From Escherichia phage KBNP1711, in the sequence record NC_023593.1: a stretch of 64,000 nucleotides of DNA; one strand, given 5' to 3'. The position numbers were made by a program, and so were the translations under genes. Shown piece after piece: positions 1 to 64,000 of the stretch. How positions within the stretch are numbered: position 1 is the first letter of the stretch; each line of letters opens with the position of its first letter. A model generated the notes under the pieces. The model made no database searches. It worked only from the letters and a program-made list of their open reading frames with translations, and was not told where the DNA came from.

Positions 1-478
1 CGCACTGCGTGCAACGCTGAAAAAGAAAGAACATAAAGAAAGTATTAAAAGAATAATAATAACATCAATTATCAATACCAATCTAATTAATACATACATC
101 ATTAATCCACCCATAATCGTTACACTAATCATTATTTACACTCAAACCATGGGGGATGCGATTGTTTCAATCCTACACTATTCTACCTGCAATAATGTGC
201 CCTTTACTTGTTTGTTATCAGGGCTGGCCTCTCATACCCTCCCAATTAATGAATGAAATAAACGGGGTGAAAGTAATGGGTACTATATTACACGGGGTAG
301 CGATTGCACGGGATAGGACACGGGGGAGGGTTAGGGCATTCAGGCACGTTCACGGGGAAGACGAACGCCAGTGAGATAACCCTTTTTTTAATGAGGACTC
401 CCCCTTTTTAGGAAACGCGCGCGAGGCACCTAGGCACACTCGGTCAAATCAGAATTTTAAACTGTTATATATAAGCAT

Positions 479-685
479 ATGCCCCAACTTTATGTTGTGG
501 ATTTAAGGTTGAGAGAGGGATTAATGAATCTAATTAAAGTGTTTAGACGGATGAAATGTAAGCATGATTATTATCTTCTTCGTAAAGCTTACGGGGATGA
601 AAGAATACACGGGCTATACTTATCAACATGGAAGTGTAAGGAATGTGGTAAGTTAAAGTTTAGTGAATGGGTGGACAGACCGTAA
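479..685 (+). CDS. hypothetical small Cys-rich protein (possible zinc ribbon)
   Basis: ORF track; CxH...CxxC spacing; no family recognised. Confidence 0.3.
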   Translation: MPQLYVVDLRLREGLMNLIKVFRRMKCKHDYYLLRKAYGDERIHGLYLSTWKCKECGKLKFSEWVDRP

Positions 686-912
686 TGGAATGGATATTCT
701 GGTTAGTAATAATCTTCTCTTTATTCATCTGCTTCTCTATAGCAAGGTGTATCAAATATGACTAAGCCTTAACATGACATGGCCTTTATGTGAGGTCCCC
801 TTTATATCAGAGGGATGTTTATGAGGTAGTCATCAGGGATGACGTAGCCTTTACGGGGTGGCCTTAATATGAGTACCCCTTTATGTCTTCCCTTTTTCAG
901 AGGAGAATTAAT

Positions 913-1170
913 ATGTATTTTATCTTAGACTTTTTATCAGAGGTGATTCCTCGGTTTCGCACTGAAAGGTGTGCATTCACATTTGAAGACATGGGTGACG
1001 GGGAGTTAATCCTCACCTGTATTGGTCGCTTAGTAGACTTAGACGATGACGAAGACTTTGATGCCACAATGGACGTAAGCGCCTTGGGTTGGCTTTACAT
1101 GAGAGCTTTCCTGTCATTCAAAACAAACACATTTACTGATTATAGAAAAGAGGACACTGATAATGAATAA
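913..1170 (+). CDS. hypothetical protein
   Basis: Track ORF 883..1170; AGGAG 7 nt upstream of ATG at 913 suggests the shorter start. Confidence 0.4.
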   Translation: MYFILDFLSEVIPRFRTERCAFTFEDMGDGELILTCIGRLVDLDDDEDFDATMDVSALGWLYMRAFLSFKTNTFTDYRKEDTDNE

Positions 1171-1681
1171 CACAACAATCATCGCAGCACAGGCTATGGA
1201 CTTAAACGATTATAACTCTGCCCTGTGTGGCTCAGGCACTTCAACTAAACTTATTAACGGACGGTTAGAACTGGTGAATGGTCTTTGTGTCCCTGATATC
1301 CATAGTGGTTCTATCCTTAAGCCAGAACATAAGAATCCTTCTACGTTAGAAGTTATTCAGTATGAATCTACCAAGCATAACCATTTGCCGGAACATGCAC
1401 GACAGATGATCGAATGGATAGAAGAAGCAGAATATGAAATGTTGTATAACTATATGAACTCAAAAGATGAGTGGACTCGATTGGTAAGCATTAACGAAGA
1501 TGGCACAGAAAAGATTACGTGGATTCATAAAGACGAAGTGGTTAACGACGTGGTAGAAGATTACGAAAAATTTTTGGTCGGAGGGTTGGCTGAAGTTGAG
1601 AAGGGGTATGCAGTTCCTGTAGAATACGAAGGTGAGCTTGTTGCTCTGAAGAAGATGTTTAACCTGAGCATCGATTGCTAA
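1163..1681 (+). CDS. hypothetical protein
   Basis: ORF track; GAGGA RBS; followed by terminator hairpin. Confidence 0.45.
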   Translation: MNNTTIIAAQAMDLNDYNSALCGSGTSTKLINGRLELVNGLCVPDIHSGSILKPEHKNPSTLEVIQYESTKHNHLPEHARQMIEWIEEAEYEMLYNYMNSKDEWTRLVSINEDGTEKITWIHKDEVVNDVVEDYEKFLVGGLAEVEKGYAVPVEYEGELVALKKMFNLSIDC

Positions 1682-1690
1682 TTTTGGTGT

Positions 1691-1716
1691 GCCTCTCGTA
1701 GTGGGAGGCTTTTTGT
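1691..1716 (+). terminator. rho-independent terminator-like hairpin
   Basis: 'gcctctc gtagt gggaggc' stem-loop followed by TTTTT. Confidence 0.5.
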
Positions 1717-1745
1717 TATAGTGGTAATGTAAGAAGGAGAGAAAC

Positions 1746-2216
1746 ATGTTTGGTGAAAAAGGAGAACTCACGCCTCTACAGGTAGCTGAGATTACAGGAA
1801 GATTACCCGGAGTAACGGAAGAACTTGAATCCAAGGGTATGAACCCAAGCAATGGGAAGTTTCAAAAAGGAAATAAGTTTGGTAGACCAAAAGGTAGTAG
1901 AGGTAAGCTTACTCAGCTTATGTTAGACCGAGTAGCTTCTAGTCATTTGTCTCCTGATGAAGTGTTAATTCAAATTTACGAAGACCCTAATATTCCGCCT
2001 GATCTTAGATTCAAGGCTGCATCAAAAGTCGCAGATCTAGTTTACCCTAAGGCAGCTTCTGTTGAAATTAAGATGGAGGATGAGAATGCAATTAATGAGG
2101 AAACGTTGAATGCACAAATCAAGGATTTCTTGACCGGAGCTTTAGGTATTGATGTTATGCCTCCAGAAGACTCTGAGGACGCTGAAAAGGAGGAGGAAGC
2201 GGACGAGAGTAAATAA
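1746..2216 (+). CDS. putative terminase small subunit
   Basis: AAGGAGA RBS; position immediately upstream of large terminase; acidic C-terminus; no diagnostic motif. Confidence 0.35.
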   Translation: MFGEKGELTPLQVAEITGRLPGVTEELESKGMNPSNGKFQKGNKFGRPKGSRGKLTQLMLDRVASSHLSPDEVLIQIYEDPNIPPDLRFKAASKVADLVYPKAASVEIKMEDENAINEETLNAQIKDFLTGALGIDVMPPEDSEDAEKEEEADESK

Positions 2217-2321
2217 AGGAAACGGGGAGCTGTCGAAGATTCTTTTACAGTGTACCTCAGTATAGAGGGGAGGGTTCTTTTCGCGAGGGATCTCTCCCTT
2301 TTTTTAATTTTTGGAGGAAGT

Positions 2322-3863
2322 ATGTCATTAGATAAAGAAGTATACGAAGCTCTCACTGGAGATAAACTAACAGTAGAGGAAAAGAAGCATCTGTTAGGAA
2401 TATTAAAAGAGCGAGATACATGGAGAAAGTATAATAAGATTCTAGCTTTCAAAGCATATGACTTTCAGAAGAAGTTTTATGAAGCAGGACTGAAGCACCG
2501 CTTTAGATTCCTGTGTGCAGCTAACCGTGTTGGTAAATCTTATAGTGAGGCATACGAGTTTGCTTGTCATGTCACAGGTCGCTACCCAACTTGGTGGACT
2601 GGATACAAATTTAAAAGACCTATCCTTGCATGGGCAGTCGGGATTACAGGGGATTCCACAAGAAAGGTTTTGCAAAAGGAATTGTTTGGCACACCTATTG
2701 GAAAAGATACAGATCTTATTGGTACAGGTGTGATTCCTCGTGATGCTATTGTCATAGACACAATAGAACGAGATGGTAACAAGCTTCAGATCGTACAAAT
2801 CAAACATCAAAACGAAAGGGGAGAGTTTGACGGCCTGAGCACATTAGAATTCCGTTCAACCCAACAGGGTGAACATACATTGATGGGTGCTACAGTTGAT
2901 TATATTTGGCTGGATGAAGAAGATCCTTATGAAAGTATGGCAATCTTTTCTCAGTGTGTAACACGTACACTCACAACTAAAGGTTTAGTAACGATTACAG
3001 CTACACCAGAGAACGGTTTAACAGAGCTGGTGGACAAGTTTATGAAAGGTGAAGGTGATGCAGATACAGGTTCTCTGTATTTCCAGAATGCTTCTTGGTG
3101 GGATGCACATGTTGACTTAGGTGGTCACATCTCAGACAAGGATATAAAGGATATGACCGAAGGTATTCCTGCTTGGCAGCTAGAGATGCGCTCCAAAGGT
3201 ATGCCTCTGTTGGGTTCAGGTTTGATTTATGATGTATCTGATGACTCAGTTAAGTGTGAACCATTCGATATCCCTGATACATGGAAACGTGTGTGTGCGG
3301 TTGATATCGGTATTGATCACCCTACTGCTGCTGTTTGGTCGGCTTACGATGCTAACACTGATACTATTTACATCTATGACTGCTATAAAGAAGGTGGTTA
3401 CACTCCAGCTTACCATGCTCCGGCTATTAATGGTCGAGGACAGTGGATTCCGGTGGTGTTACCTCACGATGCTGACAACCTTGAGAAAGGTAGTGGTTCT
3501 TCAGTGGCCCAATTCTATAGGAATGCAGGGGTTAACGTACAATCTGAGACCTTCTACAACAAGATTGGAATGGATGGTAAAAAGAACTTCTTTGTAGAGC
3601 CGGGAATTACAGATATTCGTGAACGTATGATGTCAGGTCGATTCAAGATCTTTAATACTGCTTCCTGTGCTAAACTCTTTGAAGAAAAAGCACGATACCA
3701 CCGTAAGGTTGGTAAGATTGTTAAAGAACATGATGACTTGATGGATGCGATGCGTTATTCTGCTTGCTCCGTAACACATAGAGGTCGTAGTAAACACGAT
3801 GCTAGCTACGGAAGTTCGTCGCTTTATCAAGAAAATATTAACAGATGGAATTCGAGTTACTAA
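2322..3863 (+). CDS. terL: terminase large subunit
   Basis: Walker A-like 'AANRVGKS', nuclease-domain acidic residues; GGAGGAAG RBS before ATG 2322 (track ORF starts 2250). Confidence 0.85.
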   Translation: MSLDKEVYEALTGDKLTVEEKKHLLGILKERDTWRKYNKILAFKAYDFQKKFYEAGLKHRFRFLCAANRVGKSYSEAYEFACHVTGRYPTWWTGYKFKRPILAWAVGITGDSTRKVLQKELFGTPIGKDTDLIGTGVIPRDAIVIDTIERDGNKLQIVQIKHQNERGEFDGLSTLEFRSTQQGEHTLMGATVDYIWLDEEDPYESMAIFSQCVTRTLTTKGLVTITATPENGLTELVDKFMKGEGDADTGSLYFQNASWWDAHVDLGGHISDKDIKDMTEGIPAWQLEMRSKGMPLLGSGLIYDVSDDSVKCEPFDIPDTWKRVCAVDIGIDHPTAAVWSAYDANTDTIYIYDCYKEGGYTPAYHAPAINGRGQWIPVVLPHDADNLEKGSGSSVAQFYRNAGVNVQSETFYNKIGMDGKKNFFVEPGITDIRERMMSGRFKIFNTASCAKLFEEKARYHRKVGKIVKEHDDLMDAMRYSACSVTHRGRSKHDASYGSSSLYQENINRWNSSY

Positions 3864-4006
3864 ATACAAGTGTTTCTAGTGAGGGTTAAGTCAGTTATTG
3901 CCCTCATTAGCTTATGGTATCAGCATACTGACATGCTGACGTGAGGGGGAGTGCAACGGCCCCTCTTAGTAATTCCTTCCCAGCTATCAACCGAGGGAGA
4001 GATTAG

Positions 4007-6250
4007 ATGGCTAAGAAGAATTTTAGTGAAGATGTATTGGATGAACTGCGCGTTGATCTTCAACGTCGATTCAACTACGCTCAAGGCTACGTAGATATCG
4101 CTGTAAAAGGCTATGCTCGTGAAGCTTGGGAATATTTTTATGGGAACCTTCCTGCTCCAGTTACAGCTGGTAGTTCTAGTTGGGTCGATCGTACAGTATG
4201 GGAATCAGTAAACGGTACACTCCAAGATATCATCAACGTATTCTGTTCAGGTGATGAAGCAGTAACGTTTGTAGCGGACAACCAAGCAGATAGTGATGCA
4301 GCTGACGTAGCAACTAAGCTCGTTAACCAAATCCTGTTGCGTGATAATCCGGGATACAATGTTATTTCCTCAGCGGCACAAGAGTGTCTTGTCACTCGTA
4401 ACTCTTTTATCAAATACTATTGGGATGAACAAACCTCCACTCAGACAGAAGAGGCAGAGGGCGTACCTCCAGAAGCACTTGCTGCATATGTGCAGGGATT
4501 AGAGGCTGGCGGTCTTGAAGATTTAGAAGTATTTACCACTGATAATGATGACGGTACAGTGGACGTCAAGGTTAACTACAAACAAACAGTAAAGCGTGTG
4601 AAGGTTGAGTATGTCCCTTCCGAACAAATCTTTGTAGATGAACATGCAACCAGCTTTGCTGATGCACAATATTTCTGTCATCGTGTACGTCGTTCTAAAG
4701 AAGATCTCGTAGCTATGGGTTTCCCTAAAGATGAGATTGAAGCTTTTAACGATTGGACGGATACGATGGACACTACCCAATCGACTGTTGCTTGGTCACG
4801 TACTGACTGGCGTCAGGATATAGATTCAGATATCGGTGTAGACACTGATGATATCGCTTCTATGGTTTGGGTTTATGAACATTACATCCGTACTGGTGTA
4901 CTGGATAAGAATAAAGAAGCAAAACTCTATCAGGTTATTCAAGCAGGTGAGCATATTCTCAGTTGTGAAGAAGTAACCAGTATTCCGTTCGTAACTTTCT
5001 GCCCATACCCAATTCCGGGTTCATTTTATGGTCAGTCTGTCTATGACATTACGAAAGATATCCAAGATTTACGTACCGCACTGGTTCGTGGTTATATTGA
5101 TAACGTAAACAATGCTAACTATGGTCGTTATAAAGCGATTGTAGGGGCGTATGACCGTCGCTCTTTGCTAGACAACCGTCCGGGTGGCGTTGTTGAAATG
5201 GAGCGTCAGGATGCGATTGACTTATTCCCATACCATAATCTACCTCAGGGTATCGATGGTCTGTTGGGAATGTCTGAAGAATTGAAAGAAACTCGTACAG
5301 GTGTCACTAAGCTCGGAATGGGTATTAACCCTGATGTGTTTAAGAATGACAACGCCTATGCTACTGTAGGTTTGATGATGAATGCAGCTCAGAACCGTCT
5401 CCGTATGGTATGTCGTAACATTGCACATAACGGTATGGTTGAGTTAATGCGTGGAATCTACAACCTTATCAGAGAGAATGGTGAAACCCCTTTACAGGTT
5501 CAAACACCTCGTGGAATGGTTCAGGTAAATCCAAAACAATTACCACCTCGTCACAATTTACAAGTTGTTGTAGCTATCTCTCCTAATGAGAAAGCAGAAC
5601 GTGCACAGAAATTGATTAGTCTGAAACAGCTGATTGCTGCTGACCAACAGTTAGCACCTCTCTTTACTCTGGAGCAAGATCGTTATATGACTGCACAAAT
5701 CTTTGAGTTGATGGGAATTAAGGATACTCATAAATACTTAATGCCTCTTGAGCAGTATCAGCCACCGCAGCCGTCTCCAATGGAAATTCTCCAGCTGGAA
5801 ATGACTAAAGCTCAGGTTGAGAACGTACAGGCTTCTTCTCAGAAGATGATTGCTGATGCATTCGACCAGCGTGAACGTACTACATTCGAACAGCAGAAAG
5901 CTGCCGATGAGTTCAGTCTGAAGCAGGAAGAGTTGCAGTTCAAGCAAGAAAATGCAGCAGACGTAATGACCTTAGAGAATCGTAAGGAAGACAATAGTGC
6001 TACTCTGGAACAAGCTAAACACAAGTTGTCTCTTCTTCAGCAGCAGGTTCGTCAGTATGAATCCGTACTGAAAGAACTACAGATGGTCATGGACCATCAG
6101 GTTGACCAAGAGAAGATTGTTGCTCAAGCACAAATTCAGGATAAGACTTTGGAACTCCAAAAGAAAGAGTCAAATGTAACTAAGAAAGACCAACAGAAGA
6201 CTCTAAAAGATTCTAGGATTCCTAACAGACGTCTTGGTAGTAAAAAATAA
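4007..6250 (+). CDS. portal protein
   Basis: 747-aa ORF directly after terL with coiled-coil C-terminus; GAGGGAGAG RBS. Confidence 0.75.
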   Translation: MAKKNFSEDVLDELRVDLQRRFNYAQGYVDIAVKGYAREAWEYFYGNLPAPVTAGSSSWVDRTVWESVNGTLQDIINVFCSGDEAVTFVADNQADSDAADVATKLVNQILLRDNPGYNVISSAAQECLVTRNSFIKYYWDEQTSTQTEEAEGVPPEALAAYVQGLEAGGLEDLEVFTTDNDDGTVDVKVNYKQTVKRVKVEYVPSEQIFVDEHATSFADAQYFCHRVRRSKEDLVAMGFPKDEIEAFNDWTDTMDTTQSTVAWSRTDWRQDIDSDIGVDTDDIASMVWVYEHYIRTGVLDKNKEAKLYQVIQAGEHILSCEEVTSIPFVTFCPYPIPGSFYGQSVYDITKDIQDLRTALVRGYIDNVNNANYGRYKAIVGAYDRRSLLDNRPGGVVEMERQDAIDLFPYHNLPQGIDGLLGMSEELKETRTGVTKLGMGINPDVFKNDNAYATVGLMMNAAQNRLRMVCRNIAHNGMVELMRGIYNLIRENGETPLQVQTPRGMVQVNPKQLPPRHNLQVVVAISPNEKAERAQKLISLKQLIAADQQLAPLFTLEQDRYMTAQIFELMGIKDTHKYLMPLEQYQPPQPSPMEILQLEMTKAQVENVQASSQKMIADAFDQRERTTFEQQKAADEFSLKQEELQFKQENAADVMTLENRKEDNSATLEQAKHKLSLLQQQVRQYESVLKELQMVMDHQVDQEKIVAQAQIQDKTLELQKKESNVTKKDQQKTLKDSRIPNRRLGSKK

Positions 6251-6259
6251 GGACACTGA

Positions 6260-6496
6260 ATGAATACACAACATCAATTCAATAAAGAGCATGCCGCCAA
6301 ACTGGCGGCTCTCAATCTTACAGGCAGTCTTGACGCAGCATTAGAGGCATTGAAAGAGAAACTCATGAAAGAAATTGTATCAACCGAGCCTCATGAGAAT
6401 AAGAAACGCGAAGATTGTTATCAAAAGTATAAAATGGTGGGTAGCTTAAAAGAGGTCATAAAAGCTGCTATCAATAGTGCAGGAGATGTTTCATAA
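6260..6496 (+). CDS. hypothetical small protein
   Basis: ORF track; AAGGA RBS; between portal and scaffold. Confidence 0.4.
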   Translation: MNTQHQFNKEHAAKLAALNLTGSLDAALEALKEKLMKEIVSTEPHENKKREDCYQKYKMVGSLKEVIKAAINSAGDVS

Positions 6497-7578
6497 TGCC
6501 ACAAGATAATTATATTGACCCGAACGATTTTAAATCTTTCCTCCAACTGGATGACCTGAAAGGTTCCTTCAAAGAAGAACTTGGTCGATTAGAATCTGAA
6601 CAAGAGCCAGAAGTGGACATTGACGAAGACTTCCCTGAATCTCAGGCTGATGACTTTGACATTGACACCGACCTTCTCGGCAAAGGCGATACGCTAGCGT
6701 TCGAAGATGAAGATGGTTGGGAAGATGAAGAAGAAACGGAAGACGAAGCAGATGAGACTGATGATGTTGTCGAGGATGACGAATCAGATGAGTCCAGTGA
6801 TGCTGAACACGAAGAAACAGCTGACGAGGACGTAGACTACGAAGACGGAGACGTCTACGATGTTGACTACGAAACCGTTATCACTCTTCCGGATGGTCGT
6901 GAAATGACAATCGAAGAACTGTCTAACGGCTACTTAACTGGTTCAGCGATGACCGAACGAGAAGAAACTCTCCAACGTCATGTTGAAGCTTTTGAAGAAC
7001 GTGTTGTAGGTTTGAAGGATGTATTAGATTTGGCGTCTCTGGAAGCAGACCGTGTAATTGAAGATTACAATGGCTTTGATTGGGACAAGCTCGCACAAGA
7101 AGATCCTCAGGCTTATGTAGAAAACAAACGTTTCTTAGAAAAATATGTAGCTCGTCGTCAGCAGCTGGAAGCAGCTCAGGCTAAGGCTAAACAGGAAGCG
7201 CAAGCTAAAGAAGAAGCTGTATTCCGCTCTAAGAGTGCTGAATGCGTTGCTATTCTGAAGCGTGAGATTCCTAATTGGGATGAGAATCTGTATCAGGGAC
7301 TAATGCAATATGCAATTGATCTCGGTGCTACAGAGGAAGAAGTATTGCGGGAGAATCGTCCGTCTATCTTCTTGGCTTTACACAAAGCATACCAGTTTGA
7401 TAAAGGTAAGCAACAGGTAATGGCTAAGATTAAACGTCCAGGTGCTCCACGAAAAGTCGTGAAGTCTGATGCTTCTAAAGCTCGTACTTCCGGTAAGCCA
7501 GACAACGCTAAGGTTGCCAAGGCATTTGCAGAGGGTCGTATTCGTCATGAAGATGCATTTAAGTATCTCGTAGATTAA
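6496..7578 (+). CDS. putative scaffolding protein (highly acidic)
   Basis: D/E-rich low-complexity N-half; position between portal and capsid genes; AGGAG RBS. Confidence 0.55.
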   Translation: MPQDNYIDPNDFKSFLQLDDLKGSFKEELGRLESEQEPEVDIDEDFPESQADDFDIDTDLLGKGDTLAFEDEDGWEDEEETEDEADETDDVVEDDESDESSDAEHEETADEDVDYEDGDVYDVDYETVITLPDGREMTIEELSNGYLTGSAMTEREETLQRHVEAFEERVVGLKDVLDLASLEADRVIEDYNGFDWDKLAQEDPQAYVENKRFLEKYVARRQQLEAAQAKAKQEAQAKEEAVFRSKSAECVAILKREIPNWDENLYQGLMQYAIDLGATEEEVLRENRPSIFLALHKAYQFDKGKQQVMAKIKRPGAPRKVVKSDASKARTSGKPDNAKVAKAFAEGRIRHEDAFKYLVD

Positions 7579-7619
7579 TCGACAAATTTATTTTTTAATA
7601 GTATAGGAGCTAACATAAC

Positions 7620-8690
7620 ATGGCAAATCCAACTTTATTTGTATCTTACGACCAGAACGGTAAAAAACTTTCCTTCGCTAACTGGATCTCTGTTCTGTCC
7701 CCGCAAGACACTCCGTTTGTGTCTATGACTGGTAAAGAGTCTATTAACCAGACTATTTTCAGCTGGCAGACCGACGCACTGGCAGCAGTTGACGCAGCTA
7801 ACGCACACATCGAAGGCTCTCGTGCTGATGATGGTGAAATGCAGCCGACTGTAATTAAATCAAACGTTACTCAGATCCTGCGTAAAGTTGTTCGTGTTTC
7901 TGATACCGCTAATACCACCGCTAACTACGGTCGTGGTCGTGAACTGATGTATCAGCTGGAGAAGAAAGGTAAAGAGATCAAGCGTGACCTCGAAAAAATC
8001 CTTCTGTCCGGTCAGGCTCGTACTGACGTACTGGCTGATCAGTATCTGACTAACTCAGCAGCTGACCCGGCTCAGGTTGGTAAGAATGACGCTCATGCAG
8101 CTCGTAAGACTGGTGCTTTCCAGTTCCTGTGTGCTCACGGTGGTCTGACTGGTGCTTCTGGTTCTCAGGTTGTTGATAAGACTAAGAACGGTCCTGCTGA
8201 CCCGGATACTGGTGCAATCACTGTTAAAGTTGCACAGAATGCTTCTAACCCGACCACTAACATTGGTTTTGATGAAGCTGATATCTTTGATATGACCCTG
8301 CAACTGTACACCGCTGGTTCTGAAGCAGATATCATCATGATCAACCCTGCTCATGCTAAGATCTTTGCTGCTCTTCAGGAAAACTCTGTTGGTTCTCGTC
8401 AGCGTATCTTTGAGAACACCAAGCAGTTCATCTACGAAGTTAATAGCATCACTGACCCGCTGGGCCAGAGCTACAAAATCATCGTTAACCGTTGGATGCC
8501 TGCTGATGCAGTATACTTCTTCCGCAGCGCTGATTGGACGCAGATGGTGCTTCGTGCACCAAAACGCACGGAATTAGCGAAGGATGGTTCTTACGAGAAG
8601 TGGATGATCGAAATGGAAGTTGGTCTGCGTCACCGCAACCCGTATGCTTCTGGCGTACTGTTCACCGCTGCGGGAAAGGCGGGAGCGTAA
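7620..8690 (+). CDS. major capsid protein (short form)
   Basis: Abundant-protein codon usage, AGGAG RBS, position after scaffold; ends 10 nt after slippery site. Confidence 0.75.
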   Translation: MANPTLFVSYDQNGKKLSFANWISVLSPQDTPFVSMTGKESINQTIFSWQTDALAAVDAANAHIEGSRADDGEMQPTVIKSNVTQILRKVVRVSDTANTTANYGRGRELMYQLEKKGKEIKRDLEKILLSGQARTDVLADQYLTNSAADPAQVGKNDAHAARKTGAFQFLCAHGGLTGASGSQVVDKTKNGPADPDTGAITVKVAQNASNPTTNIGFDEADIFDMTLQLYTAGSEADIIMINPAHAKIFAALQENSVGSRQRIFENTKQFIYEVNSITDPLGQSYKIIVNRWMPADAVYFFRSADWTQMVLRAPKRTELAKDGSYEKWMIEMEVGLRHRNPYASGVLFTAAGKAGA

Positions 8691-9217
8691 CAGTTGACAG
8701 TGTAACTGTTAGTCCTGCGTCTGTTGCTAGTCTTCAGACGGGGGCTACTCGGCAGTTCACTGCAATCGCGGAGAAAAGTGATGGTTCTACCGAAACAACT
8801 GGCTTTACTTGGTCAGTGACAGGAGGTGGTTCTATCACTCAGTCTGGTTTGTATACTGCTCCGAGTGCGGCTCAATCCACTGATGTGTCCATTACTGCAA
8901 CATTAGAAGATGTTTCTGGTACAGCAACCATTTCTGAAATTGTTGCTCCTGCTCCTACCATCGTATCTCGTGGTCCAATCGCAGATAAGGTAGGCGGTTC
9001 TACTACAGCTTTCACTACAATGTTTACCGTTACCAATTCAGCTGCTTCTAACTATACTTTCGTAGTAACTCCTCCGGGAGCTGGTTCTGTAAGTGCTGCC
9101 GGTCTTCTGACCTTGGCTGATGCTGCTTCTGGTGCTGTAAGTGTTAAAGCCACCCACTCTACGGTTTCGAGTGTTACGGCTACTTGTGAATTTACAGGTG
9201 TAACTCCAAAAGAGTAA
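7620..9217 (+). CDS. major capsid protein, extended form with C-terminal Ig-like (Big_2-like) domain via -1 frameshift
   Basis: Track ORF 8534..9217 is in the -1 frame and continuous across slippery heptamer 8672-8678. Confidence 0.6.
8672..8711 (+). promoter_or_regulatory. -1 programmed ribosomal frameshift signal
   Basis: Heptamer G_GGA_AAG, 9-nt spacer, 8-bp hairpin 'taacagtt gacagtgt aactgtta'. Confidence 0.6.
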
Positions 9218-9225
9218 AACTATAA

Positions 9226-9256
9226 AGGCTGCCTTCGGGTGGCCTTTTCTTGTTTT
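9226..9256 (+). terminator. rho-independent terminator after capsid gene
   Basis: 'aggctgcc ttcg ggtggcct' hairpin followed by T-rich run. Confidence 0.55.
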
Positions 9257-9278
9257 AAGACCTATACAAGCCAGTGTG

Positions 9279-9287
9279 TAATGTATA
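9279..9287 (+). promoter_or_regulatory. TAATGTATA motif (candidate phage promoter element)
   Basis: Exact motif 34 nt upstream of ATG 9321. Confidence 0.45.
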
Positions 9288-9320
9288 TTCTTTGTCTACA
9301 TACAACTAGGAGGACAATCT

Positions 9321-10067
9321 ATGGCGATGCCAGACGTTCAAAACCCAATTAATACCTACGGATGGCTTAAGAAGGCTGTGTCCCTCTGGGCTGACCGTGA
9401 CGACCCTGAATTTGTTAATCAAATTCCAAACTTTATTAACTTTGCAGAAAAGGAAATCTACCGTAATTTACGTATTCCTCCTCTGGAAAAAGAAGTCTAT
9501 TTAGATATTAAAGATGGTGTGGCTTTTATTCCACCAGATTACTTAGAAGCTCAGTGGATGATGAGATCTAAAGATGGTTTAATCTTCCGTGTAACCTCTC
9601 TCGAAGAAGTGGATTGGCTCAAACGTAATAACTCAGTCAACCCAACCAATTGGAATCAGGGAGAAGTTGTCTTTGCTCGTTTGGGTAGCCGGTTTATCTT
9701 CTACCCTGCAATTGAAGCAGATACTCCAGTTTACCCTGATGATGGCAGCCCTGAGATTCCAGCAGACAATGCGGTTATCCTCAGCTATTATGCTGACCCA
9801 CCAGAGTTTTGGGAAGATTCAGACACAAGTGCTATTCTTACTATCGCTCCAGAGCTTCTATTGTATTTTGCTTTACGTCATGCTTCCTTGTTTGTTCAGG
9901 ACGATAATGCAGTTCAGAAGTGGTCTGCTTTAGGTAAAGCCATTCTTGATGAAGTTGTTGAGCAGAGTAAGAAAGCAGAATACTCAGGTTCACCTTTAGT
10001 TATTCCTAACACGATTAGCCGTCTACATAGCTCTCGTGAAGTATATGGGATTCGTCGTTTTAGATAA
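9321..10067 (+). CDS. virion structural protein (possible head-tail adaptor/tail tubular protein)
   Basis: Position after capsid; strong GGAGGA RBS; no diagnostic motif. Confidence 0.4.
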   Translation: MAMPDVQNPINTYGWLKKAVSLWADRDDPEFVNQIPNFINFAEKEIYRNLRIPPLEKEVYLDIKDGVAFIPPDYLEAQWMMRSKDGLIFRVTSLEEVDWLKRNNSVNPTNWNQGEVVFARLGSRFIFYPAIEADTPVYPDDGSPEIPADNAVILSYYADPPEFWEDSDTSAILTIAPELLLYFALRHASLFVQDDNAVQKWSALGKAILDEVVEQSKKAEYSGSPLVIPNTISRLHSSREVYGIRRFR

Positions 10068-10076
10068 GGAGAGAAT

Positions 10077-12857
10077 ATGATCGTTTACAATAACCAAGCA
10101 CCTTCGGCTGTTAACAACGTTGGTCAGTTTGGTGCAACAGAAGGCTCTATCGGAGCCTATAAACAAGCTGCTGAATACGCAGCTGATGCTAAATATTGGG
10201 CACTATTAGCTGAGTCTAAATTTGGTACAGTTGATGACTTGATTGCTCAGGTTGAAATTCTGTACAAGCAAGGTGTTCTATTAAAAGAAGATATTGAAGA
10301 CTTAAAACAAGACTTCATTGCACAAGATGCTCGTTTGATGAACCTCATTGCTCAGACAAATGCAGCAGTTGCTGATGCTAATAACGCAGTTGCTCTGATT
10401 AATCAGAAGCTTGTAGAAGTTCAACGCCAGCTGGATATTCTGTTGGGTATGACAGTCACCGTTACAACCCTCCCTCCAGGTTCTGAGGCCACTGGTTCAT
10501 TTAACAACCAGACCGGTGAAATCAAACTTGGTATTCCTGAAGGTGAGAAAGGTGCAGATGGTTCTGTTACTGACCTATCTACTGCTCCTACCGGTACACC
10601 AGAATTGGGGGACATTGGTTTCTATGTTGACAAAGATGATAATACTGTTCACAAAACAACTCTCGAAGATATTGCCAACTTGATACCATCTGTTCGTTCT
10701 ATTTCTGTTAACGGAGGCCCTACACTTGACGGTGAAGTATCTCTTACGATCAACAAAGAAACTGTAGGTCTTGGTAATGTTTTGAACGTGGCTCAGTATA
10801 GTCGCCAAGAGATTAACGATAAGTTTGATAAAACAACTAAAACATACCAATCGAAAGCTGAAGCTGATTTAGATGCTCAATACCGACAGGTAGGGGAAAA
10901 GGTTTTGGTGTGGGACTCAACGAAGTATGAATTCTATACTGTTGCAGCGGATAAGACCCTCACTCCAGTTAAAACAGAAGGCCGTATCCTAACTGTTAAC
11001 TCTCGTGCTCCTGATTCAACAGGTAACATCGACATTACCATTCCAACAGGAAACCCATCTTTATATCTAGGTGAGATGGTGATGTTCCCTTATGACCCAG
11101 CTAAAACTGTTTCATACCCGGGAGTTCTTCCTGCGGACGGTCGTCTTGTTCCGAAAGCAAACGCAGTAGACCTTGGACCCTCTTTAGTCAGTGGTCAATT
11201 GCCTGTAGTTTCTGAAACAGAGTGGCAAGCTGGTGCTCGTCAATATTTTTCTTGGGGTAAATTGGCTGATGGTATTACTGATGCTGATTCTTCTAATTTT
11301 ATTAACATAAGACTTCCTGATTGGACAGGTGGCGAAGCTATTCGCTCCCCTGACTCTGATAAAGATGCTAACTACAAAGGTCGTGTTTTGTCTCAGGTTC
11401 CTTATATTGTTACAGTTAACGGTAAAGCTCCTGATGACGCTAACGGGAATGTGATTCTAACAGCAGCTAATGTTGGGGCAGCATCTTCAGGTGCTAACTC
11501 TGATATCACATCTCTTAGTGGACTGACTACTCCTCTCTCTGTTGCTCAGGGTGGTACGGGTGTCACCGATATCGGCTCGCTTCGTAGAGCGGCGTTGGTT
11601 CAGGGGGTTCTGTGTAATGATCAGATTAGCCCTCAATCTTATAACAGTTATAGATCTCCTAACGGGGAGTATGCTTTCAAAGTGGATAACTCGGGACTTG
11701 TTGCTTCTATTAATGCAGGGACAGAAGATGTTGTACCTTTTGCTATAGAATCAGGCGGTACGGGAGCAACCACATTAAATGATGCTCGAATCAATTTAAA
11801 TTTGGATAGGTTTTTACAGCCTAGCAATGAAACCACAGTTATGGCTCCTAGTAAATCTTCATATTTAACAATTTCAGACACCGCTTGGGGGGCTTATAGT
11901 TCTGATAACTTAGCATGGAGGGCTTTAGGGATAGGACAAGGTGGTACAGGAGCGACCACTGAGGTTGCTGCTCGTGTCAATCTGAAGGTGGATAAACTTG
12001 TTCAAAGTTCAACAGACACAAAACTTCTGGACGGTTCTGGAGAACACACCTTCTTTATTACAGATGCAGATTGGGGGTATTTCAATAACTCTGATTCTTC
12101 TAGAATAGCTTTGCCAGTAATAAGCGGTGGTACGGGGGGTAAAACACCAGCAGAAGGTTCTGAAAACTTAGGGGCAATGCATTATCAGTACGGTTCCTCA
12201 GTCTACTACGGTGGTGGTGATTTACCAACTGGTATTGGATTCTACAGCGGGGACACGTCACCTTTTCCGGGAGGTAATGGGGCACCCTTCACATATGCGG
12301 AGATAATGACTATTGCTGAAGGTGGTCGTGGAGGTAACTGGTCCCAAATAGGGTTCTCTACTATCACATATGAAGCCCCTCGCTACAGACAAAGGACTAG
12401 TGACCCTTCTTTAATCACAAACTGGCGTGACTTCTTAGTAAGAGATTTGAACACTACCGTAGATGTTAATGGTTTTGTTAAGATTGCATCACCTATAGTC
12501 AAACTAAAATCTGACGGGTCTTCTGAAGTCAATGACCAAGCCCAAGGAGTAACAACCGAAAGATTAGATGTTGGTGTTTATAAGATCTCTGGAGTTCTAG
12601 GTTTTAACTCAGACCCTTCTTGGGGAGGTAATGGTGGCGGTTTCTCTATCCCTCAAAACTCTAATGGTTTGCCTTTGTTATGGGTGGATTACGAAGTTGA
12701 TGAAGAAGGTGATATTACTCTGAAAACTTACCATCGAACTCACGAGGGAGTTCCTTCTTTTGCAAGTAATGTAATAGAAGGTGTGGTGGATGGAGAACCT
12801 ATTGACATTCCAGAAGGACGTTGGGTAGATCTTCGTGTAGAGATGCCAGCCGAGTAA
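10077..12857 (+). CDS. tail fibre protein with phage-fibre repeats
   Basis: Four repeats of '(S/Q)GGTG(A/V)T...AR(I/V)NL' and a collagen-like 'GEKGADG' segment. Confidence 0.7.
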   Translation: MIVYNNQAPSAVNNVGQFGATEGSIGAYKQAAEYAADAKYWALLAESKFGTVDDLIAQVEILYKQGVLLKEDIEDLKQDFIAQDARLMNLIAQTNAAVADANNAVALINQKLVEVQRQLDILLGMTVTVTTLPPGSEATGSFNNQTGEIKLGIPEGEKGADGSVTDLSTAPTGTPELGDIGFYVDKDDNTVHKTTLEDIANLIPSVRSISVNGGPTLDGEVSLTINKETVGLGNVLNVAQYSRQEINDKFDKTTKTYQSKAEADLDAQYRQVGEKVLVWDSTKYEFYTVAADKTLTPVKTEGRILTVNSRAPDSTGNIDITIPTGNPSLYLGEMVMFPYDPAKTVSYPGVLPADGRLVPKANAVDLGPSLVSGQLPVVSETEWQAGARQYFSWGKLADGITDADSSNFINIRLPDWTGGEAIRSPDSDKDANYKGRVLSQVPYIVTVNGKAPDDANGNVILTAANVGAASSGANSDITSLSGLTTPLSVAQGGTGVTDIGSLRRAALVQGVLCNDQISPQSYNSYRSPNGEYAFKVDNSGLVASINAGTEDVVPFAIESGGTGATTLNDARINLNLDRFLQPSNETTVMAPSKSSYLTISDTAWGAYSSDNLAWRALGIGQGGTGATTEVAARVNLKVDKLVQSSTDTKLLDGSGEHTFFITDADWGYFNNSDSSRIALPVISGGTGGKTPAEGSENLGAMHYQYGSSVYYGGGDLPTGIGFYSGDTSPFPGGNGAPFTYAEIMTIAEGGRGGNWSQIGFSTITYEAPRYRQRTSDPSLITNWRDFLVRDLNTTVDVNGFVKIASPIVKLKSDGSSEVNDQAQGVTTERLDVGVYKISGVLGFNSDPSWGGNGGGFSIPQNSNGLPLLWVDYEVDEEGDITLKTYHRTHEGVPSFASNVIEGVVDGEPIDIPEGRWVDLRVEMPAE

Positions 12858-12866
12858 ATAATATAT

Positions 12867-12882
12867 GCTCCCTTCGGGGAGC
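12867..12882 (+). other. intergenic hairpin (possible attenuator/terminator)
   Basis: 'gctccc ttcg gggagc' between the two fibre genes; weak T-tract. Confidence 0.3.
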
Positions 12883-12897
12883 TTTAAGGAGATTTTA

Positions 12898-15024
12898 ATG
12901 TCTAGAGAATTAATGCCCAAATCTGGCATAATGATGCCTCATGTTGTAATTAACCGAGATGCTGCGGTAGTGGGTGTTTCCACTATTGACGGTATTGCTG
13001 GTGCTGTAGATTTAACAGGAAAGTATCTACAGAAAACTGATGCTGCTGATACATACCTAACTAAAACAGATGGAGCTACTAAAACTTTTGTAACTGATGC
13101 AATAGGCCCTATCATGTCTGGTGCTTTGTTTAAAGACGACCCTGTTGTTGCAAACGATGTAGCTTTCCGTTCAGGTGGGGCCAATGGTGTAGAATCTGTT
13201 GATATGATCAAAGTCACTCCGGAGAATACTATCAAGTTAGGTAGTTATGCTTCTTCCGTTCAGGGTGTAGAGATTCACTCAGCTGGTCGTCTTCAGGTTG
13301 TTGATCAAAACGACAGTGGTATAGAAACTAAATACCCTGTGTACTCTAAGCGCTATCGTCCTGAGATTGAAGATTTACCTTTTGCTGCAATTGGTTCTTA
13401 TGTTAAGGATTCAAAAGGTCGTACTGTTGGTGTAACCCGTACCGGTATCAACTCTGATATCAAACAACTTACACAGAAAGTCACTTTTACTCAACCTGTA
13501 ACCGTAGCCGATGCTGTAGGCGATTATGATGCAGTGACACTGAGACAGCTTAAGAATCAGGGTGGTGGTTCTGGTGGTCCTACCATGAGTGGTATTTCTA
13601 ACTTTGGTATTGGTGATTTTCACCTACGTGACAGTCGTGCTTTCATCCCCGCTTTTGAGGTAGTCTCTGACGGGCAGCTTTTGAATCGCGCTGACTACCC
13701 TGATTTATGGGCTTATGCTCAACTCTTAACTCCAATCAGTGACTCCCTTTGGTTAGAAGACCCTTACCAGAGAGGTAGGTATTCCACAGGGGACGGCTCC
13801 ACCACTTTCCGTGTTCCAGACCGAAACGGTATTCAGCCTAATTCCCTTCCGGCTCTTTATGGACGAGGTGATGGTGGTGCTTCCGCAGCTAATGGTCAAG
13901 TGTTTGATTCTGCAGCCCCTGACATTATTGGCTCTGTTGCAGCATATTCTGCTGGAACTTATGCCCAGCTTTTTGGAGTAGCTGCCAATGCATTTGAATC
14001 TAGCAATGCCTTCTTTCCTCAAGGTACAGGGGATACAATACCTCCGGGGTCTGGGCCAGTCGATGGTCGATATAACACTATTGAGTTTAAGGCTTCCAGA
14101 TATAATGGAGTTTATGGTCGTAGTAACACAGAAATCATGGGTCGTAACTTTGTCGGTGTGTGGACTATCCGTGCTCATGGTGGATTCACTGCTGCTAATA
14201 CTTCTTGGTCTGTTATTAACAGTGACACTGTTTTGCCAAACACTGGAACTTCTATTAACGGTGGCTCTATTATATCTGAGTACAAAGTGGGCACAAATGT
14301 TGAAGGTTCTGCTTCGTTCAAAATGGCCGGTGCAGTTGGGGCTGCCTATTCTGCTCGTATTACAGTTTCCAATAAAACTTCAGGATCTAGTAAAACTTTT
14401 GATTTTTTAAGCGATGGAGACCTAAGCGTTCCAGGAAGCTTGCTTACTCTAGAAGGCAATGTCGACGCTAAAAGTCAACTGATATCTCGAGGTGGTCGGA
14501 TAGTTCTTGTAGGTAATAATGATCAAAGCCAATCTTTTATTGAATTTAACAGCAACAATGGTTATACTGTGTACGGAAGATTTTACTCAGAACGTGATGG
14601 TGACATTACCCTATCAACATCTACAGCCGGAGCTAATCAAAAATATTTTCAATTTCTCAAGGATGGAAGTGCTACAAGCTCCGGAGGGTGGATCAATTCT
14701 TCTGATATCAGAATTAAAGAGAATATCGAACCTATTAAAAACCCACTAGACAAAATGAGGAACATTAAAGGTGTTTCTTGGAAACTTAAAAATGGAGGGA
14801 AGGTAGGATTTGGTTTTATAGCGCAAGACGTCGAAGTAGATTTCCCTGATGCGATTTCTGTTTCGGGTGATATGGAGATGGCAGACGGGTCTTTAGTGAA
14901 GGATGTGAAGTCTGTTAATACCTATGGTGTTGCAGCTGCTTTACACCACGAAGCTATTCTTGAACTTATGAAGCAGGTTGAAGACCTCAAGAAAGAGGTG
15001 TCAGAGCTTAAGTCTAGTAAGTAA
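12898..15024 (+). CDS. tail fibre/tailspike with C-terminal intramolecular chaperone (peptidase S74-like) domain
   Basis: C-terminal 'NSSDIRIKENIEPI...GFIAQDVE' motif; AAGGAG RBS before ATG 12898 (track ORF starts 12865). Confidence 0.7.
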   Translation: MSRELMPKSGIMMPHVVINRDAAVVGVSTIDGIAGAVDLTGKYLQKTDAADTYLTKTDGATKTFVTDAIGPIMSGALFKDDPVVANDVAFRSGGANGVESVDMIKVTPENTIKLGSYASSVQGVEIHSAGRLQVVDQNDSGIETKYPVYSKRYRPEIEDLPFAAIGSYVKDSKGRTVGVTRTGINSDIKQLTQKVTFTQPVTVADAVGDYDAVTLRQLKNQGGGSGGPTMSGISNFGIGDFHLRDSRAFIPAFEVVSDGQLLNRADYPDLWAYAQLLTPISDSLWLEDPYQRGRYSTGDGSTTFRVPDRNGIQPNSLPALYGRGDGGASAANGQVFDSAAPDIIGSVAAYSAGTYAQLFGVAANAFESSNAFFPQGTGDTIPPGSGPVDGRYNTIEFKASRYNGVYGRSNTEIMGRNFVGVWTIRAHGGFTAANTSWSVINSDTVLPNTGTSINGGSIISEYKVGTNVEGSASFKMAGAVGAAYSARITVSNKTSGSSKTFDFLSDGDLSVPGSLLTLEGNVDAKSQLISRGGRIVLVGNNDQSQSFIEFNSNNGYTVYGRFYSERDGDITLSTSTAGANQKYFQFLKDGSATSSGGWINSSDIRIKENIEPIKNPLDKMRNIKGVSWKLKNGGKVGFGFIAQDVEVDFPDAISVSGDMEMADGSLVKDVKSVNTYGVAAALHHEAILELMKQVEDLKKEVSELKSSK

Positions 15025-15030
15025 TCTAGT

Positions 15031-15050
15031 AGCCCCTTCGGGGGCTTTAG
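15031..15050 (+). terminator. terminator-like hairpin
   Basis: 'agcccc ttcg ggggct' followed by TTT. Confidence 0.45.
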
Positions 15051-15120
15051 TAGTGAGTATGTTCAAGAAGTAATGAAACTACTATATCACAAAAGGAATA
15101 CACATAGGAGATACGAAGAG

Positions 15121-15339
15121 ATGAAAATGATGAAACAAATCAGTTATGGGTTAGCTTGTGTTGCTACCGGTTTTGCTGTGTCAGTGGCTGTTCCTGTTAA
15201 CGCTGTGCATCCTCTGGTAACACAACCTGCACCTGTTGAGAAATTGAGTGCATCATGCAAGCAGCGTACAATTCAAAATAATCTTGTGGTTATTTGTCCG
15301 GACTCTGATTCTAGTGCTCTGAGAAATATGCTTCAGTAA
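15121..15339 (+). CDS. small membrane protein, possible holin
   Basis: One N-terminal hydrophobic segment; directly upstream of lysozyme; AGGAG RBS. Confidence 0.3.
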   Translation: MKMMKQISYGLACVATGFAVSVAVPVNAVHPLVTQPAPVEKLSASCKQRTIQNNLVVICPDSDSSALRNMLQ

Positions 15340-15369
15340 TTCAGGGCTGACTAGAAAGGGAGGTGAAAA

Positions 15370-15861
15370 ATGGATAATGTCGCATTGCCACCGATACAAC
15401 TGAGCTTAAGCCCAGAAGGGATGGAATTCATCATGAAGCATGAAGGTATGAGAACTCGTGCTTACCAAGATTCCGCAGGTATCTGGACGATATGTGTTGG
15501 GGCTACGCGCGATATGAATGGGTATCCAGTTAGACAGGGATTAACGTATTCTATAGAGGATTGTCTAGCTCTGCTAGATAGAGACACACAAGACTCTGTT
15601 CGTGCCACTCAGAAAAATATTAGGGTTCCTTTGTTAACCCACGAGTTTGATGCTCTCACCTCTTTCAACTTCAACGTTGGTGGTGGAGCTTTATCAACTT
15701 CTAAACTTAGGAAAGTTATTAACGGGGATGTGAAGGGTGATGTTTATTCTGAGTTCCTCCGTTGGGATAAAATTACAGTTAAAGGTAAGAAGATTAGTAG
15801 TCCGGGGTTGAAGAATCGTAGAACTGCTGAAGCTGATCTTTACACTGAAGGTAAATACTAA
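15370..15861 (+). CDS. lysozyme (T4 lysozyme-like glycoside hydrolase)
   Basis: 'EGMRTRAYQDSAGIWTICVGAT' matches the phage lysozyme catalytic E/D/T region. Confidence 0.75.
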   Translation: MDNVALPPIQLSLSPEGMEFIMKHEGMRTRAYQDSAGIWTICVGATRDMNGYPVRQGLTYSIEDCLALLDRDTQDSVRATQKNIRVPLLTHEFDALTSFNFNVGGGALSTSKLRKVINGDVKGDVYSEFLRWDKITVKGKKISSPGLKNRRTAEADLYTEGKY

Positions 15862-15872
15862 AAGGAGTTGTC

Positions 15873-16676
15873 ATGGCAGTAGAAACTAATGCTAACACAA
15901 TTAATGACCTCAACCCCCTGTACCCTCGTGACAGGGATTATCTTTACGAAGGGGCGGCTCAGATTCGCCTTGTTAAACAAGTATTGCAGAATACTTTTCC
16001 AAACGTAACAGAGCCAGTTCAGTTGGACTCAGATTCTCTCAATATTCTGGCTAGCAAAGTTACCTTTACTGGTGACTCTATGGATGTTGGTGGGTTGATG
16101 ATCAAGAATGCCACTCCGGGCACAGGTGATAGAGATGTTGTTACTAAAGGCCAGATGGAAGCTTTCATGCAGAACTGGATGGCTAACAAAGTATTCAGAA
16201 TTGGTTCTTACTATATCACTGAAGAAGATATTAACCCTGGTGATAGTTCTTCTCTTGGTTTTGGCTCTTGGGCTAAAGTGACTGGCGTTATCATGGGTTC
16301 TGGTGTAGTAAACCCTGATGGTTCTGTTCCTAATGCTCAGCGTGTTGAATTCCAAGCAGGTGGTACAGGTGGTCGTGTGTTTAACACTGTCCGTTCTGAT
16401 AACCTACCTCTTGTAACTATTAACGGTTCAAGCTTCTCAGTGTCTAGTAACACACACAGTCATAACATGGTGTTTGGTCGTGGTGACGCAAGTGGTCATA
16501 ACAGTTCCCCTAACTGGTATAGTCCGGGTGGTGGTTATAATCAGAGAACTGAAAATGATACACACTCTCACACAATCTCTGGTTCTGTATCTTTTGGTCG
16601 TGATGATGTTTCTCGTCAACCAATCAATACTTTACCACCTTTCCGATCTGCACACATCTGGAGACGTATTAGCTAA
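15873..16676 (+). CDS. tail fibre-like protein with HxH motifs
   Basis: Repeated 'THSH' motifs as in fibre tips; tail-gene context. Confidence 0.45.
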   Translation: MAVETNANTINDLNPLYPRDRDYLYEGAAQIRLVKQVLQNTFPNVTEPVQLDSDSLNILASKVTFTGDSMDVGGLMIKNATPGTGDRDVVTKGQMEAFMQNWMANKVFRIGSYYITEEDINPGDSSSLGFGSWAKVTGVIMGSGVVNPDGSVPNAQRVEFQAGGTGGRVFNTVRSDNLPLVTINGSSFSVSSNTHSHNMVFGRGDASGHNSSPNWYSPGGGYNQRTENDTHSHTISGSVSFGRDDVSRQPINTLPPFRSAHIWRRIS

Positions 16677-16685
16677 GGAGGAATT

Positions 16686-19600
16686 ATGGCGTTATACCCT
16701 ATAAAATCACTTGGGGCTATCGGTGTTATCGCTGATCAGGCACCAACTGATTTAGCACCTAACGCTTTCACCAACGCTATGAACGCTCGGTTTGTTGAGC
16801 AGAGAGTTTTTAAGACGGGGGGCAATGCCCCTCTTTCTTACGTGGAAGAAGACAAAGATCTGACTCCACTCTCTTTTGTCTCCATGCCTTTCGATTATTA
16901 TAGCGCAGGAAATAGCTTCCTTGTAGTAGGTACAGATAAGAAGTTATATAAACTGACAGATGAAAGCTTAACCGATATCAGTCGTAAAGTTGCTACGGTA
17001 ACTAAGAAAGCTTCTGCTATCATAAAGATCTATCCAGTGGTCTCAAGGATTGTTCCTAAAGAGAGCACTGTCACAATGAACTTTAACCAGACAAAAGAGT
17101 TAGAAGTTCAGGTTTTTCCAGAGGATGCTAATAATGCCAATCTGACTTGGGAAGTAAGTAACCCTTCTTATGCCAGTATTGCAGTAAATCCTACAGATTC
17201 TAAAAAAGCCACCCTTACTACGTTGTCTACAGAAGGAACACTGTCCATTACTGTTTCCACTGAAGATGAATCTGTGACAGCTCAAATCTCCGTTAACATT
17301 GTTGATGGGGATACGGGTATCTTCTTGAGTCAAGACACAATCACAATTCGAAGAGGTGGTACAACAACTCTTACTGCTATCTCAGGTAAGACTCCTATCA
17401 CTTGGATTAGTAGCAATGGTGGTGCTTTGTCTGTGACACCTAATGCCAATACACTAACTACTGTTCTCAATGCCATGGGAGAAGGAACTTTTACTGTTAC
17501 AGCTGATAATGGCTCTAAGTCTGCTACCTGTACAGTTAATGTGATACCTCAGATTGATTCTATTTCTCTGAGTCAGACAGATGTTCAGATGGATAGAGGG
17601 ACTCAGTATGTTCTAACTGCAACAGTCAATCCTGCTGATGCTCCTAATAAAGCAATCACTTGGACTTCCTCTAATCCTAATATTGCTACAGTATCAGGGA
17701 CAAGTACAGAGGCTACAATTACTGGACTTCTGGCTGGGTTTACAGAGATTACAGCAGTAACAGAGGAAGGTAGTCGTTCAGCTGTTTGTACTGTTCGTGT
17801 CAACCTAGCAGGTAGAATGCTAAATACCAGAAGTCTAGCGATGGCTGCTAGTGCACCTCTAGTAGAAGAGTTCAAAGAGGAAGAAGAACCAGTTGTACAG
17901 AATGAAGAAGTTGTTTACTTCATGTCTGACTCTATGGGAATTGATACCTCTGGCATGGCTGAAGGCAACAACTTCTTTGACTACTCTAACGTATTCGATA
18001 TGGAAGGTTTTGCTCGTGCTGCGGAGAACTCAAGAGCTGTTCCTCTGACAAATGTGACATTAGATATTGTTGAAGCTTCTCTAGATGTAGGTGAAGAGAT
18101 TGTCATAACTGCTACAGCAGCTCCAGAAGGAGATTACTCTTATCAGTGGGTTGTTGATAAAAGTGGTTATGTTTCTACTACCTCTACAACTGGTAGGTCT
18201 TTGAAACTTACAGCTGTTCGTAAAGGCGAGATTAAAGTTACATGTACGGCGAGTCAGATGACTCAAAGAGATTACGATGCTTTTGATGATTACCCTTGGT
18301 ATCATGCAGTAATCTCTAACTGTGCAGTAGCGACAACTCACTATGAAACTCCTCAGGTTAAAGAATTCGAATCTGAATACTTTACAGACCTTCCGGGATG
18401 GGGTGAACAGACAGTTGTTGATGGTGACGGAAACCCTTCTGTTCGTAAATTTAACTGGAAGTGCGAAAGGGTTAGAGCTTTTAACAACAGGCTATTTGCT
18501 CTGAATATGAGAGAATCTAATGCCTCTGGTGTTACCACTCATTATCCTTTACGTCTTCGCTGGTCTAACTTTGCGAATGAGAACAAGGCTCCTACTTTGT
18601 GGGATGATTATGCTTACGACCGACTGACAACTTCTGATCTTTCAGCGAACATTGTTGGACAGACTGAAGCTCTTGAGAATGGTTATGCAGGATATATTGA
18701 TCTGGCTGACTCTAATGGTAGTTTGATTGATGTTCTCCCTTTGAAAGATTACTTATTTGTTTACACCGAGTTTGAAACCTACATTGGTTCTCCTACTAAC
18801 AACACATACCAGCCTCTGATGTTTAAGAAGCTGTTTAATGATTCAGGTATTCTTGCTCCTGAGTGTGTGGTTGAAGTAGAGGGTGGTCACTTTGTTGTAA
18901 CCCAGAACGATGTGATTCTTCATAACGGTGCATCTAAGAAATCTATTGCATCTAACCGTGTCAAGAACATGCTCATTAATGAAGTGTGTTTGGTAAACCC
19001 TCTAGCGACTAGAGTTCACTTGCACCAAGATAAGAAAGAGGTTTGGGTCATGTATGTTGGGCCGGGAGAGCCGAAAGAAAGTTTTGCTTGTACAAAGGCT
19101 GCGGTCTGGAATTACGAGTTTGACACTTGGTCTTTCCGTACTATCCCTTATGCTCAGTGTATTGGTCTTGTAGATCCTCCTGTTCTCGAAAGAGGTCCAG
19201 TGTGGACTGACTTCCAAACTATCACTTGGGATGACCCTGCTATTGATAAGCTGGTGTGGAGAAAGGATGCAACTAACTTCCGTCAGAGAATTACTATCGT
19301 AGGCTCTTTCTTAAGGGGTTTCTATCAAGTAGATGTTGGTGCTTTGGATTATTTCTATGACAGAGCGAATGACAAAATAATAGAGCGTCCTCTGGAAATG
19401 AGGTTAGAGAGAACGGGGATTGATTTTGATAACGTTACTAACGAATGGAATCAAAAACATATCAACCGATTCAGACCTCAGACTACAGGTTCTGGTACGT
19501 ATATCTTTGAAGCTGGAGGTAGTCAATTCTCTAATGAGTATGGTCACAACCACACAACTAAGAGTTATACGATTGGAGTTGATAGGCACGTAGCTGTGAG

Positions 19601-19706
19601 ACTGAACCATCCATACCTATTCTATAATGTTATAGATAATGATGTTAACAGTAACGCAGCCATAAATGGGCTGACAATAGAGTTTAATGTTGGCGGTCGA
19701 AGATAA
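16686..19706 (+). CDS. large virion protein with three Ig-like (Big_2-like) domains
   Basis: Three ~80-aa repeats with 'TLT...V.P..A....W.SSN...A.V' pattern. Confidence 0.6.
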   Translation: MALYPIKSLGAIGVIADQAPTDLAPNAFTNAMNARFVEQRVFKTGGNAPLSYVEEDKDLTPLSFVSMPFDYYSAGNSFLVVGTDKKLYKLTDESLTDISRKVATVTKKASAIIKIYPVVSRIVPKESTVTMNFNQTKELEVQVFPEDANNANLTWEVSNPSYASIAVNPTDSKKATLTTLSTEGTLSITVSTEDESVTAQISVNIVDGDTGIFLSQDTITIRRGGTTTLTAISGKTPITWISSNGGALSVTPNANTLTTVLNAMGEGTFTVTADNGSKSATCTVNVIPQIDSISLSQTDVQMDRGTQYVLTATVNPADAPNKAITWTSSNPNIATVSGTSTEATITGLLAGFTEITAVTEEGSRSAVCTVRVNLAGRMLNTRSLAMAASAPLVEEFKEEEEPVVQNEEVVYFMSDSMGIDTSGMAEGNNFFDYSNVFDMEGFARAAENSRAVPLTNVTLDIVEASLDVGEEIVITATAAPEGDYSYQWVVDKSGYVSTTSTTGRSLKLTAVRKGEIKVTCTASQMTQRDYDAFDDYPWYHAVISNCAVATTHYETPQVKEFESEYFTDLPGWGEQTVVDGDGNPSVRKFNWKCERVRAFNNRLFALNMRESNASGVTTHYPLRLRWSNFANENKAPTLWDDYAYDRLTTSDLSANIVGQTEALENGYAGYIDLADSNGSLIDVLPLKDYLFVYTEFETYIGSPTNNTYQPLMFKKLFNDSGILAPECVVEVEGGHFVVTQNDVILHNGASKKSIASNRVKNMLINEVCLVNPLATRVHLHQDKKEVWVMYVGPGEPKESFACTKAAVWNYEFDTWSFRTIPYAQCIGLVDPPVLERGPVWTDFQTITWDDPAIDKLVWRKDATNFRQRITIVGSFLRGFYQVDVGALDYFYDRANDKIIERPLEMRLERTGIDFDNVTNEWNQKHINRFRPQTTGSGTYIFEAGGSQFSNEYGHNHTTKSYTIGVDRHVAVRLNHPYLFYNVIDNDVNSNAAINGLTIEFNVGGRR

Positions 19707-19712
19707 CAACTA

Positions 19713-19740
19713 AGGGGCTTCGGCCCCTTTTCTTGTTTTT
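19713..19740 (+). terminator. rho-independent terminator
   Basis: 'aggggc ttcg gcccct' hairpin followed by 'tttcttgttttt'. Confidence 0.55.
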
Positions 19741-19757
19741 AAACTTTGGAGGTACTT

Positions 19758-20726
19758 ATGGGTGCTGGAGGTTTTCGTAAGAATACTGGACGCAACAACA
19801 CCACACTTCCCTATAATGTTGGGTTTCTTAATAGGGTAGAGGATACAGAAACATATAACACCGCTGTCTATGATGAATTACAGAAAGTCAGTACAGCAAC
19901 TAACCAAATGTTCCAAGCAATCGACGAGATTCATGATGAGATTGATGTTCGTATCAAAGCTCTTAATGCTATGAACCTCCAGTTTGATGAGCTTGAGAAT
20001 AGAATTACTACAGAGATTGAAACAGCTATTGCAGATATTATCACACAGATGGGTAATTTATCTACTGAAGATATTTGGGATAATTCAACCGTTCCTCCTA
20101 CTAAACTGGATGGTACGGTAGCTGGTATTAAAACTAGCATTGAAGGGAATGATGTAAAGATTCAAACTGTTCAGGGGATTGTTAATGAGCAGGGAGAGGA
20201 GATTGCTTTAGTTCAAACAGAACTTTCTAACATTAATAGCAGTCTTTCTCAGTATATGAAGCTCACGGACTACGAAGCTACTTGGGGTGTTAATTCTAAT
20301 GTTAATGGTCGATACGCTGGAGTTAAATTAACTAACAACGGAACGAACAGTGCTTTCCAAGTGACTGCTCAGAAGTTTATTGTCGGTGATGGTAGCTCTG
20401 GTAACACCCCTTTCGTCTTTGAGAATGGTAGGGCTAGAATGGAGTTCGCTGATATAAAGAATGTCAATATCACAACTGCCATGATTGCTAATGCTCGTAT
20501 TCAGTTTGCTCAGATTGATAACGTGTGGATTACTGACGGTCAGATTGCTAACCTTACTGCTAACAAGATTACTGCTGGTTCTATGAGTGGTTCTAATTGG
20601 AGACTTACAGTAGGTGGGGATTTTGTGATGGGTGGTACAGGTGGTTCTCAATTGTGGATGAATGGTAATAGAATAGATTTTTATGATGGGAGTGGGACTC
20701 TTCGCATAAGAATAGGGAGTTGGTAA
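19758..20726 (+). CDS. virion structural protein
   Basis: GGAGG RBS before ATG 19758 (track ORF starts 19746); structural context. Confidence 0.45.
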   Translation: MGAGGFRKNTGRNNTTLPYNVGFLNRVEDTETYNTAVYDELQKVSTATNQMFQAIDEIHDEIDVRIKALNAMNLQFDELENRITTEIETAIADIITQMGNLSTEDIWDNSTVPPTKLDGTVAGIKTSIEGNDVKIQTVQGIVNEQGEEIALVQTELSNINSSLSQYMKLTDYEATWGVNSNVNGRYAGVKLTNNGTNSAFQVTAQKFIVGDGSSGNTPFVFENGRARMEFADIKNVNITTAMIANARIQFAQIDNVWITDGQIANLTANKITAGSMSGSNWRLTVGGDFVMGGTGGSQLWMNGNRIDFYDGSGTLRIRIGSW

Positions 20727-20727
20727 T

Positions 20728-21762
20728 ATGGCATATGGAATATGGACAAGACCTGTTGGTCCAGGTCCGGCGGCACCTGCTGACATTTACATCGATAGTG
20801 GTAGCACGTTTCCTCAACTCAAGAATAGAGTTAGCGGTAACTTTGCATTTAGTGGAAACATATGTGACCTCCCTATAAACGGGTGGGATGGAAGTGGTCA
20901 AATAGTTATTGTCCCGACAGGTTCTGTGGTATGGGAAAGATACATACCGCCTAATGTGACCTCAGACGTATACTGGATAAACAATATCTCAGTTATTAAT
21001 AACTCTACTTTTCGAGTTACTATGGATTATAATGTTAATGGGTGGGTCTTTGATATGGCTTTTAATGTATATCAGATATGGCCTAGAGCTAATAGAAACT
21101 ACGGAATTACTTTTTCTAACACAGCTGATTACTTCTCTATTTCTGACTCTGGCACTGTTGGTCAGTGTATCTGGGCTTGGGAAGGTGATATAAACGGCTC
21201 TCTTCAGATACCAGATATTGGAGGTTTTGATATGAGCCGGGCAACTGTTTATGCAAACTGGAGTCACGGAGGGGCTGGGTTGTTGTATAACCCATCTAAC
21301 AGAGTTGTTTATGTGTACCAAAACAGATCTCACGATAATAGTAACACAAACCAAACAGGGTCTATTGGTGGTGTTAGGATTGCTGTTTTCTGCGATGGTT
21401 CTGGAGTACCAACTCACAACGGTGGCCTAAATATCTTTTCCCCAAATGGGTCTCAGTGCGTATTCTCTACCTACAGAACCCCTTTTAGTGTTGAAGGGTT
21501 TATGCCTATGAGTGGAGGTAATACATCTCTGGCCTATCCAATGATACCACTGTCTTATGGGGCTGGGGCTATACGAGGAAGTGCTAGTGGTTGGTACTTT
21601 CAACACACAAGATCTCATATGATGAATGGATCTTCTTTTGGGACAGGGTATGGAAGAATGATATACTCTTGGTCAAATCAGTATGATCTCGGTGGTGGGG
21701 GTGCTCTAGGATTAAGTATTCCGGTATTAGACGCCAAGAAGATTTTTAGAAGCATACAATAA
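20728..21762 (+). CDS. virion structural protein
   Basis: ORF track; structural context. Confidence 0.4.
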   Translation: MAYGIWTRPVGPGPAAPADIYIDSGSTFPQLKNRVSGNFAFSGNICDLPINGWDGSGQIVIVPTGSVVWERYIPPNVTSDVYWINNISVINNSTFRVTMDYNVNGWVFDMAFNVYQIWPRANRNYGITFSNTADYFSISDSGTVGQCIWAWEGDINGSLQIPDIGGFDMSRATVYANWSHGGAGLLYNPSNRVVYVYQNRSHDNSNTNQTGSIGGVRIAVFCDGSGVPTHNGGLNIFSPNGSQCVFSTYRTPFSVEGFMPMSGGNTSLAYPMIPLSYGAGAIRGSASGWYFQHTRSHMMNGSSFGTGYGRMIYSWSNQYDLGGGGALGLSIPVLDAKKIFRSIQ

Positions 21763-21771
21763 GGAGAGGAT

Positions 21772-22566
21772 ATGGATAGAATTTTAGGAGTTTCAGAACT
21801 AGACCCACTGGTTCAACAAGCTGCTAAGAAGTATGGTATTCCTGCTGCTCTTGTTCATGCGGTTATTCAGAGGGAATCTAGTGGCAAACCCTCTGCTGCT
21901 TCAGGAACAGGGCCAGTAGGATTGATGCAGATTAGTAAAGGTTTGGCAAAAGATTATGGTTACAAATTAGAAGATCGTCTAGACCCAGCTAAGAATATCG
22001 ACATGGGTGCTAGATACATCAGGGACAATCTAAAAGCGTTTAATGGTGATGTAAGAAAGGCAATGGTAGGTTATTCAGAAGGGACTGGTGGTGCTAAGCA
22101 AATGTTTGCTGGTAAGAAAGGGTTCACCCCTCAAGCACTAGACTCCATGAACAACAAACACTTCCTCCCTTTCTTTAACCCTAATGATGCAGCAAGACAG
22201 ACAGCAAACCCTGTAGGAGCTTTACAGGAGGCTCAAGTTGTAGATCAATACAATCCATCAACACTAACTCGTGAGGGTGCTGCAAACGCTCCTACACAGG
22301 CTGAGGTGATGGCTAGTAAGACAGGCGCTCTTGGTGGGAAACCTGCTGAGTTCTACGCTGAAGAAGTGCAAGGTCAAGACCAACAAAGACCTCAGAATTT
22401 TGGTAATGCTGCACTTGCTGCTGCTGCAATGCTGGCTGGTAAAGTTCCTAACTCACAGACTGTTCAAAGAGCGCATGCACCTACTGGAGCTTCCTCTAAT
22501 TACAGTCCTCAAACTCAAGCGGTGCTCAGACGTTTAGCAAGCATCGGTACAGACATTTACAGGTAA
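21772..22566 (+). CDS. lytic transglycosylase (SLT domain), likely virion-associated
   Basis: 'QRESSGKPSAASGTGPVGLMQI' SLT catalytic-Glu region. Confidence 0.7.
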   Translation: MDRILGVSELDPLVQQAAKKYGIPAALVHAVIQRESSGKPSAASGTGPVGLMQISKGLAKDYGYKLEDRLDPAKNIDMGARYIRDNLKAFNGDVRKAMVGYSEGTGGAKQMFAGKKGFTPQALDSMNNKHFLPFFNPNDAARQTANPVGALQEAQVVDQYNPSTLTREGAANAPTQAEVMASKTGALGGKPAEFYAEEVQGQDQQRPQNFGNAALAAAAMLAGKVPNSQTVQRAHAPTGASSNYSPQTQAVLRRLASIGTDIYR

Positions 22567-22575
22567 GGAGGTTCT

Positions 22576-23619
22576 ATGTCTCTCTTCGGTTCTTCGGCTA
22601 AATCTAAAGTTACAGTAGCGCCTTCTTCTCAAGTAGATGCTCTGTTACGTCAGATTGTTTCCAATGCTCAAGGAATGAATAACGGTCAATTTGTTGGTCG
22701 TGAAATGGCAGGATTCAATCAGAATCAAAGTGCTGCTCTATCAGGTTTGGCTAACTCTGATGTACAGAAACAATTAGCTGCTCTTTATACACCCCGTACT
22801 CAGCAAGGATTAGACCAGATGAATACTCTGGCTCAGCGTTATCAAAGTATGGCAAATGGTGGTGTTACTGGTCAAGCTGTTAATGATTACAGCAAATCCC
22901 TGAATAACTCAGCTCTTGCACAAGCCACAGGTAAAGCAGCTTCTAATGTATCTCTTGGCAATGGCTCTGATTCTGGTTCACTCCGTCGTGCTAGTGCTCA
23001 AGGTGCTGCTCTGGCTAGTGCAAACACTAACCTCTCTCGTAGTATAGATGGTAAGAACATGGGGATTAATAACCTCCAGAACAATGAAGCTTTCCAACGT
23101 GGTATCCTAGGTGCTCAGACAGGTCTGGCCGGTCAGAATCTTAACTTGGGTGCACAAGGTGTTCAGGCTACTCAGCAAGCCATTCAGAATCAGCTCTTGG
23201 CTGGTAATCTGCAACAGCAGCAAGACCAGACTCAGGCTAACCTTAATTGGGAGAATGCTATTGGTAATCAACAGTTCGGTTGGAATCAACTCAACAATCA
23301 GCTTAATGTACTTAACTCAGTAAGTCCTATGGCTGGGTACACAATCAAGAATGCACAACCCGGTGTTAGTCAAGGACAGCAATTGCTTGGTGCAGGTGTG
23401 ACTGGACTAGGTATTGCAGGTCGCTTAGGTGCTTTCACTCCTAATGCTCAGACTCAGAATGCTTGGAACTCTTACAACGCTTCTGGCGGACAATCCGGTA
23501 TGGCTGGTCCTATGATTGGTGGGTCTAACCTTTCTAACCAACAGAGTCAAAACAACTGGCTATCTACCGCAGGTAATAATATTTTAGGTGGTGTTCTTGG
23601 GGCATTCGGGGCTAACTAA
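22576..23619 (+). CDS. Q/N/G-rich virion protein
   Basis: Low-complexity Q/N/G/A composition; structural context. Confidence 0.45.
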   Translation: MSLFGSSAKSKVTVAPSSQVDALLRQIVSNAQGMNNGQFVGREMAGFNQNQSAALSGLANSDVQKQLAALYTPRTQQGLDQMNTLAQRYQSMANGGVTGQAVNDYSKSLNNSALAQATGKAASNVSLGNGSDSGSLRRASAQGAALASANTNLSRSIDGKNMGINNLQNNEAFQRGILGAQTGLAGQNLNLGAQGVQATQQAIQNQLLAGNLQQQQDQTQANLNWENAIGNQQFGWNQLNNQLNVLNSVSPMAGYTIKNAQPGVSQGQQLLGAGVTGLGIAGRLGAFTPNAQTQNAWNSYNASGGQSGMAGPMIGGSNLSNQQSQNNWLSTAGNNILGGVLGAFGAN

Positions 23620-23631
23620 GGAGAAAACTTT

Positions 23632-24600
23632 ATGGCTTTATTCGGTGGTGGGGGTGGTTCTACTACCTCCAAAATGACAAGACCTGACTATATTCAGAGT
23701 TACATTGATCAATTAGTTAATCAAGTAAATAACACTAGTTCAGGCGATTATGTTTATCGAGAGAACGTAGGATTTAATAACAACCAGAACCAAGCTCTTA
23801 ATGATCTTGCTCAATCTGGTGCCTTAGGTGCCCTCTCTTCTCGATATATGGATGCAGCTGGTCAAGGGTTAGGTTATATGGATAATGCCTACCAAGGCTT
23901 TAATAACCTCTCCGGACAAGGGCCTATCTCAGCAGAACAGATTGGTGCTCTTGCTGGTGAACTCTACGACGATGCTGCTGTACAAGCAGCTATCACTGCT
24001 AACAACGAACAAACTCAACAGAGTCTGGCACGTAATGCTCTTCCTCAACTGGCTCAGCAATATGCTGGTCAACAAGGCTCTGGTGCTCGTATGGCTAAAT
24101 CTTTTGCTCAGGGTGATGCTCTGAATCAGATGCAGAATACAGCAACCAACATTACTAACAGTGCTTATGACTCTGCTCTAGGACAAGCTCAGAACATCCT
24201 CTCTGGAAACAGACAGAACCAAGCAGCTGCTCTTAGTGGACTCTCTAACATTGGTGGTAACTTGGCTGGTCTTGGTCAGCAAGGTGCTCAGTTGTCACAA
24301 CAGCAATTAACTAATCAATGGGGTGCTGGTTTGCAGCAACAGCAACAGCAACAAGCCGGTTTGGATAATGCTTATCAGAATGCTCAGAACGCAGCTAATT
24401 GGGGATGGCAAGATATTAATAACCAACTAGGTGCAGCAGGTGTCCTTAATGGTGCCCTCGGAACAACCACAACTACTAAAACAACTGGTGGCGGTGGTGG
24501 TTTCCTTGGTGGAGCAGCAAGCGGTGCAGCAGCTGGTTCAGCGTTTGGCCCTTGGGGTGCATTAGCTGGCGGTGTTATTGGTGGCTTAGCCTCTACCTAA
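23632..24600 (+). CDS. Q/N/G-rich virion protein (paralogue-like)
   Basis: Composition and motifs resemble 22576..23619. Confidence 0.45.
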   Translation: MALFGGGGGSTTSKMTRPDYIQSYIDQLVNQVNNTSSGDYVYRENVGFNNNQNQALNDLAQSGALGALSSRYMDAAGQGLGYMDNAYQGFNNLSGQGPISAEQIGALAGELYDDAAVQAAITANNEQTQQSLARNALPQLAQQYAGQQGSGARMAKSFAQGDALNQMQNTATNITNSAYDSALGQAQNILSGNRQNQAAALSGLSNIGGNLAGLGQQGAQLSQQQLTNQWGAGLQQQQQQQAGLDNAYQNAQNAANWGWQDINNQLGAAGVLNGALGTTTTTKTTGGGGGFLGGAASGAAAGSAFGPWGALAGGVIGGLAST

Positions 24601-24614
24601 CTAGGAGATTAATT

Positions 24615-26279
24615 ATGCAACAAACTTCATACGCGTACCTCCGCAGTCGAGACCCACGCAATCAGATTTATGGTGTAAATCAGGGAGGGGCACAAGCCTC
24701 TCCTTATGTTCCTCGTCCTGCTTACCCACAAGCAGATATGTCTGTTTATACCCGTCCTAATATGGCTCCTGCTGGATTAGCTGGATTGGTTTCTCAGGCT
24801 AACGAAGATCAAGAAGCAATGCTTGGTCCAAACAAACAAATTGTTCAGGGTGCTAACATCCAACCTGATATCCCTAACGAAACTCCTGTAGCAGCTCCTC
24901 AGTCAGCTTCTCCTTTTGCTAACGATGAAAGCATGGTTGCTGCTGGCCTTTCTCCAGAAACTGCTTCTCAAGAGTTCTCAGACCCTCTGCCGGTAAGTGC
25001 TCCTCCTAAACCGTTGGAACCTACTGATACAGAGTTTACTCAAGACCAAGTTAAACAGGCACAACAGGTTATGTCAACCCTTTCTTCTGGTTTACCTGAA
25101 GCTGAAGGTATGGCAGGTGCTTCTCGTAGCGCTGACCAAGAACGTGTTAACAAGGATTTGATGGAAGTGGCTAAGGCTAAGAATCCGATGGAAGAGTGGG
25201 GTAAGCTACAGAAACAACCTTTCTATCAGAACTCTAGTTTCTATACAGGCTTGATGGGTGTAGGTCTTTCTATCATGTCCGGTAAATCCCCTATTGAAGC
25301 TTTCCAGATTGGCTCTGGTATGGCTGCACAGGATGAGACTAAGAATCAACTTGAAGCTAACCGCGAATCTCTTATCGAACAAGGTTACTCTCCAGACTCA
25401 GTTGCTGCTGCAATTGCTACTGGTGACCCTTCTGCTTTGAAGATTCGTCAGATTAGCCCTCAAGAGAAACTTGCTTTGTCTGCTATTGAAGATGAGAGAG
25501 CTAACCGTGAATGGGACAGACGTCAGCAGGTTAACGAACAGTCTATGAGTCGTAGAATGGATGCAACTCGTCAGGCTGCTGAACAGCGTGCACAAGAACA
25601 GTTTGCTCGTCAGAAAGATCTTATCAACTATCGTGATAAAGTGAAAGCTGATCGTGCTGAACAGATGGCTCAGAGTTTTAACTTTAATACGAAAGAGATT
25701 CGTAACGCCCAGAACACTGCTGAAGGCACGATTGCTAAACAGTGGGCAGAGAAAGGTGGTCTGTTTAACCAGTCTCATAAAGACTTGGACTTGGCTGATC
25801 AGGCAGTTAAGGATAAAGATTATCAGACAGCTCGTTCTGCTTACATGCAAGCAATTATGAACTCCGCAAGAGCTGAAATTGGTTCTACTCGTTCTCTAAC
25901 TGAAGAAGACTTACGTCACTTTGCAGAAGACCCTTCGATCTTTGTTAAGGTCGGTAATACTTGGTCTCTGAAAGGTGGGTACCGTCCCACTGATGCCGCT
26001 CTTGCTTATGCTCGTAAACAGGCAACTGTTGGTCACACTTCAGCGATGAAGGGTGTTAAGGATGCTAAGAGGGATACTATCAATGCTTATGTGGGTTCTG
26101 GTATGGATAAGAAACGTGCTACTGCACTTGTTAACCGTGCTATACCTTCTGGTGGTTTCTATGACCCGCTGGGTACATTTGAAGCACAGGCAGAAGAGGC
26201 TGTTGGTGGTGATGCTACTAATCCACGCCTGAATGGTGCTCTTTCAGCTTCTGAAGATACTAGCTGGTTCACTCAATAA
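24615..26279 (+). CDS. internal virion protein (hypothetical)
   Basis: GGAG RBS before ATG 24615 (track ORF starts 24552). Confidence 0.4.
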   Translation: MQQTSYAYLRSRDPRNQIYGVNQGGAQASPYVPRPAYPQADMSVYTRPNMAPAGLAGLVSQANEDQEAMLGPNKQIVQGANIQPDIPNETPVAAPQSASPFANDESMVAAGLSPETASQEFSDPLPVSAPPKPLEPTDTEFTQDQVKQAQQVMSTLSSGLPEAEGMAGASRSADQERVNKDLMEVAKAKNPMEEWGKLQKQPFYQNSSFYTGLMGVGLSIMSGKSPIEAFQIGSGMAAQDETKNQLEANRESLIEQGYSPDSVAAAIATGDPSALKIRQISPQEKLALSAIEDERANREWDRRQQVNEQSMSRRMDATRQAAEQRAQEQFARQKDLINYRDKVKADRAEQMAQSFNFNTKEIRNAQNTAEGTIAKQWAEKGGLFNQSHKDLDLADQAVKDKDYQTARSAYMQAIMNSARAEIGSTRSLTEEDLRHFAEDPSIFVKVGNTWSLKGGYRPTDAALAYARKQATVGHTSAMKGVKDAKRDTINAYVGSGMDKKRATALVNRAIPSGGFYDPLGTFEAQAEEAVGGDATNPRLNGALSASEDTSWFTQ

Positions 26280-26298
26280 GACCTAAGTCCTGCCTTCT

Positions 26299-26307
26299 AT
26301 AATGTAT
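26299..26307 (+). promoter_or_regulatory. TAATGTATA motif (candidate phage promoter element)
   Basis: Exact motif 38 nt upstream of ATG 26345. Confidence 0.45.
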
Positions 26308-26344
26308 ATAGGGGGTAGGACATTTTTATTTATAAGGAGACGTT

Positions 26345-29300
26345 ATGGCTAACATTAAATCTTGGGAAGAAGCATCGAAAAGCCCCAAGTATATGAATGC
26401 AACTCCTGAGCAACAGGCTCAGTTGAGAGAGCAATATAAAGCGGCAGGTGGTACAATCCCTGAAGATAAGCCAGTACAACCACAACAAGAAGAGCGTGGC
26501 TTAGTTGGTGAGTTCGCTCAGGGAGTGTCTAATGCTATCGAATCTGGTGGAGCTAGTATTGCAGCTAGTACCGCTCGTGGTTTAGGTGGTCTGGTTGAAA
26601 TGGGTGAGAACGTTCTCGGTTCCCAAACAAGTTATGGTAAAAGAATTCAAGATAACGCAAAACAAGTATTAGAAAAGCGTATGGCTGGTATCGAGGATGG
26701 CTTTGGTAAGACTGCTGGGCAGTATGCTGGAGTGGCTGCTGATATTGGTTTGACGGTTGCTAACCCAGCTTTAGCTGCTGGTGTTATTGCGGGTCGTGAA
26801 GCAGGTCGTGCTTATGCAGACCAGACTCCAGAAGAGGGAGAAGACAAGTCAGTGTTAGATGCTGCTCTTGTTGGTGGTGCTAACTTTGCAGCTCAGAAGA
26901 TTCTTCCGGGTTTTACAGGAACATCTGAATCTACTTTAGGTCGTATTGGTCAGAGTGCTGCTTCTAACGCCGTGGCTGGCGCTAAGGGTGGTGCTCTCGT
27001 AGGTGCTGCTGAAGCTCAGAACAAATATGGTGATGACACTACACTTGCCAATGTACTAGAAGGTGCAATTGATGAAGGTGTTGCTGGTGCTGCTTATGGT
27101 GGTGCTATCGGTGGTGTTCATGGTGCGATTAGTCGCCCTAGTCCTCAAGTGTTTGATAAGACTCCTGAGAATGTTAAGACTGATATCTCCGCTGAAGATG
27201 AAGCAATTCGTAGTGCGAAGAATGCTGATGAACTCCGTGAAGCTTACTCTCAAGCCGATACTGCTAACACAGCTTCCGCTCTTAACCTGCTAGACCAGAA
27301 CGATTTCCGTATTACAGATGCTGTGGCTATGGATTCTCCAGCTGCTCAACGTATCCTTAATACTGACCAGACTCGTGCTGAGAAAGCTGCTTCCTCTCTT
27401 ACAGAGCGTTCTAACATTCCGGGTCTTAATCCTCTTGCTTCTCCAAGTAAGGTCAAGGGTAAAGCTTTTGCGGATAACGAACATAACCAGAAGCAAGCTG
27501 TAGCAATGAAAGATGCAATGGCTGACTACACTAAAGACAACACCAAGACTCTTAATGATGTTCTTGATAACCTAGACCGAGAGTTGAATGACCTTCGTGT
27601 TCGTGGTGACTTTACTGGTAGTGCTATTGACATTAAGAATCAGACTCGCAATGATCGTGATTTCATTGATGCTTACAAGAACTTCTACACTGAAGCAAAC
27701 AGATTCAAAGCTCGTGATGGTGAAGACTTTAATAACTTTGTAGAGAAAGCTACTGAACTACAGAAACTTGCTGACAATGTTTCTCCAGAGATGAAGAAAG
27801 CTATTGGTGGTTTGAAGAAACTCAAAGGTATGCCTGAAGGTTTCAACCCTATCCAAGATGCCTTTACTCTGAACAACACAGCTAAGCTAATGAGTAACCA
27901 AGACCGTGGTTGGACGACACTGACAGATGATGGTTTCCGTGAAGCCTCTTCTCCAAGCTTTGTTATGAATACCCTAGGTGCTGCTAAGTATGCTCTGAAC
28001 CGCTTCTCTTCAGAGAGGGCTAGGTCTCAACGTGCTCGACAGCAGGATTCAAATAGTGAAGCAATTCGCTCTTTGGCTCGTGGTGATTTAGAGGTTGCTC
28101 GTGCTCGAAGTGCAGCAGCAAAAGCACGCGAAGAAATGGAAGCCGAACCGGTTGTTGATGACGTCCAATTTAAGACGCAAGCTGATGACCAAAATATGGC
28201 TGGTTCTGAACCCTCTTCTCCAGCTACTGTGACGGAAGATTTCTCTCCTTCTCCAGCTCCTTTAACTGCTCGTGATTTGGTTGCTCAAAGGCGTGCTATC
28301 CGACAGGCGGAACAACGTCGTGCAGAGGAAGAAGCACAAGCTGCTCAGAATGCTCCAGTTGAACCAGAAGCTCCAGCAGAAACTCTGCCTACGCGTAACC
28401 CTCTTGAGGAACGTAGAGTGCAAGAAGCTGAGATGGAACAACAGCGTGCAGCAGAAGAGGCTGCTAAAGCTCCTGAGACGCCCGTAGAAGAGCCTACAGC
28501 TAAAGCTGAGCCATTACCTGCTCGTGCTCCTAAAGCTCCTAAGGAAGCTGCTCCTGAGGTTAAACCGGCTACTGGTGTAGAGCGTCTTGCTGCTATGTCA
28601 ACAGCTGCTCGTCAGGCTACTAAAAACCGTGCTGAACGTTTTGCTCGTTCTCTGTATACTGCCGGTGCTAAAGCTAAAGCTACTGCGGAAAACTTCTTGG
28701 CTTATAAAGGGGACCCGAAAGAGCTGATGCGTCGTATCCGTCAGGAAGACCAAGCGAACAATGCTGCTCGTCATGAAGAGATGGCTCGTAACCAATTAGC
28801 TTCTCAGCAAGGTATTGCAGCTGCTAAGTCTAACCGAGTCCGTTCTGCATTCTCCGATTGGGTTAAAGAACGTGGGCTACCTTCTGAAATCGCCTCTAAA
28901 GCTCTTCGTGCTGAAGAACGTGGATTAGACGGTAACGTGTCAAGTCTAGACTCTCTGAAGCGCAGAGCTGAGCGTATGTATCAGAAAGAGCGTGATGATG
29001 AGTTTGATAGGATGTATCGTGAAGCTCTGGAAGAAAATAAAGCTTTCGATAAGAAAGATGCACCTAAGCTGAAAGATCAGAAGGCTGAGTTCCAGTCAGA
29101 GATTGATTCTCTGCTTGAGAGCGAACCTCTTCGTCCTGCTCAGAAAGATGCAATGCGTAAGATGATGAGTGATTTTGTTGATGGGAAGTTTAAAGCGGCT
29201 GAGAAAGCTGGAAGGGAAGAAGCTTTAGAGGTTGGTCAAATGAAGGACTTGTGGGATGGATTTATTAATACCTACAATCGTGAAGTTGGCATGTTCAATA

Positions 29301-30766
29301 AAGCTAACAAGAACTCTCAGTATGAAGCAGCAGCTAAGCATCTACAAGCTCGTGAAGAACGTCTTACCTCTTTACGTAACAGAGCAGAAGCTCGTGCTCA
29401 AGCGAAAGCTACAGCAGAAGCTGAACGTCAGTCACTCGAAGCTATTGCTGGTCAGAAGACTGAGATAGAGAAGATGTTTGATGCGTTACCTAAACCTGTC
29501 CGCGAGGCTCAGGAAAGCCGTACTCTGAAACAGCTTGCAGCTCACCATGATAAGAACTCCCCTGTTCCTCCAGAACGTTTCCGTAGTATTATCGAACGTA
29601 TCCACAACGCAGAGTCTGACTACCTTGATCGTAAGCGTCGTCTCACTGATGCAGAGGAAGATGCTCGTGAAGCTAAGTGGAACAAGATGTATGAACAAGC
29701 AGAGGAGATGAACCGTAAGTTCGATATAGATGCTCGTGTATCTCGTGATAAGAGCCTCAAAGAAGCCCAGGAGCGACAGAATGATCTCATGGCAGTACAA
29801 CGCCAACGTGATGACATTCACAGCCGTCTGGTGCGTTCTATCGAAGATAAGGGCATACCTAAAGCTGATGCTGAAGCATTTGCTGGTTCTTATATGGATA
29901 ATCGTTATGCTCTTCTTGAAAAACCTATGACCCCTACCGAACATCAGAATGCTCGTGCACGTATTGAGTCCGATGTAGAGAAGTTTGCTAAGAAGTATGA
30001 AAGCTTGTCTCCTATCGAGAAAGACGTGGTTAAGATTACTGGTGATGTGGAAGGTAAACTGGATGGGTTGGATGCTGAGACTGTGAAGGCAGTTGAGGAA
30101 GCTAGGAAGGTTGACTCTGATATTAAGAAACTTCAGGATGAAGAGTTGGAGATGGAGAAAGTCCGTTCAGCTTTACCTGATGATGAAAAGTCTCAGGCAA
30201 ATTCCGACATTCTGGAAAGCATTAAAAAACAAGAAGATAAGTTTGCAGGGAAGGTTGAGAAGGCATTCTTGGAAGGCAAGGACTTGAAGGAACTGGCTAG
30301 TGTTGCAGAGGTTCTGGATAGGGTTCATGGTGCTGACAAGGCTGGGAACAACCGTAGATTTGTTCGTGCTCTACAGACTGCTGCTGACAACAAGAAGAAG
30401 TATGGTGATAATCCGGTAGCTTGGTTTAGTGCTGATGATTACTCTGCTATTGCTAAACTTGGTGCTGCATCAGCGGGTGGTAACAAATCAAGAGCGTTGG
30501 AGAAGATCTTTGGTTCTACAGCAGATCAAGCTAAGGCTAAGCTTTTGGGGAGAGATGATGTAGCGAAGATTAGACGTGTGATTGAAGCGAATCCTGAAAT
30601 CAAGATTCCTTCTTACAAGACTACTACTCGTCAAGAGTATTTACAGTTCTTGGAGAAGTATAATGATGAGGGAGTGTTGAAAGTCAAACGTGGTTCTCTG
30701 TCTGACAAGTTGGAAAGGAATAAGCGTCAAGCTAGACTTCGTGTTAGAGTTCGCTCGAAAGAGTAA
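26345..30766 (+). CDS. large internal virion/ejection protein
   Basis: 1473 aa; Gly/Ala-rich hydrophobic segments then a long A/E/K/R coiled-coil region. Confidence 0.5.
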   Translation: MANIKSWEEASKSPKYMNATPEQQAQLREQYKAAGGTIPEDKPVQPQQEERGLVGEFAQGVSNAIESGGASIAASTARGLGGLVEMGENVLGSQTSYGKRIQDNAKQVLEKRMAGIEDGFGKTAGQYAGVAADIGLTVANPALAAGVIAGREAGRAYADQTPEEGEDKSVLDAALVGGANFAAQKILPGFTGTSESTLGRIGQSAASNAVAGAKGGALVGAAEAQNKYGDDTTLANVLEGAIDEGVAGAAYGGAIGGVHGAISRPSPQVFDKTPENVKTDISAEDEAIRSAKNADELREAYSQADTANTASALNLLDQNDFRITDAVAMDSPAAQRILNTDQTRAEKAASSLTERSNIPGLNPLASPSKVKGKAFADNEHNQKQAVAMKDAMADYTKDNTKTLNDVLDNLDRELNDLRVRGDFTGSAIDIKNQTRNDRDFIDAYKNFYTEANRFKARDGEDFNNFVEKATELQKLADNVSPEMKKAIGGLKKLKGMPEGFNPIQDAFTLNNTAKLMSNQDRGWTTLTDDGFREASSPSFVMNTLGAAKYALNRFSSERARSQRARQQDSNSEAIRSLARGDLEVARARSAAAKAREEMEAEPVVDDVQFKTQADDQNMAGSEPSSPATVTEDFSPSPAPLTARDLVAQRRAIRQAEQRRAEEEAQAAQNAPVEPEAPAETLPTRNPLEERRVQEAEMEQQRAAEEAAKAPETPVEEPTAKAEPLPARAPKAPKEAAPEVKPATGVERLAAMSTAARQATKNRAERFARSLYTAGAKAKATAENFLAYKGDPKELMRRIRQEDQANNAARHEEMARNQLASQQGIAAAKSNRVRSAFSDWVKERGLPSEIASKALRAEERGLDGNVSSLDSLKRRAERMYQKERDDEFDRMYREALEENKAFDKKDAPKLKDQKAEFQSEIDSLLESEPLRPAQKDAMRKMMSDFVDGKFKAAEKAGREEALEVGQMKDLWDGFINTYNREVGMFNKANKNSQYEAAAKHLQAREERLTSLRNRAEARAQAKATAEAERQSLEAIAGQKTEIEKMFDALPKPVREAQESRTLKQLAAHHDKNSPVPPERFRSIIERIHNAESDYLDRKRRLTDAEEDAREAKWNKMYEQAEEMNRKFDIDARVSRDKSLKEAQERQNDLMAVQRQRDDIHSRLVRSIEDKGIPKADAEAFAGSYMDNRYALLEKPMTPTEHQNARARIESDVEKFAKKYESLSPIEKDVVKITGDVEGKLDGLDAETVKAVEEARKVDSDIKKLQDEELEMEKVRSALPDDEKSQANSDILESIKKQEDKFAGKVEKAFLEGKDLKELASVAEVLDRVHGADKAGNNRRFVRALQTAADNKKKYGDNPVAWFSADDYSAIAKLGAASAGGNKSRALEKIFGSTADQAKAKLLGRDDVAKIRRVIEANPEIKIPSYKTTTRQEYLQFLEKYNDEGVLKVKRGSLSDKLERNKRQARLRVRVRSKE

Positions 30767-30770
30767 ACAG

Positions 30771-30812
30771 GAAAAGCCCCCAAGGATATTCTCCAAGGGG
30801 GCTTTATTTTTA
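30771..30812. terminator. bidirectional terminator at convergence of the two gene blocks
   Basis: 'aaaagccccc...gggggcttt' hairpin flanked by A-run and T-run. Confidence 0.55.
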
Positions 30813-31007
30813 AATCTTTTTGTAGGTAATCGTTCCTTCTTTAACTGCCCTCTCATAAGATTCTTTAAACTTACGCATAGCAGCTATTTTACCTTCTCGG
30901 ATTTTATCATAATCAGGTTTATCTGTTTTCATGGGTAGTATCCTATTTAAGTTTTAGAAACCATCAAATTCGTCATACATCCCAGCACTCTTCATTCATA
31001 CAACCTC

Positions 31008-31262
31008 CTAAATTAAATCATAATATTGAATAATATCTTTCAGAGCAAAGTCACGAATCTGATCTTTCTCTGTATCGTAGGCTGTCATAATCCAGCAAGG
31101 ATTCCCGTCATTGTGATAAACGGAAACACCAACTGAAGTTCGGATAGGAATAACGGCTCGGTCTGCAACCTCACCTCTCCAATTACGATAGCGAAAGCGA
31201 AGAATTTGTTTCGTAGAGACTGGAGCATCAGTTGTTTCCTTTTTTAAATTGTTTTCTAGCAT
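31008..31262 (-). CDS. hypothetical protein
   Basis: Track ORF 31008..31370 trimmed to an internal Met to reduce overlap with the HNH gene. Confidence 0.25.
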   Translation of the reverse strand: MLENNLKKETTDAPVSTKQILRFRYRNWRGEVADRAVIPIRTSVGVSVYHNDGNPCWIMTAYDTEKDQIRDFALKDIIQYYDLI

Positions 31263-31629
31263 TATTTTCTTCTTGAGTTTTAGTTTTATGGCAAGGTTCT
31301 TTACAAAGCACTTGGAATCCGTGTTTCTCAACAAGTGCCCTCTGAATAATTTCATCCCAAGTAGCTTCATGGTCGATAGGGACCAGAGGCTCTATATGGT
31401 CAATAGCCATTTCTTTAACAGGGTGGTCGTTGCCACACATAGCACATTGATAGTGCATTGCCAGCTTCCCTGTCTTGGGGTTTATCTTGCGTTCTGTTTG
31501 AGCATCTTTAAGAGCATCGAACATAGGCTTCCACTTCCTAGTCAGAGAACGAATCCCTGACTTGATGAAGGAATTGTATCGAGCTTCTGTCCAAGTGCCA
31601 CTACAGCGAGTCTTCTCAACCTTCGCCAT
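31228..31629 (-). CDS. HNH endonuclease
   Basis: 'CAMCGNDHP...DHIEPL...CKEPCH' HNH/zinc-finger motif. Confidence 0.7.
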   Translation of the reverse strand: MAKVEKTRCSGTWTEARYNSFIKSGIRSLTRKWKPMFDALKDAQTERKINPKTGKLAMHYQCAMCGNDHPVKEMAIDHIEPLVPIDHEATWDEIIQRALVEKHGFQVLCKEPCHKTKTQEENNARKQFKKGNN

Positions 31630-31840
31630 AACCTATATCCATATCATCCTCCTGCCAGACTCGTTTATTAACACGGTGACTAACCTTGTCAGCCTTGGGG
31701 ATACGACCGGTACGTTGATCAAACAGTTGGTGTTTAATCTTCTGATCTTTACGAGTTTCACGGTTAGGTGAAGTTTCATCATAAGTACGGTAGTTGAATT
31801 TGTTACCCATTATCAATATCCTTATTCCAAATTTTATCAA
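31616..31840 (-). CDS. hypothetical small protein
   Basis: ORF track only. Confidence 0.25.
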   Translation of the reverse strand: MIKFGIRILIMGNKFNYRTYDETSPNRETRKDQKIKHQLFDQRTGRIPKADKVSHRVNKRVWQEDDMDIGYGEG

Positions 31841-32642
31841 GCCATGACCACTCGAAGAGGTCTTCTGGTGTTTGACCTACGAATAGGAGACGAGCATTTT
31901 CAAGCATCTTTTCTTCCCATTCTGTATCAAACTTCTTATAATATTCCATTCGCACTATATGATAAAGAGTCCACTTATCATTTACACCTTGTAAAAGGTT
32001 GATAGCGGCTTTCTTTCCAACCCCTTGACGACGGAGTTGTAACTTACCTCCCCACATAACTTCCTCACGTTCACCACAACCGGGAATGTTATCTGTTCCA
32101 TCACCAATGAGCATTTGATAAAAGAAGTTTTGCCAAGCAACCTCATCTGATACATAGTGAGGAGGAACCTCTTTCTGTCTTTCTCCACATGCCCACCGAT
32201 AGTGCCATCCGGGAGTTATCAATAAGTCTTTGTCTCGTGTACAGATGATAGTGTTCTTGTCAGTTCGCTGTCTTTCTGCTAATGCATCATCAGCTTCTCT
32301 TCCATAAACATCTACATACTCGTAATTGTTTTTAATGTAGTCACCAACGTTCTGCCAGTGGAAAGGTCTTTCTCCCGGAGGTCGGTTGGCTTTGTATCCT
32401 TGCTGCTTTGCTACATCAAAACGGAAATTACCGCCTTCGCTGAAGTAGAAGATTGTCTTTCGACAGCCAGCGCGAGCAATGATTGTATCAAGTTTGTTTT
32501 GAAGTCGTTCAATTAGAAACCCATAATCTACTGGTGTACGTCCTGTATCCAGAAAAGGATGCTCCTGAGTCAGAGCACCCACTTCGTATCGGAGAACATC
32601 AGCATCCACTAGAGCTACTTCAGGATACTTAACGTCTTCCAT
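31803..32642 (-). CDS. 5'-3' exonuclease / flap endonuclease
   Basis: 'LVDADVL', 'GREADDALA', 'TRDKDLL', 'IGDGTDNIPG' acidic motifs of FEN/PIN nucleases. Confidence 0.6.
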   Translation of the reverse strand: MEDVKYPEVALVDADVLRYEVGALTQEHPFLDTGRTPVDYGFLIERLQNKLDTIIARAGCRKTIFYFSEGGNFRFDVAKQQGYKANRPPGERPFHWQNVGDYIKNNYEYVDVYGREADDALAERQRTDKNTIICTRDKDLLITPGWHYRWACGERQKEVPPHYVSDEVAWQNFFYQMLIGDGTDNIPGCGEREEVMWGGKLQLRRQGVGKKAAINLLQGVNDKWTLYHIVRMEYYKKFDTEWEEKMLENARLLFVGQTPEDLFEWSWLDKIWNKDIDNG

Positions 32643-32643
32643 A

Positions 32644-33180
32644 TCACTCCCCTAAAAGTTTACGAACTTCTTTCTTGAATGTTTCATACTCTTCAGGGTA
32701 TTCAAACCCACACTCTAACATTGCATAGTGAACAACCTTAAGCAAGTCTTGAACCTTGTTCTTATCTTTGTGTCGATAAGCATACTTGATCATGTTACAT
32801 TGCTGGAAATTAAGCTGAGGGTTAGCTGCATAGAATTCAATAGGTTGAATCTTCTTGGAGTCAGGGTCATAATGAGCACCGCCAACCATTACATCTAGTG
32901 CTGGACTTCTTTGGCTAGTCTTCTCAGTTGTATTCTTAAAACTGACCACAGGAACAGAAGAGTAAACTATATACTCTTCCCCTACTGGTGGTTTTACTCT
33001 TAGTCCACGCATGGCATATTCAATCTTTATGTCAGCGGAACCTGAAGCGACCTCTTCAATAGATTTTCGATAGCTGTCAATAACTGCCCTTAGCATAGAG
33101 ATTGTTTTGGTCATATCTTTTACTTTCTCATTCAGTACAACAATCTCTGATTCTTTGAAATCGAACAAATTCATTTCCAC
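32644..33180 (-). CDS. DUF3310-like phage protein
   Basis: 'QPIEF...NMIKYAYRHKDK' resembles the DUF3310 signature (recalled). Confidence 0.3.
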   Translation of the reverse strand: MEMNLFDFKESEIVVLNEKVKDMTKTISMLRAVIDSYRKSIEEVASGSADIKIEYAMRGLRVKPPVGEEYIVYSSVPVVSFKNTTEKTSQRSPALDVMVGGAHYDPDSKKIQPIEFYAANPQLNFQQCNMIKYAYRHKDKNKVQDLLKVVHYAMLECGFEYPEEYETFKKEVRKLLGE

Positions 33181-33563
33181 TCTCCAATGATTTCCATATC
33201 AAATTTATCTCCTTTCTTCGTAAGGAGTATTGCCGGTTTATCTTTACTTTTCATATACTCAAACATGTGCAGAGACCCTCTTGACTCTCCATCCCAGAAG
33301 ACTATTGCTGAGTCAGCATACTCTCCCATGTCTACGTTTCGAAGGATACCAGCTTTCTTTCCTAAGGTTGTCCAAGAAGGGATAAACCTTTTAACCCCAA
33401 GGCCGTTGTGCTTAGCAACAATCTCTCCGTGAGAGTCTGGCCCTGTTGCTCCTCCTGATACAACTTCAGTGAAGAGCTTAGGTATTTCTTTGGGGAGTAA
33501 ATCCCACATCTGAATAAAAGAAGGCCAGTCAATAGACCGGCTTCCTGCTATAATCACTTTCAT
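33171..33563 (-). CDS. SLOG/DUF2493-like Rossmann protein
   Basis: 'VIIAGSR...SGGATGPD' N-terminal pattern (recalled). Confidence 0.3.
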   Translation of the reverse strand: MKVIIAGSRSIDWPSFIQMWDLLPKEIPKLFTEVVSGGATGPDSHGEIVAKHNGLGVKRFIPSWTTLGKKAGILRNVDMGEYADSAIVFWDGESRGSLHMFEYMKSKDKPAILLTKKGDKFDMEIIGEWK

Positions 33564-33564
33564 A

Positions 33565-34206
33565 TTAAGACCCTTGGAATTCTTCTTTGTCGAAGTGCTT
33601 CTCTACCACATACTCATACAGATCTTTATACTCTGCATAACGACGGTAGAATGTACCGTGTGAGATGCCTAATTCTTTCTGAATGGAATCGTGAGGGATA
33701 CCTAAGAAGAGCATTGAGAACATGCTTGCGAGCTTCTGTGTGTCCATTGTATCACTCAAATCTTGGAAGAAGTAGAAGATACGAGATTCCATGAAAGGGT
33801 CCCCAACTGAATCATGCTTATTAACTGCATATTCCAGAGGACCTTCTGAGTAAATGTCAGGGTTGTTAAACATATCTGCTTCTGGAATAGCATAGATACG
33901 TCGATCACCAACTGTCTGTCGATTAGAACGGATAGACCAGATGATATTCTTCACACGATAGGTCATGTGCTCAATCTCTACCTCACCTTCTAGTAGAAGC
34001 TCTTCTTGCTTGGAATAGATGAAACGCCAAGCATTAAGCAACACCTCTTGAGCTACATCCTCTGCTTCATGATAGTCACGAATGTCGTACATAAAGAATT
34101 TGTGAACCACTTTCCAGTTCACCTTATAGAACTCATCGAAGGTTGGGAAGTATTTGATTGGAATACCGTGAATACGATACCGAGTAGGTGTTGTTTTCTT
34201 AGCCAC
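33565..34206 (-). CDS. ECF-type sigma factor-like protein
   Basis: Region 2-like '[16 protein letters not shown]'; region 4-like HTH '[17 protein letters not shown]'. Confidence 0.5.
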
Positions 34207-34236
34207 AAGTTATCCTTAACTTTGTTGGTTTTAAAT

Positions 34237-34446
34237 TTATACGCTGATCAAGTAAATAGCCGTTTCGGGGTTTGGTGTGTGTTGTTGTGGTGTTCCGAGG
34301 ATACGAATCCACTCATCGTTTTCTGGTTCGTAATACAACCAAGCATCTGTGAATTTGAAAGTTTTTCCAAACACTTTGTTATCGTGTTCCCAAATTACGT
34401 GAACATTTCGAGTTCCTTGTGGTAGAACTGATTGCGCTCTAATCAT
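34237..34446 (-). CDS. hypothetical small protein
   Basis: ORF track only. Confidence 0.3.
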   Translation of the reverse strand: MIRAQSVLPQGTRNVHVIWEHDNKVFGKTFKFTDAWLYYEPENDEWIRILGTPQQHTPNPETAIYLISV

Positions 34447-34706
34447 TGGATACCTCTTTCTTTCAGAGCCTCTATTAACCCGTTGTGGTTAGCAGCACAC
34501 TCTGTGTATTGGTCTTGATACCACTCTAGTGTTGTTGATAGTGCAACACCTTGTGGACCTTCTAGCATCGGTAAATCTACCCTACACTCAGCTTTTAGGT
34601 TTGTTGGTAAGGGCATTAATTGCCTGCTGTTGTCGCTCATTGAACAACTTGACATACTCATCACTAGCGCAAACATTATAAAAAACTGGCTTAGTCTTTT
34701 CATAGT
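34443..34706 (-). CDS. lipoprotein, o-spanin-like
   Basis: Signal peptide 'MKRLSQFFIMFALVMSMSSC', Pro-rich mature part; start embedded in the upstream gene. Confidence 0.35.
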   Translation of the reverse strand, partial: TMKRLSQFFIMFALVMSMSSCSMSDNSRQLMPLPTNLKAECRVDLPMLEGPQGVALSTTLEWYQDQYTECAANHNGLIEALKERGIQ

Positions 34707-34938
34707 GCATCTCTTTGTAAACTGTCTCAGTGTTCTTCTTCCAGTCTGATAGACCATTGAGAACTCTCATAGCAACCTCATCAGCTGCTTTGTTTCTCTC
34801 TATCTCTAATTCTTGCTGATGTTTCTCTTTGTCCAGATTGTTACTATCTGTTTGGTATTCGTTAAACTTCATACCACCAAAGAACACAAGAGCTGAAAAG
34901 ACGATGAACCCTAAGTTATCGCTTAACGTGTTTTGCAT
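34588..34938 (-). CDS. membrane-anchored coiled-coil protein, i-spanin-like
   Basis: N-terminal TM 'LGFIVFSALVFFGG' then charged helical region; overlaps the lipoprotein gene out of frame. Confidence 0.35.
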   Translation of the reverse strand: MQNTLSDNLGFIVFSALVFFGGMKFNEYQTDSNNLDKEKHQQELEIERNKAADEVAMRVLNGLSDWKKNTETVYKEMHYEKTKPVFYNVCASDEYVKLFNERQQQAINALTNKPKS

Positions 34939-34949
34939 ATTATCTCCAA

Positions 34950-34975
34950 CGAAAAAAGCCACCCGAAGGTGGCTA
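34950..34975 (-). terminator. rho-independent terminator (- strand)
   Basis: 'agccacc cgaa ggtggct' hairpin with U-run on the - strand. Confidence 0.5.
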
Positions 34976-34996
34976 AACTATTACAAGGAGAGATAC

Positions 34997-35737
34997 TTAG
35001 AACGGAGATTCGTCTTCTTCAAAAGTAGACTCAGGCTCACGGTCGATAGTAGGGATAGAAGCAACCGGCTCTTTCTGCTCGTTCTCAGAAGCCTTAGTGA
35101 CTTCACGACCAGCGAGAGGAATGTTCTTAGCGTCATTAGCTTGGGTAAGCAGGTTACGCTGGAATGGGAAGATTACCTGGTAAGCAGCTACGTTATCATC
35201 TGTTTCAGCATACGGTTCGAAGAAGACCAAAGGACTGCGAGCAGCAGCAACAGCTTCACGATACTTGGTAGGAATCGGAGTAATCTGTTTGATAGAATTC
35301 TTAACTTCACCAGCTTTGTTGGTGTAAGAGTTAATCAGAACGTTTACAGGCTGACCTAACAGCATTTCTTTAAACCAAGCTAAATCACCTTTCAGTGCTT
35401 GGATGCTAGGGTCAACCATCTTAATTAGGTTGAGAATACCAGAGTTCTTAGCTCGTGGGTTTACATCGAAGCTCTTAAATTGACATGCAGGGCGCGGGTC
35501 AAGAGCGTTGCCTTCAGAGTCCTTACCGGTTGCATCAACACTAATCAGTTCAAACGCCAAGTCCATACGGAAAGCTGGGTTCTTAGGAGTAACTGCTTTA
35601 GTTTTAGGGTCAACCCAAGGGTCACGATTGTGAACACCAAGACCAACAACACGAACGATACGAGCTTCGTACTCACCATCAGGGATTACGTCGTAGTTGG
35701 ATTTACGGGAAACGGACATAGTTGGGATAGAAGACAT
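34997..35737 (-). CDS. single-stranded DNA-binding protein-like
   Basis: Acidic C-terminal tail ending in Phe ('EEDESPF'), as in SSB proteins. Confidence 0.45.
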   Translation of the reverse strand: MSSIPTMSVSRKSNYDVIPDGEYEARIVRVVGLGVHNRDPWVDPKTKAVTPKNPAFRMDLAFELISVDATGKDSEGNALDPRPACQFKSFDVNPRAKNSGILNLIKMVDPSIQALKGDLAWFKEMLLGQPVNVLINSYTNKAGEVKNSIKQITPIPTKYREAVAAARSPLVFFEPYAETDDNVAAYQVIFPFQRNLLTQANDAKNIPLAGREVTKASENEQKEPVASIPTIDREPESTFEEDESPF

Positions 35738-35794
35738 ATTTTAATTTCCTTATTTAATTTAAGATTGTTGCTCACTTTGAGCGGTTATGTATAG

Positions 35795-35803
35795 TATACA
35801 TTA
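35795..35803 (-). promoter_or_regulatory. TAATGTATA motif (- strand)
   Basis: + strand 'tatacatta'; 58 nt upstream of SSB-like gene start. Confidence 0.4.
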
Positions 35804-35866
35804 CACCTATACCGATAAGAGTGCTATGTAGTATAAGCATCAGTGGTAGTAGATATTGACTACTAG

Positions 35867-35875
35867 TAATGTATA
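35867..35875 (+). promoter_or_regulatory. TAATGTATA motif (+ strand, faces away from flanking genes)
   Basis: Exact motif in the 414-bp intergenic region. Confidence 0.3.
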
Positions 35876-35970
35876 TATTGTATAGATGATAATTCTATTG
35901 CAGGCTTGTATATTGGGCAATTCTCAGAATCCCTTGCAAGTACCGAAGGGCAGGAGACACCTGCGAGATA

Positions 35971-36038
35971 AAAATAGAGAATTAAGGAATCCTTGATTTA
36001 GGTTGTGGGGACTCCTAGGGACTTTGATTCTCTATTTA
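35971..36038. repeat. inverted repeat flanking a 45-nt spacer
   Basis: 'aaaatagagaat' ... 'attctctattt'. Confidence 0.4.
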
Positions 36039-36151
36039 AAAGATTAATAATTACTTACTACCTAAATAGTTAACTAACTTACTTAAACCAAATTCAATAA
36101 TAATAGATAAAAAGATTATTCCTAAGAAAGCTAAGATGTAAAGAACATAAG

Positions 36152-36319
36152 TTACCATTCCATCATTCCTTTTAATCTAGATTCTTCTACTATTCGCTGA
36201 TAAAGTAAGTTAGATTCAGCTTGATCTTTTAATATCTTACTATATTGATCTCTGAGACTATCTTTATAAACAACAGGTGGTTTAAATAGTGATGATACCT
36301 TGTTCTTTTCTTCTTTCAT
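36152..36319 (-). CDS. hypothetical small protein
   Basis: Track ORF 36152..36403 trimmed to an internal Met. Confidence 0.25.
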   Translation of the reverse strand: MKEEKNKVSSLFKPPVVYKDSLRDQYSKILKDQAESNLLYQRIVEESRLKGMMEW

Positions 36320-36788
36320 CAAAGGTCTTCCTAATCTCTTGCAGAGATACAGCTTTAAAGTTGATTTGTTCCATCGAAGTACAGAAGTATCTCCAATCAT
36401 CAATCACATGATTATGAGTATGAGCATAGATGTTGAACTTCCCTCTCATTTCATCAGAGTGAATAGGAATGTGAGTTACCCAAAACTCTTTGTACTTGAA
36501 GTCACCTGATACAGTTCTGAACACTTTCATAATCTGTGGTAATAAATCCAGCCTGTCATGGTTCCCTAAGACAAGATGTTTCTCACCCTTAATCTCATAG
36601 ATGATATCCAGTGCATATGGTTCAAACACCCAATCACCAGTAAAGAAAGTCTTATCACGTTTAGTCACATGGTCAAACGCTGAAAGAATTGCTTTGTCAT
36701 GTTCTTCAATACTGCCGAACTGTTTACGAAACTTGCAGATGTTACGATGACCTAAGTGACCATCTCCTGCGAAATATACCTCAGCCAT
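36282..36788 (-). CDS. metallophosphoesterase (calcineurin-like)
   Basis: 'GDGHLGH', 'GDWV', 'GNHD', 'HTHNH' metal-binding motifs. Confidence 0.65.
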   Translation of the reverse strand: MAEVYFAGDGHLGHRNICKFRKQFGSIEEHDKAILSAFDHVTKRDKTFFTGDWVFEPYALDIIYEIKGEKHLVLGNHDRLDLLPQIMKVFRTVSGDFKYKEFWVTHIPIHSDEMRGKFNIYAHTHNHVIDDWRYFCTSMEQINFKAVSLQEIRKTFDERRKEQGIITI

Positions 36789-36797
36789 AGAGACCTC

Positions 36798-36998
36798 TTA
36801 GATAGTACAACCATCACATACGAAATCCCCGCTCAGGGATTCTTGTAATAAACGACTTTGTTCGTCAGATACTAGTTGATTAACTACTTTCTGTAACTCC
36901 AATAGTTGATCAAAATCTATATATTGTCCTTCCTCAAGAACGTTAGTTTCAATCCCCCATAAAAGTGATGGCATGTTTCCGCTTGCATTAAAGATCAT
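36798..36998 (-). CDS. hypothetical small protein
   Basis: ORF track; start/stop overlap with neighbours. Confidence 0.3.
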   Translation of the reverse strand: MIFNASGNMPSLLWGIETNVLEEGQYIDFDQLLELQKVVNQLVSDEQSRLLQESLSGDFVCDGCTI

Positions 36999-37219
36999 AA
37001 TGTAGTCCTTTGTTTATTATTAATAACATCCAACGCAGTGTAAGCTTTACCTGTTCCTAAGTATTCTAGAACTGGCGGACTCTTCTTTTCTTCAGCAACC
37101 TCAACGTAGGTTTTAACTTCACCTTTCAGAACTTCTTGAGAAGCAATAGCACTTTCTTCAGAGTGGTGTACAACAGTAATTACTTTCTTTCCAATCTTAT
37201 AAGTATGAACCCAAATCAT
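36995..37219 (-). CDS. hypothetical small protein
   Basis: ORF track; start/stop overlap with neighbours. Confidence 0.3.
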   Translation of the reverse strand: MIWVHTYKIGKKVITVVHHSEESAIASQEVLKGEVKTYVEVAEEKKSPPVLEYLGTGKAYTALDVINNKQRTTL

Positions 37220-37422
37220 TTAACTTCCTCAATATCAACTAATTCAAAACTTCCTATTTCTTCAAGCTGGATAATCTCTTTAACCTTCTCAACAGCTTTA
37301 ATAGGGTTTTCTTCTTCTACAACTTTACACCCTGACACTTCAAGACTACCTGTTCCACGAAGGTATAGATTTAACTTGTAGATCACTTTGTAATATTTCA
37401 TCGTATTCCCAATTTCTTTCAT
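37216..37422 (-). CDS. hypothetical small protein
   Basis: ORF track. Confidence 0.3.
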   Translation of the reverse strand: MKEIGNTMKYYKVIYKLNLYLRGTGSLEVSGCKVVEEENPIKAVEKVKEIIQLEEIGSFELVDIEEVK

Positions 37423-37591
37423 AATATCCAGAGTTGTAGTTTAGGGCGCATTTCTCGGCCTCTTCTATGTCATCTGTGTTTAGGATATTAACCCAACCAC
37501 CAACTTCATCAAAACCCTCTTCTTCTTCATTAAACCATACGCTGTATTTCTTCATCTTGATAAGACTCTTCCCCAATCTTTTACATAGCAT
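37346..37591 (-). CDS. hypothetical small acidic protein
   Basis: ORF track; start uncertain. Confidence 0.25.
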   Translation of the reverse strand: MLCKRLGKSLIKMKKYSVWFNEEEEGFDEVGGWVNILNTDDIEEAEKCALNYNSGYYERNWEYDEILQSDLQVKSIPSWNR

Positions 37592-37731
37592 CGACCGTTA
37601 ACCCACTTTGTATCTGACTTAAATTCTTGAGACAGTCTCACTTCACAATCTTCTCTACTGGCATCCCCTCCGATATCAATCAGATACAGGAATAGGGCTA
37701 TACCTAAAGCCCAAAGAATTAACTTCTTCAT
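37573..37731 (-). CDS. small membrane protein (52 aa, below track cutoff)
   Basis: Hand-translated 'MKKLILWALGIALFLYLIDIGG...'; ATGA overlap with upstream gene. Confidence 0.25.
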
Positions 37732-38120
37732 CGAATCACCAAAGGCTCATCAGAATACACAGGAGCGGCTATTTCTACAGGAGGTGCTGCTTTAAGGTCA
37801 TTGAGTCTTACACCCTTTAGCATCCCATCTAGGTGGTCCATCTTGGGGATTCCAACAGGGAAGTCATCAATCCAAATATCTACAAAGAAACCAAGCTGCC
37901 GACAAACATCATCTTTCTGTACACCATTACAAAAGATAATAGGAATCTGCAAGCACTCTGCATCAATCTTAATGTCGTGGTTGTCGTACCCATTAGGCTC
38001 TGCAAAGCGATAAGTTACGAATCGTACATCATAACCCTTCGACTGCATTAATGCTACCACAGAACGCCACAGCTCTTTATCAGAGGTGTAGGTATCATCG
38101 TAATCTAAACCAATGTTCAT
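37728..38120 (-). CDS. HAD-like phosphatase (putative)
   Basis: N-terminal 'GLDYDDTYT' (DxDxT motif). Confidence 0.35.
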   Translation of the reverse strand: MNIGLDYDDTYTSDKELWRSVVALMQSKGYDVRFVTYRFAEPNGYDNHDIKIDAECLQIPIIFCNGVQKDDVCRQLGFFVDIWIDDFPVGIPKMDHLDGMLKGVRLNDLKAAPPVEIAAPVYSDEPLVIR

Positions 38121-38134
38121 ATCTAATCCTTAGA

Positions 38135-38160
38135 CAAGAAAAGCCGCCCGAAGGCAGCTC
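38135..38160 (-). terminator. rho-independent terminator (- strand)
   Basis: 'gctgcc ttcg ggcggc' hairpin plus 'ttttctt' on the - strand. Confidence 0.5.
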
Positions 38161-38166
38161 TTTAGT

Positions 38167-38364
38167 TTATGCTTCTTGTTCTTCTGGCTCTTCAGCATTC
38201 AGCTGTTCCAGTCGATCATTCTCAATACTCAGATCGATAACTACACCAGTGAGTTCTACTACAGCCTGACGCAGTGCATCTTTACCCATCGAGTTAACTT
38301 GGGTCATGAAGAATGCTTTACCTTCTTCTGTGGATAGGGTTTCTTTAAGTTCAATAGGGGTCAT
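38167..38364 (-). CDS. hypothetical small acidic protein
   Basis: ORF track. Confidence 0.3.
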   Translation of the reverse strand: MTPIELKETLSTEEGKAFFMTQVNSMGKDALRQAVVELTGVVIDLSIENDRLEQLNAEEPEEQEA

Positions 38365-38711
38365 TTATTATCTCTCATAAATTCGGGTCACTGTACCACC
38401 CGCAGCTTCTACTTGAGCTACGAATGAATCACGCTCTTCATCTGTATAAACCAGCTCATTCAGGAACGTTCCTTCAGAGTCTTGGTACAGGATGTTCCAC
38501 TTAGGCAGGGGCTTACGGATCAAGTCCATCATTCTTTATCCTCCCGTTCTTTCCACAGTTGGGCTAGTTCTAAATAATACTCAGCTTCGTCAGTGCGTCC
38601 TTGTTCTTTACAGATGCTATACTGACGGAAGCACCAATCTGAAGGTTGCTCTTCCACTTCCTTGTCTCCTTGAGAAGTAATCAATAAGACTACTTCATTT
38701 GTTTTTCCAAT

Positions 38712-38903
38712 TCACTCTTCCATTTGAGGAATCTCTAAATGCTTTATAGAGAAGTTTTTATTTGGGAAAGTCTTTATTAGCCAAGCTGCTTCTTGGATAG
38801 CTTTGTTTTCTTTCTCGTAAATACAAAGCCGAGAATCCAATGAAACAATCCTCCCGGTTTCGCTGAAGATAGCCCATGTTTTGTATGTGTAAGTAGGTGT
38901 CAT
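38712..38903 (-). CDS. hypothetical small protein
   Basis: ORF track. Confidence 0.3.
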   Translation of the reverse strand: MTPTYTYKTWAIFSETGRIVSLDSRLCIYEKENKAIQEAAWLIKTFPNKNFSIKHLEIPQMEE

Positions 38904-39275
38904 TTATTTCTCCAACACCGAGATGCTATATCTATCGTGTAAGGTTTTTCTAACCCAAGCAATGCGTTTAGGGTTTTTGTGATGAGAGCCTGTGTAACGT
39001 TCTCTGTGGTATGTGTCACAACCGAAAGGGTATACCGGGTCCTCAAACCCTTCGTGTTCAAACATATACGTCAGATCATTAAAGTCCGTATGTTTTGTGA
39101 AGAAGTAATAGCTTTTATAACAACGGTAGTTGAAACACAAACCGTGCTCAGGACTGAACCATTTTGGGTATTCGTCTGTCTGAGAGATGTTATAATACTG
39201 GAGGAGGAAATCCTCCATCCCCCTTTCTTTGGCAATACATCTTAGTGTTCGGTAAATAATGTTACTTTGTTTCAT
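38904..39275 (-). CDS. hypothetical protein
   Basis: ORF track. Confidence 0.35.
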   Translation of the reverse strand: MKQSNIIYRTLRCIAKERGMEDFLLQYYNISQTDEYPKWFSPEHGLCFNYRCYKSYYFFTKHTDFNDLTYMFEHEGFEDPVYPFGCDTYHRERYTGSHHKNPKRIAWVRKTLHDRYSISVLEK

Positions 39276-39284
39276 TGTGAATTC

Positions 39285-39766
39285 TCAATGTGTGTGATTC
39301 CAGTTTAATCCTATCTGACAATCAGATGCCAGAGGACATTCCATCTTGAGGTACTCACCAGCTTTCTTAACACAAAGCTCTGTAAGCTCTTTTAGCTTTT
39401 GTGCATCATTACGGTGAACAGAGAACTGCCCTTCATCGTGCATGTCAATAACCTTCGCACAACGAACACCATCACGCTCAATCCACTTGTTAAGGAAAAG
39501 CATGGCATACTTCATAACAATCGCACCAGCACTCTGTAATAGGGTATTCAGTGCTTTATGAACCATTACCTTACCTGTTGCATCACGTCTCATTGTAACA
39601 CGACGACCATCAACACCCAAGATATAACCTTGAGCTGCCTTCTCTGTCATACGTTCAATAAGAATTGCAATACAAGGATTCTCTGCCAAGAAACGTGCTC
39701 TCATTACTGCACCTTCTTCAGAGCCTCCACCAACGATAGAACCGAGCTTAGCATCACCTGCCCCAT
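39285..39766 (-). CDS. DNA polymerase (family A), exon 2
   Basis: 'GAGDAKLGSIVGG...ALNTLLQSAGA...HDE' matches the T7 DNA polymerase C-terminus; frame open upstream of track start 39704. Confidence 0.7.
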
Positions 39767-40547
39767 CAATAGTTCAAGCAAAGGCGCTACTCTTTGCTCC
39801 GTTCTCTTATGAACTGCTTACAGTTTCCTGTAAGATCGGACTATATCTTCATCTCCACCTTTACGTGCTGAGAGACAGGCGCTTCCGTAACACTTGTTAC
39901 GTACTCCCTTCCGGGATAGTCTCTGAACTTTCCGTGACACAAACTTTTCTACATAGATCAATGAACTGAGCATCAGATAGTTTACCTTTTGCATTATTCA
40001 CTTCCCAAGTTACCCATTGGACATTTCCAATTTCGTAACCTTTCGAATTATCCTTCCTATCTAAAGAAAGTTTATTCGGATGTCCGCTGACGAAAGATAG
40101 TGAATCTCCTGTCAAGGCACATTTGTAGTTTTGCTGAGAAAGAAGCTCGAATAAATAGTCTTGAGTAATCGTGAACTCAAAACCCCTTTCTCTAGCTCTG
40201 TGATGGGAGTTGTGATATCTCTCACGAACCGCTCCACCCCAAGTTTGTCGATATTGTCCCATAGCAGCAGATGCTGCACTTCTGTTTCGACGTCTCCACT
40301 CATTTGAAGCAATGAGAGCACAATTTTTTACATTGACATTGCTTTCCATCTTTACTCTTAGATGAATTATGGAAACTGTCGAGTGGCTTTTCTTCGCCAC
40401 AGCTTGAACATATCTTTGTCATAAACACCTCCTTGTGTTGATGTTTATGTCACGGCTTAGCTGCTGATTGGCATATCTTTCGACTTAGCTTTCCAGCAAT
40501 TCACCTGTTTTGCTTCTGCACATTTCTATGCAGTGAACCAATTATTT
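39767..40547 (-). mobile_element. group I intron (putative) interrupting DNA polymerase motif B
   Basis: Exon 1 ends on U, intron ends on G; splicing restores 'KTFIYAFNYGAGD'. Confidence 0.55.
39897..40400 (-). CDS. intron-encoded HNH homing endonuclease
   Basis: 'SLDRKDNSKGYEIGNVQWVTWEVNNAKG' HNH-type motif; ORF lies within the intron. Confidence 0.6.
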   Translation of the reverse strand: MAKKSHSTVSIIHLRVKMESNVNVKNCALIASNEWRRRNRSAASAAMGQYRQTWGGAVRERYHNSHHRARERGFEFTITQDYLFELLSQQNYKCALTGDSLSFVSGHPNKLSLDRKDNSKGYEIGNVQWVTWEVNNAKGKLSDAQFIDLCRKVCVTESSETIPEGST

Positions 40548-41910
40548 AGTTAAAGGCATATATAAATGTCTTCGCATTGTCACGAGTAGGAAGACCAGCA
40601 AGTCTCTGATTATGAGAATGGATATCACCTTCTAACAGAATATCACGATACATAACAGCAGAAGCTAAACCACGTTCAGCTAATGCTTTCTTACCAGCGT
40701 TACCTTCTGCAATTGCTTCAGCAAGCATGTCTCTACACTCTTTAATGAGGTAGTGAGCAAGCATACGAAGCTCTAATCCAGAACCATCATAACCTAGGAA
40801 GAGTTCTCTACCAGCTGGTACATAATACTTATATAACCCTACTGGTTTGTCTTTCTTTCCGGGTTTTCCACGTTCGTAGATAACGTTTGTATTTTTTCGT
40901 AAGTAACACCCATCAGGGATATTGTTGGTAATGATGAAAGGATAGTTATGACTATCATCTGTGGAGTAGTTAGATTGAAATAAACTCCTACACTCGTGAC
41001 CAAACAGACCGCGAGAAGGAATATTAACAACAATGCGATGTTTAAAACGAAATGTCGGAGTAGCGCAGCTATTAGCTTCCGCTGAGAGTTTACCATCTGG
41101 ACGTTCCTTATCAATCAGTCCATTAATCAAGCCTAGTCTGTGAGCCGCTACAACACGTCTCTTAAGCAGACTTCCCACCTTACCTAGATCACCCTCAAGA
41201 CCTTCTTCAAGAGTCTCTTCGAGGTTTGTAGGAGCTGTGGGCCACTTGTTCGAAGTAGCTAATGCTCTCTTAATTTCATCAAAGGTTACAGGTTTCTTCC
41301 TGTTAGGGTTTAAACCTAAACCAAAGACATAAGCCTTCATGTAGTTGACAGTTTTGTGACGAAAGTGCTTATCCAAGAATTTCTTGATATCAGCATCAAC
41401 CATCTGAGCTGTCTGTCGCTCTTTCTCATTGCCACGCATCCAAGAGTTGTACCATTCTTGATACGTTCCACACTTACGCAAGGCTCGCTTAATCTCAAAT
41501 GTGTTCCAAGGCTTCTTAGATGTATTAAATTCTGGAGGAAGAAAACCTTCATCCATCAGTGCTTCTTTAACTCGTGCATCCTTTGATGGGTCAAAGTCAA
41601 CATACTCAACACAAGTAAAAGCTCCACCGATATCTTCCCTCTTTAACCCCACTCTGTCACAATATAATTGAGGCCACTTCTGAAGAGCACCAGTCTTCTT
41701 AAAGGGTTTCATGTAAGTAGAACCATCAACCCTCATCTTAGGTAACAGAGGAATCAGCTCTCTGTCGATGTTAACGATAATCTCTCTGAGAAGGTGAACA
41801 TACCACCGTGCATTCCTCCGATTAAAGTTGACACCACTCTTCGCTTGCTTTGAAATTATATCAGCGACAGTCATCTCCGTTAAGAACGGAAGTACATCAG
41901 GGTTCTCCAT
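40548..41910 (-). CDS. DNA polymerase (family A), exon 1
   Basis: Motif A 'DGSGLELRMLAHY'; start of motif B 'RDNAKTFIY'; AAGGAG RBS. Confidence 0.7.
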
Positions 41911-41925
41911 CACCCTCTCCTTTTA

Positions 41926-42303
41926 TTATCGGTATAGTAAATCTGTAAACGCTTGGTTGTCTGCTATTACGTCCAAAGCCTCATCCGTGCTAGGAACTTC
42001 AGTTGCTTCCACTTGGTACGCAACTTCACGTACACGGAAAGCTCTTGCAGGAACCCTAAAGTCTGCATGTCTCTCCATAACATCTTTCTGAACCTGTGCA
42101 AGCTTCATACCCCACACTTCTTCATAAAGCTCTGGATGTTTGTTACTAATAACTACATACTGACGGTGTATGGATTTTGACTCTCTGACCTTAGCTAGTA
42201 GATCATTAAATAGATCTAACTCTTCTTCTGAGAGCGCATCTACAACGTCTTCCCACTTCTCTACACAGAAGCGGTGGGCATGTCTGATAGGTAATGGCAT
42301 CAC
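41926..42303 (-). CDS. hypothetical protein
   Basis: ORF track. Confidence 0.35.
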   Translation of the reverse strand: MMPLPIRHAHRFCVEKWEDVVDALSEEELDLFNDLLAKVRESKSIHRQYVVISNKHPELYEEVWGMKLAQVQKDVMERHADFRVPARAFRVREVAYQVEATEVPSTDEALDVIADNQAFTDLLYR

Positions 42304-42582
42304 TCACCCCTTAGGAAAAGGAATCAACAAATCAACTGCTGCTTGAATATCTTCTTGCACTTTAGGGTTTTTGTAAGAAACAAAACGGCCTTTGCTGTCT
42401 CGAAGCATCACATTAGTGCGGGCAGTTTCTTTAAACATTAAGATATTTTCAGCGGCATCCCTCTCTTCCATCATACCAAAATCCATAATATCTTCTGGAG
42501 CTGAGGCGATTTTGAGCTTGAAGGTCTGGCCTGTGCCGTTGTCGTAACGATCACTGATCTGGATAGTTTTCACCAGAGACAT
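42304..42582 (-). CDS. hypothetical small protein (tandem paralogue 1)
   Basis: Shares 'ARTNV.LR...G.F.SYKN..V...........L.PFPKG' with 42584..42841. Confidence 0.4.
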   Translation of the reverse strand: MSLVKTIQISDRYDNGTGQTFKLKIASAPEDIMDFGMMEERDAAENILMFKETARTNVMLRDSKGRFVSYKNPKVQEDIQAAVDLLIPFPKG

Positions 42583-42583
42583 A

Positions 42584-42841
42584 TTAAACTCCTTTAGGGA
42601 AAGGAAGAAGATTTTCTACTGCAACACGATAAACCTTTTCTACGTTTTTGTTTTTATAAGAGATGAACTTGCCATCAGCACCACGAAGGATTACGTTAGT
42701 TCGAGCTGTCTTTGGGTTATGAGAAATCTGATTAGCAATGATAGACGCGTTAAGAGCATTCTCAGCATAATTAGTGAAGTTCCATTTAACAAGTTTAGTA
42801 GAAAGAGAATCGATGATAGTTACAGTTTTTACGATAGACAT
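42584..42841 (-). CDS. hypothetical small protein (tandem paralogue 2)
   Basis: Paralogue of 42304..42582. Confidence 0.4.
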   Translation of the reverse strand: MSIVKTVTIIDSLSTKLVKWNFTNYAENALNASIIANQISHNPKTARTNVILRGADGKFISYKNKNVEKVYRVAVENLLPFPKGV

Positions 42842-42865
42842 ATTTTATTACCTAAAGGATTTGTA

Positions 42866-42895
42866 TAAAAGAAAAGGCCACCCAAATGGGTAGCC
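42866..42895 (-). terminator. rho-independent terminator (- strand)
   Basis: 'ggctaccc attt gggtggcc' hairpin plus 'ttttctttt' on the - strand. Confidence 0.5.
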
Positions 42896-42900
42896 TCTGA

Positions 42901-43215
42901 TTAACTTGAGCTTAAAGCCCCTTTGCGACCGCCAGCTGATTTTCCAGCGCGATCTCCACTTTTGCCGCCAGCTGAACGATTTCCGCTGACTGTCTCAACA
43001 CGTAAGTTGCTTGACGCATTAGAGCCTCCTGATTTAATGGCTCGTTTGTGTCCGACATCTTTACCTTTGAGTGCAGATTTTCCAACGCGTTTTTCAACGA
43101 TGCGACGTGCACGGTGGCGCTGAGCATCTCCGCTCTTACTTCCAACTCCCGTTTCACCTCTTGCGATGGCTGTACGTCTTTCTTGTGCATAATCTCTTTT
43201 AGCCTTATCAGTCAT
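42901..43215 (-). CDS. basic Gly/Ser/Lys/Arg-rich protein (possible nucleic-acid-binding)
   Basis: Strong AAGGAG RBS; TAATGTATA motif 37 nt upstream. Confidence 0.45.
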   Translation of the reverse strand: MTDKAKRDYAQERRTAIARGETGVGSKSGDAQRHRARRIVEKRVGKSALKGKDVGHKRAIKSGGSNASSNLRVETVSGNRSAGGKSGDRAGKSAGGRKGALSSS

Positions 43216-43251
43216 TTACAACTCCTTAATATATCAGTGTACACTAAGGAG

Positions 43252-43260
43252 TATACATTA
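43252..43260 (-). promoter_or_regulatory. TAATGTATA motif (- strand)
   Basis: + strand 'tatacatta' upstream of 42901..43215. Confidence 0.45.
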
Positions 43261-43286
43261 TGAGAGGGTAGCTTTAGTTGCCAGCT

Positions 43287-43472
43287 TTAGTCACACCACC
43301 CTGTAGGTGGTACAAAAGTGTCAGGAACATCAATAATAGTTGGTTCACCATCATTTACACAGGTATCTTCATTAAATTCTTCACACTCAAAACATGCTTG
43401 TTCAATGTTTTTGTAGAAGTCAATGGTAGAAGTACCATCACCACAGTCTCGGATAACTAGGGCAACTTGCAT
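43287..43472 (-). CDS. hypothetical small Cys-containing protein
   Basis: ORF track. Confidence 0.3.
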   Translation of the reverse strand: MQVALVIRDCGDGTSTIDFYKNIEQACFECEEFNEDTCVNDGEPTIIDVPDTFVPPTGWCD

Positions 43473-44213
43473 TTAATTACCACCCTTTTCCATAGCTTTA
43501 ACGATTGCTTTACAGAAACCAGAACGAACAATATCATCTGAGTCGCCATCAACAATATCAGCGAACTCGTACAGGTCGTGATCGTCAATGAACTCAGTAG
43601 CCCAAGTAAGACCGCTCTCTCGGCCTTTCATATCGTGCTGGTTAGTGTCACCCATGCAGAACAGCTGGGATGTTTCACCCAAGCGAGTCATAATAGAGAA
43701 TGCTTCATCTTTGGTTGTATTCTGGAACTCATCCACAATAACAATGGCATCATTGAAAGAGCGACCACGGAGATATTCCAGAGGCACAAACTCAATGTTC
43801 CCATTACCAAGCTGACATTCATAGAAACCTTTACCATACCGCTGAGTGATTACATCAACAATAGGCATCAGGTATGGTTCGAACTTATCACGAAGCCCAC
43901 CCGGAAGTAATCCAAGAGAGTTACCCATGCCAACAGAGGGTCGGCTAATGATAATCTTTTGAATCTTACCACTCTTCAGTGCATCAATGACAGTAGAGGT
44001 GATGACGAACGTCTTACCACAGCCCGCAGGAGCGTCTGTGAACACCACTTGTTTAGTCTTGATAGCATTGAGTAGCTCAGATTGAAACTGATTCTGAGGG
44101 ACCACTGGCTTCGCTAAAACAACCTCTTCATACTCACGCTTACCTTTCTTAGTGACTAAGGCTTCACGACGTAAATCTTTACGAGATTCTCTACGGGACT
44201 GTCTACGGCTCAT
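43473..44213 (-). CDS. phoH: PhoH-like ATPase
   Basis: Walker A 'DAPAGCGKTF', Walker B 'IVIVDEFQN'. Confidence 0.7.
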   Translation of the reverse strand: MSRRQSRRESRKDLRREALVTKKGKREYEEVVLAKPVVPQNQFQSELLNAIKTKQVVFTDAPAGCGKTFVITSTVIDALKSGKIQKIIISRPSVGMGNSLGLLPGGLRDKFEPYLMPIVDVITQRYGKGFYECQLGNGNIEFVPLEYLRGRSFNDAIVIVDEFQNTTKDEAFSIMTRLGETSQLFCMGDTNQHDMKGRESGLTWATEFIDDHDLYEFADIVDGDSDDIVRSGFCKAIVKAMEKGGN

Positions 44214-44395
44214 TTTCGCTCTCCTAGCTCTTCGTAATTAAATACAGAGGTTCGACAATCTTTACATGTTGTTGTATAGACCCGAACATTAATGAACTTC
44301 TTGTTCTTCCCTTTGGTGGGTGAGCCTTTAGCAAGCTCGCTGATAACTTTAGAACTTAAGTTTAGGTTTGTTCCTTCACATTTAGAACACTTCAC
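44210..44395 (-). CDS. small zinc-ribbon protein
   Basis: 'CSKCEG...CKDC' paired CxxC. Confidence 0.35.
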   Translation of the reverse strand: MKCSKCEGTNLNLSSKVISELAKGSPTKGKNKKFINVRVYTTTCKDCRTSVFNYEELGERK

Positions 44396-44558
44396 TCCGG
44401 CTCACCAACAGTAACATCCCATACAACTTGGGAGATGATGTTGTTAATCTGTTTGATTTGCTCGTGAGTCAGTTGCATACCTTTCATTTTCCGAGAGGCA
44501 TTACTTCGTGCTCTTCGCTGACGATAGAAGTTATTCTTTTTAGTAGAGTGTAAGCTAC

Positions 44559-44744
44559 TCATTTCACAACCTTAAATTTGAATGTTGTTGGGTGATAATA
44601 ATGCAACCTGTTAATGGTGTGCTTTGTTTCAAGATATGTCCTACAGGAGTGACACATAACATGAGACAAACCAGTCACAGGATTGGGCTTAAAATTGATG
44701 ATAGTCTTCTCTTTCTTACAGAAGCTACACACTTTCTTATCCAT
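44559..44744 (-). CDS. small zinc-ribbon protein
   Basis: 'CSFC...CHSC' paired CxxC. Confidence 0.35.
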   Translation of the reverse strand: MDKKVCSFCKKEKTIINFKPNPVTGLSHVMCHSCRTYLETKHTINRLHYYHPTTFKFKVVK

Positions 44745-44892
44745 CTTCTCTCCTGCTAATCCTCTGAGTTGTGGGAACAGCAGTATTCACATACTCCACA
44801 ACAAGGACAAATCTCTACACTTGGGTCATATGCATCATCAACTGTCATCCCACACTTGGTGCAGAACACATCATCATCATCTTCTTCCAATA

Positions 44893-45549
44893 TTAATTCT
44901 CCAAAGTTTTCTTCAGAGCTGCCCACGAGATTGGGTAGAGTTTAGCCATCTCTTCATCCAGAGATTGAGCAAACACTCGAACTTCGTATTGAGCGTGAGA
45001 GGAGAGTCGCTGACGACACAACTCAAACCAGCCATACAAAGAACCAGTCCACACCCACTCAGTGATCATTCCCTGAGGAAGAACAAATCGAGCTTGCTCT
45101 GGTGCAACGAATTCAATCAACTTGTCATATGCTGCTAGAGAGGCTTCATATGCATCGTTAATCAACATTAATGCTTCAGCTCGCTCTCCATCAATGAGTT
45201 GAACCCCTGAACCTGCATGGAGGTCCGAAGGTCTCGCAAAAATCTCTTTAGGGATGAAGACTTCAACTGCTCCATCTTTATACCTCCGGGACATTTCGTT
45301 CCACGAGAATCCAACCTGATGCTTGCCCAGCTGTCTCGCAATTGCGATAGGTGCTTTGCATCGGAAACTGACTTGCGGGTGCCTGAAAGGCGTGACATGC
45401 TTCTCTCTTGCGAGGAAGTTGATGAGACGTTCATCACGTTCATTTAAATCACCTTCACGGGTTACGCCAAAGGAAACTCGAGCTGCGTTTACTACGCTAC
45501 GATCACTTCCCATAGCTTCGATTAATGTTGCTTGTAATTGTTCATTCAT
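44893..45549 (-). CDS. thyX: flavin-dependent thymidylate synthase (ThyX family), atypical RHR motif
   Basis: Matches recalled Thermotoga ThyX ('AARVSF','KAPI..ARQ','S.RY','SHAQ.E'); has KHQ where RHR is expected. Confidence 0.65.
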   Translation of the reverse strand: MNEQLQATLIEAMGSDRSVVNAARVSFGVTREGDLNERDERLINFLAREKHVTPFRHPQVSFRCKAPIAIARQLGKHQVGFSWNEMSRRYKDGAVEVFIPKEIFARPSDLHAGSGVQLIDGERAEALMLINDAYEASLAAYDKLIEFVAPEQARFVLPQGMITEWVWTGSLYGWFELCRQRLSSHAQYEVRVFAQSLDEEMAKLYPISWAALKKTLEN

Positions 45550-45564
45550 CCGTGAATTTCCTTA

Positions 45565-45774
45565 TTAATATTCTTTTACATAATAAACCACTAAGGTTCC
45601 CATCTCTGACAATGTTGATTTATGTAAGCTTACTTTACTATAAATCTTTGGAGCCATCTTAAGAGCCTTCTTAAAACGGCGAGCATCTTTACGAGTAGCA
45701 AAGTGCTCTGTAACAGGTATAGACAGATCTTGGTAGATATAATATACCACCGTCCAATATTTTTTCATAATCAA
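45565..45774 (-). CDS. small protein, member of a 4-copy paralogue family
   Basis: 'W.V........F.TRK(D/E)AR..KK...' and C-terminal YY shared with 47631..48267. Confidence 0.4.
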   Translation of the reverse strand: MIMKKYWTVVYYIYQDLSIPVTEHFATRKDARRFKKALKMAPKIYSKVSLHKSTLSEMGTLVVYYVKEY

Positions 45775-46043
45775 ACACCTAGGGCAGTAGTTAAGAATGC
45801 TTTCAGGTTTGCTTCAGTCTGCATACCAGAGATGCTGTAGTGTGCACCACTGTTACGGTCAGGCACAACGAAAGCAGGGATACTTCGTACACCATACTTA
45901 ACAGCTTGTTCACGACCATCACCTTCAAGGATATTAATCTCTTCCACTTCTACATCAAACTCCTTAACAACCTTCTCAAAGGTAGGAGCCATTGCTTTAC
46001 ATGGAGCACACTGATCACTATAAAACTTAATTACTTTACTCAT
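45771..46043 (-). CDS. thioredoxin-like protein
   Basis: 'CAPC' active-site dithiol; AAGGA RBS before internal Met (track ORF to 46097). Confidence 0.6.
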   Translation of the reverse strand: MSKVIKFYSDQCAPCKAMAPTFEKVVKEFDVEVEEINILEGDGREQAVKYGVRSIPAFVVPDRNSGAHYSISGMQTEANLKAFLTTALGV

Positions 46044-46233
46044 TCTATTCCTTGTTAATAAACAGGTTGATATGATGCTGGGTAGCAGGAACAACAATAA
46101 AAGATTTATACTGACCTTTTGCTAAGTCATGAGCAATCTTCTTTGTCTGACCAAGACCCATCACACAGCCGCTAACGATAATGGCATGTGCTTGTAATTC
46201 TTCAGGTAGGTTTAGTTTCACTCTTTGGATTCC

Positions 46234-46419
46234 TTATAGCATACAAAGAATAATAACAAGAGGTAGTGTTATAGCAAAATGTACCAGAACAACACTACCT
46301 AGCTTGATAGCTTTAACATCCTCTTCTGCTGGGTTTTCTTTAATTGCTAAATTTCGAGCTTTATATATAACAGTACCAACTATTAACGACCACACGGCCC
46401 ACACAATCAGTGAAATCAT
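46234..46419 (-). CDS. small two-TM membrane protein (paralogue 1)
   Basis: Two hydrophobic segments; similar to 46429..46608. Confidence 0.35.
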   Translation of the reverse strand: MISLIVWAVWSLIVGTVIYKARNLAIKENPAEEDVKAIKLGSVVLVHFAITLPLVIILCML

Positions 46420-46428
46420 ATCAAACCC

Positions 46429-46608
46429 TTATGCAGTCCACAGGTGGAGAAGGAAAGGAATCACAATAGTACAAACTACCAGAGCGATGCTGCCATGTTT
46501 AATAGCTTTAGCTTCACTTGGATTTTCTTTAAGCATCTGCTTCTGGGCCAGATAGACGATACCACCAATAATGATTGCCCAAAAAGACCATACGATTGCT
46601 GAAAACAT
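46429..46608 (-). CDS. small two-TM membrane protein (paralogue 2)
   Basis: 'MFSAIVWSFWAIIIGG...KENPSEAKAIKHGS' resembles 46234..46419; track ORF trimmed to internal Met. Confidence 0.35.
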   Translation of the reverse strand: MFSAIVWSFWAIIIGGIVYLAQKQMLKENPSEAKAIKHGSIALVVCTIVIPFLLHLWTA

Positions 46609-46669
46609 ATTCACATCCTTATAAAGAAGTTCGCCCCACCTCGGATTAGGAGACAGGGCGGAGGTTTGA

Positions 46670-47254
46670 TTAGTAAGACACGTCACCACTGGAGTGGGAC
46701 ATGTTGCTCTTGACGAAGTAACAGAACTTTCCAAGACCTTCATTAATTTCTTGAAGCATACTCTGATCAACTGGATAGGTGCACAAGTCTGAATCAAACT
46801 CGTCCATCTTCTCAATGATACACATAAGAGTCATGCACATGTCAGAAAGCATACCGTCCATGTCGAGATCAGCGTTACCTTCTCGGAACCAAGCACAACC
46901 AAGATAGCTACTAGCTGTTGCATCCACTTTAATGCAGTGATAACGCATTCGCTCTGCTACCCGATCACCAGTTTCACGAGCATAATCTTCTAGTTCATCG
47001 AACATACCGTGAACACCTTGGAAACCAGCTCCAGAGACGTTCCAGTGATAGTTCTTTGATTTGATGTGTAGAAGTTCAAGGTTAGCCTGCACACCACACA
47101 GGATGTGCTCTAGGCTGTTACCGCTAATCAATTTATTCATTCCCTCTAGACGAGAGATAGAAGAGTCAGTTGTAGAGAATGGGTTGCTAGAACCCACTCG
47201 TGTCAGTTCAGGTAAGTCGAAGACATTATTATGCATTAGGTTCATCTCCTTCAA
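46670..47254 (-). CDS. Dps/ferritin-like protein
   Basis: 'ANLELLHIKSKNYHWNVSGAGFQGVHGMFDELEDYARETGDRVAERM' resembles the Dps di-iron site helix pair. Confidence 0.45.
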   Translation of the reverse strand: MKEMNLMHNNVFDLPELTRVGSSNPFSTTDSSISRLEGMNKLISGNSLEHILCGVQANLELLHIKSKNYHWNVSGAGFQGVHGMFDELEDYARETGDRVAERMRYHCIKVDATASSYLGCAWFREGNADLDMDGMLSDMCMTLMCIIEKMDEFDSDLCTYPVDQSMLQEINEGLGKFCYFVKSNMSHSSGDVSY

Positions 47255-47558
47255 GCTCAGTAGAGTTAGCTACATTTCGTTCCAGATTTGAGATTACCTG
47301 TTGGGTGATAACGATGCAGTTCTGTGGGTCAACTGACTTAGAACGTCCCATCTCAGGGTCATACACCTTAACACGTTTTGCTGTAGAACCAGTTACCTGT
47401 AATACCTTGAGAAGATAACCCTGATTCCCGATAGACCATGCAACAACATCACGATTCTTGATGAATCGACCAAGCATATCACGATGATAGAACTGCTGCA
47501 TAACCTTTGATTTATTAATCTCTTCGGCTGGCGGAGCCACTTTACTCAAATCTAACAT
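47229..47558 (-). CDS. hypothetical protein
   Basis: ORF track; variant AAATGTATA motif about 40 nt upstream. Confidence 0.35.
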   Translation of the reverse strand: MLDLSKVAPPAEEINKSKVMQQFYHRDMLGRFIKNRDVVAWSIGNQGYLLKVLQVTGSTAKRVKVYDPEMGRSKSVDPQNCIVITQQVISNLERNVANSTELEGDEPNA

Positions 47559-47630
47559 TTCACTCTCTCCTGTTTAACACAATATTCTTATACTGTATAT
47601 ACATTTGAGAGTGATCATATCTACTACCAA

Positions 47631-47840
47631 TCAGTAGTAAATTACTTTAGACATAAAAGAACCAGTGTTAGGGTCTTCATGCCAGCGATGTATGTCAGCG
47701 CTTTTTACTATTGTGCCCAGAGTCTTCAACTGTTTCTTAGCAATACGAGCCTCTTTGCGAGTGTCAAACAATTTGATGTTATCTTTTCTCATATGTTGCT
47801 CAAGATCCCAAACAACATGAATAGCCCACATCTTTTTCAT
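47631..47840 (-). CDS. small protein, paralogue family member
   Basis: Tandem array member. Confidence 0.4.
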   Translation of the reverse strand: MKKMWAIHVVWDLEQHMRKDNIKLFDTRKEARIAKKQLKTLGTIVKSADIHRWHEDPNTGSFMSKVIYY

Positions 47841-48055
47841 TAGTAATGTACCTTTCCGCTGATATAAATACGGCCTGAGGTATACTCATAGCCCTTGAGA
47901 ATCTTAACAGAGGTAGTGGAGCCATCGTTTAGTGCACAGATTGACTTCTTAAGATTGCGTGCATCTTCTCGTGTCTTCTGGTAGGTCATGGTCACACCCC
48001 CACTCTTCCACTCTGTTTTAACTAACCAAACTATTTTCATAAGACCTGCTCTCAT
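47840..48055 (-). CDS. small protein, paralogue family member
   Basis: Tandem array member. Confidence 0.4.
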   Translation of the reverse strand: MRAGLMKIVWLVKTEWKSGGVTMTYQKTREDARNLKKSICALNDGSTTSVKILKGYEYTSGRIYISGKVHY

Positions 48056-48267
48056 TAGTAGTACACCTTGCTACCAGCCATAAATGCCCCTGTTGAGTTT
48101 ATCATGGCTTTGCTGATAGTAACTTTCTTACACCGTAAACATACCTTCCAGTTCTTTTTACAGATTCGAGCTTCTTGTCGAGTGTTACAAAAAATAGCCG
48201 AAGATATTTCTTGGGTGTTGTTATCATAAACACGAACACACCACTTTTTCATTGTTCCAAACTCCAC
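48055..48267 (-). CDS. small protein, paralogue family member
   Basis: Tandem array member. Confidence 0.4.
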   Translation of the reverse strand: MEFGTMKKWCVRVYDNNTQEISSAIFCNTRQEARICKKNWKVCLRCKKVTISKAMINSTGAFMAGSKVYY

Positions 48268-48467
48268 TATCTGTCAACCGATTCAGGGACAAACTGCATT
48301 ACACAGACCTGATTACGAGGAAGGTTTATTTCACAAGCGGCTTTTCTATCAGCAACCTTAGATGACGAGTTAGGGCCAATTTGAGCCATCATTAATCCCA
48401 TAGCTAACATGCCGAGGATTACACCAATTGCTAAAGATGCTACAGTTTCTTGTTTCATCTTGATCAC
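48267..48467 (-). CDS. small membrane protein
   Basis: One hydrophobic segment 'LAIGVILGMLAMGLMMA'. Confidence 0.3.
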   Translation of the reverse strand: MIKMKQETVASLAIGVILGMLAMGLMMAQIGPNSSSKVADRKAACEINLPRNQVCVMQFVPESVDR

Positions 48468-48997
48468 ACCCCTTTAGATGCAACTACACCTTCAGAATTA
48501 TTATAACGACCCTTCACTGCATATGAATGTTCCCCTGCATGAGAGTGCTCAAACATAACCATCTGACCAACACGCATACCAGCACGAACTCGTAAGCTAT
48601 GATGCTTGGTTACGTTATGGAATTCAAATGTCAGCTTACTGCTATTAAACCCTGCGTCTGCCCACCCAGCGTGGAGATGGTTCAAGCCACAACGAGCCAT
48701 CGAAGACCGCAGGACAAACAAACTGGAGATGTTATCTGGAAGGTTAAACTCTTCCATCGAGTGAGCTAAGAAGAATTGTCCCGGAGTAATGATAATACCG
48801 TCTTCAGGGATTTTTACTTCTTTCCACTTGAGATTTTCTTTCGCATCAATGTCAACAATCCCATCAGCCTGTTCTTCAATAAGGATAGTATCACCAATAC
48901 GGATATCCACACTAGCAGCGTTAACATACTTATGCTCCGCATCCAGAAAACCGTTATCGATAACGTCGTGTAATTCCATGCTTCCTAATAAACTCAT
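48464..48997 (-). CDS. dcd: dCTP deaminase (dCTP deaminase/dUTPase superfamily)
   Basis: 'VDIRIGD', 'LRSSMARCGL', 'HAGWADAGF' match E. coli Dcd motifs (recalled). Confidence 0.65.
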   Translation of the reverse strand: MSLLGSMELHDVIDNGFLDAEHKYVNAASVDIRIGDTILIEEQADGIVDIDAKENLKWKEVKIPEDGIIITPGQFFLAHSMEEFNLPDNISSLFVLRSSMARCGLNHLHAGWADAGFNSSKLTFEFHNVTKHHSLRVRAGMRVGQMVMFEHSHAGEHSYAVKGRYNNSEGVVASKGV

Positions 48998-49011
48998 TCT
49001 TATTCCTTATG

Positions 49012-50292
49012 TTAATCTGTGATACTGTCGCTTTCGTCAACCCAGACTGGATTATTAATCTGTCCTAAACGACGAGCTGATGTTTCGTTAATAGAGTTAA
49101 CCCCTGCTGTGCGAGGGTTTGTGTACCACGGTCGGACTATGCTACCCGACTGAATTGCTTGGTTTGCTTCTACATGCCACCTGTTTGATACCGTGTTGGC
49201 TTCAAAGTTACCACCCGCTCCACCACTGATAGGCACAGCTTGAGCTGGTTGATTTACTCGGTTAGTTCCTGCCCCAAAGGCTGCTGCAAATTCAGACACA
49301 CGTGCACTAAATGAAGAACGAGCACGCTGAGGAGGTGATATATCATTTCGTGTATCTACTGCACGAGGCATAGCCCAAGTATCATCTGTTGAGATATCAG
49401 GGGTAGGCTCTTGCTCTAGAGGTTGAAGATTAGCTGTCCATTGACTATTCAGTATACGATAGAAATCTGCACCATAACCACTTCGGATAACATCCTCTCT
49501 GACACCAAAGAAGCGACTGATATCCCCACCGATTCGGGCTAGTTTGTCATTGTATGCAGGTATGATTATTCCACCCTCTGTCACTAAATCAGAGACACGA
49601 CTTGTTGTAAGTGGTGAAGTGATCCAACAATAATAATCAGTAATGTGACCATCGTATCCGAAGAATGCAATCTCTGCATCAGGCCATTTCTTGTGGACAT
49701 ATGCCACTTCACGGTTAGAACAAACAGGGATTGCACCTGTTTCAGTCATTGCATAGAAGCCGTCAGAAGAGAACCAAAGTGAATCTAGTGCTAAGAATCC
49801 ACGACACACGCTCGGGAAAGTAGCAGCCAGCGCCCCAAGTGAGGTAGGTTCATTGAACATTAACTGAATCTTTGCACTCTGATAATTAATCTCTAGGATA
49901 TCTACAAAATTCAAAGAAGACCCAGGGGCATATTGATTATTACTTCGTCCAATATCCTGCTCAATGAGAAGAGATCTTGTTTCAACACCATGAGCCTCTG
50001 CCCACTCTTTGAAATCTTCAAGGAACAAGCGAGCCTTAGCTCGCCACATCGACCGATCAGTTACAGACTGTCTCGGCAATCCACCCTCTGTAGTGATGAG
50101 AAAGATATCAATGTCGTGAGGTTCACGCGTCTGAAAGATTGCATCCCTAACAGCACCACCTGCAATGATAGGGTACACACCATCAGGGATTAAACGGTTT
50201 GCAATCAACTCGTTAATTAACGTAAGACCAGACACAAGCTGCGGACTATCATCAATCCGACGACGAATTAGTGCATTAGGGATATTATACAT
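49012..50292 (-). CDS. nucleotidyltransferase (CCA-adding/poly(A) polymerase head-domain type)
   Basis: 'IIAGGAVRDAIF...HDIDIFL' matches the 'GGxVRD...DxD' active site. Confidence 0.5.
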   Translation of the reverse strand: MYNIPNALIRRRIDDSPQLVSGLTLINELIANRLIPDGVYPIIAGGAVRDAIFQTREPHDIDIFLITTEGGLPRQSVTDRSMWRAKARLFLEDFKEWAEAHGVETRSLLIEQDIGRSNNQYAPGSSLNFVDILEINYQSAKIQLMFNEPTSLGALAATFPSVCRGFLALDSLWFSSDGFYAMTETGAIPVCSNREVAYVHKKWPDAEIAFFGYDGHITDYYCWITSPLTTSRVSDLVTEGGIIIPAYNDKLARIGGDISRFFGVREDVIRSGYGADFYRILNSQWTANLQPLEQEPTPDISTDDTWAMPRAVDTRNDISPPQRARSSFSARVSEFAAAFGAGTNRVNQPAQAVPISGGAGGNFEANTVSNRWHVEANQAIQSGSIVRPWYTNPRTAGVNSINETSARRLGQINNPVWVDESDSITD

Positions 50293-50841
50293 TTACATTT
50301 TCCAATATAAAGATGGGGGGTCATTTGGGTCAAAGTTTGCAATATGGCAAAGATATTTATAAACCTTAACCGTTAAGTTTACGTCCTGTTCACAATAAGT
50401 AAACATGTCCTCTGTAAAGGCATCCCATGCTTCTTCCTGTTCACCGTAATCACCCTTAAGCTCTTCTAAGAACTCACCCCATTGCTTTAAGCCATGACCT
50501 CTTGGGCCATGTCTAGGGTCGCCTTTCGGATACTCAGGACTGTCACCAATACGGTCAGGTTTAAGATACCGACTCAGACATAAAGTGTCTAGGACGTTGA
50601 ATTTGTAATCAATCAAATCAGGGTACATCTTCTTCAGAGCACATAAGTCGAAGTCAATAACGTTATGACCTACAACAACATCAGCCTCTGTAAGTTTCTT
50701 GATACCCTCTTCAATCTGGTGAGGGCGAAATCCCCACCGTTCACCAGTTGATATATCGAAGATAAAGATACACCATACGTTTGTGATATTGTCGTACAGT
50801 GCATCACTCTCAATATCAAATGCGTAGACTTTCTTTACCAC
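50293..50841 (-). CDS. DnaQ-like 3'-5' exonuclease
   Basis: Exo I 'YAFDIESD', Exo II-like '[11 protein letters not shown]'. Confidence 0.55.
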
Positions 50842-52625
50842 GGGCTTTTCTCTCCATCTTGAGCAAGAAGTGATGCTGCATCCTCTCCATTTGTCAGCGA
50901 GAATGGGTTTTCTTCATCAATTTCATGATCTTCACGCTCAAGCAACCGTCCCGTCTCTCCTACATACTTCGTATAGCACACCCCTGTTTGTCCATAGTTA
51001 CGCTCTTTGAGGAGTCGTATAATGGAGAGGTTCTTAGCCAGACCATCTGCTTGTTTGTCACGTTCAAAACCGATGATACATTGACACCAACGCATAAGAG
51101 AACGAGAGCCAGTAAACTGTACCTCTCGAACCTGACCACCTTCTTCATGAGGTGCACCACCTGCCGGAGCATTGAGGTGAGATAGTACGAATGCTGTGAA
51201 GTTTAATTCTTGACACATACCAGCAAGCTCGGAAGCAATCTTACTGATTTCAGTGTTAATCTCTGAAGGTGTTAAATGAGACACCAGAGCGGTAATGTTA
51301 TCAAGGATGATAAACTTACACTGGTTTTCAACAACCCAGAAACGGATACACTGTTTAATGTCGGCCCATTCATTCTGACCAAAGTTATCATAGAGGAAGA
51401 ATTTATCTGCATATCGAAGAGCTTCGTTACGCAATGTATCTTCATCATACTCAACATCAGGTCTATGGAAAGGAATAGATGCTGACTTGCCTGCAATGTT
51501 CTTAACGGACATTCCGACCTTCTCTTCCAAGAAGAATCCGCCACCATTAAAACCATGCTCAAGGCAAAGCCAAGCAACCAGTTCATGTGCAATCAATGTT
51601 TTACCAGAGCCTACACCACCACCAATTGCTACCATTTCTCCCCAACGAATACCGTAGGTCATCTCATTAAGAGTTTTCCACGGGTATGGGATACCCCACT
51701 CTGCTTTCTTCAGAGCATCATCTAAGCAATCAAAAACAGTTACAGCACCAGCTGGAGATTCCCGCTTCGCTGAATATTTAAGAATGTTAAACAATTCCTG
51801 ACCACGACCAGAGAGGAGCATATCATTCGCATCTTTAAGCTCTTTCTCAACACCGTTGTACTGGAAAGAACCTTTAGGAATACGAGCAAACTTCACATGT
51901 GGGAACAGAGCACGCCCTTTGGTAAGAGCAATCTCACCAGCATCATCGTTGTCCATACAAAGGACAACCTCTTCAAAACCATTCAAGAACTCACGGTTGC
52001 GAGACAGAACGGAAGAAATCGACCCTGCACCGAACGGTAAAGAGACACACGCTGGTTTAATGTTTGTTGCATTTGTAAAAGCTGTAAGAACGTGGAAGCC
52101 AGACATGCAAGACAAGGGGTCTTCAAAGATGAAGAGCTTCTTATTATACACATCTCCACGTTTAGCCTGTGCCATACCAAACAAATCAGCTTCTTTCACA
52201 CTACCGATGTAATAAAACTTTTTACTATCAAGTAGTTTAACCTCGTAACCGACAATGTTTCCGTCACGTTCACGAGGAAAGAAGTAACTGTCCGGTGTCT
52301 GACCATCAGTTTGACTGAGACCAATACGACATTCAAAACGCTCTGATACAGCTTTAGGGATTAATCGACGAGTGAGTTCTCCTTGAGGTAACTCCAAGCA
52401 ATCATCCAAGACCTCTCGAAGTTCTTCAGGGGACAGCTCTTTCTTTTCATTTGGTGTAGGTGTCGTGCCTTTCTCAAAGACTTCGTAATTACCACACCGG
52501 TTACAACTACCCCACTCTTCACCGGATTCCTCATTACGGAAGAGAATCATGTGATTGTGGGTTTTATCACGACCATGAGAGATGCACTCCTTACAGCCTG
52601 TGTCTCCCAAAATGATCTTTGACAT
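50835..52625 (-). CDS. primase-helicase (T7 gp4-like)
   Basis: N-terminal Zn ribbon (CxxC...CxxC), TOPRIM 'MDNDDAG', Walker A 'GGGVGSGKT'. Confidence 0.75.
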
Positions 52626-52662
52626 GCTCTATCCTCCTTGGATTCTCCTTGAGCAAACTACC

Positions 52663-52872
52663 TTACTTATAAAAACTTCGAATCATGTCCCAGATTTCTT
52701 CCTGCTGGACCCTAAAGAAAGCTAAACGTGTCGATGTACGTTCGATAAACTCTTCACTATGCTTTTCTCTATCTAGCATACTGACAAGCTTTTCGTATTT
52801 ATTGATCTTCCATCGCATTTTTAAATAGTCTGATTCTAGTGTCCTTAACCTCTGACACTCAATCAAATCCAT
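52663..52872 (-). CDS. hypothetical small protein
   Basis: ORF track. Confidence 0.3.
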   Translation of the reverse strand: MDLIECQRLRTLESDYLKMRWKINKYEKLVSMLDREKHSEEFIERTSTRLAFFRVQQEEIWDMIRSFYK

Positions 52873-53291
52873 CAGTTATCCTCTGACAGATAAAGAGACC
52901 AGTCACCAGATTCAACCAGTTCATCTTGCTCTTCATCAATGTGATAAATCCAAGCAGTGACAGTTTCACCACTATCCAGAACCACTTCGATAGGTGTACG
53001 CTTGTAGAAAGTGTGTGGGTTGTCATTACCACGATGCCCTTCCAGCATGTCATAAGCGCCCTCAACACCATCCATATCCGTCTTAAACACTTCAACACGA
53101 ACAGGTTTACCGTTACTGCTGTGTTCCAGAGAAACACTTGGGAAGTATGAACCACCGTAGCGGTACAGGTTGTAGTTTTCTTTAGTGAAACCTTCACCAA
53201 TCGATTCAGCACCTGCACGAGCATTCACTCGGAAGTTAGCCTGACCAGTACGAAGAGAACCATAAGTTGCTACATAAATTACTTCTGACAT
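52872..53291 (-). CDS. gamma-glutamylcyclotransferase-like (AIG2/YtfP family)
   Basis: N-terminal 'YVATYGSLRTGQAN', C-terminal 'VESGDW', cf. E. coli YtfP. Confidence 0.55.
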   Translation of the reverse strand: MSEVIYVATYGSLRTGQANFRVNARAGAESIGEGFTKENYNLYRYGGSYFPSVSLEHSSNGKPVRVEVFKTDMDGVEGAYDMLEGHRGNDNPHTFYKRTPIEVVLDSGETVTAWIYHIDEEQDELVESGDWSLYLSEDN

Positions 53292-53362
53292 TTTAAATAC
53301 CTTTGTTCATTGTTTAGTTAATCCGAACTAGCCTCCTCTTTCGAAGAAGCTAGAGCAGATTG

Positions 53363-53545
53363 CTATGCTGTGAAGTTTTTGATTACACCGCAAATAACAT
53401 CTGTTTCAAACGTACCCACCAGAACATCGTCTCGGTAGAAGTTAATCGCTCTACCGTCTCGGTTAAAGTGATCTGCTTCAATGAGCATTGACTGTACCTG
53501 ACCATCTGGAGTGGAGGTTCGAAAGATGACGTTATACTGACTCAT
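53363..53545 (-). CDS. hypothetical small protein
   Basis: ORF track. Confidence 0.3.
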   Translation of the reverse strand: MSQYNVIFRTSTPDGQVQSMLIEADHFNRDGRAINFYRDDVLVGTFETDVICGVIKNFTA

Positions 53546-53784
53546 AAAGAAGTTACTCCCTTATCTTCTTGGGCGATAGAGATGATACGACTCACACACT
53601 GCATTGAGTACTCATCTCCACGCTTTAGGAACGTTACGATAGCAGAGAATTGATTACCAATCATCCGCTCATTTGTGATACCGAACTCTTTGCAGAGTTC
53701 TTTCAGTTTGCTACGAGAACCAATAATCAGAGGCTCTTTTTCTTCAGTCATTCCGCGACTAATCAAATCTTCAATAGACAACAT
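53542..53784 (-). CDS. hypothetical small protein
   Basis: ORF track. Confidence 0.3.
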   Translation of the reverse strand: MLSIEDLISRGMTEEKEPLIIGSRSKLKELCKEFGITNERMIGNQFSAIVTFLKRGDEYSMQCVSRIISIAQEDKGVTSL

Positions 53785-53807
53785 AATTCCATTCCTTGGG
53801 GGTTTAA

Positions 53808-55025
53808 TTAAAAGTTTACTACTTCACCATTAACGGTAGTTACTGATGCAAGACGACGAACACGACCAATCTGTTCACGACTAATTGGAGTGTTCCAACC
53901 AGAGCGATAGAAGTTGCGACCGCAGAAGAATACAACAACATTAGAAGCAATCCGTCCGTAGTTACGATCAGGGTGGTTGATATTCGCTAGGTAATATCCA
54001 CGGGTCAGGTTTGCATTTTCATTAATGGGACGAGCATTTGGTGCAGTTGTTTCAGCTTGCATCACTTCTTGAACTTCTTCAACAACAGGCTCAACTGTAG
54101 GAGTATCACCAGCTAAAGCAAAGTTCTCATCAGCAGCCTCTTCTGCATCATCTTCCAGCTCCACAGTTTCCTGAATAACTGGCAGAGGGTATGCTACACG
54201 ATACTCAGGGTTTTGACCACGGAGAGACTCAACATACTGCAAGAAGTTGTGCTGGTAAGTTTCCAGAGTCGTACCAGTCAGGCCCGGAGCGGTGTTAACT
54301 TCTAACACCCATGCTTCCTCGCCTTTACTGATAATGTCAACAGCACCAAAGTTAAGACCGAGTGCTTGTACTGCTTTGTGCGCTTGAATCAGAACCTGAT
54401 CATTTGGTGAATCATTAAAAGCATTTGAATAAACCCAACCAGTGTGATGATTACGAACATCTTCACGATAGTCAGGGTTATCACGATACCCATTACGACG
54501 AATCTTCTTCTGTACGTAAGTAATAACACCTTCAAAGACATGAACACGCCATTCACGACGTGGGCCAGTGATTGCTTTCGTGTACAGAGGAGCCTCTGCA
54601 ATACCTTCACGAGTAAGACGAACAGTGATACCTTCACCAGAGTGACCGTTCAGTACACCACGTTCATAAACAATACTATTTCGGTTCCAGTTCTGTGCTT
54701 CTTCACGATTAGTGGTATATTCAACAGTCTTGACTTCCGCAAGACGCATAGTATTGAAAGCTGCAACCTTGTTCGCCGCACGATTCAACGCTGCTACGTT
54801 GTTCAGGACCGTTGCACCTTCGAAGAAGGATTCTTGATAACGACGGTTTCCGTAGTTGATGATCACATCACCAGAACGAGCACGGAATCGGCTGGTTCCA
54901 TCAGACAGAAGAGCCATTGCGTTAGCATTGATTCGGTTGTCACGGAGATGTTGATTCAAGCTGGACACCAGAGCATTAACAGAATCAGAAGGGCCATAAG
55001 GGAGAACACGGATACGAGTAGTCAT
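53808..55025 (-). CDS. ATP-grasp ligase (RimK-like)
   Basis: 'GAVDIISKGEEAWVLEVNTAPGL' matches the RimK C-terminal ATP-grasp motif. Confidence 0.6.
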   Translation of the reverse strand: MTTRIRVLPYGPSDSVNALVSSLNQHLRDNRINANAMALLSDGTSRFRARSGDVIINYGNRRYQESFFEGATVLNNVAALNRAANKVAAFNTMRLAEVKTVEYTTNREEAQNWNRNSIVYERGVLNGHSGEGITVRLTREGIAEAPLYTKAITGPRREWRVHVFEGVITYVQKKIRRNGYRDNPDYREDVRNHHTGWVYSNAFNDSPNDQVLIQAHKAVQALGLNFGAVDIISKGEEAWVLEVNTAPGLTGTTLETYQHNFLQYVESLRGQNPEYRVAYPLPVIQETVELEDDAEEAADENFALAGDTPTVEPVVEEVQEVMQAETTAPNARPINENANLTRGYYLANINHPDRNYGRIASNVVVFFCGRNFYRSGWNTPISREQIGRVRRLASVTTVNGEVVNF

Positions 55026-55027
55026 TT

Positions 55028-55261
55028 TTAGATACCTTTAAGTTTAAGAATTTCGTTGCGAGTACGTTGGATACGTTCTTCAAGAGTGTGATAATCAAAG
55101 ATGCAGATCTCTTCTGCTTCATCAGAAGGTGCATCCATTAAACCCATAGCAATCGGATACACTTTTCGCTGTTCCGTTGTCATGTTCTGTAGCCGGAGTC
55201 GTTGATACTCCAGCAGGGTAATTTTCGGCTTGTTAGTTTCCTTGCTTGACATGAGGCTCAA
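55028..55261 (-). CDS. hypothetical small protein
   Basis: ORF track. Confidence 0.3.
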   Translation of the reverse strand: MSLMSSKETNKPKITLLEYQRLRLQNMTTEQRKVYPIAMGLMDAPSDEAEEICIFDYHTLEERIQRTRNEILKLKGI

Positions 55262-55466
55262 CCTTGATACCTTTCAGTTTCACATAGTCAGCCAGCACGT
55301 TGTTAATAACTGTTGGGAAAGGAATCTCAACAGGTGCATTAACTAACCCACCAATACCCTCTTGCATCCACTTCTGGATTGCACGAAGGTTATCACATCC
55401 TGTGCTTGTCATTGGAATACGGCGAGTGGTTACAACGTTATCCAACATCATCTTACGAATTTCCAT
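55233..55466 (-). CDS. hypothetical small protein
   Basis: ORF track. Confidence 0.3.
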   Translation of the reverse strand: MEIRKMMLDNVVTTRRIPMTSTGCDNLRAIQKWMQEGIGGLVNAPVEIPFPTVINNVLADYVKLKGIKVEPHVKQGN

Positions 55467-55476
55467 AATACACCTC

Positions 55477-57495
55477 TTAATTATGACCTTTACAGTGCAC
55501 TGAATCGCACACCACTTGATTGGTATTGTTTAGTGTGCAGAGTTCTGCATCACGCCACGGAATCTTTTTAAAACAGACTGCACAAAACCCCAAAGTAGAC
55601 CAGAGGGCTTTTGTGAAGGTTGCTGAACGGTTTCCATCGGAAGAGGCAACTGTTCTGGTAATTGAGACTTTTGACTCACGAAAGGTTTCCGCTACTGGAG
55701 CGGATTCCTCCTTTGGGGTAGTCACTGCAATAGCATAAATACCACCCCAACGCTTCTCAATGTAAGCACCGAATACATCTTCCAGAGTGATTTCACTCTT
55801 ACGCTTGGTTGAGGATTCCATGACAACCATGTTGTCCAGAATCTTTTGATCGACACGAAGAGCTACTTCAGGACGTCGAGCACTTGTTGTATCAACACAC
55901 TTAGTCCAAACATAACCCTCTTTCAGGGTGACTTGAGTTGCTTGCTTCTTTGCTTTATTAGCACAGATTTTACAAACATCGTCACCACGAAGTTTACTGA
56001 ACTCTTCATCAAATTCAAAGTCAGACTTCACTTCACCGCACACCGAACAAACACCGATAGGAATCTCATCCTCTTCAACGTCTTCTACTTGCTTCTGGAT
56101 AGAATCAAAACAAGCTTTATGCCAATATGCTTGGTATGCGAAGATTGCACTTGGGGCTTCTTTCCAGTCGATGTGCTTATCACAGCCACCACAATCACCA
56201 TGGGAATGGGCTTCCCAGAACTTACGAGTGATAGTCACCCCATTCTTGCTGACAAAACTATCCTCTGCATCAAAAGGGATATCATCATCGAAATCAGCTG
56301 TAGTGCTTTCCGGCTCCTTTTTCGACAAGTCAAAGAAGTGACCAGAGATCAACACCAAACGAATCATGCTATTAACTTCAGAAATACAGCCAACCGTACC
56401 ACGGTAAACCATATGCTTATTCTTAAGAGCAGCTTCGTAATCAGTTTGCAGGATGTTATGAACATCACCCTCAATATACTCTTGAGCTTTGTCATCATAA
56501 ATATAACCAACCATCTTACCGCGATCGGTATCTTTATAACAAACAAACTCGTGAGGAATAATATCAACCTGCATATCACGACGGATATCAACACCTTTGT
56601 CAGATGCGATCTTGTTTTGTTTCAAGATTGCTTCACGACGACGTACATCACCTGCGGTTACGCCGGGCTTTCTTTGCTCGTCGCTGTTCCCGTTTACGTA
56701 ACTTTTTATCCCGCTTGAGTGATTGTTGCTGTAGCTGTTCGAGTAATAACTTCCCCAACGCGTTGCTACCGTAAAAACCGGGAGTTCATGTACGACCTCC
56801 TCTACCAAAGTCATCTTGTTGTCAGAAACATCAAAGATGTACTCTGTACCGACTTTACACTCAAAGTGCTCATCGATTCGATTCTTGTGGCTCTTAGAAC
56901 GCTGAAGAATCCACATCAACATAGCTTCTTCTGAAGCACCAAACCATGAAGTTCCCAGACGGGCCAGATGGAATGGACGCTCATCGTTGCGAATGATGTG
57001 AAGACGGTTATCACTTGCATCATGCCAGATCAGAGTGAATGCACCATCCAACTTCTGAATAGTCTCTGCTGCACCAATCTTGTTAATAGAGTGGCAGATG
57101 TTCTCACTATCAACCTCAAAAACCTTACTGTCAGGCAGAAGGTCTTGATCAACTAAGGTTCCGTTATGAACCAGAGTGATGTTTCCGTGAGAGAATGGGT
57201 GAGCGTTACGTGAGTTAATAGCACCTTTCGTAGCATGTCGGCTATGACCAACAATCCATGAAGGAGGCACTGTGTAATTAGTAAGGCCAGTTGTCAGCTC
57301 GGTGTACTCTTTCTGTAACATGAAAGCATAGGAAGGTAGTGCTTCTTTGTAAGAGAACACAGATCTTTCGCTTTTACGCTGACCGAAAATACCAGTTGAG
57401 TGTTGACCACGAAATACACCAGCATAAAGAAGCTGGTTGTAAACATCTAAGTCATAACTTGAGAGGCTTCCACCTGCTAATACGATACCACAAAT
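55477..57495 (-). CDS. class-II (Ntn) glutamine amidotransferase fused to a Cys-rich C-terminal domain; probable AUU start
   Basis: Frame open upstream of track start 57360 encodes 'CGIVLAGG...FRGQHSTGI'; AGGTGG 7 nt before ATT. Confidence 0.55.
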   Translation of the reverse strand: MCGIVLAGGSLSSYDLDVYNQLLYAGVFRGQHSTGIFGQRKSERSVFSYKEALPSYAFMLQKEYTELTTGLTNYTVPPSWIVGHSRHATKGAINSRNAHPFSHGNITLVHNGTLVDQDLLPDSKVFEVDSENICHSINKIGAAETIQKLDGAFTLIWHDASDNRLHIIRNDERPFHLARLGTSWFGASEEAMLMWILQRSKSHKNRIDEHFECKVGTEYIFDVSDNKMTLVEEVVHELPVFTVATRWGSYYSNSYSNNHSSGIKSYVNGNSDEQRKPGVTAGDVRRREAILKQNKIASDKGVDIRRDMQVDIIPHEFVCYKDTDRGKMVGYIYDDKAQEYIEGDVHNILQTDYEAALKNKHMVYRGTVGCISEVNSMIRLVLISGHFFDLSKKEPESTTADFDDDIPFDAEDSFVSKNGVTITRKFWEAHSHGDCGGCDKHIDWKEAPSAIFAYQAYWHKACFDSIQKQVEDVEEDEIPIGVCSVCGEVKSDFEFDEEFSKLRGDDVCKICANKAKKQATQVTLKEGYVWTKCVDTTSARRPEVALRVDQKILDNMVVMESSTKRKSEITLEDVFGAYIEKRWGGIYAIAVTTPKEESAPVAETFRESKVSITRTVASSDGNRSATFTKALWSTLGFCAVCFKKIPWRDAELCTLNNTNQVVCDSVHCKGHN

Positions 57496-57569
57496 TTTCT
57501 AATCCACCTGAAGGGTAAACCCTTTCATCTAATTAACCTTTAATTGTGCCCCTTTCGAGGCACCCATTG

Positions 57570-58670
57570 TTACAGCAGTCGTTCTAACTGAATTTCCAAG
57601 TGGTCTGGAATATACTCAGTGACGTTGTTATCAGAGACGCCAGATTCACGCATCATGTTGAGCATGTTACGAATCTGCCCTTCTGTTGCTTCACGAGTTT
57701 CACTAATCTCTGTTTCATACAGAGCCATGATCTCGTTATGAACATCTTGAGCATTACCACGGACATATCCGAGGAAGCCATAGAAGTCAGACATATCACG
57801 AAGGGATACAACTACCGACCCACTACTATCAAGAGTTTGTAAACGAATACGCCCAACCTGACGCACAGATCGGTTACGACAGAACAGGATATCACGAGCC
57901 AGACGATAACCGCTATCAAGATCTTCGTGTCTTGGGGTGTAGTCCAGAGGTAGGTGCGGGAGCATAGGGTCAAAACGAACCCTGTTGAGCATCTCAACAA
58001 ACTCTTCATTGTCCATCTCTGCATTTTCAACTGCTAATTTCTTAAGAACCAAGAAGCGGTTTACCAGATTTAACAGCTGACCTTTCTTCCACTTAGGCTC
58101 TGAGATACGGAACTCAACAGAACCGAACTGAGCCAGAGGGAGTAGGTTGAGTGATGTGTACTTATCCCAACGGTCGACGATATGTCGGAAGAAGTTCTCA
58201 CCTTCGTAGTTAAATGCTTCAGAAGCGTTCATTACTTGAGCCTGAACCACTGCAAAAGCAGGACAGAAATTACTACGGTAACGGTGATAACCAGAGCACT
58301 TAAACATCAATGCTTCATAGAAAGTCCACCCAAGGATAACTTTCTTAACGATATTGCTATCAGCATCTCGCATATCCATATGAACGTGAGTGGAACATCG
58401 CCAAGTCCCTTCTGCTTCGGACTCCATCACTGCCTCACTCAGATTGTTGATAGCGTCAAACAGTTCTACACCATTGTAAGGGCGAGAACAGACCATTTCA
58501 CATCCGTTGCGAAGCGAGCCATCCTCTGTACATTCCCACATATCTGCTTCGATATGATCGTCACCTTCAAGCTCCAGCTCAATACCAATACCGCATTGGA
58601 ATGCGATACTCGGATGTGCTTCACTCAGACGATTACTACGGTATCCAAAAGCTTGCGCTACAGTTGTCAT
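57570..58670 (-). CDS. carboxylate-amine ligase (GCS2/YbdK-like amidoligase)
   Basis: 'GIGIELELEG', 'EDGSLRNGCEMV', 'STHVHMDM', cf. YbdK. Confidence 0.5.
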   Translation of the reverse strand: MTTVAQAFGYRSNRLSEAHPSIAFQCGIGIELELEGDDHIEADMWECTEDGSLRNGCEMVCSRPYNGVELFDAINNLSEAVMESEAEGTWRCSTHVHMDMRDADSNIVKKVILGWTFYEALMFKCSGYHRYRSNFCPAFAVVQAQVMNASEAFNYEGENFFRHIVDRWDKYTSLNLLPLAQFGSVEFRISEPKWKKGQLLNLVNRFLVLKKLAVENAEMDNEEFVEMLNRVRFDPMLPHLPLDYTPRHEDLDSGYRLARDILFCRNRSVRQVGRIRLQTLDSSGSVVVSLRDMSDFYGFLGYVRGNAQDVHNEIMALYETEISETREATEGQIRNMLNMMRESGVSDNNVTEYIPDHLEIQLERLL

Positions 58671-59281
58671 AACGACTCCACTAACTCCACAGTGTATTGG
58701 TTAAAATCACTTTCAATATGCTTGAACTTGTCAAGCAGTTGTACGGTCTGACGACCACGGCTGTCATATCCAGCACTAAGAAGCACACGACCAACATGTG
58801 CACCTTTATAATAAACAAGACCATCAGAAGGATTGATGAAGATAAAGCGAGTCAACAAGCCTTCAAAGGATGGGTTAAACAGGTTATAAACCATCTCACC
58901 AGAGATGTTACGACCTAGAGAAGTTACGCCACGGAGTTTGTTACCCATCAACCCCTTAGCTCGCTGACGAACTGGATTGATGTGAGTCCAACTTACCATG
59001 TTACGTCCGTGTTGAAGATAACCAACATCAGGGGATTCCAGAATCAGGTTAGGGTTGAAAACCCCAATCTGAACTGTTGTACGGTTAAACCCTGAGTCTG
59101 TTTTAAACCAACGCTCTGCTTCGAACATCAAAGCCATCTCTGCTTCATGAGAGAAGTCATCACGAGAGAACTCACCTTGTTGGAATACGTTCATAACAAA
59201 CAGTGGGATGTTTAAGTTCCCACGTCTTTCAGCAATCCATGTCCCACAATAGTAATGAGAGAAGTCAGTTACTAAGCTCAC
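58667..59281 (-). CDS. hypothetical protein in amide-ligase cluster
   Basis: ORF track; ATGA overlap with upstream gene. Confidence 0.4.
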   Translation of the reverse strand: MSLVTDFSHYYCGTWIAERRGNLNIPLFVMNVFQQGEFSRDDFSHEAEMALMFEAERWFKTDSGFNRTTVQIGVFNPNLILESPDVGYLQHGRNMVSWTHINPVRQRAKGLMGNKLRGVTSLGRNISGEMVYNLFNPSFEGLLTRFIFINPSDGLVYYKGAHVGRVLLSAGYDSRGRQTVQLLDKFKHIESDFNQYTVELVESL

Positions 59282-59290
59282 GATAACCCC

Positions 59291-60097
59291 TTACGCTACC
59301 TGTAAACGTTTCAAGAACACATCTGCTTCACGAACATCGTTGGTGTTGATGATCTGGTGCAGCTTTTCAATCGGAAGGCGAGAGTGGAGGCTCATCAAGA
59401 ACTCCATGTCGCTATTTTGTACAACCTTGTCAACTTGATCGTACACGAATTGACGATCTTCTTTCTTGCCAATCCAGAAGTTCGACAGAGAGCGATACTC
59501 AATGCCATAAGGTTTGTAACGGATTGCGGATGCTTTACCGTACAGCTCTTTACGTCGAGTATCACCATCCATCAGAACAGCAGGCAATGACAGGAAGTAA
59601 TCACACAGAACGCCCAGCATCATCTGAACCTTCTTATTCACATCCAGAGAGCCAGTGACACCAATGTGCACATGACCACCTGCTGTACGCAAGCCCTTGT
59701 TCTCTGAAGTTGGAGAAGCATTCTTTTGACCAGTGAATGCGTTGAAGTCTGGAGTACAACCAAACACGAAAGCGGACGGATGGAATGATTCCAATTCCTC
59801 TTTAGAGAAGATATGAGAACTTACACCCAGAGCCGCTTCCATGTCCTGTTTCTTCAGAACTTCGTTGGTAAGATCAATACCGCGCTGAACGTTGTCATTA
59901 AACGCTTCAAAACCTTGTTGTGGGTTGATATCAAACTCAGCCAGCACGTTGTCTTCTTGGAGACGTACATCCTTAGCCAGATCGATTTTATTTTCTTTAG
60001 AACAACCCAGCTTGCCAGCAACAGAGGTGATGATGCCAGAAGAAGTACGAACAAACATCTCTGGGTCCGTTCCAATTAAAAAGATGCGCTTAGTCAT
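59291..60097 (-). CDS. carboxylate-amine ligase-like (second GCS2-like paralogue)
   Basis: 'LIGTDPEMFV' and 'GGHVHIG'; GGTGGA RBS before ATG 60097 (track ORF to 60178). Confidence 0.45.
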   Translation of the reverse strand: MTKRIFLIGTDPEMFVRTSSGIITSVAGKLGCSKENKIDLAKDVRLQEDNVLAEFDINPQQGFEAFNDNVQRGIDLTNEVLKKQDMEAALGVSSHIFSKEELESFHPSAFVFGCTPDFNAFTGQKNASPTSENKGLRTAGGHVHIGVTGSLDVNKKVQMMLGVLCDYFLSLPAVLMDGDTRRKELYGKASAIRYKPYGIEYRSLSNFWIGKKEDRQFVYDQVDKVVQNSDMEFLMSLHSRLPIEKLHQIINTNDVREADVFLKRLQVA

Positions 60098-61019
60098 TAT
60101 AGTATTCCACCAATTCTTTAAAGAGGGATATGATTGTTTCTTTGTTGCTCTCCATATTAGAGCCGCAACGACTTTCAATACGTTCTAAGAAACCATTTAC
60201 ATTGATGTTAGAAATCTTTTCATCAAGAGATGAACGTTTCCAACCAGTGCTCATAGACCAAACTCTCAAAAAGGTACTCATTGAAGAGTACATCTCTGCG
60301 TTTTGGTTTCGACGACGAGCAATACGACGAAGAGCTGCACGGTCATGGTTTCGGATATACCCTGATGTGTTATCACCTTCTCCGACTTTGTTTTGCAACC
60401 AAACGTCGGTTGAAAACTCACCTGTATTGCAAATAATCGGAAGAAATGCAAATGCTGGTAAATCATGCGGTAAATAGATAGATGTTGATTCGTCAGTGGA
60501 GTCATTAACTCTATCAAAGTTAAGCTCCCCAAAGAAGTCCTTACTTACCCCAGCAAGAGCTAGAGCTAATCCAACACGACGACGGAATAGCCATTCTTCT
60601 CTATCATCAACTCCCTCTGAAAGAAAATCCATAGATTCATACTCGCAATCGAGATAGCTACGGAAAGTCATTAGTCCTGTAAAAACTTTATCTGCTGCGT
60701 GTTCACGAAGATCAACCTCTACACTATTAGCAGAAGTTATTGTGAACATATCTTTGTACATAGAACAGGAGTTCAGTACATCAGCAGTATCCACCAAATG
60801 AGACTCAGTCTCATCCATGTTGCAGTGGGGCCAGTAGTTAATCTTACCCATGTGCGCTGTGAAGTTATCCAAGCTGGTTCGAGTACTCAGGCCGTTAATG
60901 TCACGAGTGCTAAAGTTGTGCATAGAGTTGTGGATACCGAAACAAACTCGGCTCGCAAAACTCTGCTCACCCAACATATCACTAACTTCTACAGGAGCTA
61001 ATGTTGTGGAAATTGCCAT
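60090..61019 (-). CDS. hypothetical protein in amide-ligase cluster
   Basis: ORF track. Confidence 0.4.
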   Translation of the reverse strand: MAISTTLAPVEVSDMLGEQSFASRVCFGIHNSMHNFSTRDINGLSTRTSLDNFTAHMGKINYWPHCNMDETESHLVDTADVLNSCSMYKDMFTITSANSVEVDLREHAADKVFTGLMTFRSYLDCEYESMDFLSEGVDDREEWLFRRRVGLALALAGVSKDFFGELNFDRVNDSTDESTSIYLPHDLPAFAFLPIICNTGEFSTDVWLQNKVGEGDNTSGYIRNHDRAALRRIARRRNQNAEMYSSMSTFLRVWSMSTGWKRSSLDEKISNINVNGFLERIESRCGSNMESNKETIISLFKELVEYYND

Positions 61020-61031
61020 TGTCTTTAACCT

Positions 61032-62225
61032 TTAATTTCCTAAGAAAAGTTTCGTGAGAATTGAATCCCACTCCGTACTAGGCAGCACATCAAAGCTGCT
61101 ATTATTTGACAAATTCGACTGTTGAAAGTGGCGAATCAGTGTGTAAGTGTTAACACGGTCATTACCAAATCGAGTATACAACAACTCGTTTCGAGTCTTG
61201 TCTGATAGGGAAATAGCTTTGGCAAAAGCTACAATCAGCATAGGCTCTTTGAGGGCACGATCTTGAAGGGCTTCTGGTTGAATAATAGGTAAGAACATCG
61301 AGTTGTTTACATACAGCTCATGCTCTTCGTGTCCGGGAACGTCATACCAAATACTCTGGTAGTCTTCATCACGAAAATGTCCTTCACCAGCCATATATGA
61401 CGGTTGACGCCACGCGGTCTGGCGAGGTTCTGCCATATTAGCTCCGATACCCACTGTGTACAGTGTTACAGGGAACAGGCAGTTGTCATATTCGTTACCA
61501 GTAAAGGCAACTCGTACTTCACCAAACAGGTTCTCTTTTGCGTTAATCAATCGAGAATAGGCAAGAGCTTGTAACGGAGACCAATTATCCATGTAGAGCT
61601 TATCAAGGAAAGTCCACACGTTTGCTTGTTCGTCTTCTTGATAGAACAGACGATTCACCATAAGGTAGAACAGGCAACGATCAGCAGGAACTGGTTCAGA
61701 TACATCTTCTGTTACTACACCCATAAAACCTTTTTCATGCCAAACAAGACATGAAGGACGATCTTTATCCATGAAAGCTTCAAGCGCTTCCATAACTGAC
61801 TTGACAGTTACATCAGGACGTTCACGATATTCAGCCCAAAGCTCAACTGCATTCTTAGGCTTTTCATCCCCTACATCAGCGTGATAGAAAGCATATTGGA
61901 AGGAGATGATGTTGTTGCTCCCATCCTTTCCACGCATAGGGATGTGGGTTCCAGAGTTCCAGATAATACGAATATCTTCCATTGACATATTTCTGCTCAG
62001 GACTTCATCTCTGCCTGAGCTTTGCATCAAGCTATAGCTGCTATCCCAAACATGGACATACTGCGTCCAGCCTTCATTGGCTTCGTAGGTAATGGGGTCG
62101 TAATAGTCGTCATCTTCATCACAATCATCACCACCATGGTAGTTGTCGTGCTGAAGAAATCCATAGCAAGGAGGCCAGACTGTTAATACGTTGTCGTGCT
62201 TATCCTGCAATGTTACTGGAAACAT
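61032..62225 (-). CDS. hypothetical protein in amide-ligase cluster
   Basis: ORF track. Confidence 0.4.
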   Translation of the reverse strand: MFPVTLQDKHDNVLTVWPPCYGFLQHDNYHGGDDCDEDDDYYDPITYEANEGWTQYVHVWDSSYSLMQSSGRDEVLSRNMSMEDIRIIWNSGTHIPMRGKDGSNNIISFQYAFYHADVGDEKPKNAVELWAEYRERPDVTVKSVMEALEAFMDKDRPSCLVWHEKGFMGVVTEDVSEPVPADRCLFYLMVNRLFYQEDEQANVWTFLDKLYMDNWSPLQALAYSRLINAKENLFGEVRVAFTGNEYDNCLFPVTLYTVGIGANMAEPRQTAWRQPSYMAGEGHFRDEDYQSIWYDVPGHEEHELYVNNSMFLPIIQPEALQDRALKEPMLIVAFAKAISLSDKTRNELLYTRFGNDRVNTYTLIRHFQQSNLSNNSSFDVLPSTEWDSILTKLFLGN

Positions 62226-62236
62226 TTTGAAACCTC

Positions 62237-62599
62237 TTATTGTTGTTTGATCAACTCAACGGACTTACGGATGTAAAGAATATCACGGAAGTTACGATAG
62301 TTGTTCATGAATTGATGCTTCTGGAACTCAGCTTCAAGCAGAGATTCTTTGGCACTTTCATAACTCTTACGGGCAAGATACACAACCCGCTCTGGTAATA
62401 CGTTTGCACGACGGATGATATACTTGTGAGCTTTCATATTGCTCTGCTCACGAGCTATCTTACTTTTTGCTACCGTAATGCCATTTGCAAGCCAAACAAG
62501 CTCTTGCTCAAGCTCTTCGTTGGACATTCCACCGAGGTTTGATGCAACCTTGTTCAGAGTTTCAATGTTAACGTTGCCCTTGATGGGACGTGTATTCAT
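62237..62599 (-). CDS. hypothetical protein
   Basis: ORF track. Confidence 0.35.
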   Translation of the reverse strand: MNTRPIKGNVNIETLNKVASNLGGMSNEELEQELVWLANGITVAKSKIAREQSNMKAHKYIIRRANVLPERVVYLARKSYESAKESLLEAEFQKHQFMNNYRNFRDILYIRKSVELIKQQ

Positions 62600-62601
62600 A
62601 C

Positions 62602-62757
62602 CTACTCCTGTTGTTTACACTCACCAATAACCCACTGATAAGAAGTGGATTGACCTGAAAAGAAACACTGAATAAATCCAGACGTTCTCTGCGTTACCAG
62701 TGCTAGTGCACATATCACTACCGCTGCTGCTAGCAGTTTCATATCTAATTTAGACAT
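62602..62757 (-). CDS. small secreted/membrane protein
   Basis: GAGAGGA RBS before internal Met; signal-like 'MKLLAAAVVICALALV'; track N-terminus would span a terminator hairpin. Confidence 0.35.
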   Translation of the reverse strand: MSKLDMKLLAAAVVICALALVTQRTSGFIQCFFSGQSTSYQWVIGECKQQE

Positions 62758-62776
62758 ATTTCCTCTCTTTGAATTT

Positions 62777-62801
62777 AAAAAAGGACTCTCCGAAAAGAGC
62801 C
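62777..62801 (-). terminator. rho-independent terminator (- strand)
   Basis: 'ggctctt ttcg gagagtcc' hairpin followed by 'tttttt' on the - strand. Confidence 0.5.
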
Positions 62802-62995
62802 AAGCTTTAAATACAAAAAAGATATTACCCAATATCTGTGGATAACCTGCTCTTAAAATATCTATCCGACGGATGTTCGAGGACTGTCCCTCTCCCTAGC
62901 ATCGGCCCCATACGGGAAATATATTAAGATTAGGTTAGTTGAGTCAGAATAACTCACATAGCCCTCCGGAGGGAAGGCTATAAATGTCACTCTAT

Positions 62996-63244
62996 CTAAA
63001 AATCGCCTGATTTTACAAAATCATCACTAAGGATTTCATCAATTTCTTTGCTGGTTAGGTCTTTTCTGAACCAACAACAAGGAACATCCACCCATTGACC
63101 AGAATTGTTTTCTACAGAGCATCTGTTTCCTGTCTTACTTTTGCATTTATAAGACTTCCCTTTATCTAGGCGATAATGGATTCTATAAACAATTGACACA
63201 AGTTCTATCATACTATTTATCCCCACCAAAGGCAAGGTAGGCAT
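62996..63244 (-). CDS. hypothetical small Cys-rich protein
   Basis: ORF track. Confidence 0.3.
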   Translation of the reverse strand: MPTLPLVGINSMIELVSIVYRIHYRLDKGKSYKCKSKTGNRCSVENNSGQWVDVPCCWFRKDLTSKEIDEILSDDFVKSGDF

Positions 63245-63455
63245 CTTTGATTTCAGTAACCTGTGAATCAGGTTTGAATGCAGACAAATGCCCTGTGTTC
63301 AGATTAACTGCGTTGGCAGGGATGATGCAACCCTCTACTTTAGTGTCAGGGATTTTCATGTAGTAGCTTGAAAAGTGCTCTGCTGAGAAAACTTCCCCAA
63401 TAGAGATATCACTAATCTTCGCTAGAACATCCTTAGCTGGTTTCCCTATTTTCAT
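63213..63455 (-). CDS. hypothetical small protein
   Basis: ORF track. Confidence 0.3.
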   Translation of the reverse strand: MKIGKPAKDVLAKISDISIGEVFSAEHFSSYYMKIPDTKVEGCIIPANAVNLNTGHLSAFKPDSQVTEIKDAYLAFGGDK

Positions 63456-63688
63456 TACTCACCTTTCTTAGCACGATCTTTGGCAGTTTTGCCAGTGCGG
63501 ATACGATGGGAAACGTTAACCAGAGTGCCACCTTCAACAATGGTAACGCTCTTGTTCTTGGCAACGTCAAACACAGACTTCTCCGTGCCACCCAAGCGAA
63601 TCTGCTTAGGCTCACTGAAGGTTTGTGTGGACTTGGACTGGATGTTGAACGGCTGACGGATTGCATCGATTGCACTTACTTTACTCAT
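63455..63688 (-). CDS. hypothetical small basic protein
   Basis: AGGAG RBS before internal Met (track ORF to 63712). Confidence 0.3.
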   Translation of the reverse strand: MSKVSAIDAIRQPFNIQSKSTQTFSEPKQIRLGGTEKSVFDVAKNKSVTIVEGGTLVNVSHRIRTGKTAKDRAKKGE

Positions 63689-64000
63689 GGGGGAATAGCT
63701 CCTAAAAATCATGACTGCGTAGAGGGAATTCCCTACGCAAAAACGACGCTAAAAGAAGCGTCACAGTAGTTGAAAAGAGGTACAGAAACAGAGGTTATTT
63801 AGCTACCTTTTTCTGACCGTTTACGAACCAGATAATTGAACCGTCGGGCTGTCGTTGACCGAAGCCTTTCATGGTTAGCATGTCTTCCGAAAACTCTTTA
63901 AAAGTAATCACTTGCTTACCCTTACATTGGAGTTAATACAATCTCTGCTTTGGCAAACCTCTCGCCAACTTCGAGAGTATCAGCAACAGGACGAGGCACA

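Follow-up and report, generated by a model that had tools for sequence, protein, structure and literature searches.

Coliphage phiEco32 encodes the sigma factor gp36 and the protein gp79, which inhibits the sigma70 holoenzyme and acts as a stabiliser and activator of the gp36 holoenzyme (PMC12276001). The nonamer TAATGTATA was determined experimentally as the consensus of the gp36-dependent promoters of the phiEco32 genes 6, 13, 26, 40, 58 and 68 (PMC4331800). Three of these promoters are middle and three are late promoters, with the motif located 6–8 nt before the start sites, according to the passage in PMC4281155 that cites Pavlova 2012. The AATGTA core of the motif is centred at −11.5 (PMC12276001). 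In vitro, the promoters P26 and P68 are transcribed by RNA polymerase (RNAP) with gp36, and gp79 stimulates this transcription 3- to 4-fold, 4-fold in the case of P26 (PMC12276001). P68 is also the promoter present in the cryo-EM open complex 9M7Y, in which the gp36 residues R187 and Y186 read −37G and −34A (PMC12276001). For the more distant Salmonella phage 7-11, a related promoter motif has been predicted (PMC4331800).

Here we analysed a stretch of 64,000 nt, the window, which covers most of a phiEco32-like coliphage genome (Gordonclarkvirinae) and is closest to phage EP335. Summed over the aligned parts, identity of the window amounts to 93.7% with EP335 and 79% with phiEco32. In the region 33000–36500, identity reaches 96.9% to EP335, 95.9% to KarlSchell_Bas89 (Bas89) and ~83% to ~90 other phiEco32-like coliphages. 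The gene order is that of phiEco32: the plus strand carries the structural and late genes, which extend to ~30.8 kb, and beyond this point the minus strand carries the middle and early genes. The sigma/promoter system described below is that of gp36/gp79, already known from phiEco32, in a phage closely related to EP335. What is new is a single item, a candidate seventh promoter that is aimed at a strongly conserved non-coding stretch. The features are compiled in Table 1.

Table 1. Features of the window; promoter classes and start sites (+1) are predictions.
Feature	Position	Strand	Predicted +1	Elements and context
P6-type late promoter, −10 element	1725..1733	+	~1740	TAATGTAAG; upstream of gene 1746..2216, terminase/portal genes
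P13-type late promoter	9256..9287	+	~9294	box TAAGACCTA at 9256-9264, TAATGTATA at 9279-9287; gene 9321..10067
P26-type late promoter	26277..26308	+	~26315	TAAGACCTA at 26277-26285, TAATGTATA at 26300-26308; gene 26345..30766 downstream
Phage sigma factor gene, phiEco32 gp36 orthologue	33565..34206	−		ORF list, PDB and PHROG matches
Intrinsic terminator-like hairpin	34957..34974	−		AGCCACCTTCGGGTGGCT plus T-run; directly 3' of the gene-40 orthologue
P40-type middle promoter, −10 element	35795..35803	−	~35788	gene 34997..35737
Seventh gp36-type promoter (candidate)	35844..35875	+	~35882	TGGTAGTAGATAT at 35844-35856, 10-nt spacer, TAATGTATA at 35867-35875
Conserved non-coding stretch	35882..36045	+		5' hairpin at the predicted +1, variable hairpin module, invariant ~100 nt (35945-36045)
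P58-type middle promoter, −10 element	43252..43260	−	~43245	gene 42901..43215; orthologous to phiEco32 42937(−)
P68-type middle promoter	47598..47629	−	~47591	−35 box TGGTAGTAGATAT at 47617-47629, 10-nt spacer, AAATGTATA at 47598-47606; gene 47229..47558
phiEco32 gp79 orthologue	53542..53784	−		tblastn and PDB match

A first-pass annotation, made from the sequence, had proposed a phage sigma factor at 33565..34206 without naming its strand, which is the minus strand. The product of this reading frame has 213 aa, starts from a GTG codon with AAGGA upstream and matches chain F of PDB entry 9M7Y over its full length (residues 1–212 with chain residues 1–211, E=1.1e-121). It shares 178 of 212 residues (84%) with phiEco32 gp36, and both peptides that had been quoted as region 2-like and region 4-like segments are present in the translation. 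All 20 contact residues of phiEco32 gp36 named in PMC12276001 are identical in the product. They comprise D44, E47, E49, D50 and E54, which contact the clamp helices; E79, H80, Y83, R84, W90, S91, S94 and N95 at the −10 region; M138, I142, F166, L167 and F204 at the flap-tip helix; and Y186 and R187 at the −35 region. We regard the encoded protein as a gp36-type sigma factor because it aligns over its full length with 9M7Y chain F and all described contact residues are kept.

A sigma-like profile match had been named in the first-pass annotation as a check of its proposal. Such a match was obtained with PHROG 1740, 'RNA polymerase sigma factor' (E=4.8e-46), while the general sigma profiles scored below their thresholds: Pfam Sigma70_r2 gave E=0.0026 and 18 bits (cut-off 24), and TIGR02937 (sigma70-ECF) matched residues 23–191 with E=1.5e-5 and 24.7 bits (cut-off 42.9). 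The Pfam profile search returned no match to Sigma70_r4 in this product. Judged by these profiles, the protein is a distant relative of the ECF factors that scores below the level of ECF (group 4) membership.

The terminator-like hairpin at the end of the gene-40 orthologue separates P40 from the sigma gene; in the genomes of phages Paul and 4E8 a terminator is annotated at the corresponding position. Directly upstream of the sigma gene (34206) we found no convincing sigma70 promoter. The sole candidate, ATGAAA-17-TATAAT at 34703–34675, lies within the spanin gene and was not considered convincing. In the records of EP335 and Bas89 the sigma gene is called from an internal ATG, so that the product has 175 aa and lacks the first 38 residues, and in the EP335 record it is labelled 'hypothetical protein'. 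The N-terminus of the solved gp36 chain agrees with the 213-aa form, including the 38 residues that are missing from the 175-aa calls.

The partner protein is encoded as well. The product of 53542..53784 on the minus strand shares 72.5% identity with phiEco32 gp79 in a tblastn comparison and matches PDB 9M7Y chain G and 9M7Z with E=4.2e-36. The phage combines an orthologous sigma factor with its contact residues, cognate promoter sequences at orthologous sites and the gp79 partner, as expected for a gp36-type system.

On both strands of the whole window, the exact motif TAATGTATA occurs six times (9279+, 21063+, 26300+, 35795−, 35867+ and 43252−); dinucleotide shuffling predicts 0.48. Among 100 shuffles the maximum was three copies, and none attained six. 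Five of the six copies are intergenic, in a window with an intergenic share of ~6.8% under a crude gene model; by our own arithmetic, the binomial probability of at least five intergenic copies among six is ~8e-6. The first-pass annotation was right in regarding the motif as a phage-specific promoter element, since it is the published gp36 consensus. The positions given there for the copies at 9279-9287(+), 35795-35803(−), 35867-35875(+) and 43252-43260(−) are correct, as is that of a one-mismatch variant at 47598-47606(−), which reads AAATGTATA; the copy placed at 26299-26307 is located at 26300-26308. The distance between motif end and start codon is 33, 36, 57 and 36 nt at the four sense sites and 39 nt at the 47598 variant, in agreement with the spacing of 34–58 nt reported before. 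Two sites were absent from that annotation, the exact copy at 21063-21071(+) and the P6-type site TAATGTAAG at 1725-1733(+).

The genome of phiEco32 carries the exact nonamer at 9101+, 26014+, 36632−, 36704+ and 42937− and variant sites at P6 (TAATGTAGA, 1677+) and P68 (AAATGTATA, 46862−). The exact motif is found at the same five orthologous places in each of phiEco32, EP335 and Bas89. The copy at 21063+ is of a different kind. It is situated within the gene 20728..21762, the gene-21 orthologue, and at the equivalent site EP335 and Bas89 have TAACGTTTA and phiEco32 has CAACGTATA, the differences from these relatives falling at apparently synonymous positions only. With its intragenic location and its lack of conservation in EP335, Bas89 and phiEco32, it was treated as a chance occurrence in coding sequence and not as a promoter.

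It could be argued that all copies of the nonamer reflect chance or the AT-rich composition of intergenic regions instead of functional promoter elements. The intragenic, non-conserved copy at 21063+ would be in line with this view, and so would the number of one-mismatch variants of the motif, which are not enriched (16 versus 17.9 expected). With one-mismatch variants at chance level, the assignment of the sites 1725 and 47598 is based on their orthology to phiEco32 sites and not on counts. However, the six exact copies far exceed the 0.48 expected and were matched by none of the 100 shuffles, all relatives checked keep the five intergenic copies at orthologous positions amid variable flanks, and the orthologous sites of phiEco32 are mapped promoters validated in vitro (PMC4331800, PMC12276001, PMC4281155). 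Taken together, an origin by chance or base composition is extremely improbable.

Compared site by site, the window holds positional orthologues of all six published phiEco32 promoters. The arrangement of phiEco32-type phages to which the first-pass annotation had pointed was indeed found, the sense-oriented copies listed there being orthologous to P13, P26, P40, P58 and P68. P6 joins them; it is among the gp36 promoters in PMC4331800, and the same terminator-like GGGAGGCTTTTT precedes the P6 site in the window and in phiEco32. The sites at 1725, 9279, 26300, 35795, 43252 and 47598 are all intergenic, in sense orientation and upstream of a gene. The motif had been assigned to 'late and other genes'; the location upstream of genes held, and the classes, by analogy to phiEco32, would be three late and three middle promoters.

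The degree of conservation differs between the sites. At P13, the motif and the upstream box are identical in phiEco32 (9101), Bas89 and EP335, and the target gene encodes a virion structural protein (PHROG 2941). P26 of the window equals phiEco32 P26 without any difference from about −41 to +25, and for P68 there is a single substitution between −45 and −7. At P40, the −10 element is invariant in 10 relatives, and its upstream (−35) region is not conserved, with 1 of 33 columns invariant.

With regard to the upstream region, three classes can be distinguished: P13 and P26 possess TAAGACCTA (−38 to −30), P68 possesses TGGTAGTAGATAT (−38 to −26) and P40 is without a conserved box. No −35 box is common to all promoters, and the shared feature is the AATGTA −10-like element. 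If an equal distance between the −10 element and the start site is assumed for the numbering, G at −37 together with A at −34 is present at P6, P58, P68 and the candidate seventh promoter, and A at −37 at P13, P26 and P40.

A further reading is that the motif serves the host sigma70 holoenzyme or another phage DNA-binding protein and that the frame 33565..34206 encodes a helix-turn-helix (HTH) regulator. The sigma matches in Pfam and NCBIfam, being below their thresholds, could be taken in favour of such a regulator, and in the SU10 genome paper it was proposed that the sigma70 holoenzyme may also use middle promoters (PMC4281155). But the alignment of the frame spans the full length of the chain that takes the place of sigma in a solved structure of the RNAP open complex, and the frame retains every residue contacting AATGTA in 9M7Y. 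The motif comes without a TATAAT, and gp79, a blocker of the sigma70 holoenzyme, is encoded too. We therefore consider this reading very improbable. Almost certainly, the gp36 orthologue acts as a phage sigma factor that binds E. coli core RNAP and, together with the gp79 orthologue, reads TAATGTATA-type promoters of late and middle genes.

What is said here of RNAP binding, start sites and temporal class is transferred from the phiEco32 experiments to the window, and the transcription programme may be envisaged as follows. Early genes would be read by the sigma70 holoenzyme, as concluded from work on phiEco32. The gp79 orthologue would then occupy the RNA exit channel and displace sigma70 region 4, by which host and early transcription would be turned off, and it would stabilise the C-terminal domain of the gp36 orthologue. 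The N-terminal, sigma2-like domain would recognise and melt the −10-like element (T)AATGTA(TA), centred near −11.5, with W90 and Y83 stacking at the fork junction and A−14, A−13, T−12 and G−11 being read. The C-terminal, sigma4-like domain would be kept in place by the flap-tip helix and by gp79 and would contact the −35 region. This holoenzyme would fire at the late structural genes from 1725, 9279 and 26300 on the plus strand and at three middle transcription units from 35795, 43252 and 47598 on the minus strand.

The copy at 35867+ had been listed as an oppositely oriented one. It exists, is not a stray and resembles a seventh promoter of the P68 type. It is an intergenic nonamer, but there is no gene downstream of it on the plus strand. 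The site is located in the gap of 313 nt that separates the gene-40 orthologue from the next gene on the minus strand, diverges from P40 at a distance of 63 nt and is antisense to the minus-strand middle genes. The 13-mer TGGTAGTAGATAT has two copies in the window, one at this site and one at P68, with the same spacing to the −10 element. Its placement at 35844-35856 puts a G at −37 and an A at −34, the bases that are contacted by gp36 R187 and Y186 at P68.

The −35 and −10 elements of the candidate are invariant in 10 relatives belonging to at least three named genera (those aligned being phiEco32, Bas89, SU7, 4E8, MN05, SR02, Bas87, Paul, SGF2 and the window), and each of the four complete phiEco32-like genomes of IMG/VR has them as well. 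ES17 has a small gene inserted between P40 and the seventh promoter; the promoter is kept with two changes in the box, and G−37 and A−34 are retained. The site is absent from the promoter lists of PMC4331800, of the SU10 supplementary table, which has six sites, and of PMC12276001; Pavlova 2012 may describe it. The promoter search in PMC4331800 was confined to the sense strand of intergenic regions. Our literature search yielded no transcriptomic study of a phiEco32-like phage.

Downstream of the candidate promoter, a conserved non-coding stretch begins with a 5' hairpin, the first base of which coincides with the predicted +1 (~35882). It is followed by a variable hairpin module existing in two alternative versions and by the element 35945-36045, which contains a GCAGG-N5-CCTGC hairpin and a long hairpin with a 14-bp stem. 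Among 11 genomes, 89% of the columns of this element are invariant, compared to 39% at the third positions of the gene-40 codons (p=3e-19 in a Fisher test against the element), 89% at their second positions, which equals the element, and 3% in the spacer between P40 and the seventh promoter. Taken in full, the 313-nt gap shares 92.7% identity with phiEco32, and the genes around it share ~83%.

Among the sequences compared, the arms of the 5' hairpin occur as ATAGA/TCTAT, ATAGCT/AGCTAT, ATAGCT/AGTTAT, AGAGTT/AACTCT and ATAGTT/AACTAT. Pairing is seen in 98% of the cells of this alignment, both partners change in two of the pairs, and the covariation score was reached by none of 500 shuffles. These data are suggestive of a hairpin that is maintained by compensatory changes in a small sample of related sequences. 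The element is missing from a more divergent IMG/VR locus (67% gene-40 identity) and from Grimontviridae phages, so that covariation could be assessed on the 5' hairpin only. Predicted folding gave −43.6 kcal/mol (z=−2.05) for the plus strand and −35.2 for the minus strand, and several G·U pairs of the long stem are possible on the plus strand only.

Searches for a known RNA or a different origin of the element gave the following results. No Rfam family was matched, neither by the whole window at the gathering threshold nor by 35740-36140 at E<=10, and ARAGORN reported no tRNA or tmRNA. A blastn search of 35876-36052 against 5,426 E. coli genomes revealed no similarity, and the complementarity of the element to the rest of the window was restricted to matches of <=12 nt, which is chance level. 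A coding role was rejected: ATG 35886 opens a frame of 36 codons in the window only, the relatives have CTG or CTA at this position, and indels break the frame. The window contains no dispersed repeats besides the promoter boxes. The GC skew tracks gene orientation and is uninformative with respect to an origin.

Our preferred reading of 35867+ is a gp36-driven non-coding transcript from the plus strand. The site would be a seventh gp36-dependent promoter from which, starting at ~35882, a middle or late RNA with a 5' stem-loop and the invariant ~100-nt domain 35945-36045 is made, antisense to the middle genes and specific to the Gordonclarkvirinae of E. coli. We give this reading a chance that falls just short of even. 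Possible roles of such an RNA include that of a regulatory or antisense RNA or of a replication-priming transcript, and its 5' stem-loop would be protective.

A competing reading, which is a serious one though we place it distinctly below an even chance, holds that 35867+ is not the promoter of a functional RNA. In that case, 35945-36045 would act at the DNA level as an origin or protein site, or it would be a minus-strand terminator or the 3' end of the upstream middle operon, and the promoter-like site would be incidental or serve in replication priming. Origins built on phage promoters are a feature of T4 and T7, which counts for a function at the DNA level. Moreover, no other true non-coding gap in the window is as large as this one of 313 nt, and the plus strand has no intrinsic terminator behind the element. 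When the minus strand is read, a TTTTTAT comes after the long hairpin. Yet the conservation extends on both sides of this minus-strand T-run, and neither iterons nor repeated boxes resembling those of an origin were found at the element. Also against the competing reading, the −35 and −10 elements of the plus strand are invariant and survive the adjacent gene insertion in ES17, the covarying hairpin with its plus-strand-only G·U pairs begins at the predicted +1, and it is the plus strand that folds better.

For the known part of the system, the result re-identifies a textbook-level phage transcription switch (gp36/gp79) in a close relative, and its practical value is in annotation: it concerns the 'hypothetical' label in EP335, the truncated calls in EP335 and Bas89 and six promoters with predicted starts. 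The seventh promoter, if real, would define an unrecognised transcription unit, possibly giving rise to a non-coding RNA or an origin-priming transcript. The transcription programme of the model system phiEco32 is considered fully mapped, and a seventh unit, if real, would add to it.

Among known systems, homologues of the sigma and gene-40 proteins are present in Salmonella phage 7-11 and Privateervirus (Grimontviridae), and in vB_CsaP_009 and 3H10_20 an AATGTA core is located upstream of the gene-40 homologue, as in the window. These phages differ in that the sigma gene directly follows gene 40 and in that the gap upstream of gene 40 measures ~75–100 nt and is without a divergent promoter or conserved element. 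With the ECF (group 4) sigma70 factors, the window protein shares the two-domain composition of sigma2-like and sigma4-like parts within ~200 aa, and the PDB chain is named 'ECF sigma factor'; in contrast to these, its partner is the activator and appropriator gp79 and not an anti-sigma factor, and its promoters have an AATGTA −10-like element without a −35 box common to all.

A likeness to the T4 AsiA/MotA appropriation, to which the phiEco32 system was compared in PMC12276001, consists in a small phage protein that remodels or displaces sigma70 region 4 and thereby switches promoter classes. As with the T4 late sigma factor gp55, promoters of the later class are defined mainly by a single −10-like element. 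Unlike in T4, a complete replacement sigma factor (gp36) is used here and stabilised by gp79, and the proteins are unrelated in sequence to those of T4.

Much closer are EP335 (Nieuwekanaalvirus) and KarlSchell_Bas89, with ~94–97% nucleotide identity, the same gene order and the same five exact motif copies. From the phiEco32 gp36/gp79 system itself (Pavlova et al. 2012; 9M7Y/9M7Z, PMC12276001), the window differs in details. The sigma gene starts with ATG in phiEco32 and with GTG here, ~16% of the gp36 residues differ, mostly in the inter-domain linker, the window lacks phiEco32 gene 37 (Appr-1-p processing) between its sigma and spanin genes, the upstream regions of P58 are not alike, and the window has an additional, non-conserved intragenic motif copy at 21063. 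The promoter consensus, the contact residues, all six promoter positions and the genome layout are the same in both phages.

Beside the six published promoters of the phiEco32 sigma factor gp36 (the late P6, P13 and P26 and the middle P40, P58 and P68), the window carries a putative seventh promoter of this type, which is absent from the accessible published promoter lists and unchanged across every relative compared. Its -35 box and spacing are identical to those of P68, and it points in the opposite direction to P40, the two being divergent. The predicted +1 coincides with the start of a 5′ hairpin that shows covariation; this hairpin is followed by a variable hairpin module and then by a non-coding element of ~100 nt, conserved at the level of second codon positions. 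In MN05, ES17 and ECBP2-like genomes the first hairpin module 3′ of the promoter is swapped for an unrelated hairpin-forming sequence, and some Kuravirus genomes have a small gene inserted between P40 and the seventh promoter; the loci concerned are ES17 (1282-1425) and IMG/VR L024.

The late promoters P13 and P26 share an upstream box that differs from the box of P68 and the seventh promoter, and the region upstream of P40 lacks conservation; hence the gp36 promoters form at least three upstream classes. These might be tied to whether a promoter fires in the middle or the late phase, or to dependence on gp79, the partner protein of gp36. At the P6-type promoter only 12 nt separate the motif end from the ATG, and an AAGGAG upstream of the gene overlaps the promoter. 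Transcription from the predicted start, ~7 nt past the motif, would yield a nearly leaderless mRNA devoid of AAGGAG. The exact motif copy within the gene-21 orthologue, which encodes a membrane protein, is not accompanied by a matching -35 box, and EP335, Bas89 and phiEco32 do not share it. Most likely it arose by chance; in principle it could be a weak internal gp36 start, peculiar to this phage.

Features of the gp36-type promoters and the sigma gene region (window coordinates unless a record is named)
Feature	Position	Strand	Details
P6-type motif and gap to ATG	1725-1745	+	upstream of gene 1746..2216
Upstream box, P13	9256-9264	+	TAAGACCTA, -38 to -30
Upstream box, P26	26277-26285	+	TAAGACCTA, -38 to -30
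Exact TAATGTATA copy	21063-21071	+	within gene-21 orthologue 20728..21762
Sigma gene	33565-34206	-	GTG start, 213 aa
Sigma gene, EP335 (NC_070979)	33498-34025		internal ATG, 175 aa
Sigma gene, Bas89 (PQ850613)	32232-32759		internal ATG, 175 aa
Region between gene 40 and sigma gene	34207-34996	-	
ORF with lipoprotein-like N-terminus	34443-34757	-	MKRLSQFFIMFALVMSMSSCS; other frame than Rz-like i-spanin gene
Seventh gp36-type promoter and non-coding element	35844-36045	+	TGGTAGTAGATAT, 10-nt spacer, TAATGTATA

The GTG-initiated form of the sigma factor agrees with the solved gp36 chain (9M7Y_F) through the whole of that chain's N-terminus. The shorter, ATG-initiated calls come from the public records of EP335 and Bas89, the phages closest to this one, and the EP335 record labels the gene 'hypothetical protein'. 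No clear promoter candidate for the sigma gene was found between it and gene 40. The Rz-like i-spanin gene (34588-34938, -) is overlapped by the lipoprotein-like ORF, an arrangement consistent with an o-spanin/i-spanin pair, and this candidate pair sits among middle genes, away from the holin and endolysin at ~15.1-15.9 kb. phiEco32 gene 37, which codes for an Appr-1-p processing enzyme, has no counterpart in this region. Between P40 and gene 40 on one side and the spanin and sigma genes on the other lies a strong terminator-like hairpin (34957-34974). In the Grimontviridae relatives (L031-L033) the gene-40 homologue is followed directly by the sigma gene.

Follow-up and report, generated by a model that had tools for sequence, protein, structure and literature searches.

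An overlapped pair of predicted spanin genes, unlinked from the lysis cassette, in Escherichia phage KBNP1711

Described spanin systems and the KBNP1711 pair

The closest described relatives of the gene pair considered here belong to phage phiEco32 and its kin. In Kongari et al. 2018, the PhiEco32 i-spanin is classed as overlapped and put into family JH2, whose other members include Felix O1-like phages (PMC6139136); the same authors recognized an o-spanin group made up of NJ01, ECBP2, KBNP1711 and PhiEco32 (PMC6139136). In their Table S4, the phiEco32 pair is given at 35417-35768 and 35272-35533 with an overlap of 116 nt, and their supplement lists products of 116 aa and 86 aa, with a mature o-spanin of 67 aa (PMC6139136). 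[quoted passage not shown] Kuravirus papers likewise call these genes i-spanin and o-spanin, and one of them has the o-spanin gene some 19 kb away from holin and endolysin, on the complementary strand. The spanin reading is already the accepted annotation in the phiEco32 phage group, and the pair has been catalogued since 2018. Our search of the literature found no lysis or genetic experiment on the phiEco32-type spanin family, and to our knowledge no member of this family has been genetically tested.

The DNA analysed here is a stretch of 64,000 nucleotides of Escherichia phage KBNP1711 (NC_023593.1), hereafter the window. The gene pair at 34443..34938 on its minus strand is very probably the two-component spanin of a phiEco32-like (Gordonclarkvirinae) podophage, in overlapped architecture. 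For the pair 34588..34938 and 34443..34703, the spanin role is predicted from homology, topology and gene context. The features of the pair are:

34588..34938, minus strand: predicted i-spanin gene, 116 aa, orthologue of phiEco32 gp39 (open reading frame and phrog_1152 match)
34443..34703, minus strand: predicted o-spanin gene, 86-aa precursor and 67-aa mature lipoprotein, orthologue of a start-extended phiEco32 gp38
34588..34703, minus strand: dual-coding overlap of 116 nt, holding the i-spanin C-terminus (KPVFYNVCASDEYVKLFNERQQQA...) together with the o-spanin signal peptide and mature start
34943..34947, minus strand: Shine-Dalgarno (SD) sequence GGAGA of the i-spanin gene, 4 nt before the ATG; the Paul record has its ribosome-binding site at the same place
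34710..34715, minus strand: SD-like AAGAGA of the o-spanin gene, within the i-spanin coding sequence
34870..34914, minus strand: codons of the predicted i-spanin transmembrane segment LGFIVFSALVFFGGM (residues 9-23), from Kyte-Doolittle, TMpred for Paul and an AlphaFold2 helix at 4-20
34644..34655, minus strand: lipobox codons M-S-S-C (residues 17-20), with Cys20 as the predicted lipidated residue
34237..34446, minus strand: 69-aa open reading frame (phrog_30479) downstream of the o-spanin gene

An initial annotation, made from the letters of the window, had proposed a second-frame gene at 34443..34706 in an embedded i-spanin/o-spanin layout. The second open reading frame does begin inside the i-spanin gene, in the +1 frame relative to it, but its start is the ATG at 34703, since 34706 reads ACT. 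The spanin pair itself also stands. Its layout, however, is overlapped and not embedded, because the o-spanin frame shares 116 nt with the i-spanin gene and then extends 145 nt past the i-spanin stop. Two other starts were rejected: the upstream in-frame ATG at 34757 is missing from the phiEco32 open reading frame, and the GTG at 34962 falls within the terminator hairpin described below. The sequence aaAGAGatgca(c/t)tATG is kept at the o-spanin start in the overlapped kuravirus-type loci examined, and its AGAG was marked as the o-spanin SD of NJ01 by the Kongari curators (PMC6139136). At the other end of the gene, the o-spanin stop and the ATG of the next open reading frame overlap as ATGA.

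The 116-aa protein reads MQNTLSDN-LGFIVFSALVFFGGM-KFNEYQTD..., and its sole hydrophobic segment is at residues 9-23 (Kyte-Doolittle 15-residue maximum 2.2), the rest being polar or charged. Its parts are an 8-residue N-tail, a TMD at about 9-23 and a charged, mainly helical putative periplasmic domain of about 88 aa that has one conserved Cys, in NVCASD. A single-sequence AlphaFold model gives helices at 4-20, 36-76, 80-91 and 93-111; this model (pLDDT 55) and that of the o-spanin (pLDDT 51, C-terminus helical) are of low confidence and were used for secondary structure only. Within that limit, the N-terminal transmembrane helix followed by a charged helical region that the initial annotation saw in 34588..34938 is borne out. 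A single N-terminal TMD with the bulk of the protein on its C-terminal side fits the type II topology that Summer et al. 2007 and Kongari et al. 2018 ask of an i-spanin, the orientation being predicted. The N-tail MQNTLSDN contains no basic residue and has a net negative charge, with the first Lys coming after the TMD, so that the positive-inside rule alone does not predict N-in/C-out. The N-tail charge of the NJ01 i-spanin was likewise flagged by the Kongari curators (PMC6139136), and K/R is present in the N-tails of divergent homologues (SI7, Tbat2_2 and the L010 contig).

The o-spanin precursor begins with MKRLSQFFIMFALVMSMSS followed by CSMSD. It passes a PROSITE-PS51257-type lipobox rule at Cys20 (SMSS/C), and its signal consists of an MKR n-region and an 11-residue h-region, with Met at -3 of the lipobox, where Leu, Val or Ile is usual. 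Position +2 is Ser, so there is no Asp Lol-avoidance signal, as expected for a lipoprotein sorted to the outer membrane. This rule, together with the retention of Cys20 in 12 of the 12 loci compared, upholds the signal peptide with a lipobox-like MSSC that had been noted earlier. The mature part was correctly described as containing Pro and Cys, having 4 Pro (6%) and 3 Cys in its 67 aa. Besides the lipidated residue, two conserved Cys are present (...EC... and ...CAANHNGL...), and both proteins offer putative periplasmic Cys for intermolecular disulfides, as looked for in spanins.

Sequence comparison places the pair in a well-populated group of phages. A 2-kb query (34000..36000) has 97.5% identity with Escherichia phage EP335 (Gordonclarkvirinae, Nieuwekanaalvirus) and about 84% with kuraviruses, phiEco32 among them. 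At the amino-acid level, the i-spanin and o-spanin are 98% and 97% identical to those of EP335 and 95% and 85% identical to those of phiEco32; the o-spanin is 76% identical to that of ECBP2, and the i-spanin is 31-35% identical to Felix O1-like members (E ~1e-8). A tblastn search of GenBank phage records found i-spanin relatives in 416 and o-spanin relatives in 117. Members of the i-spanin family occur in over 300 records of Felix O1-like phages and others, and several of those sampled annotate i-spanin/o-spanin pairs. IMG/VR gave 5 related loci, and the sequence diversity used here was taken from the GenBank phage records. The orthologous genes of phiEco32, EP335, Paul and ZCEC16 have the same organization (116/86 aa, +1 frame, 116-nt overlap), with a lipobox that reads MSSC here, MSAC in phiEco32 and TSSC in EP335.

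Among protein families, the i-spanin matches phrog_1152 ('Rz-like spanin', E 7e-38), while the o-spanin matches phrog_2425 ('unknown function', E 6e-25) and, weakly, the spanin family phrog_456. For both proteins, Pfam gave only noise even at E <= 10, with no match to Rz PF03245 or Rz1 PF06085, and an NCBIfam scan gave no match either. The pair would work like Rz/Rz1, yet it is not a sequence member of the Pfam Rz/Rz1 families. In the comparison with the published spanin catalogue that the initial annotation had suggested, the sizes and the overlap found here equal Kongari's figures for phiEco32, whose pair is listed with the same 116-nt overlap, and the NJ01 spanin sequences in the Kongari supplement match one of the loci compared here (L009). 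Judged by these similarities, the pair belongs to the JH2 i-spanin family and to the NJ01/PhiEco32 o-spanin group.

How does this pair relate to the other described systems? As in lambda Rz/Rz1, a predicted type II inner-membrane protein is combined with a small predicted outer-membrane lipoprotein in the +1 frame, both proteins have putative periplasmic Cys, and a shared mechanism is presumed by analogy. There is, however, no detectable sequence similarity to the lambda proteins, and the second gene is embedded in lambda but overlapped here. The i-spanin has 116 aa versus 153 aa for Rz, and apparently no coiled coil is predicted for its phiEco32 orthologue, according to the supplementary columns of Kongari et al. 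(PMC6139136). The mature o-spanin is longer than that of Rz1 (67 versus 40 aa), with a helical C-terminus and little proline, and it is without the penta-proline stretch. The lambda arrangement also differs in that the spanin genes here lie outside the lysis cassette. P2 LysB/LysC and the Jersey and T5 families of Kongari et al. 2018 show the same overlapped layout, in which the o-spanin gene begins within the 3' portion of its partner and passes the partner's stop, but they are other sequence families, and P2 and T5 have their spanin genes in the lysis cassette or close to it. T4 PseT.3/PseT.2 differ both in their separated architecture and in their unrelated sequences.

Coding capacity of the second frame

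A lipobox in a second frame can arise by chance. Matches to the lipobox rule that have an ATG start number two in the window, against about one per mononucleotide-shuffled window. With the lipobox match so near to chance, the case for the o-spanin gene rests on conservation of the pair and on codon-position statistics. The other match, antisense at 3633..3779, was rejected as being without a proper hydrophobic core, and the 34443..34703 product is the only convincing lipoprotein candidate within the 64-kb window. The limits of the strict rule are also shown by its failure with the canonical LSAC of ECBP2, which has Asn at -4.

The 145 nt past the i-spanin stop allow the o-frame to be judged apart from its partner. 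In the comparison with phiEco32, synonymous and non-synonymous changes in this segment stand at 22:7 in the o-frame, and the remaining two frames give 2:26 and 0:29. When eight kuravirus-type sequences are compared, the same 145 nt contain 58 variable sites, which fall on o-frame codon positions 1, 2 and 3 as 18, 3 and 37. This substitution pattern shows that the o-frame is under purifying selection and, by that measure, protein-coding. The overlap itself is less variable than its flanks (23 of 116 sites, versus 74 of 235 and 58 of 142), and changes within it are mainly on the third position of the i-frame. This pattern is what one would see if the conserved i-spanin C-terminus prevails in the overlap and the o-spanin signal peptide tolerates substitutions.

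Conservation of the pair extends well beyond the kuraviruses. All 12 loci compared keep the pair, the o-spanin ATG, the lipidation Cys and the Ser at +2, as well as two more Cys in the o-spanin and one in the i-spanin, and this conservation reaches down to 34-41% identity. In each of the 11 loci with overlapping genes, the second gene is in the +1 frame. The o-spanin ATG, its SD, the Cys and the C-terminal CAANHNGL motif are kept down to 38% identity.

The exceptional locus is that of SU7, in which a homing-endonuclease gene (HNH_3/AP2) is inserted in the overlap with duplication of about 31 nt, so that the spanin genes are now separated. A similar conversion of an overlapped pair into a separated one by homing-endonuclease insertion is seen in T5/Shivani. 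The signal peptide of the SU7 o-spanin, MLTKKKQKSCLVIFLASSLMAC, is newly acquired and unrelated, yet it too ends in a lipobox, and retention of the lipobox after the insertion argues that selection acts on the lipoprotein signal itself.

Transcription context and distance from the lysis genes

Beyond the pair itself, four features of the window bear on when the spanins would be made and with which partners they would act:

35795..35803, minus strand: promoter-like TAATGTATA, an exact match to the gp36-holoenzyme consensus, 58 nt upstream of the gene-40 homologue
34951..34974, minus strand: terminator-like hairpin AGCCACC-UUCG-GGUGGCU plus U6, between the gene-40 homologue and the i-spanin gene; given as a terminator in the Paul record
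15370..15861, plus strand: endolysin (Phage_lysozyme, PF00959), the proposed functional partner that would release the spanins
15121..15339, plus strand: annotated holin candidate (phrog_11161), directly upstream of the endolysin gene

Six gp36 promoters are mapped in phiEco32, where they precede genes 6, 13, 26, 40, 58 and 68 (PMC8948821), and the consensus of these promoters is tAATGTAtA (PMC8948821). The TAATGTATA site is kept in relatives and is likely to be the promoter of a unit made up of gene 40, the spanin genes and the sigma-factor gene. After the hairpin, the order of this unit is spanin genes, 69-aa open reading frame and sigma-factor gene (33565..34206). The relatives phiEco32, EP335, Paul and ZCEC16 have the same surroundings, with a gene-40 homologue and terminator upstream, a sigma factor downstream and the holin and endolysin genes about 19 kb away. 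They differ in one respect, in that the o-spanin gene is followed by macro-domain gene 37 in phiEco32 but by the 69-aa open reading frame here and in EP335.

The initial annotation had assigned the pair to the early strand. That term is imprecise, as the minus strand holds both early and middle genes, and the spanin genes lie downstream of a gp36-type middle-promoter consensus and so are not in an early unit. From the promoter consensus and from secondary descriptions, we infer that the spanin genes are transcribed as middle genes via read-through of the terminator. A flanking stem of this intrinsic terminator is able to pair with the i-spanin ribosome-binding site.

A separation of 19 kb from a lysozyme gene on the opposite strand had also been recorded, and the measured distance agrees: the endolysin gene and the spanin pair are 18.6 kb apart, on opposite strands. 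A separation of about 19 kb recurs in the close relatives inspected, EP335 and vAPECPW12. The identity of the annotated holin candidate as a holin has been questioned (PMC13417854).

Linkage to holin and endolysin, absent in the KBNP1711 genome, is present for two other members of the family. In Flyfo podovirus Tbat2_2, holin (phrog_198), a small open reading frame and endolysin (phrog_873) are followed by an overlapped phrog_1152/phrog_2425 pair. The P2-like Salmonella phage SI7 has such a pair, likewise overlapped, after holin (phrog_175) and M15 endolysin. Both pairs are divergent (34-41% identity) and lie in canonical lysis cassettes.

Linkage of spanin genes to the other lysis genes is usual but not required, and T4 provides a precedent: its PseT.3/PseT.2 spanins are encoded apart from holin (t) and endolysin (e), which shows that neither a shared location nor strict co-expression with the other lysis genes is needed. 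In the standard spanin model, the complexes would be harmless until the wall is degraded, so that early loading and a large separation from the endolysin gene should both be tolerable.

Proposed mechanism, rival readings and significance

The mechanism proposed for the KBNP1711 pair is taken from the Rz/Rz1 model developed in the Young laboratory (summarized in PMC6139136). By analogy with that model, the i-spanin would be anchored in the inner membrane with its N-terminus in and its C-terminus out, while the o-spanin would be lipidated on Cys20 and transported to the outer membrane by the Lol system. The two proteins would then bind through their C-terminal parts, for which the candidate contacts are the PVF-NVCASD-YV-LFNE-QQQ motif of the i-spanin and the CAANHNGL helix of the o-spanin, and the conserved periplasmic Cys would probably form stabilizing disulfides. 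Spanin complexes may in this way build up across the periplasm, with the peptidoglycan mesh restraining them. Removal of the wall by holin and endolysin (15.1-15.9 kb, late operon) would then let the complexes fuse the inner membrane with the outer, and the cell would burst. The gp36-type promoter, combined with terminator read-through, would load the spanins before lysis.

Could the lipoprotein instead serve a different purpose? The initial annotation had raised superinfection exclusion, and one can picture an exclusion or receptor-blocking lipoprotein like T5 Llp or phi80 Cor, made before lysis, whose overlapped membrane-protein neighbour is unrelated to it. The genes do share an operon with regulatory and metabolic genes and are not part of the late holin/endolysin unit, and the label of phrog_2425 is noncommittal. 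However, the lipoprotein gene is always paired with a gene of the i-spanin family in the 12 loci, spanin curators class the lipoprotein as an o-spanin (PMC6139136), and no exclusion-annotated PHROG family was matched at E <= 0.01. Most tellingly, in two unrelated phages, Tbat2_2 and SI7, homologous pairs come directly after holin and endolysin, which favours a lysis role over exclusion and led us to set this alternative aside as very improbable. A dual role of the o-spanin, in lysis and in exclusion, is possible. A second idea is that the 116-aa protein sits N-out/C-in and serves as a regulator anchored in the membrane, such as an anti-sigma factor for the ECF-like gp36, with the lipoprotein being a separate matter. 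Its net-negative N-tail and late first Lys would suit such a topology, the sigma-factor gene begins ~380 bp downstream in the same direction, and no anti-sigma factor is known for phiEco32-like phages, the related phage Privateer also being without a clear candidate. Against it, the SI7, Tbat2_2 and L010 homologues have K/R in their N-tails and are found in lysis cassettes or with no adjacent sigma gene, the breadth of the i-spanin family (more than 300 phage records, several with annotated i-/o-spanin pairs) argues for a spanin, the conserved Cys of the C-terminal domain suits a periplasmic location, and the known gp36 regulator is gp79 and not the 116-aa protein. We regard the anti-sigma reading as slightly less probable still than exclusion.

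One may also suppose that the 116-aa protein alone is made and that the second open reading frame arose by chance and is not translated. Public records could be cited in favour, since the o-spanin is under-called in them: many GenBank entries are without the full open reading frame, as with EP335 ORF34 (41 aa) and with phiEco32 gp38 and the EK5 counterpart (both 57 aa and without the signal peptide). The chance level of lipobox matches in shuffled windows and the weak SD (AAGAG) would point the same way. But the third-position bias and the 22:7 ratio appear in the o-frame only, past the i-spanin stop, the start codon, SD, Cys and CAANHNGL persist down to 38% identity, the stop is ATGA-coupled to the next gene, and SU7 keeps an intact lipoprotein open reading frame despite the disrupted overlap. 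A non-coding second frame seems to us no more credible than an anti-sigma role, and even when exclusion, anti-sigma and chance are taken jointly, their share of the probability is small.

Returning to the spanin reading, a further question is whether placement of the pair in the sigma-factor operon amounts to a distinct regulatory design and not to a mere accident in the history of the genome, a design in which the spanins are preloaded in mid-infection and may have a second role. We consider this improbable. If true, an early outer-membrane lipoprotein or complex could also serve in exclusion of superinfecting phages or in envelope remodelling.

The value of the present analysis lies mainly in correct annotation, and it adds nothing new on mechanism. 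The true 86-aa lipoprotein gene mends the truncated or missing o-spanin records, along with the 'unknown function' label of phrog_2425. For the phage-therapy candidates of the Kuravirus group, the full o-spanin would complete the lysis gene set.

Spanin gene annotation and a homing-endonuclease insertion in related phages

The o-spanin gene has been called too short in the public records of three related phages:

EP335 (L001) 3441..3566: shortened o-spanin call, ORF34, 41 aa
phiEco32 (L003) 3643..3816: shortened o-spanin call, gp38, 57 aa
EK5 (L002) 3643..3816: shortened call labelled 'o-spanin', 57 aa

These calls lack the signal peptide and lipobox, while the complete 86-aa o-spanin ORF exists in all three genomes. 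The family that holds these o-spanins, phrog_2425, still carries the PHROG label 'unknown function'.

In Escherichia phage SU7 the spanin overlap is interrupted:

SU7 (L012) 418..1455: HNH_3 + AP2 homing-endonuclease gene, inside the spanin overlap

The insertion is accompanied by duplication of about 31 nt, and has converted an overlapped spanin pair into a separated one, in which the o-spanin has a new signal peptide that again includes a lipobox. This is another case of the T5/Shivani-type event (Kongari et al. 2018, PMC6139136). The i-spanin match in phage E20-1 likewise contains a homing endonuclease.

The annotated holin

Window 15121..15339 (+): annotated 'holin' adjoining the endolysin gene (phrog_11161, 8e-47)

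This protein has only one hydrophobic stretch and a lipobox-like GLAC at residues 10-13, and weakly matches the spanin family phrog_812 (E 0.006). Its homologue was described as having a signal peptide only, without a TMD (2026 kuravirus paper, PMC13417854). The identity of the true holin in this phage group may not be settled.

Sequences flanking the spanin pair

Window 34237..34446 (-): 69-aa ORF, phrog_30479, no function label
Window 34930..35000 (-): terminator hairpin AGCCACC-UUCG-GGUGGCU with U6 and a flanking stem (RNA fold)
Window 35795..35803 (-): gp36-holoenzyme promoter consensus TAATGTATA, copy 1, exact match
Window 35867..35875 (+): TAATGTATA, copy 2, exact match

The ATG of the 69-aa ORF overlaps the o-spanin stop codon (ATGA). 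In phiEco32 the o-spanin is instead followed by gene 37, a macro-domain (Appr-1-p processing) gene, whose position is taken by the 69-aa ORF in the window and in EP335.

On the other side of the pair, the predicted fold (MFE -19.2 kcal/mol, z -3.1) includes a stem flanking the terminator hairpin, in which the i-spanin Shine-Dalgarno GGAGAU pairs with a CUCUCC close to where the gene-40 homologue ends. The pairing might restrict i-spanin translation, or it might simply reflect chance.

Both TAATGTATA copies are intergenic, upstream of the gene-40 homologue, and divergently oriented with a spacing of 63 bp in the window; the opposed pair is also kept in EP335, EK5, phiEco32, Paul and three IMG/VR contigs. 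As a putative promoter, the copy on the plus strand would drive transcription antisense to the early/middle genes.

Follow-up and report, generated by a model that had tools for sequence, protein, structure and literature searches.

Which function is encoded in the largest non-coding stretch of the 64,000-nucleotide segment of Escherichia phage KBNP1711 (NC_023593.1) analyzed here, in the following called the window? An initial annotation, made from the sequence alone, had described it as an intergenic region of 414 bp with promoter motifs on both strands, two hairpins and an inverted repeat. As possible functions it had proposed the expression of a small non-coding or antisense RNA, or a switch between early and middle transcription. 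Comparison with related phages favored the RNA. Our preferred explanation, to which we assign a probability of about 0.6, is that the gap consists of two back-to-back transcription units dependent on the phage sigma factor gp36, of which the unit on the plus strand would produce an as yet unannotated non-coding RNA of ~157 nt. The coordinates of all features are summarized in Table 1.

Genomic context of the gap

By sequence comparison the window was assigned to a phiEco32-like podophage of the Gordonclarkvirinae. A region of 1.3 kb around the gap showed 96% identity to the Escherichia phages EP335 and KarlSchell_Bas89, and ~85% identity to phiEco32, SU10, NJ01 and some 90 other Gordonclarkvirinae podophages. 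Annotated relatives have a common gene order on the minus strand, consisting of gene 40, the gap, the small genes 41 and 42, and a phosphoesterase gene. The gap is indeed the largest non-coding stretch of the window, but its true length is 313 bp (35738-36050) instead of 414 bp, because the adjoining sequence is occupied by the conserved gene 41. Homology with phiEco32 and SU10 assigns the genes flanking the gap to the middle class, which in SU10 comprises CDS 25-68 (PMC4281155). As both flanks are of the middle class and the minus strand motif represents the published middle promoter P40 (see below), the proposed switch between early and middle transcription found no support.

For the protein encoded by gene 40 no sequence match was found in Pfam or PDB, and one record annotates it as an ssDNA-binding protein. 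It ends with an acidic C-terminal tail (...EEDESPF), which resembles the ends of the ssDNA-binding proteins of bacteria and T7 and would fit this annotation. P40 and gene 40 form a compact unit, since a canonical intrinsic terminator is found just downstream of the gene. The parts of this unit are P40, a leader of 51 nt containing a small hairpin, the open reading frame and the terminator with its UUCG loop.

On the other side of the gap, gene 41 encodes a strongly hydrophobic peptide, which is found in some genera, cleanly missing in others, and abuts the 3' hairpin of the RNA module described below. Its stop codon is located 13 nt from this hairpin. In relatives of the Paul/EK010/XT32 type the open reading frame is missing, and unrelated sequence adjoins the hairpin. 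Further upstream on the minus strand, the phosphoesterase gene of the window (168 aa, 36282-36788) is overlapped by an 83-aa open reading frame in another frame (36152-36403, minus strand). A single phosphatase open reading frame of ~206-212 aa is present in the corresponding region of Paul, XT32, EK010 and 101114BS3, and the arrangement of the window and of EP335 looks like a frameshifted or split version of it. ARAGORN detected neither tRNA nor tmRNA genes in the window. Kuravirus-like phages were reported to carry one tRNA-Arg(TCT) (PMC9965538), which here presumably sits in the ~13 kb of the genome outside the window.

Table 1. Features in and around the gap upstream of gene 40 (positions refer to the window).
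Feature	Position	Strand	Remarks
Terminator of gene 40	34957..34974	-	canonical intrinsic, close behind gene 40; stem-loop AGCCACC-TTCG-GGTGGCT with T-run TTTTTT
Phage sigma factor gene	33565-34206		gp36 homologue; few genes downstream of gene 40
Gene 40 homologue	34997..35737	-	246 aa; phi32_40 family, PHROG 6599
Predicted 5' UTR of gene 40	35738..35788	-	from P40 start (~35788) to ATG; start deduced from the AATGTA = -14..-9 rule (PMC12276001)
Small hairpin in gene 40 5' UTR	35770-35782	-	GCUCA-AAG-UGAGC
-10 element of P40	35795..35803	-	TAATGTATA; known gp36-dependent middle promoter
-35-region element of plus strand promoter	35845..35855	+	GGTAGTAGATA at -37..-27; 11-nt spacer to the -10 motif; includes -37G and -34A
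-10 element of plus strand gp36-type promoter	35867..35875	+	TAATGTATA; AATGTA at -14..-9, element covers -15..-7; predicted start A35882
Predicted ncRNA	35882..36039	+	~157 nt; 5' end from promoter geometry, 3' end from conservation stop and hairpin
P1, 5'-terminal hairpin	35882..35898	+	AUAGA-UGAUAAU-UCUAU; begins at +1
Variable central domain	35899..35949	+	type A in the window
Invariant hairpin	35950..35964	+	GCAGG-AG(A/C)CA-CCUGC
Linker	35965..35971	+	GAUAAAA; on the minus strand part of the run UUUUUAUCU after the big hairpin
66-nt irregular hairpin	35972..36037	both	nearly invariant; encloses CCTAGG
Gene 41	36051..36158	-	35-aa hydrophobic ORF, phi32_41 homologue; PHROG 24970, E = 3e-22; annotated in relatives

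A known and a predicted gp36-type promoter in divergent orientation

The element tAATGTAtA was experimentally defined as promoter element of gp36 (PMC4331800, PMC4281155, PMC8948821 Table S3). The published gp36 promoters are located upstream of the genes 6, 13, 26, 40, 58 and 68 (PMC4331800; PMC8948821 Table S3; SU10 Table S2). In the window 6 exact copies of TAATGTATA were found versus 0.48 expected, a 12-fold excess which was reached by none of 100 shuffled sequences. The gap carries the motif on both strands, precisely where the initial annotation had placed it. The two promoters had been called opposed; they are divergent and stand back to back, not facing one another. The minus strand copy corresponds to P40, as this is the published gp36 promoter upstream of gene 40. 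The previous observation that the plus strand motif serves no plus strand gene holds, as it is directed opposite to every neighboring gene and no open reading frame follows downstream.

In gp36 promoters AATGTA occupies the positions -14 to -9 (PMC12276001). A promoter of this class is expected to direct initiation by the RNAP-gp36 holoenzyme 6-8 nt downstream, with stimulation by gp79. The cryo-EM structure of the gp36 open complex on P68 revealed contacts to -37G, -34A, -12T and -11G, with -37G and -34A bound by R187 and Y186 of the C-terminal domain of gp36, and mutation of these four bases abolished or compromised transcription from P68 (PMC12276001). All four contacted bases are present at the plus strand site of the gap. 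Since GGTAGTAGATA at -37 to -27 supplies -37G and -34A in addition to -12T and -11G, the site represents a full copy of the validated promoter P68. In order to compare the -35 regions, all motif sites of the window were lined up. Only two exact copies of GGTAGTAGATA became visible in the 64 kb, one at the plus strand promoter and one at the P68-like promoter (47618-47628, minus strand). Both occupy the positions -37 to -27 of an AATGTATA motif with a spacer of 11 nt, and the published P68 of SU10 carries the identical arrangement. P40 is devoid of this element, which is therefore not universal among gp36 promoters. A further AAATGTATA at 50286-50294 on the minus strand, without GGTAGTAGATA, may represent one more promoter of the gp36 type or a match by chance.

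The plus strand motif was invariant in an alignment of 17 sequences. The composite promoter pattern with its fixed geometry of 31 nt was present in all 35 gap-spanning Gordonclarkvirinae loci retrieved, apart from one locus on a 68-kb metagenome contig (L032; ERZ1034915 NODE-75, 1240-1260). There, the sequence reads TAATATATA, with an exchange of G to A at -11, and the body of the RNA is intact; this might be either a natural promoter-down variant or an assembly error. A second metagenome contig (L033) has a changed -10 element, TAATGTACA. The plus strand promoter appears in none of the published lists compared (PMC4331800, PMC8948821 Table S3, SU10 Table S2). One of these promoter-list studies confined its search to the strand carrying the downstream gene (PMC4331800). 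Sigma-70 promoters were considered for the module as well and were discarded, as the candidate hexamers were not kept in relatives.

A conserved block extends from the predicted promoter to a large hairpin

The gap was aligned from 17 relatives, then from 22, and finally from 30 distinct versions of the module taken from GenBank, IMG/VR and metagenomes. A conserved block with sharp boundaries became visible. Its left edge is the -35 element of the plus strand promoter, and on the right it ends at position 36037 with the large hairpin's 3' arm. Beyond this arm Paul, EK010, XT32, AnnaHegner and ECBP2 carry unrelated sequence. On the left side, phages of the ES17/L006 type have an insertion of ~150 bp immediately next to the -35 element, with a 47-aa open reading frame on the minus strand. 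In this subgroup (L013 = ES17, 860-1030; L006; L028-L033) the insertion separates P40 from the RNA module, and the ATG of the open reading frame abuts the -35 element. Were this frame expressed, the entire RNA module would be covered by its antisense leader, implying read-through of the big hairpin on the minus strand.

Comparing the window with phages of the phiEco32, SU7, PAS59 and LAMP types, the block showed 92-96% identity and its 3' half 98-100% across three genera, versus ~82% for gene 40 and the phosphoesterase gene over the same comparison. A second comparison gave 92.7% identity for the gap and 85.5% for its surroundings. All 97 GenBank records with a close gene 40 also matched the gap, and each genome carries one copy of the module. 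Searches with the covariance model R1 yielded no match in relatives with 64-67% identity in gene 40, nor in the Grimontviridae relatives examined (7-11, ECO319P1, Proteus and Cronobacter phages). In these phages, the gaps upstream of gene 40 comprise only ~75-150 bp. Within the block, indels of 1-3 nt break the reading frames and no open reading frame is common to the relatives; the block is therefore not protein-coding.

Structure of the predicted RNA

The RNA predicted for the plus strand begins at +1 with the hairpin P1, the stem of which varies among the phages in a compensatory way. It is AUAGA/UCUAU in the window, AUAGC/GCUAU in SU7 and AUAGU/ACUAU in ECBP2, and MN05 and ev_rybdy3 have AGAGUU/AACUCU. 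In total, 2 pairs are changed on both sides, and a G-C pair is replaced by G-U in 10 of 22 sequences. The phiEco32 group, which is the largest, carries AUAGC/GUUAU, and the G-U pair formed here corresponds to an A-C mismatch on the minus strand. Covariation was found in P1 only. The other 28 pairs were invariant or showed an isolated wobble, mismatch or gap in these very similar sequences, and covariation was not observed there because the positions never vary. The helices other than P1 are purely thermodynamic predictions.

Several results point to the plus strand as the strand on which the structure is formed. Standard pairs were kept in 130 of 132 cells of P1 on the plus strand versus 120 on the minus strand, and for the big stem in 346 versus 301 of 351 cells. 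Overall, the plus strand pairs better than the minus strand in P1, P2 and P4. The minimum free energy of the plus strand was ~3.5-10.5 kcal/mol below that of the minus strand in 17 of 17 sequences. Among the alignment columns, 12 of 58 unpaired and 13 of 100 paired positions were variable, which is no significant excess in the unpaired ones (p = 0.26). RNA folding, recommended by the initial annotation as a check, yielded a strong signal for the 66-nt hairpin, with z-scores against dinucleotide shuffles of -4.0 on the plus and -4.7 on the minus strand; for the whole RNA the z-score was modest (-1.7 on the plus and -2.2 on the minus strand).

Downstream of P1 follows a variable central domain. 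A longer, unrelated-looking version of it, type B, was found in 12 of ~97 GenBank relatives and at this locus only. The initial annotation had proposed a hairpin of the form ccctt...aaggg (35931-35950) for the end of this region. It can be drawn, but it is missing from the minimum-energy folds, and phages with the alternative central domain lack the CCCTT arm. The neighboring hairpin GCAGG-AGACA-CCTGC was found as described before. Its CCUGC arm has an alternative, mutually exclusive long-range pairing with UUGCAGG at 35898-35904, which is possible in type A as well as in type B.

The inverted repeat is likewise present, consisting of two arms of 14 nt (35972-35985 and 36024-36037) with 93% complementarity which enclose CCTAGG at 36014-36019. 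It forms the base of the 66-nt irregular hairpin. The lower stem of this hairpin has 16 bp including 2 wobble pairs on the plus strand (-24.5 kcal/mol) and 11 bp on the minus strand (-18.2 kcal/mol). With an AU-rich stem of 11-16 bp and an interior of 45 nt it differs from typical Rho-independent terminators, in which a short GC-rich hairpin with a loop of 3-8 nt is directly followed by a U-run, and a simple terminator scan yielded 0 sites in 35300-36700. A U-run after the hairpin is present on the minus strand (UUUUUAUCU) and partial on the plus strand (UCUAUUU). In every phage the hairpin closely follows the stop codon of whichever minus strand gene lies upstream. We propose the hairpin as the 3' end of the plus strand RNA; for the convergent minus strand operon it may act as an atypical terminator or 3' stabilizer.

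Database and partner searches

Rfam searches gave no match at gathering score in the window and none at E <= 10 in 35650-36250; with the loci of three relatives, among them type B and phiEco32, only chance-level matches were obtained. An RNA at this locus is not mentioned in the papers on the SU10 genome, 7-11, the gp79/gp36 structure, Kuravirus taxonomy and BASEL. The module had no match in 5,426 complete E. coli genomes (blastn, E <= 10). An 18-mer of the hairpin matched GTDB genomes at 34 scattered sites, about the number expected by chance, and none of these fits the covariance model. Pattern scans of IMG/VR recovered only four known Kuravirus-like contigs.

Searches for an RNA partner among the phage mRNAs of the window showed no signal. 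Complementary 10-mers to the phage sequence numbered 20 versus 23 expected from shuffles, a single 12-mer was at about chance level, and the duplex energies with 231 translation-initiation regions were no better than those of shuffled RNA. The idea of a sponge for CsrA was dropped, as 4 GGA motifs (counted by eye) versus ~2.6 expected (calculated by hand) do not constitute an enrichment.

Proposed model and alternative explanations

Based on these observations we propose the following arrangement. In the leftward unit, gene 40 is transcribed from the published middle promoter P40 (predicted start ~35788), and the unit ends at the canonical terminator (34974-34957). The rightward unit would be transcribed from the promoter composed of GGTAGTAGATA and TAATGTATA by RNA polymerase with gp36, starting at A35882 and yielding the ~157-nt plus strand RNA. 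From 5' to 3' this RNA would consist of a protective hairpin, a swappable central domain, the invariant GCAGG/CCUGC hairpin and the irregular 3' hairpin of 66 nt, at which it would end through weak termination or processing. On the minus strand the same hairpin, followed by UUUUUAUCU, probably ends or stabilizes the convergent upstream operon; if it ends this operon, expression of gene 40 would rest on P40. The motifs with their geometry and conservation, the edges of the conserved block, the lack of coding potential and the covariation in P1 are direct observations. From these we infer that RNA polymerase with gp36 initiates here, that the RNA ends at the hairpin, and that it acts in middle or late infection as a stable molecule which a protein or RNA partner recognizes by its sequence. 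Recognition of the sequence rather than of the structure alone is suggested by the near-invariance of both stems and loops in the 3' half.

The conserved block could also serve the minus strand only. The hairpin and UUUUUAUCU would then be a terminator, or an RNase III-type processing or 3'-stabilizing hairpin, of the operon from gene 41 onward, the rest would be the upstream region of P40, and the plus strand motif would be silent or interfering. The region is certainly transcribed on the minus strand, a good U-run follows a hairpin with a z-score of -4.7 on this strand, and the constant location of this hairpin just past a minus strand stop codon is in agreement with such a function. However, an invariant and complete plus strand promoter with the -35 element of P68 would be left unexplained, as would the conserved 90 bp between this promoter and the hairpin and the coincidence of the block boundary with the -35 element. 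The G-U pairs of P1, which turn into A-C mismatches on the minus strand in the largest phage group, do not fit either. Moreover, the other minus strand terminators of the phage are of a clearly different type, with short, GC-rich hairpins that in some cases have a UUCG loop. Finally, the minus strand open reading frame of the ES17-type phages lies downstream of the hairpin, so that termination there would be incomplete in these phages if the frame is expressed. Taken together, we regard a pure minus strand element as unlikely. Only marginally less probable is an origin of replication resembling oriF/oriG of T4 or the primary origin of T7, in which the transcript of the orphan promoter would serve as a primer or form an R-loop beside a stretch of AT-rich, readily unwound DNA. 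The promoter is an orphan, phage-specific and directed against all neighbors; both sequence types found to the right of the hairpin are AT-rich; the site maps to 36.7 kb in the 77.5-kb phiEco32 genome (~47%), near its middle; and the genes for DNA polymerase and the putative SSB are nearby. Against an origin, neither iterons nor repeated boxes were detected in the region, where only short two-copy repeats at chance level occur, and the GC skew just tracks gene orientation without an origin signal at the gap. The AT-rich stretch downstream shows no sequence conservation, and an origin has no obvious need for a 5' hairpin covarying at the RNA level or for a near-invariant 66-nt hairpin.

The plus strand transcript might further be a long cis-antisense RNA, since the hairpin is not a canonical plus strand terminator. 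Read-through from 35882 into genes 41 and 42 and the phosphoesterase gene would down-regulate the operon in late infection via collision or via RNase III cleavage of duplex RNA, in the manner of OOP of lambda acting on cII. The promoter is convergent with the upstream operon, and no canonical plus strand terminator is found within the next 100 nt downstream. This explanation seems improbable to us, slightly more so than an origin, as the hyper-conserved block stops exactly at the hairpin, whichever gene follows, and as it offers no reason for a non-overlapping part conserved to 98-100% or for the structured 5' hairpin. The idea that the gap encodes a missed small protein derives from records which annotate open reading frames of 47-64 aa, among them minus strand frames across the promoter region in phages 4E8 and 101114BS3, and from a 36-aa plus strand frame in the window (35886-35996). 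The ATG of the latter is CTG in phiEco32-type phages, and with every frame broken by indels and no frame shared among the phages, we rejected a small protein as highly improbable. The predicted plus strand RNA remains our preferred reading, with a probable minus strand function of the 66-nt hairpin as part of it.

Relation to known systems and significance

With its AATGTATA core, GGTAGTAGATA and 11-nt spacer the plus strand promoter resembles P68 of phiEco32 from the class P6, P13, P26, P40, P58 and P68. Unlike the listed gp36 promoters, it is directed opposite to all neighboring genes, has no open reading frame downstream and is predicted from sequence. The OOP RNA of lambda is a 77-nt antisense RNA which is convergent with cII and overlaps its 3' end, with a decay that depends on RNase III. 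As with OOP, a short phage RNA would be transcribed from its own promoter, convergent with a coding operon, and would share a hairpin region with the 3' end of this operon. In contrast to OOP, the predicted RNA is twice as long, highly structured and mostly intergenic, and its expression in a virulent phage would depend on a phage sigma factor; Rfam revealed no sequence similarity. The 66-nt hairpin is similar to bidirectional intrinsic terminators in being placed between convergent units and flanked by an A-run and, on the opposite side, by a T-run. It differs from them by its AU-rich stem and its structured interior of 45 nt, was not recognized by the simple terminator scan and is distinct from the canonical terminators of the phage.

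The origins oriF and oriG of T4 and the primary origin of T7 combine a phage-specific promoter with an AT-rich unwinding element downstream, and the transcript primes replication. The present locus shares with them a gene-less phage-specific promoter followed by AT-rich DNA close to replication genes, but here the AT-rich DNA is separated from the promoter by a conserved segment predicted to form a structured RNA. Virulent phages are also known to encode stable small RNAs, such as the pRNA of phi29 and the species 1/2 (C/D) RNAs of T4. Like these, the RNA predicted here would be a discrete, structured RNA of a lytic phage in the range of ~120-175 nt and conserved in its group, with no similarity to them in sequence or model. 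A phage-encoded small RNA with a dedicated promoter is a known kind of element; the promoter and the RNA predicted here are absent from the lists and papers compared.

Somewhat speculatively, we put forward that the RNA constitutes a new phage RNA family, the first ncRNA expressed from a gp36 promoter, with a dedicated sequence-specific role in the middle or late phase. This broader proposal is clearly more doubtful than the existence of the RNA. Possible roles include the priming of a central origin, the titration or guidance of a host or phage protein, and the control of gene 40 or of the sigma operon. An RNA with a dedicated role, if it exists, would explain why the 3' half is conserved to 98-100% across three genera, compared to ~82% in the neighboring genes.

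phiEco32 serves as the model for sigma factors encoded by phages, and the structure of its gp36/gp79 switch is known at the atomic level. On the phiEco32 map, each of the six gp36 promoters serves genes. One more, without a gene and driving a hyper-conserved structured RNA, would add an RNA component to this transcriptional program. The Gordonclarkvirinae have been described as understudied, abundant and defence-resistant (PMC11990801). If the proposed explanation is true, it would provide a new element for this subfamily of phages and a new RNA family for their annotation.

Follow-up and report, generated by a model that had tools for sequence, protein, structure and literature searches.

A putative mobile group IA2 intron in the motif B tyrosine codon of a coliphage DNA polymerase gene, with a broken nuclease gene

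Examples of the group I introns that phages carry in essential genes of DNA metabolism are those of the T4 td gene (I-TevI) and the SPO1 polymerase gene (I-HmuI), in which the 3' end of the nuclease ORF overlaps the ribozyme core and translation of the nuclease is restrained by RNA structure. Within polymerase genes, introns have been placed in the literature at positions 674, 676 and 881. The SPO1 intron occupies position 674 [PMC3428280] and, as summarized in the same article, those of the T7-like phages PhiI and W31 (Bonocora & Shub 2004) are reported at position 881, in motif C [PMC3428280]. An intron in motif B has been described for Pseudomonas phage LUZ24 (Ceyssens 2008, as cited in PMC6083498). 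Introns of subgroup IA2 are recognized by the presence of P7.1 and P7.2 between P7 and P3' and by a linker containing G-U-A [PMC3428280], and nucleases of the Endonuclease VII-motif family, such as F-CphI, by a DHDH motif, a CX2-4C/CX2C zinc site and the conserved residues D40, H41, H43 and N62 [PMC6083498].

The window analyzed here, a stretch of 64,000 nucleotides from Escherichia phage KBNP1711 (NC_023593.1), belongs to a kuravirus-like coliphage that is 98% identical to phage Bas89. Its family-A DNA polymerase gene is split, and we assign a probability of about 0.9 to the reading, based on sequence comparison, that a mobile self-splicing group IA2 intron interrupts the motif B Tyr codon of this essential gene and carries a nuclease gene that is broken. 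The polymerase gene and the intron are all on the minus strand (Table 1). The ORF of exon 1 (40546..41913) terminates in '...RDNAKTFIYAFN*'; the ORF list begins it at a GTG (41913), one codon ahead of the ATG at 41910, which is the start used here and whose equivalent is annotated in Bas89. The frame of exon 2 stays open upstream of the Met at 39704, reading 'IDGAGDAKLGSIVGG...', and carries the remainder of motif B as well as motif C (HDE), with matches to PF00476 (E 1.6e-16) and T7 gp5 (E 4e-30). When U40548 is joined to A39766, the nucleotides ...TTTAACT are followed directly by ATGGGGCAGG... and the protein reads '...KTFIYAFNYGAGDAKLG...', by which the motif B Tyr (T7 gp5 Y530, E. coli Pol I Y766) is regained, the insertion point lying between bases 1 and 2 of its codon. 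An in-frame UAA at the junction is formed by U40548 together with the intron bases A40547 and A40546. Phage EP335, whose exons are 98% identical, lacks exactly nucleotides 40547..39767 and presents the intron-less target sequence ...TATGCGTTCAACTACGGAGCAGGTGATGC..., and the split of the gene is therefore not a matter of chance. Once the intron is precisely removed, the polymerase frame runs on without a break: the ORF spliced in silico (1845 nt, 614 aa) is equal in length to the uninterrupted EP335 polymerase and collinear with it, with five amino-acid differences. The EP335 allele also sets, independently, the boundary at the terminal intron base, G39767 (omega-G). An earlier note, made from the letters of the sequence, had proposed a group I intron of about 780 nt splitting motif B, with a 5' exon ending in U and an intron ending in G, and had suggested alignment to intronless homologues and an Rfam search. 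Its junctions prove exact, the end of exon 1 and the open frame upstream of exon 2 are as it described them, and the EP335 alignment confirms its insertion site.

Table 1. Coordinates of the polymerase exons, the intron, its RNA helices and the nuclease gene in the window.
Feature	Coordinates	Strand	Details
DNA polymerase exon 1	40548..41910	(-)	454 codons plus first base of the Tyr codon; collinear with EP335
5' splice site	40546..40548	(-)	U40548 is the last exon base; U.G wobble with G40539 in P1
Group IA2 intron	39767..40547	(-)	781 nt; absent from EP335; RF00028 matches; covariation
P1	40536..40551	(-)	AACU-AA (40551..40546, hyphen at the splice site) with internal guide sequence UUGGUU (40541..40536)
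P2 hairpin	40516..40533	(-)	CUGCAU / GUGCAG; two compensatory pairs
P3 5' strand, P4 and P5	40462..40508	(-)	P3 5' strand 40508..40502; P4 40498..40493 with 40467..40462; P5 (GAAA loop) 40489..40471
P6 and P6a 5' strands	40443..40461	(-)	P6 40461..40460; P6a, 13 nt, CCGUGACAUAAAC, 40455..40443
Local hairpin	40420..40449	(-)	CAUAAACA (40449..40442) / UGUUUAUG (40427..40420); mutually exclusive with P6a
Segment missing from LAMP intron	39961..40437	(-)	477 nt; not part of the ribozyme core
Nuclease gene, 5' part, original frame	40300..40422	(-)	Cys-rich N-terminus MTKICSSCGEEKPL...QCQCKK; premature stop 40302..40300
A6 homopolymer	40324..40329	(-)	+1 frameshift; A5 in Bas89
Nuclease gene, 3' part, shifted frame	39897..40323	(-)	beta-beta-alpha-Me catalytic domain and tail; stop UAA 39899..39897
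Core 3' half	39839..39944	(-)	P6a' 39944..39932; P6' 39928..39927; P7.1 39915..39906; P7.2 39901..39886
Core 3' half, remainder		(-)	P7 39921..39916 with 39844..39839 (pseudoknot); P3' 39881..39875; P8 39873..39852
Peripheral 3' helices	39772..39834	(-)	P9 (GAAA loop) 39834..39817; P9.1 39814..39810 with 39776..39772; P9.2 39797..39778
DNA polymerase exon 2	39285..39766	(-)	last two Tyr-codon bases, GAGDAKLG...NWNHTH, stop

The RNA between the exons has the features of a group I ribozyme. Unconstrained minimum-free-energy folding of the core gives P2, P3, P4, P5, P6a, P7.1, P7.2, P8, P9 and P9.2, with a z-score of -5.1 against dinucleotide shuffles, and P7 (GACUAU/AUAGUC) is present. Among five diverged copies the fraction of paired cells is 97.9%, as opposed to 30-40% in slid controls, in which the pairing partners were moved by 1-3 columns; 17 of the 85 pairs have changed on both sides (0-2 in the controls), and the observed covariation score is attained by none of 500 shuffles. 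Compensatory pairs occur in P1 (one, A-U to C-G), P9 and P9.2 (three each) and P7.2 (four), while P4, P7 and P7.1 are uninformative because they never vary. The U.G wobble of the splice site (pair 10-19) is invariant in the five copies, whose adjacent pair covaries, and P6a of the phage L023 has a different sequence yet is fully complementary. By inspection P10 amounts to about 1 bp at most and is not conserved between copies, and is therefore not claimed. P7.1 (CCC/GGG), the linker AGUA, P7.2 (CGUAAC/GUUACG) and the placement of the intron ORF in P6a, itself part of the IA2 signature, assign the intron to subgroup IA2. Against Rfam model RF00028 (threshold 50 bits) it yields only two half-matches flanking the ORF (34.7 and 48.1 bits), since the ORF splits the model, and a scan of the entire window at the gathering threshold gives no match. 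The ORF-less copy in Escherichia phage LAMP, which shares an identical 304-nt core, is matched over its full length (100.8 bits, E 6.6e-27), and through it the conserved P3-P8 core with the P3/P7 pseudoknot is recognized above the threshold; with the EP335 allele and the covariation, the Rfam search suggested earlier thus bears out the group I assignment. Exact 43-nt matches to the P3-P5 segment occur in nine IMG/VR contigs, which were rejected as copies of this insertion, being other introns in other genes. Two other kinds of insert were also rejected: an intein, by the UAA at the junction and further exon-frame stops inside the insert, and a group II intron, which would have domain V/VI RNA and a reverse-transcriptase ORF, by an Rfam E-value scan of the region that gave group I only and by an ORF that encodes a nuclease.

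The same evidence bears on whether RNA splicing is needed at all. The polymerase might be naturally split, with two polypeptides that assemble and a free-standing nuclease gene between them, as two-CDS annotations in GenBank imply (e.g. Acinetobacter phage KEN_01, LUZ24 'part II' and PAS59) and as the ATG available at 39704 would allow. Such an arrangement is hardly credible here: the break splits the codon for the invariant Tyr of motif B, a downstream polypeptide begun at its earliest ATG, 21 codons past the junction, would be without the GAGD...GG segment, the intervening RNA is a full group I core backed by covariation, and excision of the 781 nt, neither more nor less, yields a protein collinear with that of EP335. 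For a self-splicing intron, group I chemistry predicts that the pre-mRNA would take up the P1-P9.2 fold and that an external guanosine would attack after U40548, held by the internal guide sequence via the U.G wobble. G39767 would then enter the G-binding site in P7, and ligation of the exons would produce the mRNA for the 614-aa polymerase. Translation of unspliced RNA would stop at the UAA over the 5' splice site and give a 454-aa product devoid of the motif B Tyr-Gly and of motif C.

The terminal loop of P6a houses the gene for a 174-aa HNH-superfamily nuclease, the last ~21 codons of which double as ribozyme core, overlapping P6a', P6', P7, P7.1 and P7.2. The nuclease ORF of the earlier note (39897..40400) was rightly taken for a nuclease gene, but not its start: the true start is the ATG at 40422, preceded by the Shine-Dalgarno sequence AAGGAGG (40434..40428), and the ORF represents the downstream frame of a frameshifted gene. 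The reading frame is interrupted in KBNP1711, where the extra A leads to the stop at 40302..40300; removal of one A gives a 174-aa protein with a single difference from that of Bas89. The predicted local hairpin buries the start codon (40422..40420) and has the Shine-Dalgarno sequence within its loop, and predictions for the diverged copies show an equivalent hairpin in every one. Its competition with P6a would probably keep nuclease translation low, so that ribosomes spare the ribozyme fold. A sigma-70 promoter scan found sites no more commonly than expected by chance, and none within the intron ahead of the nuclease gene.

Alternatively, the extra A may have arisen in the sequencing or assembly of the homopolymer, in which case the nuclease gene of the phage would be intact, encoding all 174 aa, and its intron fully mobile. 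The lesion, one A in a run of A5/A6, lies at a typical site of such errors, the gene is intact in Bas89 and in all metagenomic homologues (P0001-P0005), and the repaired protein is as close to that of Bas89 as stated above. Nevertheless, we consider such an error rather unlikely, as intron nuclease genes commonly decay after fixation of the intron, the gene is missing entirely from LAMP and frameshifted intron nuclease genes have been reported in Bastillevirinae [PMC11878797]. Look-ups with the exact exon products of KBNP1711 found no match on record. It is very doubtful that the A6 run instead serves programmed +1 slippage, ribosomal or transcriptional, by which expression of the nuclease would be very low and not abolished. 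By inspection, a +1 shift on UGU AAA AAA UUG does read ...C-K-N-C-A..., identical to Bas89, and phage introns normally express their nucleases at a low level, the start site being already buried in a hairpin here; however, the gene is in one frame in all other copies, no stimulatory element was seen and A6 is shorter than the runs usually tied to efficient transcriptional slippage. With a genuinely broken gene, the KBNP1711 intron must still splice but would probably have lost autonomous mobility, a usual stage for such elements.

The fold of the nuclease is a beta-hairpin plus helix metal finger (HNH / beta-beta-alpha-Me, His-Me finger), as indicated by fold comparison. The closest solved structure is that of PacI (PDB 3M7K/3LDY), with an identity of only 18-21%; PacI is a restriction enzyme, whereas the KBNP1711 nuclease is intron-encoded. 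A sequence search of the PDB with the nuclease gave no meaningful match to any chain, Pfam returned no HNH match for either the 167-aa ORF or the repaired 174-aa protein (a sub-threshold Stc1 was the sole hit at E<=1), NCBIfam gave no match, and the family assignment came from PHROGs and fold comparison alone. The HNH label given to the gene earlier is thus appropriate at the level of the fold and not at that of the sequence: the canonical H...N...H/N motif recognized by curated HNH profiles is absent, and the conserved motif is S119-L-D-R122...N133...N142..K145, with S119, D121, R122, N133, N142 and K145 invariant in the family and without a conserved His at the place usually taken by the general base. 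Lacking the canonical HNH histidine and any Pfam or NCBIfam model, the nuclease is not assured of catalytic competence, intact copies included. The top PHROG match bears the label 'endonuclease VII', a membership that we rejected, as the alignment shows S-L-D-R and Pfam Endonuclease_7 is unmatched; the nuclease of Yersinia phage Berlin, unlike that of KBNP1711, carries VVDHCRTKGNVRGLLCHNCN. The family comprises more than 6,400 relatives, and these PacI-like beta-beta-alpha-Me nucleases, in which S-L-D-R...N...N..K replaces the catalytic His, may constitute a distinct, uncharacterized homing-endonuclease family.

Among 81 related phage records, the intron is present in two. Escherichia phage KarlSchell_Bas89 (PQ850613) has it in the same gene and at the same insertion point, with three substitutions and one 1-nt indel, all confined to the ORF segment; Escherichia phage LAMP (MG673519) has it at the same point of the same gene, with no mismatch over the 304-nt core and with the ORF missing. 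The GenBank polymerases of both are already annotated as two-piece joined CDSs, and the Bas89 record annotates an internal 'endonuclease'. Despite the identical intron core, the LAMP exons differ by ~16-20%, near-identity extending only ~55 nt to the 5' side and ~21 nt to the 3' side of the intron. This patchy occurrence among close relatives, an intron identity exceeding that of the exons and the short, apparently co-converted flanks are the signature of a mobile intron. In intact copies such as that of Bas89, the nuclease would most likely cut intron-less polymerase alleles during co-infection, and recombinational repair would then copy the intron together with short tracts of flanking exon. 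Between -95 and +31 there are 16 differences from EP335, every one of them synonymous and eight within -29..+4, a clustering at the insertion site that also fits mobility. With all nearby differences synonymous, the exons are intact and under purifying selection. The broken nuclease gene, the weak P10 and the sub-threshold Rfam score of the intron as it stands could be taken as signs of a decayed, splicing-defective intron and of a polymerase pseudogene in a defective genome. This we regard as barely tenable, because the LAMP-shared core has no mismatch to LAMP or Bas89, the differences from Bas89 are restricted to the ORF segment, and LAMP and Bas89 are propagated isolates that rely on this polymerase. 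The literature on introns of phiEco32, Gordonclarkvirinae, Kuravirus and KarlSchell yielded no description of this intron, and the BASEL paper refers to no more than 'homing endonuclease insertions'.

If splicing is disregarded, the essential polymerase appears cut short at 454 aa, an annotation pitfall that is compounded by a routine Rfam pass missing the intron and by several related GenBank records listing such polymerases as two unrelated CDSs. Together, these culturable close coliphages provide a natural series in which the nuclease gene is intact (Bas89), frameshifted (KBNP1711) or deleted (LAMP), or in which the intron is absent (EP335), and which is suited to testing intron homing and decay.

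Compared with known systems, the insertion in the Tyr766 codon differs from every polymerase intron that could be placed, those found here lying at positions 760, 762 and about 763, and no described intron at this codon was found. The earlier note's remark that introns at this site are known from T7-like phages is imprecise: it is right as to motif B, given the group I intron of the T7-like phage Berlin, which follows the second nucleotide of the Phe760 codon and thus lies 17 nt upstream, and not as to the site. The PhiI and W31 introns resemble that of KBNP1711 in being IA2 introns with an HNH-type nuclease ORF in P6a and in belonging to enterobacterial podoviruses, in whose family-A polymerase gene they reside, but are reported at 881 (motif C) rather than at 766 [PMC3428280]. 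The KBNP1711 polymerase is continuous at the 881 site (VIDMHDEGQF), where an intron with a canonical HNH_3 nuclease gene lies between H881 and D882 in PAS59, a relative, and in L016, a metagenomic scaffold. The LUZ24 intron follows the first nucleotide of the Tyr762 codon and lies 12 nt upstream. The introns of Berlin and LUZ24 are likewise group I introns with a nuclease gene, placed within this O-helix/motif B region of a family-A polymerase, and their 3' cores are related to that of KBNP1711 (e.g. ...GATATAGTC...CAGTTCATAAGAGAACGG...), but their nucleases, unlike that of KBNP1711, belong to the Endo VII (DHDH) type. In the phages L019 and L023, the motif B 'hot spot' carries two introns in tandem with a 17-nt mini-exon between them. 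Motif B of family-A polymerases emerges as a recurrent intron target, with a large uncurated family of nucleases indicated, and the Tyr766 codon may be an undescribed insertion point in a 19-nt 'hot spot' that takes at least four intron positions; for this and the distinct PacI-like family jointly, we see the chances as evenly balanced. As in T4 td and SPO1, a stop codon opens the intron and the nuclease ORF is looped out from a peripheral helix, while the host genes and sites are different and the nucleases there are a GIY-YIG enzyme (I-TevI) and a canonical HNH enzyme with NUMOD (I-HmuI). The intron, already annotated in two related phage genomes, is an ordinary and well confirmed member of a well-known kind of selfish element, and it leaves the current understanding of group I introns unchanged.

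Exon 1 of the polymerase gene (ORF 40546..41913, minus strand) ends '...LPTRDNAKTFIYAFN*', and in the downstream polymerase ORF the reading frame stays open 5' of its Met, with 'IDGAGDAKLGSIVGG...', both as the earlier note had described; Pfam aligns this downstream part to DNA_pol_A positions 220-380 (E 1.6e-16). With U40548 joined to A39766, the codons read AAC U|AU GGG (N-Y-G), and the splice junction proposed in that note is exact. The insert, estimated there at about 780 nt, measures 781 nt and is precisely what is missing from EP335, a related coliphage with exons ~98% identical to those of the window and a single uninterrupted polymerase CDS that reads ...GCGTTCAACT ACGGAGCAGG... across the insertion site. 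The in-silico spliced ORF (614 aa) is equal in length to the EP335 protein and differs from it at five residues.

An Rfam E-value scan over 39600..40700 returned two RF00028 half-matches on either side of the nuclease ORF, P1-P6 (40557..40259, 34.7 bits) and P6'-P9 (40074..39817, 48.1 bits), both below the gathering score of 50, and a scan of the whole window (1..64000) at the gathering threshold gave no match despite the presence of a bona fide group I intron. The ORF-less copy in coliphage LAMP (MG673519) gives one full-length RF00028 match of 100.8 bits (E 6.6e-27). Routine annotation with covariance models does not see introns whose peripheral loops contain an ORF. The unconstrained minimum free energy fold of the 304-nt core yields P2, P3, P4, P5, P6a (13 bp), P7.1, P7.2, P8, P9 and P9.2, at -95.3 kcal/mol compared with -68.7 +/- 5.2 in dinucleotide shuffles (z = -5.1). 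With P7.1 and P7.2 joined by a G-U-A-containing linker and the ORF in P6a, the hallmarks of subgroup IA2 (PMC3428280), the intron is an IA2 member. It should splice by standard group I chemistry.

Insert and helices in window coordinates, and sites of other phage polymerase introns
Feature	Position	Strand	Detail
Intervening sequence	40547..39767	-	781 nt; 5' end AAAUAAUUGG, 3' end ...CUAUUG
P1	40551-40546 with 40541-40536	-	
P2	40533-40528 with 40521-40516	-	
P3	40508-40502 with 39881-39875	-	
P4	40498-40493 with 40467-40462	-	
P5	within 40489-40471	-	
P6	40461-40460 with 39928-39927	-	
P6a	40455-40443 with 39944-39932	-	
P7	39921-39916 with 39844-39839	-	
P7.1	39915-39913 with 39908-39906	-	
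P7.2	39901-39896 with 39891-39886	-	
P8	within 39873-39852	-	
P9	39834-39828 with 39823-39817	-	
P9.1	39814-39810 with 39776-39772	-	
P9.2	39797-39792 with 39783-39778	-	
Yersinia phage Berlin (T7-like)	after nt 2 of Phe760 codon		17 nt upstream of window site
Pseudomonas phage LUZ24	after nt 1 of Tyr762 codon		12 nt upstream of window site
Acinetobacter phage KEN_01	after codon 763 (our reading)		7 nt upstream of window site
PAS59 and second intron of L016	between His881 and Asp882		motif C, other than the window's

Diverged copies of the intron occupy the same polymerase position in metagenomic contigs (L016-L018, L019-L021, L023 and L024) that encode nuclease homologues 66-86% identical to that of the window. 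Across five aligned ORF-trimmed cores and an 85-pair structure including the P7 pseudoknot, 97.9% of cells hold standard pairs and 17 pairs are altered on both sides, against 30-40% and 0-2, respectively, when the 3' partners are slid by 1-3 columns; none of 500 shuffles reached the observed pairing values. Compensatory changes are seen in P1, P2, P3, P6a, P7.2, P8, P9 and P9.2, and all five cores keep the splice-site U.G pair (5' end of the intron) unchanged. P4, P7 and P7.1 do not vary in the five cores and are therefore uninformative, neither for nor against. In L023 P6a has a wholly different sequence (CCACUUUAGCAC/GUGCUAAAGUGG) that is still perfectly paired around the ORF. Covariation, fold and the LAMP match together bear out the group I assignment. 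The 43-nt P3-P4-P5 segment at 40504..40462 (GAATTGCTGGAAAGCTAAGTCGAAAGATATGCCAATCAGCAGC) is also found exactly in nine IMG/VR viral contigs (L007-L015), some with two or three introns, where it sits in other small, mostly ORF-less introns (215-300 nt) with different P1/P2 and guide sequences; the catalytic core appears to be common to introns targeting different genes.

The nuclease gene starts at ATG 40422 (minus strand), six bases past the Shine-Dalgarno sequence AAGGAGG (40434..40428). In the related coliphage KarlSchell_Bas89 (PQ850613) it is an uninterrupted 174-codon ORF, whereas the window has A6 for A5 at 40329..40324 (minus strand), and the original frame therefore stops at 40302..40300; removing one A restores a nuclease one residue different from the Bas89 protein. 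The ORF first listed, 39897..40400, does hold the nuclease domain, but the true start lies at 40422 and the gene is frameshifted. Its best PHROG match is phrog_1035, labelled 'endonuclease VII' (2e-43), with further matches to several HNH-labelled PHROGs, and sequence searches of Pfam, NCBIfam and PDB gave no match. More than 6,400 relatives, nearly all lacking Pfam annotation, were found by profile search. The conserved residues are Q97, C101, S119, D121, R122, Y129, N133, N142 and K145, so that the motif is S-L-D-R...N...N..K, which is neither a canonical H-N-H motif nor the Endo VII DHDH motif (PMC6083498); the original 'HNH' label applies at the level of the fold only. Many family members (P0001-P0122) are 300-400 aa long, and the consensus of their alignment A3 holds the whole module twice in tandem, as two '...KCALTG...SLDRIDSSKGY..N.QWVHK.IN.MK...' units.

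Since the ORF extends through P6a', P6', P7 and P7.1 into P7.2, translation and ribozyme folding should be mutually exclusive. The last ~10 nuclease residues are of low confidence and, being coded by P6', P7 and P7.1, look dictated by the RNA rather than the protein. The start lies within a local hairpin (40449-40442 / 40427-40420, minus strand) using part of the P6a 5' strand, and hairpins that likewise bury the Shine-Dalgarno sequence or AUG are predicted for all diverged copies as well as for the unrelated upstream introns; the hairpin would plausibly hold synthesis of the nuclease at a low level. A scan for sigma-70-like promoters found none within the intron.

The polymerase region is 98.3% identical to Bas89 and 80-84% identical to ~78 other Gordonclarkvirinae coliphages (Kuravirus, Nieuwekanaalvirus), and the intron is carried by two of 81 related records. 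The Bas89 insert differs from that of the window by three substitutions and a 1-nt indel, and its GenBank record gives the 'DNA polymerase I' CDS as a join of two pieces, between which lies an 'endonuclease' CDS of 525 nt; the LAMP record likewise gives the polymerase as a joined CDS. The LAMP insert (304 nt) matches the window without mismatch, lacking 40437..39961, in exons that are ~16-20% different, with two mismatches in the 55 nt upstream of the intron and none in the 21 nt downstream, a pattern expected of recent homing with short co-conversion tracts. Between -95 and +31 the window and EP335 differ at 16 nucleotides, all synonymous (16/16) and eight of them within -29..+4, which is consistent with co-conversion from a donor, divergence of the target site, or a combination of the two. 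The LAMP intron keeps the nuclease codons D155-L-C-R-K-V, part of a C-terminal helix (F153, I154, C157, V160) conserved even in distant, probably free-standing homologues, and is therefore most simply a deletion derivative rather than an ancestral form. Taken as a series, the alleles of Bas89 (nuclease gene intact), the window (frameshifted), LAMP (deleted) and EP335 (no intron) resemble the classical homing cycle of gain, decay and loss.

At 40609..40642 (minus strand), which is 61-94 nt before the intron's 5' splice site, the window differs from both Bas89 and EP335 by a cluster of substitutions at third codon positions (40609, 40612, 40615, 40618, 40636 and 40642), and at the first five of these it also differs from LAMP; the cluster looks like a small recombination tract from an unsampled donor. 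Two adjoining small ORFs at 42304..42841 (minus strand; 92 and 85 aa) share '...ARTNV.LR...G.F.SYKN..V...' and a C-terminal 'L.PFPKG' and look like paralogues. The corresponding place in Bas89 holds a single gene of this kind and, after it, Bas89_0051, a free-standing gene for an HNH endonuclease without counterpart in the window.

T7 gp5 aligns without gaps across PTRDNAKTFIY(A/G)F(N/L)YGAGD, which places the split codon at T7 Tyr530, and Klenow offsets, with the established numbering of 324-928 for the 605-residue fragment, place it at Tyr766, the split following nt 1 of the codon. The sites listed in PMC3428280 as known at the time for polymerase introns are 674 (SPO1, SP82, Bastille, Pf-WMP3), 676 (phiL7) and 881 (PhiI, W31). 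The window position is distinct from every listed or located site, and the remark that T7-like phages have introns 'at this site' therefore holds only approximately, the Berlin site lying 17 nt upstream and those of PhiI and W31 at 881. The spread of positions is evidence that motif B may be a hot spot accepting introns at several positions. In L019 (Logan SRR25400274 contig, 2150..3660) and L023 (960..2470), motif B holds two group I introns in tandem with a mini-exon of 17 nt between them (TATCTACGCATTTAACT in L019). Of these, the upstream one, with a 161-166-aa nuclease ORF, is located at the Phe760 codon as in Berlin, and the downstream one is a homologue of the window intron. The record of Acinetobacter phage vB_Ab_1137_KEN_01 (PP841126, 2440..3160) gives the polymerase as two separate CDSs on either side of an HNH gene. 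The sequence can be read as a related IA2 intron that interrupts motif B (KPRAFA|NQYGAS) and encodes a canonical HNH nuclease, and the intron looks to have been mis-annotated. Five sibling Acinetobacter phages match in the same way. The major capsid protein gene of crAss-like phage cr128_1 (NC_055885, 147..3303) is annotated as three segments, with a 'homing endonuclease' and an 'HNH endonuclease' lying between them. The second of these inserts matches the 3' core of the window intron at 75%, which suggests two group I introns.

A different group I intron, carrying a 131-aa Pfam HNH_3 ORF, separates the His881 and Asp882 codons (VIDMH|DEGQF) of kuravirus polymerases in PAS59 (OQ921332, 1650..2260), whose record labels the pieces unrelated 'hypothetical proteins', and in scaffold L016 (4005..4590), where the polymerase has three exons because both introns are present; PhiI and W31 are reported to have their introns at this site.

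Since SPO1 (1990), phage genes for family-A polymerases have been known to harbour group I introns with nuclease genes. Two GenBank records already contain near-identical copies of the window intron, annotated there as split CDSs; no description of it was found in the searchable literature, and no report of the Tyr766 position in searchable papers. The original observation is confirmed and its interpretation supported, with three corrections. Against this background the novelty is modest and comprises the Tyr766 insertion position, the frameshifted nuclease allele, the evidence for a motif B hot spot and a large, uncurated nuclease family.
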